A stretch of DNA of 17,645 nt. Source: Thermoplasmata archaeon (GTDB lineage Archaea > Thermoplasmatota > E2 > DHVEG-1). Below are positions 1 to 17,645 of the stretch, one piece after another (the first letter of the stretch is position 1; each line of letters starts with the position of its first letter). The position numbers were made by a program, and so were the translations under genes. The notes under the pieces are model-generated. The model was not told the origin of the DNA. It saw only the letters and a list, made by a program, of their open reading frames with translations, and did no database searches. The DNA lies in NCBI GenBank assembly GCA_030640585.1, contig DAOWIZ010000029.1, positions 1 to 17,645 of the forward strand, read 5' to 3'.

Positions 1-45
1 AGATTATATAGATAAGCATTACGAAAAATTATGAAACTAAAAAAA

Positions 46-804
46 TCAGTCATAGTTTCTGTTAACACAACATCCATCTTCAAGATTGAACTCAATCATT
101 TTCTTTTCTTTTTCCTCACCAACATTAACAACAGTTACTTCAATTACATCATCATCAATATCAACTATGTTAAAAGTATTCCCAAAATGAGCCCTTGTGC
201 GGTTACATGAAAACGTACCAGCATTCATCAAGAGTGTTTTATGTATTTTTACACCCCATGGTACATGACGATGACCCATTAAAACCAATGGAACCTCGTT
301 ACGTAGTATGATATCCAGTGTTTCACCAGCATCATCAAGAATATTTGCCTCACGACCAGAATTAGGAACAGGAATAAGATGATGATGAAAACCAATAACT
401 GTCATTTTACTAGTTTCTTTGATTGCTTTTTCTATTATTTTATGTCTTTTCCTACCAAGACGCCCAGTATCCTTATCAGGTTCACTAGATGCAAAACCTA
501 TGAAGTTTAAATCATCATATGTATGGACAAAACTTGGCTCACCGAAAAACTCAGGGAACAACTTAAAACCCAGGTTTCTTTCATCATGGTTCCCTGGAAC
601 AATTGCAAGTTTACTCTCTATTTGTTTAAGTTTTTCTTTAGCAAGATCATATTCAGATAAAAGCCCCTCTGTTGTAAGATCACCGGATATAAAAACAATA
701 TCTGCTTCAAACTTGTTCAGAGTTTTTACTGCTTTGTCAAACATTTTAGGGTTAAAATCAGAACCAAAGGTGCAATGTATATCAGATATATGTGCAATTC
801 TCAT
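46..804 (-). CDS. Calcineurin-like metallophosphoesterase
   Basis: 252-aa ORF with the ordered metallophosphoesterase motifs DIH (SDIHC), GD (SGDLT), GNHD, HHH and GHRH. ATG start at 804. It lies 36 nt downstream of the CinA-like gene on the same strand, so the two are probably co-transcribed. Confidence 0.85.
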   Translation of the reverse strand: MRIAHISDIHCTFGSDFNPKMFDKAVKTLNKFEADIVFISGDLTTEGLLSEYDLAKEKLKQIESKLAIVPGNHDERNLGFKLFPEFFGEPSFVHTYDDLNFIGFASSEPDKDTGRLGRKRHKIIEKAIKETSKMTVIGFHHHLIPVPNSGREANILDDAGETLDIILRNEVPLVLMGHRHVPWGVKIHKTLLMNAGTFSCNRTRAHFGNTFNIVDIDDDVIEVTVVNVGEEKEKKMIEFNLEDGCCVNRNYD

Positions 805-840
805 AAAACGGGATAAAAAATATTTGTTTATATGTTTTAT

Positions 841-1347
841 CTATTTTGTTCTCAAAGTTTCCAATAGTATTTCAAGAGCAGCTTCACAAGTATTTTCCTT
901 GTTCTGCAGCCGATTTCCCGTAAAAAGAAATTTTTCAACCTTTGTATCATCTTTTGTTGAAACAGCAATATATACAAGCCCAACGGGTTTTTCCTCAGTA
1001 CCACCAGTAGGACCAGCAATACCCGTTGTTGATATTCCAATATCAACATCTGATTTTGTTCGTATACCATTTGCCATGGCTTTTGCAACCTCTTTGCTTA
1101 CCGCTCCATGTTTTTTTAACAAATCCTTTGGGACATCTAAAAGTTCCATCTTTGACTTATTACTATACGATACAACCCCCCTATCAAAATAACCTGAGCT
1201 ACCTGAAATATTTGTCAGAGTGTGAGCAACGAGTCCACCAGTACAGGATTCGGCAGTGGCAACAGATATTTTTTGTTTTTTTAGGATTTTAGAAATCTTA
1301 TTAATAAGCCTTTCATCTATCACAACTATTACCTCATTTGCAAACAT
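841..1347 (-). CDS. CinA C-terminal domain / PncC-like NMN amidohydrolase family protein
   Basis: 168-aa ORF with blocks typical of the CinA C-terminal domain: SVATAESCTGGLVA, GYFDRGVVSYSN, HGAVSKEVAKAMA, TGIAGPTGG and KPVGLVYIA. Confidence 0.85.
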   Translation of the reverse strand: MFANEVIVVIDERLINKISKILKKQKISVATAESCTGGLVAHTLTNISGSSGYFDRGVVSYSNKSKMELLDVPKDLLKKHGAVSKEVAKAMANGIRTKSDVDIGISTTGIAGPTGGTEEKPVGLVYIAVSTKDDTKVEKFLFTGNRLQNKENTCEAALEILLETLRTK

Positions 1348-1392
1348 TATTTTGCAAGTATGTAAATAAACTGGGTTTTATAACATTAAAGG

Positions 1393-1401
1393 TTATATAT
1401 A
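1393..1401 (+). promoter_or_regulatory. Candidate archaeal TATA box (TTATATATA, preceded by purine-rich AAAGG) for tRNA-Gln(CUG)/GlnRS
   Basis: TATA-like octamer in the divergent spacer between the CinA-like gene and the tRNA, about 40 nt upstream of the mature tRNA 5' end. Called on position and sequence only, against an AT-rich background. Confidence 0.3.
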
Positions 1402-1438
1402 CAAATTATCATCCACTGCATCAAAGAAAAACATTTTT

Positions 1439-1510
1439 AGCCCCGTAGTGTAGCGGTTAACATAAGAGACTCTGGATCTCTAGTCGCCAGTTCGAATCTG
1501 GCCGGGGCTG
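1439..1510 (+). tRNA. tRNA-Gln (anticodon CUG)
   Basis: Hand-folded cloverleaf. Acceptor stem AGCCCCG/CGGGGCT (A1-U72). D stem GTGT/ACAT. Anticodon stem AGAGA/TCTCT with loop CTCTGGA, giving anticodon CTG. T arm GCCAG-TTCGAAT-CTGGC. Discriminator G. No encoded CCA. Confidence 0.9.
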
Positions 1511-1544
1511 TGACTTACTCATTGGTTTGTTAGGTGAGATAATT

Positions 1545-3233
1545 ATGGATTCAAAAGAAAATGTATCTAAGGATTTCATACGTGAAATCATTGATGAGGA
1601 TTTGAAGACAAATAAATATGATGGTCGCGTACATACACGTTTTCCACCTGAGCCCAATGGTTATCTTCATATTGGTCATGCTAAATCTATTTGCCTGAAC
1701 TTTGGCATCGCTGGAGAATACAAGGGTTTGTGTAATCTTCGTTTTGATGATACTAATCCTGCAAAAGAGGAAGAGGAATACGTTAAATCAATTATCAATG
1801 ATGTTCAATGGCTAGGTTTTGATTGGGGTGATCGGCTTCTTTTTGCATCTGATTATTTTGATCAAATGTATAATTATGCTCTTGATCTAGTGAAAAAGGG
1901 AAAAGCCTATGTTGATGATCTAAGTGCTGAAGAAATCAGTTCCTATCGTGGTACTCTAACACATCCTGGAATAGACAGCCCACATCGCAATCGACCTATT
2001 GAAGAAAACATTGAACTATTTAAAAAAATGAAAGCAGGCGAGTTTGCAGATGGGAAAAAGGTTCTACGGGCAAAAATCGACATGTCTCATCCTAATTTGA
2101 ATATGCGTGATCCTATAATGTACAGAGTCCTGCATGCAAGCCATCATAGAACAAAAGATAAATGGTGTATTTATCCTATGTATGACTGGGCACACGGTCT
2201 TGAAGATTCTATTGAAAATATCACTCATTCTATTTGTACACTAGAGTTTGAAAACCATCGACCTTTGTATGATTGGTTCCTTGACAATCTTGGTGTTTAT
2301 CACCCGCAGCAGATAGAGTTTGCACGTCTTAATCTCACATATACTGTTATGAGTAAACGAATGCTGCTAGAACTGGTTGAAGAAAAACATGTCAAAGGAT
2401 GGAATGACCCGCGTCTACCAACAATTAGTGGAATGAGACAACGTGGTTATTCACCTGCATCAATTAGGAATTTCTGCAGTCGCATAGGTGTTGCAAAGGT
2501 AAATAGCATCGTTGATTTCGCATTTCTTGAATACTGTGTCAGAGAAGATTTGAATAAGACCTGTAATCGGTTTATGGGCGTTCTAAACCCATTAAAAGTA
2601 GTCATCGAGAACTATCCCAAGGACAAAGTAGAAGAGTTTGAAGCAGTAAACAATCCAGAAGACCCTAAAGCTGGGAAACGAAAAGTTCCATTTACTAAAG
2701 AACTATATATTGAACAAAATGATTTTATGGAAGACCCTCCAAAGAAGTTCTATCGATTGACACCAGGAAGAGAGGTAAGATTCAGATATTCATATCTAAT
2801 AACCTGTCAAGAAGCAATTAAAAAAGATGGAAAAATAGTAGAACTTCGTTGTACTATTGACCCAGAGACACACGGTGGCTATGCATCTGATGGACGACGT
2901 GTCAAATCAACAATTCACTGGGTTTCAGCACCTAATGCAATTGATGCAGAAGTCAATCTTTATGATAGATTGTTCACAGTAAAAAACCCTGCAGGTCAAA
3001 AAGATAAAAACTTCAAAGAATTCCTGAATCCTAAATCACTTGAGATACTCACAAACTGTAAAGTAGAGCCGGCCGTACAAAAGTTGAAACCGTTTGACAG
3101 ATTCCAATTTGAACGGCTTGGATATTTCTGCATAGACCAAAATACAACAGATAAAAAACTTATAATTAATAGAACTGTAACTCTCCGCGATACATGGGCA
3201 AAAATACAGAAACAGCAACAAAACAAAAAATAA
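1545..3233 (+). CDS. glnS: Glutaminyl-tRNA synthetase (class I, bacterial-type)
   Basis: Collinear along its whole length with E. coli GlnS as I recall it. Shared blocks include [26 protein letters not shown] (HIGH), [38 protein letters not shown] (KMSKS variant), GW.DPR.PTISG.R.RGY and FQFER.GYFC. I prefer the ATG at 1545, which has GGTGA 7 nt upstream, over the track's in-frame TTG at 1527. There is no eukaryote-type N-terminal extension. Confidence 0.93.
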
Positions 3234-3335
3234 AAAATTTTTACCAATAAAGATGAAAATTATAAATATTATACTTTTATTCCGGTCATTATCAACACCG
3301 TAACAATCAATAGATATAAATATCAAATTTTATTT

Positions 3336-3406
3336 AGCCCTGTGGTGTAGTGGTAACATACTGGCCTTTGGAGCCTGCGTCAGCGGTTCAAATCCGCTCA
3401 GGGCTG
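3336..3406 (+). tRNA. tRNA-Gln (anticodon UUG)
   Basis: Hand-folded cloverleaf. Acceptor stem AGCCCTG/CAGGGCT (A1-U72). D stem GTGT/ACAT. Anticodon stem CTGGC/GCCTG with one U-U mismatch, and loop CTTTGGA giving anticodon TTG. T arm AGCGG-TTCAAAT-CCGCT. Discriminator G. A T6 run follows at 3407-3412. Confidence 0.85.
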
Positions 3407-3418
3407 TTTTTTCCATTT

Positions 3419-3493
3419 GCTCCCGTGGTGTAGTCCGGTCAATCATTCCAGCCTTTCGAGCTGGCTACACGGGTTCGAATCCCGTCGGGAGCA
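3419..3493 (+). tRNA. tRNA-Glu (anticodon UUC)
   Basis: Hand-folded cloverleaf. Acceptor stem GCTCCCG/CGGGAGC. Anticodon stem CCAGC/GCTGG with loop CTTTCGA, giving anticodon TTC. T arm ACGGG-TTCGAAT-CCCGT. Discriminator A. The D-arm sequence GTGTAGTCCGGTCAATCAT is archaeal-looking. It starts 12 nt after tRNA-Gln(UUG). Confidence 0.9.
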
Positions 3494-4759
3494 TACCTCC
3501 GCACTCCTGTTGTTTCCATTCGAAACAGGGGTTTTTTCAGGTGTTTTTAAAATTAAGCCATTTTCTTGTCCCACATTATATGTATTTTTGTGGAATTTCA
3601 AGATGGCTTTAATCCAATCATAAGACGCATTGCGATAATATTGCTTTGCGTATCTTACATAATCCTCTGTTGTACCGACTTTGTCATGCCCAAGCCATTC
3701 TTTTACATCCCATATGTCCCAGTGTTTGGTTTCTACCTTGCTTTTGATTAGTCTTGCTATTGCACACCAGTGTCTCATTATGTATGGATGATAGTAGTTC
3801 CATACTGGTTTGACGTTTTGATTAAGATATTTTCCCAGATATGCTCTTGTGAATGGTCTACCATTTGGTTGTATATAGAGATAGTCTTCGCTGTATTGAT
3901 TTGCTACTTTTGGTCTCCAGTGTTCGATCCAGTTTTTCATACTTTTACGTCTGAGATTAGTCATTAGGTCTTTTTCTGGAAAAATCTGTCTCGGCTGTCC
4001 ATTCTTTTTTGACTCTGTAATAATGATATAGCCATCGTCAAGGAACACATCGCTTACTTTTTGAATTATTATTTCACTTGGTCTCCACCCTATTGTAAAA
4101 CCATGAGCTAAAATGTACTGTATCAGTGCGTTTTTGTATAGATTCTTTGAGTATTTATGCTGGATTAGTTGATAGGTTGTGTTTGGTAGTGGTACAATTT
4201 TTACTTTTGGTTTCGGCGGACTCGGTGGTATGTATCCCCAGAGTTTTGCATCTATTCCATATGCTTTTGCAAATGTTTTCACTGTTTTCCATTCATTGAT
4301 TATCTGAAATTTTCCTCTTTCGTTTTTGTATTCTTGGTATTCTTTGTATTCAAGATATGCTATGATCTGATTTGTGTTTAATTCAAACCAGTTTACTGGA
4401 AAAATGCTGTGTTCTGCCATTTTTTTAGCGTAGCGTAGCCTGTCTTTGATGGTTCTTTCGTTTTTTCTGTACTTAAATATCCACCAGTGTTTGATCGCGT
4501 CAAATAGTTCTTCTTGTGTTTCATATTGTTCTGGATCTATAATATATGGGTTTTTGATTTTTTCAACATCTAATTTTCTTATATTTTGCTTTGCTTCACC
4601 CATTTCCTCCACAACTGTTTGTGTGGTTTTTTGCTCGAAATGTTTTTGGCATATATTTTCTAAAATTTGTTTCCATTCTTGGTTTCTACCTCCTTTCAAT
4701 TCATTTTTTGGATTGGTTTGAATCGAATTGTATGTGTTGTTAATAGTTGTATTTATCAT
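3443..4759 (-). CDS. Tyrosine recombinase / phage-type integrase
   Basis: 438-aa ORF with a C-terminal catalytic domain. Motifs: GWRPSE (Arg I), YIMRHWCAIA (box with Arg II) and WLGHDKVGTTEDYVRY, which matches the XerC/D-like pattern LGH....TT..Y carrying the nucleophile Tyr. The last 51 nt (3443-3493) are antisense to tRNA-Glu. The stop codon TGA is the reverse complement of 3443-3445. Confidence 0.8.
   Translation of the reverse strand: MINTTINNTYNSIQTNPKNELKGGRNQEWKQILENICQKHFEQKTTQTVVEEMGEAKQNIRKLDVEKIKNPYIIDPEQYETQEELFDAIKHWWIFKYRKNERTIKDRLRYAKKMAEHSIFPVNWFELNTNQIIAYLEYKEYQEYKNERGKFQIINEWKTVKTFAKAYGIDAKLWGYIPPSPPKPKVKIVPLPNTTYQLIQHKYSKNLYKNALIQYILAHGFTIGWRPSEIIIQKVSDVFLDDGYIIITESKKNGQPRQIFPEKDLMTNLRRKSMKNWIEHWRPKVANQYSEDYLYIQPNGRPFTRAYLGKYLNQNVKPVWNYYHPYIMRHWCAIARLIKSKVETKHWDIWDVKEWLGHDKVGTTEDYVRYAKQYYRNASYDWIKAILKFHKNTYNVGQENGLILKTPEKTPVSNGNNRSAEVCSRRDSNPCSQLERLE
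3504..3537 (+). terminator. Hairpin plus T6 tract just downstream of tRNA-Glu
   Basis: CTCCTGTT (3504-3511) pairs with AACAGGGG (3524-3531), and TTTTTT follows at 3532-3537. The structure lies inside the C-terminal tail of the antisense integrase ORF. Confidence 0.4.
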
Positions 4760-4767
4760 ATTAGTAC

Positions 4768-4837
4768 CTATATTACACTTTACGTATTATGTAATACTCT
4801 AGGAGTATAAATACTTTACTATATTACACTTTTAGTA
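4768..4837. repeat. Two 19-nt direct repeats in the integrase/wHTH divergent spacer
   Basis: CTATATTACACTTTACGTA (4768-4786) and CTATATTACACTTTTAGTA (4819-4837) match at 17 of 19 positions, with starts 51 nt apart. Related TACGTA palindromes occur at 4781-4786 and 4886-4891. Confidence 0.6.
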
Positions 4838-4891
4838 ATATTGTAGTTTTTATGTAAAAATATATAATTTACTACTTTGTTACGGTACGTA

Positions 4892-5167
4892 ATGAGTAAT
4901 AAGATGGATGTCTTTGCAAAAGCAGGATCAACAGATATTTTGATTTCTCTTTTAAAACATAATAGCAAGATGTACGTAACTGAGTTAAAAGGAAAAATTG
5001 GCAAAGGAAGTATGTCTACATTAAACACAAGATTGCCTGAATTAAAAAATCAGGGATTAATCAAAGATGAACAAGAGAGTAAATTTGGTGGTCGTAGATA
5101 CATTTGGCTCACTGATAAAGGTCAAAAAGTAGCAAAGCATCTATTAGAAATTGAAAAAGTATTATAG
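4892..5167 (+). CDS. Small winged-helix DNA-binding protein (ArsR/MarR-like), element-associated
   Basis: About 91 aa from the ATG at 4892; the track's TTG at 4877 is in-frame upstream. The pattern ILISLL....MYVTELKGKIG.GSMSTLNTRLPELKNQGLI...RRYIWLTDKG fits an HTH followed by a beta-wing. The gene is divergent from the integrase. Confidence 0.6.
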   Translation: MSNKMDVFAKAGSTDILISLLKHNSKMYVTELKGKIGKGSMSTLNTRLPELKNQGLIKDEQESKFGGRRYIWLTDKGQKVAKHLLEIEKVL

Positions 5168-5322
5168 ATTAATGGAGCGGTAAAAGGCGGAAGTACAACC
5201 CCCTGCTGGCAGCCCCGGCAGCATAGGGGATATGGGCAAATAATAAACTAATCTCGTACTCTCTTTTCTTTCTTTTTTTCATGGCAGAATGTTTGTTAGG
5301 CTAAATGAAAAATTTCAGATTT

Positions 5323-5331
5323 TTTTAAATA
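5323..5331 (+). promoter_or_regulatory. Candidate TATA box (TTTTAAATA) for the Lrp/AsnC gene
   Basis: The box is centred about 27 nt upstream of the GTG start at 5354. That spacing suggests a leaderless or near-leaderless transcript. Called on position only. Confidence 0.35.
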
Positions 5332-5353
5332 CAGGTAATTTGTTCTCGGAATT

Positions 5354-5809
5354 GTGAAGATTGACGCCATTAACAAAAAAATTCTTTATCTCCTACAAAA
5401 AGATGCACGGATGACCTACAAAGACATTGCAAACCATCTCAAACGATCAGAAACAACAATACGCGATAGAATACGAGCAATGGAGAAGGTAGGTATCATT
5501 CAAGGATATACTGCATTAATTGATAAAACTGCACTAGGGTTAAACTTCTTTGCAATAATACTTGCAAATCCGATCTCATCATCTGACTTAGATAAAGTAA
5601 CTGAGAAAATAAAAAAATTGAAAAATGTTATGAGGGTCTACCAGATATCAGGTAAACAACGACTTGCGATTTTCATGGTGACACAATCTTATAAGGAATT
5701 GAAAGAAATCCTCAGAACACAGATCATACCAATTGGATTAAAGGATGATGAAATTATCACTGTTCTTGAGGCAGATCGTGAGTTTATTTCACCGATTGAA
5801 ATACCTTAA
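5354..5809 (+). CDS. Lrp/AsnC family transcriptional regulator
   Basis: 151-aa ORF. The N-terminal HTH reads D.INKKILYLLQKDARMTYKDIANHLKRSETTIRDRIRAMEKVGIIQGYTA and is followed by a RAM/AsnC_trans_reg-like C-terminal domain. GTG start. Confidence 0.85.
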   Translation: MKIDAINKKILYLLQKDARMTYKDIANHLKRSETTIRDRIRAMEKVGIIQGYTALIDKTALGLNFFAIILANPISSSDLDKVTEKIKKLKNVMRVYQISGKQRLAIFMVTQSYKELKEILRTQIIPIGLKDDEIITVLEADREFISPIEIP

Positions 5810-6242
5810 AAAAAACTAGGTTTAATCGGTAAAAATCTTATTAGATGAAAACTTTGTAAATTTTACTTTTTAGTTGAAATTTCCGTGGATAATGGTTTTT
5901 TGTTATTCAATTTCACAGGAATCCTATAGTAGTGTTTATGAATTTTATTTTTCTACTATATTCTAAGGGTTTGCCCCTAACGAGGTGACAAATGGGACCA
6001 AAAAAGAAAAAGGGAAAAAAGGATAAGAAATAAAAATTGAGATACCTCTGCTCCTATCCATCATGTTCATTTTAGGCAGCGGATTTTTTAATTAAAGTGA
6101 TCCTGGAGGGCGGATAACGGTTTTTCCTCCTCCGCTCTCAACTTTAAATTATTTACTATAAAAAAAGCGCGGTTTTAACTGATCATTATTCTATCGATTA
6201 TAGAGATGTATTTATAAAAATCACTCTCATAAAAAATGATAT

Positions 6243-7190
6243 TCAATATATAACAAAAGGAATATCTAATTTTTCAACTATTTCTTTATATCGATTCCGA
6301 ACAGTTACTTCGGTAACACCTGCGACATCAGCAACCTCTCGTTGTGTTCGTCGTTCTCCACAAAGAACTGATGCGATGTACAAAGATGCTGCAGCGTTTC
6401 CTGTTGGCCCTCGCCCAGTAATCAATGCTTTCTCGGCTGCAAGTTTTAATATCTCCATTGTCTTGACTTGAACTTCATTACTAAGTTTTAATTCACTGCA
6501 GAACCGAGAAATATAATCCTCAGGCAAAGTAGGAAGGAGCTTCAGTTTGAGTTCCTTTGCAATAAACCGGTAGTTTTTCCCAATTTCTTTTCTTTTAATA
6601 CGAGATATCTCACTCATCTCATCTAACGTCCGTGGTATATGACATTGCCGACATGCTGCATATAATGCTGCTGCAGCAACACCTTCGATGCTTCTACCAC
6701 GTATAAGATTTTTCATTGCTGACTTTCGATAAATCATGGCAGCTGTTTCACGAACTACTCTAGGAAGCCCCAAACTAGAAGCCAGCCGATCCAGATTAGA
6801 CAATGCAAGTGCAAGGTTTCTCTCAGTGCCATCTGCTATACGTATTCGACGTTGCCATTTTCTAAGTCGGTATAACTGTGCACGATTTCTAGTTGGAATC
6901 GTTTTTCCGTATGAATCTTTGTTACTCCAATCAATTTCAGTGCTTAATCCTTTATCATGAATTGTATATGTCATGGGTGTACCAGTACGCGACCTTTTTT
7001 CCCGTTGATCTCCATCGAATGCGCGCCATTCAGGCCCATGATCAATAAAATCTTCATCTATTACAAGACCACAGTCCTCACACACCAACTCAGCTCTTGA
7101 ATAATCTTTTGACAGGTGGGTGCTCCCACATCCAGGGCATCGAACAATTTCTTCGATACTTTGTTTTTCTTTTTTAGCTAAGTAAATCAA
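6243..7190 (-). CDS. tfb: Transcription initiation factor IIB (TFB)
   Basis: N-terminal Zn ribbon CPGCGS...VCEDCG, then GPEWRAFD, B-linker and two cyclin-fold repeats ([57 protein letters not shown]). It is collinear with Pyrococcus TFB as I recall it. The only in-frame start is the TTG at 7190, so the start call is less certain than the gene call. Confidence 0.93.
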
Positions 7191-7345
7191 CTCCTAAGTA
7201 TGATTTTGAATAATTCGAATAGTTCATAGACATTAGAAAAAATAGAATCATATAAGGTATATTTAACTATCCATGGGAAAATGCTGTTTAATTTAGTTAT
7301 TTTTGATGATAATTCTTATTAGCGTCACCATGTTATCTGGCTAAT

Positions 7346-8416
7346 ATGAAAATCAAATCAATTTCAGCTTACCCGTTAGACCTTAGATTAAAAGAGCCTT
7401 TCGTAATTGCAAATGAGACAATGGAAATAGGTGAAAATGTTTTTTTTAAAATTGAAACTGATGAAGACATTACTGGATGGGGTTGTGCAACACCAGACAG
7501 TGTTACATCTGAAACAAAAGATACTGTAATTGATAATTTCAATAAAATAGTTAAAAATATTTTAATTGGACAGGATCCAACAAGAATCCATTTTTTAAAT
7601 GATGTTATTGAAGATAAAATAAAGGGTAATCCTTCGTTAAGAGCAGGTATTAATATGGCTCTTTATGATATTCTTGGAAAGAAGGCAGATATGCCCTTAT
7701 TTAGACTTCTTGGAGGGTATAGAGATAAAATTGAAACCTCTATAACAATTGGTTTGAACCCAGTTGATGTCATGGTAGAAAAAGCCAAGGAACTTGTTTC
7801 TCAAGGATTTACTTGTCTCAAAGTAAAATGTGGAATGGATCCAGACCAAGATATTGAAGTAGTACTTGCGATAAGGAGCACAGTTGGCCCAAATATAAAA
7901 ATCCGCTTAGATGCAAATGAGGGTTACACTCTTGAAAAAGCCTTACGTGTGATTGAAACACTCGAGAAACTAGGAACAGATATCGAAATGCTTGAACAAC
8001 CAACTCCAGCTAAATATTTATATGCTTTAAAGGAAGTAACAGCACAATGTCCAGTTCCGATCATGGCTGATGAAACAGCTCTTACTCTTAGAGACAGTCT
8101 TAAAACCGTTAAAATGGAAATAGCAGATATGATTAATATTAAACTTATGAAAATCGGAGGGATTACAAACGCCATCAAAGCAAACACTTATGCAGAAATT
8201 GCAGAAATTCCTGTGATGATAGGTTGTATGAATGAATCAATGGGCGCTATGGCCGCGGGGGTACATTTTGCCTGTGCTTTTAAAAATGTACAATATGCTG
8301 ACTTAGATTCTGCCTTAGATTTTGAAAAAGATATAGTAAAAGGCGGAGCTACTTATAAAGATGGATTTGTCATTCCATCAAATAAACCAGGACTAGGAAT
8401 AGAGGTTGATTTGTAA
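7346..8416 (+). CDS. Enolase-superfamily racemase/epimerase (dipeptide epimerase / N-acyl-amino-acid racemase-like, MLE subgroup)
   Basis: 356-aa ORF with KxK (CLKVKCG), metal ligands in RLDANEGY, LEQP and MADE, and a second catalytic Lys in NIKLMKIGG. This is the MR/MLE pattern seen in L-Ala-D/L-Glu epimerases. Confidence 0.85.
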   Translation: MKIKSISAYPLDLRLKEPFVIANETMEIGENVFFKIETDEDITGWGCATPDSVTSETKDTVIDNFNKIVKNILIGQDPTRIHFLNDVIEDKIKGNPSLRAGINMALYDILGKKADMPLFRLLGGYRDKIETSITIGLNPVDVMVEKAKELVSQGFTCLKVKCGMDPDQDIEVVLAIRSTVGPNIKIRLDANEGYTLEKALRVIETLEKLGTDIEMLEQPTPAKYLYALKEVTAQCPVPIMADETALTLRDSLKTVKMEIADMINIKLMKIGGITNAIKANTYAEIAEIPVMIGCMNESMGAMAAGVHFACAFKNVQYADLDSALDFEKDIVKGGATYKDGFVIPSNKPGLGIEVDL

Positions 8417-9766
8417 GTGAAAAAAAGTTATAATGATGTTCTTGATGATGTTCCATCTTATAGTCGTTTTTTAAAGGTAGATGAAATTGATAATTTAGTG
8501 AATCTAATAATAAAATTACCTGGTGTAAAACATAAGGTTATAGGCAAGTCATTAAACGATGAACCACTAGTAATGCTTGATATTGGAAAAGGGGAAAAAA
8601 CTGCATTGATAATTGGAGTGCCTCATAGCGATGAACCACTCGGTAGTTTGGTTATAACATTTTTTTCTCGTTGGCTTGCAACGCATCCTGAAAAAGAAAA
8701 TTTTGGTTGGAGATGGCTATTCATACCTATGCTTGAAAGACGAGGAATGCGACTAAATGAGGGATGGTTCAATATGCCCGAGTCATTAGCAGATATGGCA
8801 AAATCTAATTTTAGAGAACCAACTGAGGATCAATATGAATGGACATTTCCAATTCAATATAACGATTATGAATGGACAAAATCTAGACCCGAAACAATTG
8901 CTGTAAAAAATGTACTTGAGCAAGAAAAACCAGATCTGTTATGCAACCTTCATCATTGTGGTTTTCATAATGCATATTATTATCTTAGTGAAGATTTTCC
9001 TGAAATTTATCCTAAACTAAGGAAACTTGCATCTAATCTAAGAATGTCTTTATCAGATACAGCACCTGATGTTCCATTTGGAAAAATGTTTTCCCCAGGT
9101 TTTTATCAGATGTATGGATTAAAGGATTATCTTGATTATTATAGTAAAAAAGATCCAATTGTATTAACTACAATAAAAAGAGGTGCCTGTAGTGACGAAT
9201 GGTATCAAAAACAAATTGGAGGGTTCAGTTTCAACTGTGAAGTACCAATGTATTTATCATCAAAACTACAGGATATAAAACCATCAGATAAAAGTTATAA
9301 AAAAGTAATGGAAGGACGTTATCGTATAAAGAAAAATAGACTAAAATACTCAATCAGACTAATAAACATTATAAAAGACTATTCAGACCTAGCCGATCCC
9401 CTTCTTCTAAATGTTGCTGAAAAACATATAGCAAATGCCCAAAACTCTTTAGACCATGAAAAAAGAGCTTTAAAGGTTACTGAAGGCAAAATAGCATCAA
9501 ATGCAGAAGTTTTTGAAAATGAAGTAATTGTAGATTTATTTGGCATATTCTTTCTTGGCCAAATATGGCGTGTCGCAGAAAGCATTTGTATTAAAGGTAG
9601 TACTCCTACAATATGTCAATTAATGGAAACAGCAGATATTGAAATTAAATCTCTCGGAAAAAGTGTCGAAGAAAGAGGAGCGTTTTATCATATCCCGATA
9701 CGAAATTCAGCAAAAATGCAACTGGGAAGCATCTTGCTCATATCTGATGCATTAAAAAGAAAATAA
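8417..9766 (+). CDS. M14 carboxypeptidase / AstE-AspA-like zinc hydrolase family protein (putative)
   Basis: 449-aa ORF. Its GTG start immediately follows the epimerase stop (TAAGTG), with GAGGT 10 nt upstream. It carries an HxxE zinc motif in IIGVPHSDEPLGS and a distal His in CNLHHCGF. The assignment rests on motifs only. Confidence 0.55.
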   Translation: MKKSYNDVLDDVPSYSRFLKVDEIDNLVNLIIKLPGVKHKVIGKSLNDEPLVMLDIGKGEKTALIIGVPHSDEPLGSLVITFFSRWLATHPEKENFGWRWLFIPMLERRGMRLNEGWFNMPESLADMAKSNFREPTEDQYEWTFPIQYNDYEWTKSRPETIAVKNVLEQEKPDLLCNLHHCGFHNAYYYLSEDFPEIYPKLRKLASNLRMSLSDTAPDVPFGKMFSPGFYQMYGLKDYLDYYSKKDPIVLTTIKRGACSDEWYQKQIGGFSFNCEVPMYLSSKLQDIKPSDKSYKKVMEGRYRIKKNRLKYSIRLINIIKDYSDLADPLLLNVAEKHIANAQNSLDHEKRALKVTEGKIASNAEVFENEVIVDLFGIFFLGQIWRVAESICIKGSTPTICQLMETADIEIKSLGKSVEERGAFYHIPIRNSAKMQLGSILLISDALKRK

Positions 9767-9767
9767 T

Positions 9768-9850
9768 CTCCCCTTCCCTAATTATTCATAAGTATACGAT
9801 GAATAACTCTCTGCTGGGGAGGTAGATGTTGATCTTCGAGCTACTTTTTT
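9768..9850 (+). terminator. Nested hairpin plus T6 tract downstream of the epimerase/hydrolase pair
   Basis: Outer stem CTCCCC (9768-9773) pairs with GGGGAG (9816-9821). Inner stem TTATTCAT (9782-9789) pairs with ATGAATAA (9799-9806). TTTTTT lies at 9845-9850, and a second small hairpin plus T6 lies at 9871-9895. Confidence 0.35.
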
Positions 9851-10128
9851 ATAAGGACAATGTTCAAACACAACATTAGGTGTTGCACGTTTTTTCACAA
9901 GATTTTGTAGTTTCTTCGTATAATCTTCTTTGCATTTATTCTTATTCTCCTGCATGGTTCTCTCCTATATATGTTCATTCTTCCTCTTATGAGAAGATGA
10001 TATTCTGTAATATTGTATCTGCCTCTGTTTCTATTTATATGGTTTTTGGTATAAAATATCAAAATGGCATTTTATCATTAATTTGGTTTCATGGAAACCT
10101 TTTTGAACGCCCTCCAGATGCGGCCATT

Positions 10129-10602
10129 ATGTATGATGCTGGTGTTATCCGAAGAGCAACAATCCATGATCTCCCAGAGATTATAAAGTTGGAACAGAAA
10201 TGCTTTCACACGAATAGTGCATATACTCCCAAGCAATTGCTCTATCTCATCACTCGAGCTAATAGCAATTGCCTATTACAGCAACTAAACCATTCTATTC
10301 AAGGGTCCATTATTGTACTGTATAAACAAGGATCAGAAGTTGCCGGCATCGAAACCATAAGTGTCGATCCTCATTGTCGCGGTCAAGGCATTGGGAAAAG
10401 ACTCCTTGGCGCCGCTGAGAAGGACATGATATACAGAGGGATACAAAAAATCCGTCTCGAAGTTTCTATCGGAAATTTCCCAGCAATACAACTCTATCAA
10501 AAATCCGGTTTTAGAATAACAACGATTTTAAAGGACTATTACACCTATGAGAAATATGGCAGTCATGATGCGTATCGAATGATTAGAGAATTAACTACGT
10601 AG
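10129..10602 (+). CDS. GNAT family N-acetyltransferase (RimI-like)
   Basis: The acetyl-CoA binding core reads ISVDPHCRGQGIGKRLL, with downstream LEVSIGNFPAIQLYQKSGF. I place the start at the ATG at 10129, giving 157 aa. The track's upstream 83 aa from the GTG at 9880 are hydrophobic junk with no GNAT-like sequence. Confidence 0.8.
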   Translation: MYDAGVIRRATIHDLPEIIKLEQKCFHTNSAYTPKQLLYLITRANSNCLLQQLNHSIQGSIIVLYKQGSEVAGIETISVDPHCRGQGIGKRLLGAAEKDMIYRGIQKIRLEVSIGNFPAIQLYQKSGFRITTILKDYYTYEKYGSHDAYRMIRELTT

Positions 10603-12045
10603 CACTTCTTTCTCATTTTTATGAACAGAAACCCAGTTGTTATCATCAAGAACACAATATCCTAAAGTATATTGCTCCAAGATATGCAAAAGTTGTTTTC
10701 TGAGATGAAATGGAATGAGCGAGAGATCGCATGTTTCTTTGTTCATATGAATTTTTTCCACATGATCAACAGGTTTATAATTTTGATTATTACCTATAAG
10801 ATAAAAAGAATGATTTTTCTCATCCTGATCAAGTCTTAATTTTAATGGATCAACCTGACTCAGAAAAGATTCAATATTTTCGTTTTTAAAGTTCATTATT
10901 TTTGGATTTGCTTTATTAGCTAATAGAAAAAGTAAAACACCCATACATTTTGAACATGTTCCACATGGTACAATCCTATTATTTTCAAAATGACATGAAT
11001 GGCATGATCGTTGAAACCTTGCAAGTTTCGGGTAATGCTTAACAAGTATTTTTTCCACAACTAAGCCAGATATATTTCTAACTGCTGACCATTGATGCAA
11101 ATCGGGTATTCTTTTAGTATACCAATTATTCATAATATTATCATAATCCTGATGTTGGTCATATATTCCATAAAAATGTTTAATTCCAAGATATTCTAGA
11201 GTGGATCTTAAATCATCAAATTCACTACCAATAAGAAGATTGCCTATTTTTTTATCAACAAATATTGGTAATAACAAAAAAACATAAAATGGAAAAATGC
11301 ACAATCGAATGGGATACGTATCAGCCCATATTTTCCTATGATCAGATCTGATAAATTTTAAATTATCAAGCATAAAAACATAAAATCGGTCAACATTTGT
11401 CCAAACACGATAAGTGTTTGAATCAATTTTTTTATGATATCTATAAGCAGGAATAGCAGTTCTCCAGTGGCCTCCACTTTCATTTATATACAAAGGATAT
11501 GTATTGCATCCTATCTCATTTAATAGACCATAGGTTAAAAGGCTTTCTTTACCCCCGCTAGAGAGAATACCACAGCTATTCTTGTCCACATCTGGTGAAA
11601 TTATTTTATCATTGTAAACTTGAGATGGTTCAATTATTGCTTTTGAATTAGCATCCTCAGGTTTTACATCTTCTTGTTTCGGAAGGAAATCTGAAAGAAT
11701 ATAGTTAGTTCTTCTTCGCAGTATCTTATTTACAAAAATATCTCTGCTAAAAATTCTATTTAACTCGTTTAAAATATTATAATCTGTTTTACTTATGGGA
11801 AAATTCAATTTGAACTTTTTTGAAAATAAACCATAATTTAAAAGTGGCATTGTAAAAGCAAGTCGTAATAGTGGAAGAGAGTCATCTTTAACTTTTTCTT
11901 GATATTTTAGCATAATTGAAAAAGCAGATTCATCGCCCTCTGTTTTATTTAGAAATATATTTGTTTTAACACTTTTACCATTAATTATTGGTTCTGAAAT
12001 TTCAATTGAAGAAAAGCAAACCATATCAGGTATTTTACCTGACAT
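10591..12045 (-). CDS. Uncharacterised PP-loop (adenine nucleotide alpha-hydrolase) superfamily protein with C-terminal Cys cluster
   Basis: PP-loop-like CGILSSGGKESLLTYG sits mid-protein. A QueC-like cluster CHSCH-x9-CGTCSKC lies near the C-terminus. I place the start at the ATG at 12045, preceded by GGAGGA at 6-nt spacing. This start overlaps the upstream DUF1611 gene by 11 nt. Confidence 0.7.
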   Translation of the reverse strand: MSGKIPDMVCFSSIEISEPIINGKSVKTNIFLNKTEGDESAFSIMLKYQEKVKDDSLPLLRLAFTMPLLNYGLFSKKFKLNFPISKTDYNILNELNRIFSRDIFVNKILRRRTNYILSDFLPKQEDVKPEDANSKAIIEPSQVYNDKIISPDVDKNSCGILSSGGKESLLTYGLLNEIGCNTYPLYINESGGHWRTAIPAYRYHKKIDSNTYRVWTNVDRFYVFMLDNLKFIRSDHRKIWADTYPIRLCIFPFYVFLLLPIFVDKKIGNLLIGSEFDDLRSTLEYLGIKHFYGIYDQHQDYDNIMNNWYTKRIPDLHQWSAVRNISGLVVEKILVKHYPKLARFQRSCHSCHFENNRIVPCGTCSKCMGVLLFLLANKANPKIMNFKNENIESFLSQVDPLKLRLDQDEKNHSFYLIGNNQNYKPVDHVEKIHMNKETCDLSLIPFHLRKQLLHILEQYTLGYCVLDDNNWVSVHKNEKEVLRS

Positions 12046-13084
12046 TAAGTTCCTCCAAAAAATCAACGATTTTACTAACACTGTCACTCAAAGGTTCAAT
12101 TACAGGGACATTGAAAAATTTCTTCAGTTTTATTTTTGCATTTTTAATATCTTGTTTATCCATATTCTCACGATTTATACCTATTCCTAATAAGGGTTTC
12201 TCAGTTAGTATCTCTGCAATTTTGACAACCCTCTGAGGATCTGGCATTGGATAGTCTGGAAAACCATCAAGATGAGGTCTTTTTGGAGCATCAACAAGTA
12301 TAAAACCATCTATTTTCCCAGCAGCTAATATCTCAAAACCACCTGGGAAAAAAGGATGGACTAGACTTCCTTGTCCTTCAATAATTATAATATCTGGTCT
12401 TAAATCATTCCAAGAATCAATAATTGCACCTTCGATTCCGCCAGCCACAAAATCATTAATCATAGCATCAAGGACAATACCATGAGGCCAACCCTGGATC
12501 CACCCAGTTTGGCCAGTATATACCATGTCAGTTTTTCTACCTCTTTTCTTTAGTTCTTCATTTATCATAACTGCTATAGTTCTTTTCCCAATAGCAGAAT
12601 CAGTTCCCAAAATTGCAATACGAGTTGATTTAACATCTTTGATATTACCTGTATAAAATCTTTTATGATCACGAAATATCTTTCTTACATCTGTAATTAT
12701 ACAATCATTTTTTTTTGCGAGTTTTTCAAACACAGGATCTTCTGATATGAACTGATGAAGACCAGATACAACATCGAGACCTTTTTCAAGAGCCCAAATA
12801 ACAGCTTTATCATAGCCTTCAGGTAAAACACCTCCCTCTGAGACAGCTCCAATAATAAAAGTATTTACATCTGATTTACTATATGCTTTACCAAGATCAT
12901 TATAAAGAGGTATATTTCTTTTTATACCATCTAAAATTTCACCTGAATCACCTTCAATAAGTGTAGTATCAACAACACATGTTACATCAAATCTTTTACT
13001 ATATCTAACAAGACCATGAGCAGTTTTTCCATCAGCGCAATTAAAAAGCCGATCTGCGTAAACAATAGCACGTTTTTTAGACAT
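12035..13084 (-). CDS. DUF1611 family P-loop protein (DgcN-like)
   Basis: 349 aa, the typical DUF1611 length. Remembered family blocks are present: AHGLVRY, VSGLH, a Walker-A-like ILGTDSAIGKRT, TGQTGWIQG and IIEGQGSLVHP. The ATG at 13084 is preceded by GGGGGGAGGT. Confidence 0.78.
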   Translation of the reverse strand: MSKKRAIVYADRLFNCADGKTAHGLVRYSKRFDVTCVVDTTLIEGDSGEILDGIKRNIPLYNDLGKAYSKSDVNTFIIGAVSEGGVLPEGYDKAVIWALEKGLDVVSGLHQFISEDPVFEKLAKKNDCIITDVRKIFRDHKRFYTGNIKDVKSTRIAILGTDSAIGKRTIAVMINEELKKRGRKTDMVYTGQTGWIQGWPHGIVLDAMINDFVAGGIEGAIIDSWNDLRPDIIIIEGQGSLVHPFFPGGFEILAAGKIDGFILVDAPKRPHLDGFPDYPMPDPQRVVKIAEILTEKPLLGIGINRENMDKQDIKNAKIKLKKFFNVPVIEPLSDSVSKIVDFLEELNVR

Positions 13085-13122
13085 TACCTCCCCCCAAACT
13101 CTAATTTGAATTTAAACGTAAT

Positions 13123-14253
13123 TTACTTTCTCCCCGTCAAAATAATAACATATCGATCATTAGGTAATGGATCTTTTTTATGTTTTTCTAAAAGTGCAAT
13201 AAGACCGGCAGTGGAAGCAGGTAACACACTAAGTCCCTCTTTTTCCCGTAGTTTTTTCGAAAAAAACATCATATTTTTATCACTAGCATAAGCACCCCAT
13301 CCACCAGATTCTCTAATAGCCTCAAGAGCATAATCACCATCAATAGAACGCCAGTTAATCAAAGGTTCATTGATGGCAGTTTCATGAATTTTTTTTGGAG
13401 ATAGATCCTCACAAGCAGAAAGATTTTTCAAAAAGGCTTGAATAATAGGGTTTTTTCCAAAAGATGAGCCAGCTATTATCCTAGGAATCTTAGATGTTTT
13501 ACCACGTCTATAAAGACTAACAAAACCTTTGTACACTCCAGCAAGGGTAGTACCATTAGAAACAGGCATTGCCACAACAGCTGGTGCATCACGCAATTCA
13601 TCATAAATCTCATAGGCTATCTCACCATATGCACGGAGTTGAATCATAGTATTCTCCCCGCCAGCATTAGCATCATAATACTCTTTTTTATCAGCCATTT
13701 CCTGAGAGACGTTCACCGCGTTTTCATAATCTCCAGTTACACGAATAATTCTTGCACCATTCTCTTCAATTTCTTTAATTCTACTGGTATGATATTTTTC
13801 AGGGATATATATCTCACATTCTATCCCTGAAATAGCTGCAGCAAGAGAAATTGCAGCTCCATAATTTCCACAAGTAGCAACGGTAACAGTATCGTAACCT
13901 CTTCTTAATGCATCCATAACTTGAGCAAAAGCAATACGATCTTTCTGAGTACCCGTTGGTGTTGTTCCTTCGAATTTTAAAAAAATTTGACGAAGACCAA
14001 ACTCACGTTCAATATTTCGAGCACGAGTAAGATTAGTGTCACCAATCTCAGAGTCAATAATGTCCTCCAAAGCTTCTAATCTTTCTTCTAGAGGTCGGGT
14101 TGTATTAGTAGCGATTTTTCTCTGAGACTCAAGATCTAGTGCAATAAGTGGAAACTGAGAACGAGCACCATCTAAAATAGATAAGATAGGTTCATCGTTA
14201 CTATTATTTACGGTTTTTACATTGTTATTGTTTTTTTGTTTTTTTTCATGCAT
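13123..14253 (-). CDS. PLP-dependent enzyme, fold type II (threonine synthase / Trp-synthase-beta-like)
   Basis: PLP-lysine block LKFEGTTPTGTQKDRIA (compare NPTGSFKDR). Also ATCGNYGAA, SNGTTLAG and a C-terminal ILTGRK. About 80 aa at the N-terminus, including a poly-Asn stretch, have no match I recognise. It sits 38 nt upstream of the DUF1611 gene on the same strand. Confidence 0.82.
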   Translation of the reverse strand: MHEKKQKNNNNVKTVNNSNDEPILSILDGARSQFPLIALDLESQRKIATNTTRPLEERLEALEDIIDSEIGDTNLTRARNIEREFGLRQIFLKFEGTTPTGTQKDRIAFAQVMDALRRGYDTVTVATCGNYGAAISLAAAISGIECEIYIPEKYHTSRIKEIEENGARIIRVTGDYENAVNVSQEMADKKEYYDANAGGENTMIQLRAYGEIAYEIYDELRDAPAVVAMPVSNGTTLAGVYKGFVSLYRRGKTSKIPRIIAGSSFGKNPIIQAFLKNLSACEDLSPKKIHETAINEPLINWRSIDGDYALEAIRESGGWGAYASDKNMMFFSKKLREKEGLSVLPASTAGLIALLEKHKKDPLPNDRYVIILTGRK

Positions 14254-14388
14254 AATAAAGCCACTAAACTAAGCATCTCTAGCAAAATTTATTTAATAAA
14301 AATATCGAAGTAGGGTTACTTAAAACTTACGAGCATAGCAAGGTATAATAATCCCTTGAAAGTTATCTCCCATTTGTAGGTGGGTAGT

Positions 14389-14802
14389 ATGAGAAAGATG
14401 TCTGCAAAGTTTGGAAATAATGCCGGGAAAATATGGGTTGCATTAAGCACTCATGGACCACTAACACAATCAACACTTATTAAAACTACAAAATTAACAA
14501 AAAATGATTTTCATACAGCAATTGGATGGCTCGCCAGAGAAAACAAGATCTGCAAAGAAGGGGAGATATACAAACTTGGAGAAACAAATCTAACAAATAA
14601 AATCGGAGAAGATGCAGGAAAAATATGGAAACTAATCGATTCTCATGGAGAAATCGATATATCATCAATTACAAAAGAGGCTGAAATAACAATCTATGAT
14701 GCTTATTTTGCTCTTGGATGGCTTGCCCGTGAGAATAAAATAGACGGGGAAAAAATTAGAAAGAATTCAACCCAACTTAAATTTAAGCTAGAATATGATT
14801 AA
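14389..14802 (+). CDS. Tandem DUF2582-type winged-helix protein
   Basis: Two copies of the module AGKIW...(HTH)...GWLARENKI, at nt 14422-14550 and 14614-14742. I prefer the ATG at 14389, with GGTGGG upstream, over the track's GTG at 14380. Confidence 0.72.
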   Translation: MRKMSAKFGNNAGKIWVALSTHGPLTQSTLIKTTKLTKNDFHTAIGWLARENKICKEGEIYKLGETNLTNKIGEDAGKIWKLIDSHGEIDISSITKEAEITIYDAYFALGWLARENKIDGEKIRKNSTQLKFKLEYD

Positions 14803-15127
14803 AACCAACAATAATTCAGAAATAATTAACGTAATAAATTTATTACTTGCAGAAAAAAGAACGTCTCTAGCGATCTTAAGAACAGCGATAGCAGTATTCA
14901 CTCTACCATTATCTGTTTTTACAGTTTTAGTTGCAACCTCAAAATTCTATGAATTTTATTCATCACTACATTTTCTTATACCATTGTTAATAATATGTTC
15001 AATTTTAATATTTTTAGGAATCTATCTAATCTTCAGATCTTTTAGAAAAATAAAAGAAATAGATTACAAGATCCATGAAATTAAAAAACAACAAAAAACG
15101 ATGAAAGACCTTATTGACTCATGCTGA
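14795..15127 (+). CDS. DUF202 (YidH-like) small membrane protein
   Basis: The motif LLAEKRTSLAILRTAIAV matches the remembered DUF202 signature LA.ERT.LAW.RT, and two hydrophobic helices follow. Its ATG overlaps the upstream stop (ATGATTAA), giving an 8-nt overlap. Confidence 0.68.
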   Translation: MIKTNNNSEIINVINLLLAEKRTSLAILRTAIAVFTLPLSVFTVLVATSKFYEFYSSLHFLIPLLIICSILIFLGIYLIFRSFRKIKEIDYKIHEIKKQQKTMKDLIDSC

Positions 15128-15143
15128 AAAAGATAGTAATATT

Positions 15144-15749
15144 TTATTTACCTTTTCTATGCCATTTGAATAAACGGTGATAGTTATCATACCGTCTCAG
15201 TCTTCTTGCAGGGAATATAGTTGCGGTCCCAACAGAACGGATGTCTTCAACTGAGTAGAATGCATTTGGATTGAATCTTTCAATACATTTTATAACTGTG
15301 TTAAGGTTTTCTCGGCGTATCACAGTAAAAATAATTTTTACTTGTCCTTTTACCCCTTCAGCGTCGACCGTGGTTAATCCATATTTTTCTGATTTAAGAT
15401 GGTTAATCAATTTCGTTGCATCTCGTTTTGTTATGATGCGGATCATTACAAGTCCAATTGATAATTTCTCCTCAGCCAGAAGTCCTACAAGAGTCCCTGT
15501 AGCAAAACCACCTGCATAAAACAAGTAATAGTAAACATTAGTTAGATTTTGCATAATTTGACCAATAGCAAGAAGCCATATCAATATCTCAAAAAATCCA
15601 ATCATTGGAGCCAGATATTTTACTCCTTTTGAAACCAATATGATGCGAAGTGTGCCAAGGCTAACATCACAAACACGGGCAAGAAAGATAAGAATCGGGA
15701 GTATAACCCATGCATAGAGCTCCGGACTGGAAAGTGTAAATAATTCCAT
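15144..15749 (-). CDS. UPF0316 family membrane protein with DUF2179 C-terminal domain
   Basis: 201-aa ORF. The N-terminal membrane part carries DVSLGTLRIILVSKG, GFFEILIWLLAI and YAGGFATGTLVG. A soluble C-terminal domain follows. This matches the UPF0316 (YebE-like) pattern as I recall it. Confidence 0.78.
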   Translation of the reverse strand: MELFTLSSPELYAWVILPILIFLARVCDVSLGTLRIILVSKGVKYLAPMIGFFEILIWLLAIGQIMQNLTNVYYYLFYAGGFATGTLVGLLAEEKLSIGLVMIRIITKRDATKLINHLKSEKYGLTTVDAEGVKGQVKIIFTVIRRENLNTVIKCIERFNPNAFYSVEDIRSVGTATIFPARRLRRYDNYHRLFKWHRKGK

Positions 15750-16097
15750 TGTCTATTTCCCCTGATTATTTTTTTCAACATGGAAAGTTGTAGTGTATGA
15801 AATAATCTTGGTTCTTAAGATTTTTCCGCGGTTTTTACGTTTTTTTCTGTTTTTTCCTTGTTAAGCGCTATCAAGTCTTATAAACATATCTAAGGTATGG
15901 ATTTGTTGGAAATATAGACTTCTAGAAGGAGGTAAATACTATAGAGCCGAAAAAAGAAATAAAAAACTGGCTCAGGCGAGAATGAAGTATCACAAGTTTC
16001 TACAGGTGTCTCGAACTTCAGGAGGAATTAAAAACAAGCCAGAATATGAGACTGCAAAAGTAAAAATAAAATAGATTAAAAGGAGGAATGAAAAAAA

Positions 16098-17645
16098 ATG
16101 ATAGCTGGACAACAACCAATAATTATTTTAAGAGAGGGAACTCGAAGAGAGAAAGGAAAAGGCGCACAATTAAACAACATCATGGCAGCATGCGCTATAT
16201 CTGACGCTGTAAAATCGACACTTGGTCCGAAAGGAATGGACAAAATGCTCGTTGACTCGATGGGTGACGTCGTTGTAACAAACGATGGAGCAACTATTTT
16301 GAAAGAAATAGACGTGGAACATCCAGTTGCAAAAATGATTGTAGAAGTAGCTAAATCCCAAGATGAAGAGTGTGGTGATGGAACTACGACCGCAGTTATT
16401 TTGACTGGGGAGCTATTAAAAGGCGCGGGAGAATTAATCGATCAAAATATTCATCCGACTGTTATCTGCGGTGGATATAAACTCGCAGCGGAAAAAGCAG
16501 TTAAAACACTGAATGAACTGGCTGTATCAATAAAATCAGGAGATAAAAAAACACTGAGAGATATAGCTATGACTTCTATGGCTAGTAAAAGTGCTAGCGC
16601 AGAGAAAGACATCCTTGCAGACATTGTTGTAGATGCTGTAACTGATGTCGCAGAGACAACCAATGGTAAGACAATTGTTGATCTTGACAACATCCAAATC
16701 CAGAAGAAACAAGGTGGCGGAATAGCAAATACCGAGATAATCAAAGGTATTATTCTTGATAAAGAACGAGTCCACGAAGGAATGCCAAAGCACGTCAAGA
16801 ATGCAAAGATAGCGCTTGTAAACGCTGCACTTGAGATAAAAAAGACTGAAGTAGATGCAAGAATTCAAATACAAGATCCTGCACAACTTCAAGCTTTCTT
16901 GGATGAAGAAGAAGGCATGCTCAGAAAGATGGTTGACAAAGTCAAAAAGAGCGGTACAAATGTCCTTATCTGTCAAAAAGGAATTGATGACATTGCACAG
17001 CATTACTTAGCAAAAGAGGGAATCTATACTGTAAGACGTGCTAAGAAAAGCGACATGGAAAAATTATCAAAAGCAACTGGTGCAAAAATAGTTGCAAATC
17101 TCGATGATTTAAGCCCAAATGATCTTGGTAATGCTGGTAATGTTGAGGAGAAAAAAATCGGCGATGACAAGATGACATTCATCACTGATTGTAAGAACCC
17201 GAAAGCCGTATCGATACTAATCCGTGGTACTACAGAGCACGTTGTAGATGAACTTGAACGTGGACTACATGATGCACTTTCAGTCGTAAAGGTTGCCCTT
17301 GAAGATGGTAAAATGACTGCTGGAGGAGGTGCCGCTGCGATATCTATCTCAATGGCTCTTCGAGACTACGCACCTTCTGTTGGAGGGCGAGAGCAGATGG
17401 CAATTGAGGCATTTGCAAATGCAATTGAAATAGTTCCAAAGACACTCTCACAAAATGCGGGACTTGATCCGATTGACATGATGCTAGCGATCAGAAGCGC
17501 ACATAAAAAAGGAAACAAATATGCCGGCATAGATGTGTTTAGCGGAACTGTCACTGACATGATGAAAAACAACGTCATAGAACCACTACGGGTAAGTCTT
17601 CAGGAGATCCAGGCAGCCTCTGAGGCAGCAACAATGATGTTGAGA
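16098..17645 (+). CDS. ths: Thermosome subunit (group II chaperonin), 3'-truncated by the window edge
   Basis: This gene is absent from the ORF track because there is no stop codon in the window. The frame is open for 516 codons from the ATG at 16098, with AGGAGG 11 nt upstream. My translation gives [45 protein letters not shown], a central VPGGGA-type TAGGGAAA, and EPLRV...[11 protein letters not shown] at the end. The four antisense track ORFs between 16170 and 17578 are shadows of this gene. Confidence 0.93.

Follow-up and report, generated by a model that had tools for sequence, protein, structure and literature searches.

The locus raises the question of how a bacterial-type glutaminyl-tRNA synthetase (GlnRS) could operate in an archaeon. 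Reviews up to 2022 stated that no archaeon has GlnRS and that the E. coli and yeast enzymes do not charge archaeal tRNA-Gln, and they explained the absence by the peculiar archaeal tRNA-Gln (A1:U72, A73), which these enzymes leave uncharged. In the window, the whole 17,645-nucleotide stretch of Thermoplasmata archaeon DNA analysed here (contig DAOWIZ010000029.1), the genes were arranged on the + strand in the order tRNA-Gln(CUG), glnS, tRNA-Gln(UUG), and tRNA-Glu(UUC) (Table 1). All three tRNAs were found by both ARAGORN and Infernal/Rfam (gathering score 29); the ARAGORN calls were one base longer at each end, and the Rfam boundaries agreed with those of the preliminary description. That description had claimed this gene order, a glnS start 35 nt past the end of the first tRNA, a bacterial-type GlnRS, and archaeal genes on the same contig, and all of these were borne out. 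ARAGORN, Infernal/Rfam, and the ORF calls agreed on the order, the 34-nt spacer between G73 at 1510 and the ATG at 1545 gave the distance, the profile and structure matches below identified the enzyme, and the contig carried TFB and a thermosome-like ORF that continued past the 3' end of the window.

Table 1. Features of the glnS locus in window coordinates
Feature	Position	Strand	Evidence or remark
Putative promoter-like element AAAGGTTATATATA (BRE/TATA-like)	1388-1401	+	about 40 nt 5' of tRNA-Gln(CUG)
tRNA-Gln(CUG)	1439-1510	+	Rfam RF00005, 64.3 bits; ARAGORN
Spacer, 34 nt	1511-1544	+	between tRNA-Gln(CUG) and glnS; Shine-Dalgarno-like AGGTGAG at 1532-1538
glnS, 562 aa	1545-3233	+	ATG at 1545; TIGR00440, Pfam, and PDB matches
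Putative TATA-like element GATATAAATA	3313-3322	+	5' of tRNA-Gln(UUG); read from sequence
tRNA-Gln(UUG)	3336-3406	+	Rfam, 63.4 bits; ARAGORN
tRNA-Glu(UUC)	3419-3493	+	Rfam, 61.1 bits; ARAGORN
Tyrosine recombinase, 438 aa	3443-4759	-	Pfam Phage_integrase, 40 bits; XerA/XerC-like matches
TFB	6243-7190	-	NF001658, 504 bits

The first tRNA and glnS probably share one transcript. A AAAGGTTA(A/T)ATA motif was present at an equal distance 5' of tRNA-Gln(CUG) in most of 10 related loci. In 9 related loci the spacer between this tRNA and glnS spanned 28-42 nt; a GGTGA-like motif stood ahead of the start codon in most of them, and the spacers showed no conserved TATA box. An A/T-rich ACTATATAT element stood 5' of tRNA-Gln(UUG) in related loci. 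Scans for sigma-70 promoters and intrinsic terminators were uninformative, as expected for an archaeon.

The window protein matched the TIGR00440 glnS profile over positions 1-524 of 524 with 739.3 bits (cut-off 425.8) and contained PF00749 (tRNA-synt_1c) together with both anticodon-binding domains, PF03950 and PF20974. Among PDB chains, bacterial GlnRS scored 700-710 bits (P. aeruginosa 710, E. coli 702), eukaryotic GlnRS 409-472 bits (human 472), and GluRS at most 279 bits (archaeal GluRS 180). The protein had neither a YqeY domain nor the eukaryotic N-terminal extension. Judged by its sequence, this GlnRS is an ordinary enzyme of the bacterial type, already correctly labelled in public databases, where JGI and NCBI routinely annotate the gene as glutaminyl-tRNA synthetase. 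What makes the locus interesting is its host and its tRNAs, and not the enzyme.

Both tRNA-Gln genes of the window carried A1-U72, G2-C71, C3-G70, G10, and G73 in the Rfam alignment, which agreed with the preliminary description for the 1:72 and 2:71 pairs and for positions 10 and 73. Both also contained U35 and G36, and neither encoded CCA. The D-stem held G12-C23 (Rfam alignment) and not the archaeal C12:G23, and tRNA-Gln(UUG) had one U28-U42 mismatch. The neighbouring tRNA-Glu(UUC) had G1-C72, A73, and an enlarged D-loop; in one related locus (L086) the tRNA-Glu carried a canonical 37/38 intron. The identity set of E. coli-type tRNA-Gln comprises G73, a weak 1:72 pair, G2-C71, G3-C70, G10, U35, and G36 (PMC13433404). 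The module tRNAs shared G73, the weak 1:72 pair, G2-C71, G10, U35, and G36 with E. coli tRNA-Gln, whereas they had A1-U72 instead of U1-A72, G37/A38 instead of A37/U38, and no encoded CCA. The 3:70 pair, about which the preliminary description was silent, was C3-G70, where the E. coli set has G3-C70. Canonical archaeal tRNA-Gln has A1:U72, A73, and C12:G23 (PMC9499178), and according to the reviews A73 is the norm in archaea and G73 in bacteria; the window copies thus shared A1:U72 with the canonical form but had the discriminator G73 instead of A73. From A1-U72 and the lack of an encoded CCA, the module tRNAs are read as archaeal in body and origin. Bacterial tRNA-Gln genes adjacent to glnS were considered as their source and rejected, having U1-A72, other acceptor stems, and in some cases an encoded CCA.

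Fourteen distinct related loci carried the tRNA-glnS-tRNA module, among them one in a closed 'Thermoplasmatales archaeon' genome of 1.82 Mb (CP070712.1, GCA_020350365.1), and their genomic contexts were of at least two unrelated kinds. L086 apart, glnS was preceded by a G73 tRNA-Gln(CUG) wherever a related locus extended far enough on that side, and a G73 tRNA-Gln copy followed glnS in all related loci with downstream flank (13/13). G73, G10, and A1-U72 were present in every module tRNA-Gln of the window and the related loci. A tRNA-Glu followed tRNA-Gln(UUG) in the window and in L083, L129, L167, L168, L174, L175, and L176.

In some relatives a third tRNA-Gln gene, newly described here, was located 3' of glnS. 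This tRNA-Gln(UUG) had A73, U10, and a tRNA-Glu-like D-arm. It was intact in L129, L168, and L175 (53-58 bits), truncated where the contig stops in L087, damaged in L174 and L176 (43-44 bits, with anticodon loops of 5-6 nt lacking UUG), and absent from 8 loci, the window included. The discriminator A73 was confined to this paralogue, intact in L129, L168, and L175 and damaged in L174 and L176; G10 together with loss of the tRNA-Glu-like D-arm was seen in the G73 tRNAs alone. The state of the paralogue was patchy on the GlnRS tree, where L174, the sister of the window, had a damaged copy; a search for a remnant in the window spacer 3234-3335 returned only a weak alignment.

We consider it likely that an old transfer brought glnS into this lineage, that its product charges the G73 tRNAs directly, and that the A73 tRNA, as the substrate of GluRS and GatDE, became dispensable. 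The bacterial gene would have entered the ancestor of a large uncultured clade of sediment Thermoplasmatota (NCBI 'Thermoplasmatales archaeon'), come to sit within a tRNA-Gln/tRNA-Glu cluster, and been inherited vertically since. From habitat and a gene content rich in C25, PKD, and NosD, we infer that the clade is MBG-D/Thermoprofundales. GlnRS would attach glutamine to both flanking tRNA-Gln isoacceptors, which are of archaeal origin and combine the weak A1-U72 pair with G73 and G10, both needed by an E. coli-type GlnRS; by this combination the supposed tRNA barrier to GlnRS in archaea would be removed. The older A73/U10 tRNA-Gln(UUG), likely the native GluRS/GatDE substrate, would survive beside glnS in some genomes, be damaged in others, and have been lost from the window. 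More tentatively, and as a possibility to which we would give somewhat less than an even chance, the replacement of the indirect pathway may have been caught part-way, with a G73/G10 set serving GlnRS and an A73/U10 set serving GluRS/GatDE, the latter set and predictably GatDE itself being lost independently in sublineages. The intact, damaged, and absent states of the A73 gene fit a replacement that is still under way. Loss of the A73 copy might also have a simpler cause, namely a duplicate at another place in the genome.

The same tRNAs bear on a different reading, in which GlnRS was a redundant acquisition, the non-discriminating GluRS and GatDE remain the main or an equal route, the G73 tRNAs serve both routes, and G73 is a quirk of the lineage. 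The strict conservation of glnS and both G73 tRNAs, set against the repeated decay of the A73 copy, makes this reading unlikely, as do two features found in the G73 tRNAs alone, G10 and the loss of the tRNA-Glu-like D-arm, since tRNAs still dependent on recognition by GluRS would not be expected to diverge in this way. It retains some weight because all module tRNAs keep A1-U72, a pair that, together with the D-loop, is reportedly read by GatDE. In addition, Bacteroidales tRNA-Gln adjoining glnS carry A73, so that G73 is neither universal nor obligatory in bacterial GlnRS systems. G73 could also predate the glnS transfer. Some bacteria keep both the direct and the indirect route (PMC4206432). 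Supplementary tables of two Thermoprofundales papers listed one gatE transcript for a Thermoprofundales MAG and no glnS entry; this would be relevant to the present clade if its inferred placement in that order is correct. No gatD or gatE Pfam domains were found within about 20 kb around glnS in the genomes read.

The proposed reading also includes an old acquisition of glnS, and this was examined by phylogeny and composition. In a neighbour-joining (NJ) tree of 171 archaeal and bacterial GlnRS sequences with 200 bootstraps, the archaeal sequences were monophyletic in 200/200 replicates, and in 200/200 they formed a nested clade that left E. coli and at least 50 bacteria outside it; the best sister group had 38% support. 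Because the archaeal copies formed one clade nested inside bacterial GlnRS, a single transfer from a bacterium to an archaeon is indicated by these data. The archaeal proteins shared at least 78% identity with the window protein, whereas the nearest ones from outside the clade, among the matches listed, were 70-72% identical and sat on bacterial contigs, where the neighbours of glnS were LepA and HemW (L093) or a bacterial gltX (L098, L101). A scan of GTDB species genomes yielded bacteria only, at 61-69% identity among the matches listed, and a JGI metagenome scan yielded at least three loci of the archaeal clade (L086, L087, and L129) among the matches listed. The metagenome homologues were 80-98% identical (best 120 of 8000 scored), and host TFB homologues had a similar spread of 75-93%. 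In GC, GC3 (0.27), and codon usage glnS was like the host genes; its codon-usage cosine against the remaining genes of the window was 0.96, tied for the highest there, and GC was uniform across the region. Since glnS was fully ameliorated and the module was kept in related loci, the transfer was old and followed by vertical descent. The horizontal acquisition proposed in the preliminary description was upheld by the nested clade, and the comparison of composition that it suggested showed no sign of a recent transfer. By the criterion of that description, the arrangement is ordinary for the lineage, because glnS is vertically inherited and routinely labelled there; the conflict with the reviews stands.

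An arrival linked to the integrase had also been suggested, with the glnS-tRNA module as recent cargo of a mobile element integrated at tRNA-Glu. The 3' end of the tyrosine recombinase gene does overlap the 3' half of tRNA-Glu, and L083 likewise has an integrase after tRNA-Glu. Most of the 14 related loci, the closed genome included, had no integrase at the module, however, and the module occurred in two recurrent syntenic contexts. A CinA/Metallophos/PHO4 synteny on its 5' side was conserved. The composition of glnS was native, whereas the recombinase was the outlier, with the lowest codon-usage cosine in the window (0.86). The recombinase gene lay outside the module, beyond tRNA-Glu, and even with up to 3 mismatches allowed the tRNA-Glu 3' end was not repeated anywhere else in the window. 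The cargo explanation is thus very improbable, and the integrase, which is not part of the module, is probably a separate, later remnant of an integrated element. Viral contigs searched for the tRNA-Gln 3' ends had either no match or an unrelated array of phage tRNAs.

Direct charging presupposes a working enzyme, and it is hardly credible that the protein is instead a GluRS-like or tRNA-modifying paralogue or the product of a decaying gene. The architecture was full-length, and every catalytic and anticodon-binding residue tested was intact: in E. coli numbering, the HIGH motif (H40, H43), M268-S269-K270, and R30, Y211, C229, Q255, R341, R402, R410, R412, Q517, and R520, the last ten being invariant in 14 archaeal sequences. 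We take R30, Y211, C229, and Q255 to be the glutamine-selecting residues of E. coli GlnRS and the other six to read the anticodon. The glutamine-binding, HIGH/MSK, and anticodon-binding residues were invariant across 14 archaeal and about 156 bacterial sequences, and the protein was strongly conserved across many metagenome homologues. No evidence specific to a non-working enzyme was found apart from the equivalent of E. coli D235, which is N here, the same change as in the relaxed-specificity mutant chain 1qrs; N235 was common to 27% of the bacterial homologues sampled, the nearest ones included. An adaptation of N235 to the C3-G70 pair of the archaeal tRNAs was considered and ruled out because the nearest bacterial homologues share it. 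Only 6 residues in the whole GlnRS were specific to the clade. Finally, a bacterial glnS fragment joined to archaeal DNA during assembly or binning, as the 61-72% identity to many bacterial GlnRS among the matches listed might suggest and as the preliminary description had allowed for, can be set aside, since the same junctions occurred in independent ENA, JGI, NCBI, and Logan assemblies and in the closed chromosome, and glnS was flanked by archaeal-type tRNAs in a region of uniform GC.

An apparently widespread clade of sediment archaea with a bacterial GlnRS contradicts the reviews up to 2022 at the lineage level. The discriminator base of its tRNA-Gln appears to have been switched to the bacterial form, and the decaying old-type tRNA alongside would record the transition. 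The locus would be a natural case of co-adaptation between a synthetase and its tRNAs following an inter-domain transfer, and the 25-year-old hypothesis of a tRNA barrier becomes directly testable. If the part-way replacement is true, it would be the first natural demonstration that the archaeal tRNA barrier to GlnRS can be crossed. These points bear on the evolution of the genetic code machinery and on how orthogonal synthetase/tRNA pairs are designed.

Compared with known systems, the archaeal enzyme resembled E. coli GlnRS (PDB 1GTS, 1QTQ, 1O0B) in domain architecture, with a similarity of about 700 bits, and kept its HIGH/MSK motifs, glutamine-selecting residues, and anticodon-binding arginines; it differed in its archaeal host and in the N at D235, as in its Planctomycete-like nearest relatives. 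The top-scoring NCBIfam model, NF011291, describes the Deinococcus-type GlnRS/YqeY fusion, of which the window protein shared the GlnRS core (854 bits, cut-off 681, profile positions 8-566). The match ended at position 566 of 769 and the protein at residue 562, so that the YqeY (GatB-like) C-terminal domain at positions 567-769 was absent. NCBI named one relative (P0043) after this model, and 'fusion protein' as a name for a GlnRS without YqeY is an over-annotation. With the archaeal indirect pathway (non-discriminating GluRS and GatDE acting on A1:U72/A73 tRNA), the locus shared the A1-U72 tRNA bodies and, in some relatives, the A73 tRNA-Gln(UUG) with its tRNA-Glu-like D-arm persisting beside glnS; it differed in the presence of GlnRS, the G73 of the conserved tRNA-Gln, and the decay of the A73 gene. 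A glutamine-tRNA ligase gene in Heimdallarchaeia, noted solely for its place beside cox genes (bioRxiv 10.1101/2024.07.04.601786), is also archaeal, and no tRNA analysis was given there. For the archaeon HMET1, two PylRS/tRNA-Pyl pairs are described that are told apart by G73 versus A73 and shown to be mutually orthogonal (PMC9499178). Both cases have two tRNAs for one amino acid that differ in the discriminator, each proposed for its own enzyme; in HMET1 both enzymes are PylRS paralogues, whereas here GlnRS would be paired against GluRS/GatDE, as proposed from sequence alone.

The three tRNA genes of the window were predicted concordantly by ARAGORN and Infernal/Rfam (61-64 bits, gathering score 29), and the glnS reading frame lay between the two tRNA-Gln genes, in the order and at the positions that the preliminary description had proposed. 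The scaffold, assembled from metagenomic DNA of a cold seep in the South China Sea, is archaeal: it carries TFB and, as also noticed before, a thermosome ORF reaching past the 3' end of the window.

Features of the window
Feature	Position	Strand	Remarks
tRNA-Gln(CUG)	1439-1510	+	ARAGORN, Infernal/Rfam
glnS ORF	1545-3233	+	ATG start, 562 codons
tRNA-Gln(UUG)	3336-3406	+	ARAGORN, Infernal/Rfam
tRNA-Glu(UUC)	3419-3493	+	ARAGORN, Infernal/Rfam
Tyrosine recombinase	3443-4759	-	438 aa; 3' end inside 3' half of tRNA-Glu
23-nt direct repeat	4768-4790, 4819-4841		upstream of recombinase
HxlR-like winged-helix gene	4877-5167		beyond direct repeat
Hairpin set	6050-6145	+	-27.7 kcal/mol, z = -3.1
TFB	6243-7190	-	504 bits, profile search
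Gene cluster	7346-14253		MR/MLE-family epimerase and others

The stable hairpin set was formed by a GC-rich stretch within AT-rich intergenic DNA and had no match in the Rfam search. Besides the epimerase, which resembled L-Ala-D/L-Glu epimerases, the gene cluster encoded an M14-like peptidase, a GNAT acetyltransferase, a PLP-dependent enzyme, a DUF1611/DgcN-like protein and a protein of 498 aa that matched no family; together they may form a route by which D-glutamate or cell-wall peptides are used.

The window GlnRS exceeded the curated cut-offs of TIGR00440 (739 bits against 426) and of the GlnRS/YqeY fusion model NF011291 (854 against 681), and since the latter match was confined to the GlnRS core, the protein lacks the YqeY domain. 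Pfam detected the catalytic domain and both anticodon-binding domains. Against solved structures, the protein scored 710 bits with P. aeruginosa GlnRS, ~702 with E. coli GlnRS, 472 and 419 with the human and yeast enzymes, and 180 with the GluRS of Methanothermobacter, in agreement with the bacterial type first assigned. Alignment with E. coli GlnRS and with further homologues, 156 bacterial and 13 archaeal, revealed that R30, E34, the HIGH motif, D66, Y211, S227, C229, Q255, MSK, R341, R402, R410, R412, Q517 and R520, which we take from the E. coli structures to be the important residues, were all retained. By sequence, the protein is an ordinary bacterial-type GlnRS, and little appeared to have changed on the protein side, with only six positions specific to the archaeal clade. 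At the position of E. coli D235 (window residue 237) all archaeal copies had N, a substitution also present in the relaxed-specificity mutant chain 1qrs. The nearest bacterial homologues, which are Planctomycete-like, share this N, and it arrived together with the gene.

Of 8000 scored metagenome matches, the best 120 were 80-98% identical to the window GlnRS, and one of them belonged to the closed chromosome (CP070712, 1.82 Mb) of a “Thermoplasmatales archaeon”. In the 14 distinct related archaeal loci inspected for the module and its flanks, tRNA-Gln(CUG)-glnS-tRNA-Gln(UUG) was found wherever the flank was long enough, except at L086, which had no upstream tRNA. Two syntenic contexts were observed, one as in the window (PHO4/PhoU-Metallophos-(RtcA)-CinA upstream) and one as in the closed genome (GGR upstream, DUF5654-PEPCK downstream). 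The proposed comparison of composition showed that glnS (GC 0.369, GC3 0.268) matched the other window genes, with a codon-usage cosine of 0.958 that was equalled but not exceeded within the window; GC was 43-55% in the nearest bacterial loci. Host TFB homologues spread over 75-93% identity, similar to the glnS spread, which is consistent with glnS descending together with the genome. An assembly chimera, which the preliminary description had considered, is contradicted by recurrence of the module in the 14 related loci, closed chromosome included, and glnS is not a recent arrival either.

Below 78% there was a gap in identity to the window GlnRS, and the next matches listed (70-72%) were on bacterial contigs. 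Of these, L093 carried LepA and HemW, L155 an Omp28-related protein, and L098 and L101 a bacterial-type gltX immediately upstream of glnS. In a neighbour-joining tree of 171 bacterial and archaeal sequences (Kimura distances, 556 columns), archaeal GlnRS was monophyletic in 200 of 200 bootstraps, and again in all 200 the smallest clade of archaea plus some bacteria excluded E. coli and 50 bacteria or more. This nesting within bacterial GlnRS bears out the proposed horizontal acquisition and indicates that the archaeal glnS came from bacteria. The best support for any sister group was 38%, and the nearest named relatives among the matches listed were Pirellulales/planctomycete, Sumerlaeota and Chloroflexi MAGs. 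In several bacterial loci (L008, L013, L019, L031, L037, L053 and L072) glnS adjoined tRNA-Gln(CUG), so this linkage is not unique to the archaeal clade.

The neighbouring integrase had been thought to fit the acquisition of glnS. The last ~17 codons of the recombinase were read from the complementary strand of the 3' half of tRNA-Glu, and such an ending is typical of a tRNA-targeting element; the stretch 3443-5167 looks like an integrated-element remnant. The recombinase, however, lay beyond the module, was the compositional outlier of the window (codon-usage cosine 0.856) and was missing in most related loci, and no second att copy (tRNA-Glu 3' end) was found throughout the window, so that its link with the acquisition of glnS is unsupported. 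A different integrase was present beyond the tRNA-Glu of the archaeal locus L083. A tRNA-Glu 3' end also matched, by chance, two IMG/VR viral contigs with arrays of ~35 tRNA genes (L172, 6418-11327; L173, 63-4623), which have no relation to the GlnRS finding.

Rfam alignments revealed A1-U72, G2-C71, C3-G70, G10 and G73 in both window tRNA-Gln genes, as previously read apart from the third pair, and G1-C72 and A73 in tRNA-Glu; none of the three encoded CCA. Every module tRNA-Gln across the related loci had A1-U72 and G73. The tRNA-Glu beside the window module was archaeal in style, and that of L086 contained a canonical 37/38 intron; together with A1-U72 throughout, these are signs of an archaeal tRNA cluster. 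The L086 gene (tRNA-Glu(UUC), 6908-7037, downstream of the module) had an intron of 55 nt, whereas the orthologous genes of the window and of other loci had none. The tRNA-Gln(CUG) genes beside glnS in the seven bacterial loci, considered as a source of the module tRNAs, had nothing special in common with them, showing U1-A72, other acceptor stems and in some cases encoded CCA. The norm is A73 in archaeal and G73 in bacterial tRNA-Gln (reviews; PMC9499178). The module tRNAs therefore seem to be native archaeal but retuned, the archaeal loci compared all carrying glnS. The Bacteroidales tRNA-Gln beside glnS had A73, so not every bacterial GlnRS needs G73. This tRNA also had C3-G70, with V at position 235 of the adjacent GlnRS; across bacteria, covariation of residue 235 with the 3:70 pair is possible.

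At L129, L168 and L175, an extra tRNA-Gln(UUG) with A1-U72, A73 and U10 was located between glnS and the G73 copy, and one was also present at L087, cut by the contig end. Its D-arm and anticodon stem resembled the adjacent tRNA-Glu. Scores of 53-58 bits, and anticodon and T stems in which the loci differ by compensatory changes, suggest that these copies are functional. At L174 and L176 the same gene was recognisable at 43-44 bits, with a shortened anticodon loop and UUG lost (labelled “Asn(AUU)” and “???” by ARAGORN), and it was absent at the window, L082, L083, L085, L086, L166, L167 and L169. Its patchy presence on the GlnRS tree, with a damaged copy in L174, sister of the window, points to repeated, ongoing loss. 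The G73 tRNA-Gln(UUG) was intact at every locus with a downstream flank, and the G73 tRNA-Gln(CUG) at every locus with an upstream flank except L086.

A BRE/TATA-like AAAGGTTA(A/T)ATA element was conserved ~40 nt upstream of tRNA-Gln(CUG), and only 28-42 nt separated this tRNA from glnS, in most cases with a GGTGA Shine-Dalgarno-like motif before the ATG; this arrangement suggests one transcript for both genes. In one sublineage (L083, 8973-10000; L084, 150-1053), two small opposite-strand ORFs of 229 and 73 aa, without a Pfam match, lay between tRNA-Gln(CUG) and glnS and broke this otherwise tight spacing. GlnRS would most likely charge both G73/G10 tRNA-Gln directly, and the tRNA-Glu-like A73/U10 tRNA-Gln would plausibly serve the native non-discriminating GluRS and GatDE, which recognise A1:U72 and the D-loop (review). 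Decay of the A73/U10 tRNA suggests that the indirect route is becoming dispensable. From habitat and gene content, the clade is probably in or near Thermoprofundales, and a gatE transcript listed for one Thermoprofundales MAG gives the single hint of GatDE.

Reviews from 2008 to 2022 described all, or “almost all”, archaea as without GlnRS, and a GlnRS gene was noted in passing in Heimdallarchaeia (bioRxiv 10.1101/2024.07.04.601786, 2024 preprint). In the literature covered, which excluded a 2020 Di Giulio paper on GlnRS distribution, no paper linking Thermoplasmatota with GlnRS and none on G73 tRNA-Gln in archaea was found. The gene already carries correct JGI and NCBI labels, so routine annotation, raised earlier as a point against novelty, is in place. 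The enzyme appears to belong to the known GlnRS family, and the newness would lie in a foreign synthetase combined with native tRNAs that were retuned and an old-type tRNA in decay. Archaeal tRNA-Gln is not charged by the GlnRS of E. coli or yeast, the proposed reason why archaea never acquired GlnRS (reviews). E. coli GlnRS relies on G73, the 1:72 pair, G2-C71, G3-C70, G10 and the anticodon (reviews; PMC13433404). Compared with the E. coli tRNA-Gln identity set, the tRNA-Gln genes of the window share G73, G2-C71, G10, U35, G36 and a 1:72 pair that is weak but reversed (A1-U72), and differ in lacking G3-C70 and A37/U38.

Follow-up and report, generated by a model that had tools for sequence, protein, structure and literature searches.

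Murein-peptide recycling employs the L-Ala-D/L-Glu epimerase YcjG and the M14 amidase MpaA in Escherichia coli and YkfA-D in Bacillus subtilis, and the N-succinylamino-acid racemase (NSAR) pathway of Geobacillus kaustophilus performs an irreversible D-to-L conversion. The role of L-Ala-D/L-Glu epimerase (AEE) in such recycling is described in PMC3605383. An irreversible racemisation route for D-acidic amino acids has been reported, with DgcN as its key gene (PMC12363236), and the DgcN-DgcA D-glutamate pathway (Yu et al. 2023, ISME J 17:537) is cited in PMC12363236 and PMC10845958. MurL, the partner of MurD2 in an alternative route to peptidoglycan in Xanthomonas, is an ATP-dependent peptidyl-glutamate epimerase that needs ATP/Mg, releases AMP and is unidirectional, from L to D only (PMC5808125, PMC8788868).

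A conserved six-gene set in archaea and bacteria

We identified a set of six enzyme genes in a 17,645-nt stretch of the genome of an uncultured Thermoplasmata archaeon (the window); a TFB gene at 6243-7190 and Thermoplasmatota MAGs as nearest relatives confirm the archaeal origin. The set encodes an enolase-superfamily enzyme (EPI), an M14-like hydrolase, a GNAT acyltransferase, a MurL-like PP-loop enzyme, a DUF1611 protein and a threonine-synthase-like PLP enzyme (PALP). A first-pass annotation had flagged EPI, the hydrolase, GNAT and DUF1611 as a possible salvage set for D-amino acids or peptidoglycan peptides. These four genes are confirmed as genuine, and synteny across phyla bears out their functional linkage, but the MurL-like and PALP genes, which are the tightest partners of DUF1611, had been overlooked.

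Only six families recur in 86 mostly archaeal loci (80 from a scan of one genome per species, together with the window and related contigs): MurL-like in 85, DUF1611 in 83, PALP in 66, GNAT in 58, and EPI and the M14-like hydrolase in 28 each; the seventh-ranked neighbour family reaches at most 13 of the 86. Relatives of the window keep the six-gene block although the flanks on both sides differ. Because the same genes occur together in dozens of species-level genomes with differing flanks, their co-location is far beyond chance. Another 81 metagenome loci (GC 36-71%), at least partly bacterial and with unrelated flanks, carry a bacterial-type operon on one strand, PALP > DUF1611 > MurL-like::creatininase > EPI, beside which no further conserved neighbour was found. 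The six genes, kept together across many archaea and bacteria, form a single conserved system, which therefore plausibly encodes all three steps, acylation, inversion and deacylation, much as the earlier reading of acylation, racemisation and deacylation had it. Many archaeal loci, however, contain a PALP-DUF1611-MurL-like-GNAT core without a hydrolase or EPI within 10 kb, and deacylation is thus not universal. The natural fusions DUF1611::MurL-like and MurL-like::creatininase would link three of the steps proposed below in a chain. We found no report on the six-gene cluster in the searchable literature.

The coupled epimerase and hydrolase

EPI (7346..8416, plus strand, 356 aa; Pfam MR_MLE_N and MR_MLE_C) is an enzyme of the dipeptide-epimerase type rather than an o-succinylbenzoate synthase or muconate cycloisomerase, as indicated by its best PDB and NCBIfam matches. 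The former are the dipeptide epimerases 3JVA (4e-68) and 1JPM/1TKK (3e-67), followed in third place by 2P88, which we take to be the B. cereus NSAR; the latter is the L-Ala-D/L-Glu epimerase model NF041118, scored at 241 bits, below its cut-off of 500. The score against the DgcA equivalog model is 160 bits (cut-off 400). The catalytic residues are intact, and K159/K161, D189, E217, D242, K266 and D319-L-D321 are invariant. Position 24, at which an arginine of the B. subtilis AEE binds the substrate carboxylate, is occupied by glutamate in 29 of 29 archaeal and 64 of 68 bacterial-type orthologues; judging from sequence, Glu24 would repel a glutamate side chain.

The EPI stop codon (TAA, 8414-8416) directly abuts the GTG start of the hydrolase gene at 8417, as had been noticed before; this coupling is conserved across loci, and wherever the hydrolase gene is present (28 loci) it adjoins EPI. 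Its product (8417..9766, plus strand, 449 aa) is a cytosolic zinc hydrolase of the M14 fold that has diverged strongly and ends in a helical domain; it barely exceeds the Pfam Peptidase_M14 threshold (22.3 bits, GA 21.6). The zinc-site motifs seen initially hold up: HSDE (H70, E73), H179/H180 and E275, and likewise R133 and R157, do not vary among 26 orthologues with identities as low as 48%. For the N144/R145 motif of classical M14 enzymes, no alignment was obtained. In a PDB profile search, the sole match was carboxypeptidase M (E 0.021), with the HxxE and PET...H motifs aligned, and the AF2 model (pLDDT 70) matched carboxypeptidases A/B in Foldseek (E 2e-6, TM 0.3-0.4). The AstE-like identity suggested earlier was not borne out: neither AstE/AspA nor MpaA was matched in Pfam, NCBIfam or the PDB profile search.

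As in YcjG-MpaA and YkfA-D, an enolase-type dipeptide epimerase is translationally coupled here to a cytosolic M14-fold zinc hydrolase. Unlike in those systems, EPI has glutamate for the AEE Arg24, the M14 protein is extremely divergent with an extra helical domain, a creatininase domain fills the hydrolase slot in bacterial-type operons, and murein-related neighbours are missing, with no conserved peptidoglycan hydrolase or peptide transporter found adjoining the cluster in archaeal or bacterial-type loci. The NSAR pathway shares with the window a GNAT acyltransferase, an enolase-superfamily racemase and a metallo-deacylase encoded together; however, EPI retains a DxD ammonium-binding motif that NSAR lacks, the hydrolase is M14-like and not M20, and the window adds DUF1611, MurL-like and PLP enzymes.

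The acyltransferase candidates, MurL-like enzyme and PLP enzyme

The GNAT protein (157 aa, plus strand, Pfam Acetyltransf_1 8e-16), listed initially as an ORF at 9880-10602, starts at ATG 10129 (10129..10602), which fits its orthologues of 155-165 aa. It scores 75 bits against the RimI model (cut-off 86) and only 37 bits against Thermoplasma volcanium Ard1, so it is no obvious housekeeping N-acetyltransferase. The gene stands beside the MurL-like gene, convergent or co-directional, in 58 of 86 loci; here the two 3' ends overlap by 12 nt.

The DUF1611 protein (12035..13084, minus strand, 349 aa), also correctly recognised at first, belongs to the DgcN family in the broad sense. Both Pfam domains, DUF1611_N and DUF1611, were detected (E 1e-55 and 6e-22), the PDB matches are 2G0T, 7XRJ and 2OBN, and the Walker A motif G160-TDSAIGKRT is invariant. 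The score against NCBIfam DgcN is 167 bits, with a cut-off of 480, and the protein shares 37-39% identity with those bacterial DUF1611 proteins that accompany Alr-type racemases and about 30% with annotated DgcN; DUF1611 genes elsewhere pair with Alr-type racemases or dipeptide epimerases. The gene overlaps the MurL-like start by 11 nt, which implies translational coupling; the two genes are neighbours in 83 of 86 loci, and P0138 has them fused. In bacterial-type loci, DUF1611 and EPI share one operon. The DgcN-DgcA pathway likewise combines a DUF1611-family protein with an enolase-superfamily enzyme of the "dipeptide epimerase" type for N-acylation, C-alpha inversion and deacylation. In contrast to that pathway, the window proteins fall far under the DgcN and DgcA equivalog cut-offs, the DUF1611 and EPI genes are not adjacent, DUF1611 is instead paired with a MurL-like PP-loop enzyme, with which it forms a single fusion protein in some genomes, the set further includes GNAT and a ThrC-like PLP enzyme, and EPI carries Glu24.

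The MurL-like protein (10591..12045, minus strand, 484 aa), whose ORF reaches upstream to GTG 12087, is a QueC-like, adenylate-forming PP-loop enzyme with no Pfam match, which contains the PP-loop motif SSGGKES and the cysteines C362, C375, C378 and C381 (a QueC-like Cys4 site). The Foldseek neighbours of its AF2 model (pLDDT 91.7) are all PP-loop proteins, namely, QatC, NcsA/TtuA, Cap9 and QueC. QueC, QatC and Cap9, its best structural matches, share the nucleotide-binding fold and the Cys4 metal site with the MurL-like protein, although TM-scores on the query are only 0.25-0.36 and the MurL-like protein has additional domains at both termini; the gene context points neither to deazaguanine metabolism nor to defence, and PADLOC gave no match. 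Compared with MurL directly, the protein scores 15 bits, and homology is convincing only via profiles: HHalign links it to a bridging family (100% probability, E 1.5e-39), members of which match NCBIfam MurL at up to 6e-12, and 6 of 20 members of the MurL-like family match MurL directly. The protein is thus a remote relative of MurL. The family is rare, with 209 representatives out of 1.84 billion. MurL-type genes repeatedly adjoin an N-acylating enzyme, that is, MurD2 next to MurL, a Ddl-like ATP-grasp protein next to the bridging family and DUF1611 here. Unlike the MurD2-MurL system, the window has no Mur ligase and the epimerase activity is putative; the host archaea have either no wall or an S-layer, and UDP-MurNAc-peptide is impossible as a substrate.

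PALP (13123..14253, minus strand, 376 aa), a threonine-synthase-like fold-type II PLP enzyme, is the first gene of the minus-strand operon and the best conserved component, with 59-68% identity to PALP of bacterial-type operons. It matches Pfam PALP at 1.5e-56 and NCBIfam PRK06381 at 434 bits, compared with 108 bits for canonical ThrC (TIGR00260, cut-off 167), and its best PDB matches are ThrC (about 1e-27). K104, the PLP lysine, is fully conserved and the TCGNYG loop almost fully. The MurL-like gene lies inside the interval considered by the first-pass annotation and the PALP gene just outside it.

Proposed function and alternatives

We tentatively propose, with a probability of roughly one in three, that the six genes constitute a module that inverts the alpha-carbon of an amino acid other than glutamate via N-acylated intermediates at the expense of ATP. 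In the scheme that we infer, a free amino acid would be N-acylated by the DUF1611 protein, perhaps together with GNAT, in a manner comparable to the action of DgcN on D-Glu, and the MurL-like enzyme would then carry out an ATP-dependent, adenylation-driven, one-way inversion. The acyl group would be removed, or the amide cleaved, by a metallo-amidohydrolase, here the divergent M14 enzyme and in bacterial-type operons the creatininase-family domain fused to the MurL-like enzyme. EPI, translationally coupled to the hydrolase, might equilibrate a dipeptide-like intermediate whose alpha-ammonium group is free and whose second residue is non-acidic or even cationic, and the ThrC-like PLP enzyme could supply or consume the amino acid. 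As to direction, we lean towards D-to-L salvage for anabolism in peptide-degrading archaea. Such a module would represent a variant of the known D/L conversion pathways, and the cluster is a good target for function discovery. Several observations argue against the inversion scheme: the MurL-like enzyme and EPI, both inverting C-alpha, look redundant in one pathway; the scheme leaves unexplained what GNAT and the very strongly conserved PLP enzyme do; PP-loop enzymes form amides, nitriles and thio-groups more often than they epimerise; and the cost, about three ATP equivalents per molecule, is high for energy-limited fermenters.

The pathway could, with some lower likelihood, run biosynthetically from L to D, with the PLP enzyme producing one particular L-amino acid, perhaps a non-proteinogenic one, which DUF1611 or GNAT would N-acylate and the MurL-like enzyme would invert irreversibly to the D-form; the hydrolase and EPI would trim or adjust the product. 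The cell would use the resulting D-amino acid, N-acyl-D-amino acid or D-residue-containing dipeptide. This would agree with the L-to-D action of MurL itself, with a ThrC-like enzyme of biosynthetic type as the first and most conserved gene, at 65% identity across archaeal and bacterial-type loci, with the self-contained operon, for which no conserved transporter, peptidase or regulator was found, and with its occurrence in vent Thermococcus and Aciduliprofundum besides sediment lineages; Vibrio and roseobacter DUF1611 genes paired with racemases suit the formation of N-acetyl-D-amino acids. However, DgcN, the sole characterised DUF1611 protein, serves D-amino-acid catabolism, an amidohydrolase and a reversible dipeptide epimerase suit degradation or salvage better, and we know of no D-amino-acid-containing metabolite from these archaea. 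The structural neighbours of the PP-loop enzyme, all of which form C-N or C-S bonds, and its QueC-like Cys4 site would also fit an ATP-dependent amide- or lactam-forming ligase (cf. QueC, asparagine synthetase and beta-lactam synthetase) instead of an epimerase. The PLP enzyme would then form a pseudo-dipeptide through beta- or gamma-replacement, an amide or ring would be made and opened by the ligase together with the creatininase or M14 hydrolase, and EPI would epimerise the dipeptide-like product, so that a small amide-containing metabolite is made or repaired. The substrates of the creatininase family are cyclic and small amides, a deprotected dipeptide would offer the free ammonium group that the DxD motif of EPI needs, and an AlaDh_PNT_N-domain gene (446 aa), a domain found in some opine and saccharopine dehydrogenases, is inserted into the operon at one locus. 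Nevertheless, sequence searches detect no characterised homologue other than MurL, MurL-family genes already neighbour dedicated amide-forming enzymes, and no product can be named; we regard a ligase as unlikely.

Salvage of D-Glu or murein peptides to L-Glu, as originally proposed, with a DgcN-like acetyltransferase, a DgcA-like or L-Ala-D/L-Glu epimerase and an MpaA- or AstE-like hydrolase, appears more improbable still. The nearest characterised relatives of four of the proteins (DgcN, MurL, AEE and, within the M14 family, MpaA) do act on D-Glu or peptidoglycan glutamyl peptides, and the host lineages break down peptides. Moreover, murein-peptide salvage is clearly encoded on a haloarchaeal Halorussus plasmid, where NlpC/P60 > DUF1611 > dipeptide epimerase stand next to DacB and Opp genes. 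Yet the carboxylate-binding arginine is replaced, invariantly or nearly so, all DgcN, DgcA, AEE and MurL equivalog scores are far under their cut-offs, the hydrolase matches neither AstE/AspA nor MpaA, neither murein hydrolases nor peptide transporters recur next to the cluster, non-DgcN subfamilies are closer to the DUF1611 protein than DgcN is, and the MurL-like and ThrC-like genes at the core of the system are unaccounted for. D-glutamate derived from bacterial walls is thus an improbable substrate.

A small ORF at 9782..9955 (minus strand, 57 aa, basic with an acidic C-terminus) is kept between the hydrolase and GNAT genes in 7 close relatives only, is missing where the gap is short and is doubtful as a member of the system. 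It could serve as the scaffold or substrate of a C-terminal peptide or protein modification, in which the MurL-like enzyme adenylates or epimerises the last residue, the M14 carboxypeptidase trims and the RimI-like GNAT N-acetylates. MurL indeed works on a peptide C-terminus, M14 enzymes are carboxypeptidases, GNAT is RimI-like, and the ORF ends in ...DE, ...YE, ...EE or ...SED in the 7 relatives. We consider this highly improbable, given that the ORF is missing from most six-gene loci (including L001 and L002) and all bacterial-type operons, its last residue varies, and an enolase-type dipeptide epimerase and a PLP enzyme point to small molecules. Farther out, a membrane protein with Pfam DUF5698 and DUF2179 domains (15144..15749, minus strand) has a weak association with the cluster that may relate to transport: such a gene is close to the cluster in 8 archaeal loci, and 11 bacterial-type loci have a YitT+DUF2179 or DUF5698 protein after EPI.

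A conserved six-gene cluster

The first-pass annotation had read four genes of this contig, encoding an enolase-superfamily epimerase, an M14/AstE-like hydrolase, a GNAT protein and a DUF1611 protein, as a set for salvage of D-glutamate or murein peptides. The cluster is real, and the GNAT and DUF1611 genes lie where they had been placed, but two core genes had been overlooked. One of these (10591-12045, minus strand) lies between the GNAT and DUF1611 genes and encodes a 484-aa protein, its ATG overlapping the stop codon of the DUF1611 gene (12035-13084, minus strand) by 11 nt. The other (13123-14253, minus strand), upstream of DUF1611, encodes a 376-aa ThrC-like PLP enzyme. The PLP enzyme, DUF1611 and 484-aa protein genes, in this order, form a minus-strand operon convergent with the plus-strand genes for the epimerase, the M14-like protein and the GNAT. 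The TAA of the 356-aa epimerase ORF (7346-8416) occupies 8414-8416, and the GTG of the 449-aa M14-like ORF (8417-9766) follows at 8417. The GNAT ORF had been listed from 9880; its real start is the ATG at 10129, which gives a protein of 157 aa (10129-10602), in agreement with the 155-165 aa of the orthologues. The window has a GC content of ~34% and contains a TFB gene, and the closest relatives of its proteins come from uncultured Thermoplasmatota MAGs of the SG8-52, M8B2D and “Thermoplasmatales archaeon” kinds.

All six genes were found in the same arrangement in two relatives (76% and 66% identity in the M14-like protein), with differing flanks on both sides. A scan of the 484-aa protein family against a one-genome-per-species collection yielded at least ~590 related loci, the best 80 of which belong to Thermoplasmatota, Bathyarchaeia, Aciduliprofundum, Thermococcus and Thermoprotei. 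For 86 loci, including these best 80, ORFs were called in the 10 kb around each match and searched with the six window proteins, and the neighbours were clustered without use of labels. Only six families recur: the 484-aa protein (85 of the 86 loci), DUF1611 (83), the PLP enzyme (66), the GNAT (58), and the epimerase and M14-like protein (28 each); the next commonest neighbour family is present in at most 13 loci. A chance neighbourhood was rejected, because the synteny outlasts full turnover of the flanking genes and crosses domains.

The epimerase and M14-like genes are invariably paired, either abutting or overlapping by 4-11 nt, and were seen only beside the other four genes. Two variants can be distinguished. 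The full variant combines a long PLP enzyme with the hydrolase and the epimerase; the short variant, seen in archaea, lacks hydrolase and epimerase genes within 10 kb and is made up of the GNAT, the 484-aa protein, DUF1611 and a PLP enzyme of ~325 aa. In Thermococcus, the order is PLP enzyme, DUF1611, 484-aa protein and GNAT, all on one strand. Among Bathyarchaeia, the order and orientation of the epimerase and M14-like genes differ, and in some loci a second copy of the PLP enzyme gene adjoins the pair, lying directly upstream of it in several cases (loci L039, L044 and L050). In one archaeal MAG (MFD02923.bin.2.77; loci L050 and L064) the core occurs twice, and only one of the two copies has the epimerase-M14 pair.

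Gene fusions and a second, at least partly bacterial, form of the operon

Among 1.84 billion representative proteins, no more than 209 were found to be related to the 484-aa protein, and these include three kinds of fusion: one of DUF1611 to the 484-aa protein (P0138), several of the 484-aa protein to a creatininase-family amidohydrolase, and one with a methyltransferase. The contig encoding P0138 carries, in order, the PLP enzyme, the DUF1611::484-aa fusion, a creatininase and an enolase-superfamily epimerase, and another locus (L085) carries DUF1611, a 484-aa::creatininase fusion and the epimerase. With the fused proteins as metagenome queries, 80 more loci were collected (GC 36-71%); on every contig of sufficient length, the order is PLP enzyme, DUF1611, 484-aa::creatininase and epimerase, all on one strand, and these fused-type loci show no further conserved neighbour. 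Genes for sigma-54 activators, DksA and an outer-membrane barrel lie near some of them, so that at least some fused-type loci are bacterial.

These operons thus place the epimerase in the same pathway as DUF1611, bearing out the functional tie between the two that the first-pass reading had relied on. The M14-like protein fills the hydrolase slot in some loci, and a creatininase domain in others. In one fused-type operon (L140), a gene for a 446-aa protein with an AlaDh_PNT_N domain (6587-7927) and a gene for an unknown 310-aa protein (10364-11296) are inserted among the customary genes, which may be a clue to the substrate.

The 484-aa protein is a remote relative of MurL

The 484-aa protein has no Pfam match; a PP-loop motif, SSGGKES, is present in it, as are four conserved cysteines (C362, C375, C378 and C381). 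Its AlphaFold model is of high confidence (pLDDT 91.7, pTM 0.90), and the leading PDB neighbours of this model (the first 28 ranked) are PP-loop ATP pyrophosphatases throughout, including QatC, NcsA/TtuA, Cap9, QueC, LarE and argininosuccinate synthase. A role in defense, as might be considered from the neighbours QatC and Cap9, was rejected because none of the six proteins has a PADLOC match and the context is metabolic. The sole NCBIfam match is to MurL (E 0.006; NF041275, 15.1 bits against a cut-off of 700). Among 20 members of the 484-aa family, 6 match MurL, and a match to any other model was obtained for one member only (E 0.007). More distant relatives, belonging to a family that bridges towards MurL, match it at E-values of 1e-6 to 6e-12, and HHalign aligned the 484-aa family with this bridging family over 385 columns (probability 100%, E 1.5e-39). 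By these profile comparisons, the 484-aa protein is homologous to the MurL superfamily.

MurL depends on ATP and Mg, yields AMP and works in one direction only, adenylation of the alpha-carboxylate being the proposed mechanism; reviews describe it as having no known conserved domains (PMC5808125, PMC8788868). By the present results, MurL and its relatives belong to the PP-loop superfamily. No Mur ligase, as represented by the MurL partner MurD2, was found in the 86 loci, most of which have archaeal hosts, or in 81 further loci. Operons of the bridging family (L092-L095) also encode an ATP-grasp protein of D-Ala-D-Ala-ligase-like type and a radical-SAM or lysine-aminomutase-like protein, and lie amid genes for purine biosynthesis; they represent another uncharacterized MurL-like system. 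Given that their partners are MurD2, a Ddl-like ligase or DUF1611, MurL-type genes recurrently adjoin a gene for an amino-acid N-acylating enzyme.

DUF1611 protein, PLP enzyme and GNAT

The DUF1611 protein matches Pfam PF17396 and PF07755 and has an invariant Walker A motif (G160..GKRT169). It scores 167.2 bits on the DgcN model NF041892, for which the cut-off is 480, and is ~30% identical to annotated DgcN as against 37-39% to its nearest plasmid homologues, from Vibrio and Aliiroseovarius. The genes for these homologues overlap a gene for a PLP enzyme of the alanine/ornithine-racemase (Alr-type) family, in a two-gene unit that is not annotated as DgcN (Vibrio parahaemolyticus plasmid, L087 6866-9180; Aliiroseovarius plasmid, L089 6845-9216). 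On a Halorussus halophilus plasmid (NZ_CP044524.1; L090, 4917-12894), DUF1611 is preceded by an NlpC/P60 gene and followed by genes for a dipeptide epimerase, an HTH protein and a prolyl oligopeptidase, and the cluster adjoins DacB and oligopeptide ABC transporter (Opp) genes; as a candidate for murein-peptide salvage in archaea, it is far clearer than the window cluster. Across these contexts and that of the window, DUF1611 genes accompany three unrelated kinds of C-alpha-inverting enzyme.

The PLP enzyme scores above the cut-off of the “threonine synthase” model PRK06381 (434 vs 266) and below that of canonical thrC (TIGR00260; 107.6 vs 167), and matches ThrC structures in the PDB only at ~1e-27. 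The PLP lysine is kept (K104, aligned with Lys61 of Thermus thermophilus ThrC), and the TCGNYG loop is near-invariant. Positions T88, S155 and R160 of the T. thermophilus enzyme, which we take to be the residues binding the phosphate of O-phosphohomoserine, are Y, A and Q in the window protein. This enzyme is the best conserved component of the system, with 59-68% identity between the window and the fused-type, partly bacterial, operons; by the same comparison, the epimerase reaches 44% and DUF1611 41%.

The GNAT protein has the fold of its superfamily and scores 75.3 on the RimI model TIGR01575, against a cut-off of 86.4. We rejected a housekeeping Ard1/RimI identity, because similarity to Ard1 is weak (37 bits to Thermoplasma volcanium Ard1, 4PV6) and the gene is co-directional within the operon in Thermococcus and in locus L004.

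Epimerase specificity

In the PDB, the epimerase is matched best by two dipeptide epimerases, from Enterococcus faecalis (3JVA) and from Bacillus subtilis (1JPM/1TKK), and next by the N-succinyl-Arg/Lys racemase (NSAR) 2P88. The highest-scoring NCBIfam model is that of the Thermotoga-type L-Ala-D/L-Glu epimerase (AEE; NF041118, 240.8 vs a cut-off of 500); the scores on NF011708 (118 vs 343) and on the DgcA model NF042940 (159.6 bits vs 400) are likewise below the cut-offs. The o-succinylbenzoate synthase (OSBS) and muconate cycloisomerase models score lower than the AEE model, and all of them under their own cut-offs, so that the epimerase is not of either type, consistent with its initial assignment. 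The catalytic lysines (K159/K161 and K266) and the three metal ligands (D189, E217 and D242) align with their counterparts in the B. subtilis AEE, and none of them varies among 29 archaeal and 68 bacterial-type orthologues. The D319-L-D321 (DxD) motif is also invariant, and is missing from the NSAR 2P88. In AEE, the DxD motif binds the dipeptide's alpha-ammonium group, and Arg24 of the capping loop binds the carboxylate of the substrate glutamate (bioRxiv 10.1101/2022.05.01.490185). All 29 archaeal orthologues, and 64 of the 68 from fused-type operons, have Glu24 in place of this arginine, which argues against L-Ala-D/L-Glu as the substrate and suggests that the partner residue is cationic or, failing that, non-acidic. 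In the Halorussus plasmid epimerase encoded beside DUF1611, position 24 is Gly and the DxD motif is retained.

A very divergent M14-like hydrolase

The AstE/AspA-like assignment of the hydrolase was not upheld: no match to such a family was obtained in Pfam or NCBIfam at E ≤0.01. Pfam PF00246 is barely passed (22.3 vs a gathering threshold of 21.6). As a single sequence, the protein has no credible match in the PDB, the one match obtained being at chance level (E 0.99), and the family profile matches carboxypeptidase M only (E 0.021). In the profile alignment, HSDE falls opposite the HGDE of carboxypeptidase M, and SRPET...NLH opposite the M14 “PET...H” motif, which holds the third zinc ligand. 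At the N144/R145 motif, to which the substrate's C-terminal carboxylate binds in M14 enzymes, the “NRNFP” of carboxypeptidase M stands opposite “EW--TFP”, with a gap at N-R; the invariant R133 and R157 might take the place of these residues. Down to 48% identity, the orthologues show no change at H70, E73, R133, R157, H179, H180 or E275, a set that covers the HxxE...H zinc ligands and the catalytic Glu expected of an M14 enzyme. HHalign of the family against one canonical archaeal M14 enzyme aligned the HxxE region only (probability 6%), again pairing HSDE with HGDE.

The AlphaFold model has a pLDDT of 70, with values below 50 in the active-site loops, and residues 294-449 form a helical domain. 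The top 50 Foldseek matches are M14 enzymes or their complexes, except for one entry of an AAV8 capsid-receptor complex; the best match has an E-value of 2e-6 and a probability of 1.0, with a TM-score of only 0.3-0.4. No obvious N-terminal hydrophobic, signal-like segment was seen on inspection by eye. We read the protein as a cytosolic, very divergent M14-fold amidohydrolase, with a putative zinc site that is supported by the sequence and not by the model.

A possible route for inversion of amino acid stereochemistry

The logic of the cluster resembles those of the DgcN-DgcA pathway, the N-succinylamino-acid racemase pathway and YcjG-MpaA murein-peptide recycling, the epimerase and its coupled hydrolase looking like the YcjG-MpaA pair. 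The proteins fall outside DgcN, DgcA, AEE, the MurL equivalog, AstE/AspA and RimI, and belong with them only at the superfamily level. Full-text literature searches returned no description of this gene set. Our leading reading, to which we assign a probability of about 0.35, is that the genes encode a one-way, energy-driven D/L converter, undescribed, widespread in archaea and also bacterial, in which a DgcN-type acyltransferase would act before a MurL-type ATP-consuming epimerase, sometimes fused to it, together with a ThrC-like PLP enzyme, an M14 or creatininase deacylase and an epimerase of new specificity; we lean towards a role in salvage. The fusions suggest the order of the three steps. 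The DUF1611 protein would N-acylate an amino acid, as DgcN does; the MurL-like enzyme would then adenylate the N-acyl amino acid and invert its C-alpha in one direction, as MurL does; and the amidohydrolase would remove the acyl group. Acylation, racemization and deacylation could therefore all be encoded here, as had been proposed at the outset. N-acyl amino acids with an activated carboxylate are chemically prone to loss of the alpha-proton, a matter of general peptide chemistry, which provides a rationale for pairing acylation with an adenylating epimerase. For the enolase-superfamily epimerase and its coupled hydrolase, the predicted substrate is dipeptide-like and has a free ammonium group, and the PLP enzyme would either provide the amino acid or take it away.

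The D-to-L direction agrees with the DgcN analogy and with the life of these archaea as degraders of peptides. The same enzymes running from L to D, for biosynthesis, would suit MurL itself and the biosynthetic-type first gene of the operon, and we hold this to be a tentative alternative of somewhat lower probability. The stereo-inversion scheme does not account for the presence of two inverting enzymes, the GNAT, the strong conservation of the PLP enzyme or the short variant lacking a hydrolase; ligase or lactam chemistry, which we also considered for the cluster, appears unlikely. The reading with which the analysis began, conversion of D-glutamate or murein peptides, draws on the kinship with DgcN, DgcA and AEE, and is weakened by Glu24 and by the scores of the DUF1611 protein and the epimerase below the DgcN, DgcA and AEE equivalog cut-offs; its specifics of D-glutamate and the cell wall are not supported, and we regard it as improbable. 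Modification of peptides by the cluster seems very improbable.

If the D/L-converter reading is correct, it would provide the first function of MurL-like enzymes beyond peptidoglycan synthesis, and first functions for the MurL-like PP-loop family, this DUF1611 subfamily and the very divergent M14 family, as well as a possible route for subsurface and hydrothermal archaea to recycle or make D-amino acids. D-amino acids form a large pool of slow turnover in sediments, to which racemization adds in hot or energy-starved habitats. To our knowledge, little has been established about how the dominant archaea there (Thermoplasmatota, Bathyarchaeia and Thermococci) handle these compounds. The cluster, with at least ~590 loci in a one-genome-per-species collection, is a concrete and testable candidate, and its self-contained four-gene operon form, at least partly bacterial, could in principle be expressed in E. 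coli. The names given by annotation pipelines, “threonine synthase”, “dipeptide epimerase” and “hypothetical protein”, would mask the system.

Flanking regions and additional genes

The left flank contains a gene (1527-3233) for a full-length glutamine--tRNA ligase (TIGR00440, 739 bits), which is an unusual enzyme in an archaeon, together with tRNA-Gln(CTG) (1438-1511), tRNA-Gln(TTG) (3335-3407) and tRNA-Glu(TTC) (3418-3494). A gene for a tyrosine integrase of 438 aa (3443-4759, minus strand) overlaps, with its end, the 3' end of tRNA-Glu at 3443-3494. In the region 1438-4759, a GlnRS/tRNA set may have been gained by horizontal transfer, or an integrated element may have left a remnant. The window contains no second att copy, and its right flank is partly syntenic with relatives; we therefore rejected the possibility that the six genes are mobile-element cargo, and treat the cluster as chromosomal.

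An Rfam search of the window returned three tRNAs only. A promoter and terminator scan gave matches at chance level and, having used bacterial-type consensus sequences on an archaeon, is uninformative. A regulatory RNA in the 362-nt gap between the M14-like and GNAT genes was considered and rejected: the gap instead contains, on the opposite strand (9782-9955, minus strand), a small ORF for a basic 57-aa protein with an acidic C-terminus (...YTYE). This ORF is kept in only 7 close relatives, where it encodes 52-59 aa ending in DE, EE or SED, and is absent from the other loci with all six genes.

To the right, a gene for a winged-helix protein with two DUF2582 domains (14380-14802, plus strand) is divergent from the PLP enzyme gene; its position is not conserved among relatives, and it is probably not a dedicated regulator of the cluster. 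A thermosome (group II chaperonin) gene (16098-17645, plus strand) runs past the right end of the window, and the minus-strand ORFs listed at 16451-17003 are spurious shadows of this gene. A membrane protein with DUF5698 and DUF2179 domains is encoded at 15144-15749 (minus strand), and such proteins are found near the cluster in 8 archaeal loci; in 11 fused-type operons, a YitT+DUF2179 or DUF5698 protein is encoded directly after the epimerase or close to it (for instance, L122:4274-5149 and L105:1965-2570). This membrane protein may be a dedicated transporter.

Follow-up and report, generated by a model that had tools for sequence, protein, structure and literature searches.

The window analyzed here, 17,645 nucleotides of DNA from a Thermoplasmata archaeon, carries a six-gene module which, with a probability of about 0.4, would serve an ATP-driven acylation, epimerization, and deacylation of D/L amino acids. 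Most likely, its substrates are amino acids or the C-terminal residues of short peptides, whose stereochemistry would be inverted or fixed by way of N-acylated intermediates. The earlier note had described an operon of three minus-strand genes, for a PLP enzyme, a DUF1611 protein, and a large PP-loop protein (X498), ending at position 10591; the unit extends past that point and also takes in the convergent genes at 7346..10602. These convergent genes, for an epimerase, an M14-like hydrolase, and a GNAT, carry most of the functional clues; the short pathway on an amino acid or peptide-like molecule proposed in the note was pitched at the right level but missed their contribution. No description of the six-gene module or of a matching pathway was found in the searchable literature, in keeping with the statement that the trio was not recognized as a described pathway. 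The features are listed below; the spacer, junction, and promoter entries were read directly from the sequence.

7346..8416, plus strand: enolase-superfamily dipeptide-epimerase-like gene (356 aa; Pfam MR_MLE_N and MR_MLE_C)
8417..9766, plus strand: M14-like zinc hydrolase gene (449 aa; Pfam Peptidase_M14)
10129..10602, plus strand: RimI-like GNAT gene (~157 aa; Pfam Acetyltransf_1)
12045..10591, minus strand: X498 (large PP-loop protein) gene, third of the operon (484 aa; ATG at 12045..12043)
12035..12056, minus strand: translational-coupling junction between the DUF1611 and X498 genes (GGAGGA, ATG, and 11-nt overlap)
13084..12035, minus strand: DUF1611 gene, second of the operon (349 aa; TAA at 12037..12035)
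13085..13122, minus strand: 38-nt spacer separating the PLP gene from the DUF1611 gene; GGGGGGAGG immediately precedes the DUF1611 ATG at 13084
14253..13123, minus strand: PLP gene, first of the operon (376 aa; TAA at 13125..13123)
14254..14300, minus strand: putative archaeal promoter region; its A/T-rich stretch TTTATTAAATAAA spans 14300..14288

The three minus-strand genes are packed just as had been claimed, with the 38-nt gap, the 11-nt overlap, and the GGAGGA all in place. The GGAGGA occupies 12056..12051, 5 bases before the X498 ATG at 12045, and this start produces the overlap with the DUF1611 end (stop 12037..12035). An ORF finder gave a longer form of X498 with a GTG start at 12087, which we rejected because alignments with homologues begin at residue 1 of the 484-aa form; an identical 484-aa protein already on record also supports the ATG at 12045. 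In most related loci the DUF1611 and X498 coding matches were likewise overlapping or almost abutting. The A/T-rich TTTATTAAATAAA, which precedes the PLP ATG by 35-47 nt, is a candidate TATA box. On the plus strand, the epimerase stop (8416) abuts the M14-like start (8417) with no spacer, and the GNAT gene is convergent to X498, their 3' ends overlapping by 12 nt.

Comparison of gene neighborhoods supported the view, already put forward in the earlier note, that the trio is one co-transcribed, translationally coupled unit. DUF1611 was directly upstream of the X498 gene in 79 of 80 related loci, and the PLP gene was upstream in 59 of the 60 loci with room for it. The order was kept at 28-41% X498 identity and at GC contents from 0.42 to 0.70, with the other neighbors all changing, in cluster members whose source names place them in Thermoplasmatota (including AMD I-plasma), NC10, and Deltaproteobacteria. 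Because the adjacency survives across domains of life, neighbor rearrangement, and gene fusion, it is far beyond chance; the 93 loci are mostly from related Thermoplasmatota and are not independent. All six families recurred in L104/L105, from a genome with a GC content of 0.66, and the synteny was kept vertically through a whole archaeal clade (53-92% identity). In a second, large archaeal subclade the trio occurred with no epimerase or hydrolase nearby. Among the loci compared, no transporter or exporter, regulator, or resistance gene was consistently linked to the module.

X498 is a predicted PP-loop ATP pyrophosphatase-like enzyme and a distant relative of MurL. A Pfam search with it found no family. 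Its SGGKES (residues 163-168) belongs to an SGGK[ED]S motif that is invariant across the family, and further family motifs are GNE, DQ, QxSC, and CxxCxKC. In the AF2 model (pLDDT 92, pTM 0.91), residues 1-150 form an N-terminal domain and residues 150-385 a QueC-like core that carries a Cys4 ribbon, followed by a helical domain at the C-terminus; Foldseek matched the model to QatC, QueC, NcsA, Cap9, and TtuA, and these matches together with the invariant loop bear out the earlier assignment to the PP-loop enzymes. X498 shares with QueC, QatC, and Cap9 the fold, the SGGxxS loop, and the C-x(n)-C-x2-C-x2-C ribbon; in contrast to them, it adds N- and C-terminal domains of ~150 and ~100 aa, and neither queuosine nor defense genes lie near it. 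One family member bears the name QueC in an IMG record, a label that no finding backs, and QueC models gave no sequence-level match to the family. The CxxC-x9-CxxCxxC cluster was present as reported (C348-x2-C351-x9-C361-x2-C364-x2-C367), but C351 is not conserved, and the predicted family-wide metal site consists of C348, C361, C364, and C367. MurL was the only curated NCBIfam family touched by X498 and its relatives: 9 of 18 family members matched the MurL model alone, and the match spans the part of X498 with S320, the QxSC motif, and the CxxCxxC ribbon. We describe the kinship as distant because X498 scored 15 bits against a cut-off of 700. An hhalign comparison with a CPR/DPANN MurL-like family gave a probability of 99.95 (E 6e-38), the alignment starting at the PP-loop and leaving the N-terminal domain unmatched. 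The CPR MurL-like paralogues adjoin a D-Ala-D-Ala-ligase-like gene.

The second protein matched Pfam DUF1611_N and DUF1611, and its GTDSAIGKRT is invariant in the family. Against the PDB it matched 2G0T at 1.9e-38 and DgcN (7XRJ) at E 2.6e-33, and against the NCBIfam DgcN model it scored 167 bits, below the cut-off of 480. DgcN (PDB 7XRJ), the sole characterized DUF1611 member, is an acetyl-CoA-dependent D-glutamate N-acetyltransferase, and together with DgcA it forms an acetylation-racemization route for D-acidic amino acids (PMC12363236, PMC10845958; bioRxiv 10.1101/2024.10.14.618325). We regard the window protein as a putative DgcN-like amino-acid N-acyltransferase, in place of the nucleotide-dependent activating enzyme that had been proposed. 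N-acetyl-Glu, the product of DgcN, is the minimal analogue of the MurL substrate. One family member, P0138, consists of DUF1611 fused to X498.

The PLP protein is read as a ThrC paralogue with altered active-site loops and probably not a bona fide ThrC, since it did not reach TIGR00260 thrC (107.6 against a cut-off of 167.1) and the ThrC loops are replaced. It matched Pfam PALP (E 1.5e-56), and ThrC provides its closest profiles and solved structures (2ZSJ and 2D1F, ~1e-27), with the fold-type-II fold and Schiff-base lysine (K104, within TGTQKDR) in common. Its family invariants TQKDR, TCGNYG, and PVSNGTT, however, stand in place of the ThrC loops SFKDR, STGNT, and PVGNAGN; the ThrC stretch NPxRxEGQKT has no conserved counterpart, and, unlike ThrC, the gene always occurs together with those for DUF1611 and X498. 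The earlier note had allowed that profile searches might assign the genes to housekeeping functions such as threonine synthase or QueC. NCBIfam PRK06381 ('threonine synthase') was nominally passed (434 bits, cut-off 266), whereas the TIGR00260 failure and the replaced loops speak against that label. The trio does not consist of three separate housekeeping genes. The N-terminal extension was overstated at about 80 aa; it is ~40 aa, because the PALP domain begins at residue 67 and the alignment with ThrC structures sets in at residue 26 of the latter. The first 20 residues of this extension show no conservation, and it is absent from the second archaeal subclade and distant lineages.

The epimerase gave its best match to the NCBIfam L-Ala-D/L-Glu epimerase model (241 bits, cut-off 500), ahead of DgcA (160 bits, cut-off 400; 1e-46) and NSAR/OSBS (148 bits). 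KxK, the D/E/D metal ligands, a second Lys, and a DLD motif are invariant. The DLD motif of dipeptide epimerases binds the free N-terminal ammonium of dipeptides, and its invariance thus fits dipeptides better than N-acetyl amino acids. Epimerase and trio lie in one operon on the contig of P0138 and in L010, L099-L101, and L104. The M14-like hydrolase passed Pfam Peptidase_M14 (22.3 bits, cut-off 21.6) with an invariant H-x-x-E motif and downstream Glu; a PDB sequence search with it found no relative, and its C-terminal extension gave no family match past residue 234. A 33%-identical homologue lies within the same module in L104/L105. The hydrolase slot is filled by three non-homologous amide hydrolases (M14-like, creatininase, and HDAC-like), and their interchangeability argues for an obligatory deacylation step. 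The GNAT matched Pfam Acetyltransf_1 (E 8e-16) and fell below the TIGR01575 rimI cut-off (75 bits against 86); of its 240-aa ORF, only the last ~158 aa are covered by homologues. It adjoins X498 in 55 of 82 loci, follows X498 directly on the same strand in L102, and forms a PALP-DUF1611-GNAT operon in L103.

The DgcN/DgcA pathway of D-glutamate catabolism (Yu et al. 2023, ISME J; DgcN structure, PDB 7XRJ) likewise combines a DUF1611 protein, an enolase-superfamily racemase, and a deacylation step, and the E-values given above link the window proteins to DgcN and DgcA. In contrast, both window proteins are far under the equivalog cut-offs, no DgcR-type regulator was identified within the window, and the module has a GNAT as well as PP-loop and ThrC-like enzymes that are absent from the Dgc pathway as described in accessible sources. 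The plus-strand half of the module (7346..10602) has the same three enzyme types as the N-succinylamino-acid racemase pathway of Geobacillus kaustophilus, reportedly described by Sakai and colleagues in 2006 as an irreversible D-to-L conversion. There a GNAT succinyltransferase, an enolase-type racemase, and an L-desuccinylase (a metallo-amidohydrolase) are encoded together; the window hydrolase, however, is M14-like and not M20, the epimerase is nearer to dipeptide epimerases than to NSAR/OSBS, and the trio has no counterpart in that pathway. X498 resembles MurL in length (both ~450-500 aa) and in having a partner that acylates the glutamate nitrogen first (MurD2 with MurL; the putative DgcN-like DUF1611 with X498). 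In contrast, peptidoglycan synthesis is not expected in an archaeal host, X498 has neither MurD2 nor any further Mur ligase nearby and is partnered instead by DUF1611, the PLP enzyme, the epimerase, and the hydrolase, and an epimerase activity of X498 is putative. MurL, a peptidyl-glutamate epimerase, depends on ATP and Mg2+ and turns a C-terminal N-acyl-L-Glu unidirectionally into D-Glu, with AMP set free (PMC5808125, PMC8788868), a use of ATP that fits PP-loop chemistry.

We propose that the amino acid would be N-acylated by DUF1611 and/or GNAT, as DgcN does with D-glutamate, and that X498 would then adenylate the N-acyl amino acid at its free alpha-carboxylate, at the expense of ATP. Adenylation would acidify the alpha-proton, possibly via an oxazolone, and so give one-way epimerization (D to L or L to D) with release of AMP, as has also been proposed for MurL. 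The enolase-type epimerase may catalyze a reversible counterpart of this epimerization, with dipeptides or N-acyl amino acids as substrates, the hydrolase would take off the acyl group or cleave the dipeptide, and the ThrC-like enzyme may use the free amino acid, either ahead of the other steps or following them. The likely purpose in sediment Thermoplasmatota is salvage of D-amino acids from racemized or cell-wall-derived detritus; the detritus on which Thermoprofundales subsist is aged and D-enriched (PMC6752024), and in L103 an M15 plus beta-lactamase-fold protein adjoins the module. Against this reading, two epimerase-type and two acyltransferase-type enzymes are a redundancy that linear stereoinversion does not need; the PLP enzyme, the tightest-linked partner after DUF1611, has no definite step; the PP-loop core is common to all PP-loop enzymes and the MurL kinship is distant; the second archaeal subclade has the trio without neighboring epimerase or hydrolase; the invariant DLD motif of the epimerase suits dipeptides more than N-acetyl amino acids; and there is no consistent transporter.

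It is possible, though doubtful, that the module makes a modified, perhaps cyclic or D-configured, amino acid or N-acyl dipeptide. D-cycloserine biosynthesis provides the model logic: the acetyltransferase would activate a hydroxy-amino acid, the PLP enzyme would carry out beta- or gamma-replacement, the epimerase would invert a center, the PP-loop enzyme would close a ring or form an amide with ATP, and the hydrolase would trim or detoxify the product. The PLP enzyme would thereby gain a natural central role, fold-type-II enzymes typically performing beta-replacement on O-acyl or O-phospho substrates, and the top Foldseek matches QueC, QatC, and Cap9 are of a type that acts as carboxylate-amine ligases or forms amides. 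X498 is also fused to a creatininase-family hydrolase in P0139 and P0141 (the founder of that family hydrolyzes a cyclic amide) and, in a single case, to a methyltransferase, and its family is rare and patchily distributed, numbering only 209 representatives in a set of 1.84 billion proteins. The vertical synteny through the archaeal clade, however, looks more like core than secondary metabolism, no exporter, regulator, or resistance gene accompanies the module with any consistency, DgcN acetylates nitrogen and not oxygen, and swappable non-homologous deacylases suit catabolic or salvage deacylation more than tailoring.

A narrower form of the salvage reading, recycling of peptidoglycan stem peptides that would bring bacterial cell-wall debris into archaeal metabolism, we consider unlikely. 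The M14-like protein would act as MpaA and the epimerase as an L-Ala-D/L-Glu epimerase (YcjG/YkfB), and DUF1611 and X498 would convert the released D-Glu. The best epimerase match, the abutting epimerase and M14-like genes, glutamate as substrate of both DgcN and MurL, the D-Ala-D-Ala-ligase-like gene beside the CPR paralogues, and the M15 plus beta-lactamase-fold protein next to the module in L103 all agree with it; but every match is well under the family cut-offs, solved structures include none detectably related to the M14-like protein, the trio stands without epimerase or M14-like gene in a large subclade, and the PLP enzyme is again without a role. It is quite improbable that X498 modifies a macromolecule, either an RNA base in the manner of TilS, ThiI, and NcsA or a protein terminus in that of QatC and Cap9, with the PLP enzyme and DUF1611 making or acylating an attached amino-acid-derived group. 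tRNA is the target of many PP-loop enzymes, NcsA, TtuA, ThiI, QatC, and Cap9 are among the top structural matches, and the N-terminal domain of X498 is weakly RNase-H-like (EndoV, UvrC, and PIWI; E ~5e-3, TM ~0.3, not significant); the dipeptide-type epimerase and interchangeable small-molecule amidohydrolases would be left unexplained, however, and the DUF1611 fusion and nearest family, MurL, point to small-molecule carboxylates. Most improbable of all is a real threonine synthase held beside two unrelated genes by inherited synteny with no common pathway: PRK06381 is passed and the loci are mostly from related Thermoplasmatota, but the order is kept in both bacteria and archaea among entirely different neighbors, the DUF1611-X498 fusion and 11-nt coupling overlap exist, and the PLP family fails TIGR00260 and has invariant loops of its own.

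Gene calls placed the following genes in the part of the window considered here:

14253..13123, minus strand: PLP enzyme, 376 aa
13084..12035, minus strand: DUF1611 protein, 349 aa
12045..10591, minus strand: PP-loop protein of 484 aa, called X498
7346..8416, plus strand: enolase-type epimerase
8417..9766, plus strand: M14-like hydrolase
about 10129..10602, plus strand: GNAT protein

The earlier note had described the three minus-strand genes as separated by a 38-nt spacer and then an 11-nt overlap with a GGAGGA ribosome-binding site; this spacing, and all the motifs that it named, were present in the sequence. The spacer between the PLP and DUF1611 genes ends in GGGGGGAGG, and the DUF1611 stop codon and the X498 ATG share the 11-nt overlap, with GGAGGA 5 bases before the ATG. 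We placed the start of X498 at ATG 12045 because homologues align from its first residue and an identical protein of 484 aa has been deposited; an upstream GTG start (12087) was rejected. The host is archaeal; the window encodes TFB (transcription factor IIB) at 6243..7190 and is most closely related to uncultured Thermoplasmatales/Thermoplasmatota MAGs.

Conservation of the trio was assayed in a main set of 93 related loci, in which the order PLP, DUF1611, X498 was near-universal. Restricted to loci whose flanking DNA was long enough, the counts were as follows:

DUF1611 directly upstream of X498: 79 of 80 loci with room
PLP gene upstream of X498: 59 of 60 loci with room
GNAT downstream of X498: 55 of 82 loci with room
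epimerase within 4.5 kb of X498: 21 of 36 loci with room
M14-like gene within 4.5 kb of X498: 20 of 36 loci with room

The genome-contig scan, made with a single protein, returned close relatives only, and the metagenome scan retained only loci at 53% identity or above. The 93 loci were mostly from related archaea; therefore, we looked up the contexts of distant members individually (12 look-ups; identity 28–41%, GC 0.42–0.70), whose clusters include proteins assigned by source name to Thermoplasmatota (including acid-mine I-plasma), NC10/Methylomirabilales, and Deltaproteobacteria. On these distant contigs X498 with an intact PP-loop always adjoined DUF1611, and the PLP gene was kept wherever the contig extended that far. 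The three families, which the earlier note had taken to form one operon, are thus co-conserved in the main set and are retained in distant archaea and bacteria. Five distant contigs carried the epimerase in the same operon as the trio, and two loci (L104 and L105; GC 0.66) carried all six families of the window, with an M14-like protein 33% identical. At locus L102 GNAT directly follows X498 on the same strand. At L103 a PALP-DUF1611-GNAT group is convergent to X498, and a 452-aa paralogue of the A2 type (A2 being a MurL-like family of CPR/DPANN proteins) stands in tandem before X498, preceded by a 648-aa fusion of a GNAT-like N-terminal region to an HDAC-type deacetylase domain (fusion to paralogue, 5679..8995); an M15 plus beta-lactamase-fold protein adjoins this GNAT-HDAC/A2/X498 group. 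Other proteins fuse DUF1611 to X498 (P0138), X498 to a creatininase-family hydrolase (P0139, P0141, P0187, and P0188), or X498 to a methyltransferase (P0142), and the hydrolase position was filled by three unrelated amide hydrolases, M14-like, creatininase, and HDAC-like. Only L003 (CP070836.1, a complete Thermoplasmatales genome; 6930..11302) departed clearly from the trio: there X498 occurs without PLP and DUF1611 genes nearby, with a 716-aa DJ-1/PfpI-domain gene upstream and with GNAT, M14-like, and epimerase genes kept downstream. A second archaeal subclade carries the trio only, with or without GNAT, and has no epimerase nearby. When all neighboring ORFs were clustered, no additional family proved to be linked consistently; the genes for Cu-ATPase, proteasome alpha, NAD kinase, and others follow subclades only.

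X498 matched no Pfam family, even at E values up to 10, and a sequence search of the PDB gave no relative, only RING-finger matches that we judged to be chance. An exhaustive search of 1.84 billion representative proteins yielded only 209 relatives, and tblastn found no match among 72,556 plasmids. The AlphaFold2 model, made with 18 diverse homologues, had a pLDDT of 92 and a pTM of 0.91, and its best Foldseek matches in the PDB were all QueC-type PP-loop enzymes (QatC, NcsA, QueC, Cap9, TtuA, YcfA, and LarE), with an E value of 6.6e-4 for QatC (9y01_B) and TM scores on target of 0.62–0.63 for QueC (2pg3 and 3bl5). In the model the PP-loop, S163-G-G-K-E-S168, follows the strand 154-162; all of 18 diverse members retain its S, G, G, K, and S, and further invariant residues are E189, H193, D219, R220, E275, D277, D296, Q297, Q345-x-S-C348, and C361-G-x-C364-x-K. 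A putative QueC-type four-Cys metal site comprises the invariant C348, C361, and C364 together with C367, which is present in at least 90% of members. Motif, predicted fold, and the four cysteines place X498 in the PP-loop ATP pyrophosphatase superfamily, as a predicted member of its QueC-like branch; the PP-loop identity proposed earlier for the third protein is borne out by SGGKES and by the Foldseek matches. The N-terminal domain, modeled alone (pLDDT 91.5), gave only weak RNase-H-like topology matches, and we assign it to no family. Source records name X498 proteins "hypothetical", "metal-binding protein", or "QueC"; the name "QueC" is unsupported for a family member, and both it and "metal-binding protein" are probable mis-namings. 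Four relatives (P0187, P0188, P0169, and P0222) have lost the SGGK of the PP-loop (e.g., DGTRES, SGSAES), two of them being also fused to creatininase domains; they may be inactive scaffold versions. P0188 (locus L095) stands alone, without DUF1611 or PLP neighbors.

The sole curated NCBIfam model touched by X498 was that of MurL (NF041275), the ATP-dependent peptidyl-glutamate epimerase, at an E value of 0.006 and 15.1 bits versus a cut-off of 700; 9 of 18 X498-family members matched MurL and no other characterized NCBIfam family, with a best E value of 1.2e-4. The A2 relatives (about 450–500 aa), which source names place in CPR bacteria and DPANN archaea, matched X498 at 1e-8 to 1e-11 and MurL down to 6e-12. 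Profile-profile comparison of X498 with A2 gave a probability of 99.95 and an E value of 6e-38 over 291 columns, which span the core, the Cys ribbon, and the C-terminal domain, and the four Cys of the X498 site are likewise invariant in A2. Compared via profile models, MurL is the closest characterized enzyme to X498. MurL carries out ATP-dependent, one-way L-to-D epimerization of a C-terminal N-acyl glutamate (PMC5808125); adenylation of the alpha-carboxyl has been proposed, and papers of 2018 and 2021 state that the protein lacks known domains (PMC5808125, PMC8788868). Whereas the gene for MurL accompanies that for MurD2 in an organism that makes peptidoglycan and lacks glutamate racemase, X498 has an archaeal host, and the window ORFs that we scanned showed no Mur ligase, nor was one reported in the distant contexts looked up. 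The score (15 bits vs. 700), the absence of MurD2 nearby, and the archaeal host argue that X498 is not a MurL orthologue. At loci L096-L098, which encode P0238 and relatives of the A2 family, genes for a D-Ala-D-Ala-ligase-like ATP-grasp protein and a radical SAM protein come after the MurL-like gene; by analogy with MurD2/MurL, A2 and the ATP-grasp gene may be another ligase-plus-epimerase pairing.

The second protein contains both DUF1611 domains (Pfam DUF1611_N, E 6.4e-22; DUF1611, E 9.6e-55), and its GTDSAIGKRT was invariant in 83 DUF1611 sequences. Its PDB matches were 2G0T, 7XRJ, and 2OBN, of which 7XRJ is the D-glutamate acetyltransferase DgcN (bioRxiv 10.1101/2024.10.14.618325); DgcN and its enolase-superfamily racemase partner DgcA are described as an irreversible racemization pathway for D-acidic amino acids (PMC12363236). 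The window has in common with this system the DUF1611 domain architecture and an enolase-type racemase partner; however, its protein missed the DgcN equivalog cut-off (NF041892; 167.2 bits vs. 480). DUF1611 and the racemase type share a cluster on convergent strands in the window, and lie in one operon on the contig of P0138 and at L010 and L099-L101.

The first protein is a PALP-domain protein (Pfam) whose closest solved relatives are threonine synthases (ThrC), at about 1e-27. It passed the NCBIfam model PRK06381 ("threonine synthase"; 434.1 bits vs. a cut-off of 266), a model name without known experimental support, and failed TIGR00260 thrC (107.6 bits vs. 167.1). When the ThrC sequences of Aquifex and M. 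tuberculosis were aligned with 63 trio-linked PLP proteins, TQKDR, TCGNYG, and PVSNGTT were invariant in the 63 in place of the ThrC SFKDR, STGNT, and PVGNAGN, the residues of these loops having recognized roles in the ThrC active site, and the 63 had no conserved counterpart of the ThrC NPxRxEGQKT stretch. Because the ThrC loops are replaced by family-invariant ones and this counterpart is missing, we treat the enzyme, on alignment evidence, as a ThrC paralogue and not a bona fide ThrC. Of the identity raised earlier, a bona fide threonine synthase, only the PRK06381 label held; TIGR00260 and the ThrC loops spoke against it, and the name is a probable mis-naming.

In the convergent epimerase the KxK motif (K158/K160), three putative acidic metal ligands (the D of RLDANEGY, the E of LEQP, and the D of MADE), and a putative second catalytic Lys (the K of NIKLMKIGG), with roles assigned by inspection, were invariant in 30 sequences; the protein scored below the equivalog cut-offs of NF041118 (240.8 bits vs. 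500) and PRK15129 (118 vs. 343). A DLD motif, which marks dipeptide rather than N-acetyl substrates, was also invariant. The M14-like protein reached 22.3 bits versus the Pfam Peptidase_M14 cut-off of 21.6, with the H and E of PHSDE, a candidate HxxE zinc motif, invariant, and a search by sequence found no solved relative. For GNAT, a 240-aa ORF from GTG 9880 had no homologue support and was shortened to about 157 aa, with a start at about 10129. A hairpin with trailing T's (10085..10099) lies in the gap of about 360 nt (9767..10128) between the M14-like gene and this start.

DgcN makes N-acetyl-glutamate and MurL epimerizes N-acyl-glutamate with a free alpha-carboxylate, so that the two nearest characterized enzymes converge on one molecule type. 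Fusion and translational coupling suggest that DUF1611 and X498 act in consecutive steps. Considered along with the enolase-type epimerase, the interchangeable deacylases, and GNAT, the simplest reading, to which we assign a probability of roughly 0.4, is a module that acylates, epimerizes, and deacylates D/L amino acids or the C-termini of peptides, in which X498 would supply an irreversible step driven by ATP. This reading agrees with the ecology, as Thermoprofundales live on aged detritus where D-amino acids accumulate (PMC6752024). Its weak points are that it leaves the PLP enzyme without a step, that the module, with two types of epimerase and two of acyltransferase, seems redundant, that the invariant DLD motif of the epimerase is of the dipeptide type, and that one archaeal subclade has the trio alone, with or without GNAT. 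More tentatively, X498 might found a MurL-related family of epimerases that are driven by ATP, need no cofactor, and act on N-acyl amino acids from a sometimes-fused DgcN-like acyltransferase; with the ThrC-like enzyme, the family would form a new irreversible D/L stereoinversion pathway that would let energy-starved archaea of sediments, as well as some bacteria, feed on racemized and cell-wall-derived amino acids. Were the module instead to build a modified amino acid, by a logic like that of D-cycloserine biosynthesis, the PLP enzyme would be put to better use and the creatininase and methyltransferase fusions would be accounted for; we consider this rather doubtful. Recycling of peptidoglycan peptides would be a special case of the acylation-epimerization-deacylation module and is unlikely. 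That X498 modifies a macromolecule is quite improbable, and mere synteny of unrelated genes, set beside the conservation of the trio in distant archaea and bacteria, is the most improbable reading of all.

Full-text searches of the literature surfaced no account of these genes in combination, and for DUF1611 gave only two unrelated papers. All parts of the combination belong to known superfamilies, and by analogy its logic resembles that of the Dgc, MurD2/MurL, and N-succinylamino-acid racemase systems; the module appears to be built around an uncharacterized MurL-related PP-loop family. No ATP-dependent peptide epimerase other than MurL is known so far, and the placement of MurL-like proteins in the QueC-like PP-loop fold, with a sister family found in archaea, offers a structural frame for its mechanism and a second, simpler test system. 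The recently found DgcN/DgcA route for D-glutamate is extended to a larger, conserved module, giving a concrete, testable gene set by which Thermoprofundales and other microbes of the subsurface might exploit the D-amino acids that accumulate in old sediments.

Only in several close relatives is the cluster flanked by three further genes, which probably reflect inherited synteny rather than being part of the module:

14380..14802: double DUF2582 winged-helix protein
14795..15127: small membrane protein
15144..15749: DUF5698/DUF2179 membrane protein

Elsewhere in the window, a tyrosine integrase gene (438 aa; 3443..4759, minus strand) overlaps tRNA-Glu(TTC) (3418..3494) by about 50 nt and is followed by a low-GC stretch (about 0.31) to about position 5500; this region looks like an element integrated at a tRNA gene. 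A bona fide glutamine--tRNA ligase (GlnRS) gene at 1527..3233 (TIGR00440 glnS, 739 bits vs. a cut-off of 426) is flanked by tRNA-Gln(CTG) at 1438..1511 and tRNA-Gln(TTG) at 3335..3407. To our knowledge archaea are normally without GlnRS, and therefore this gene and its tRNAs may have been horizontally acquired.
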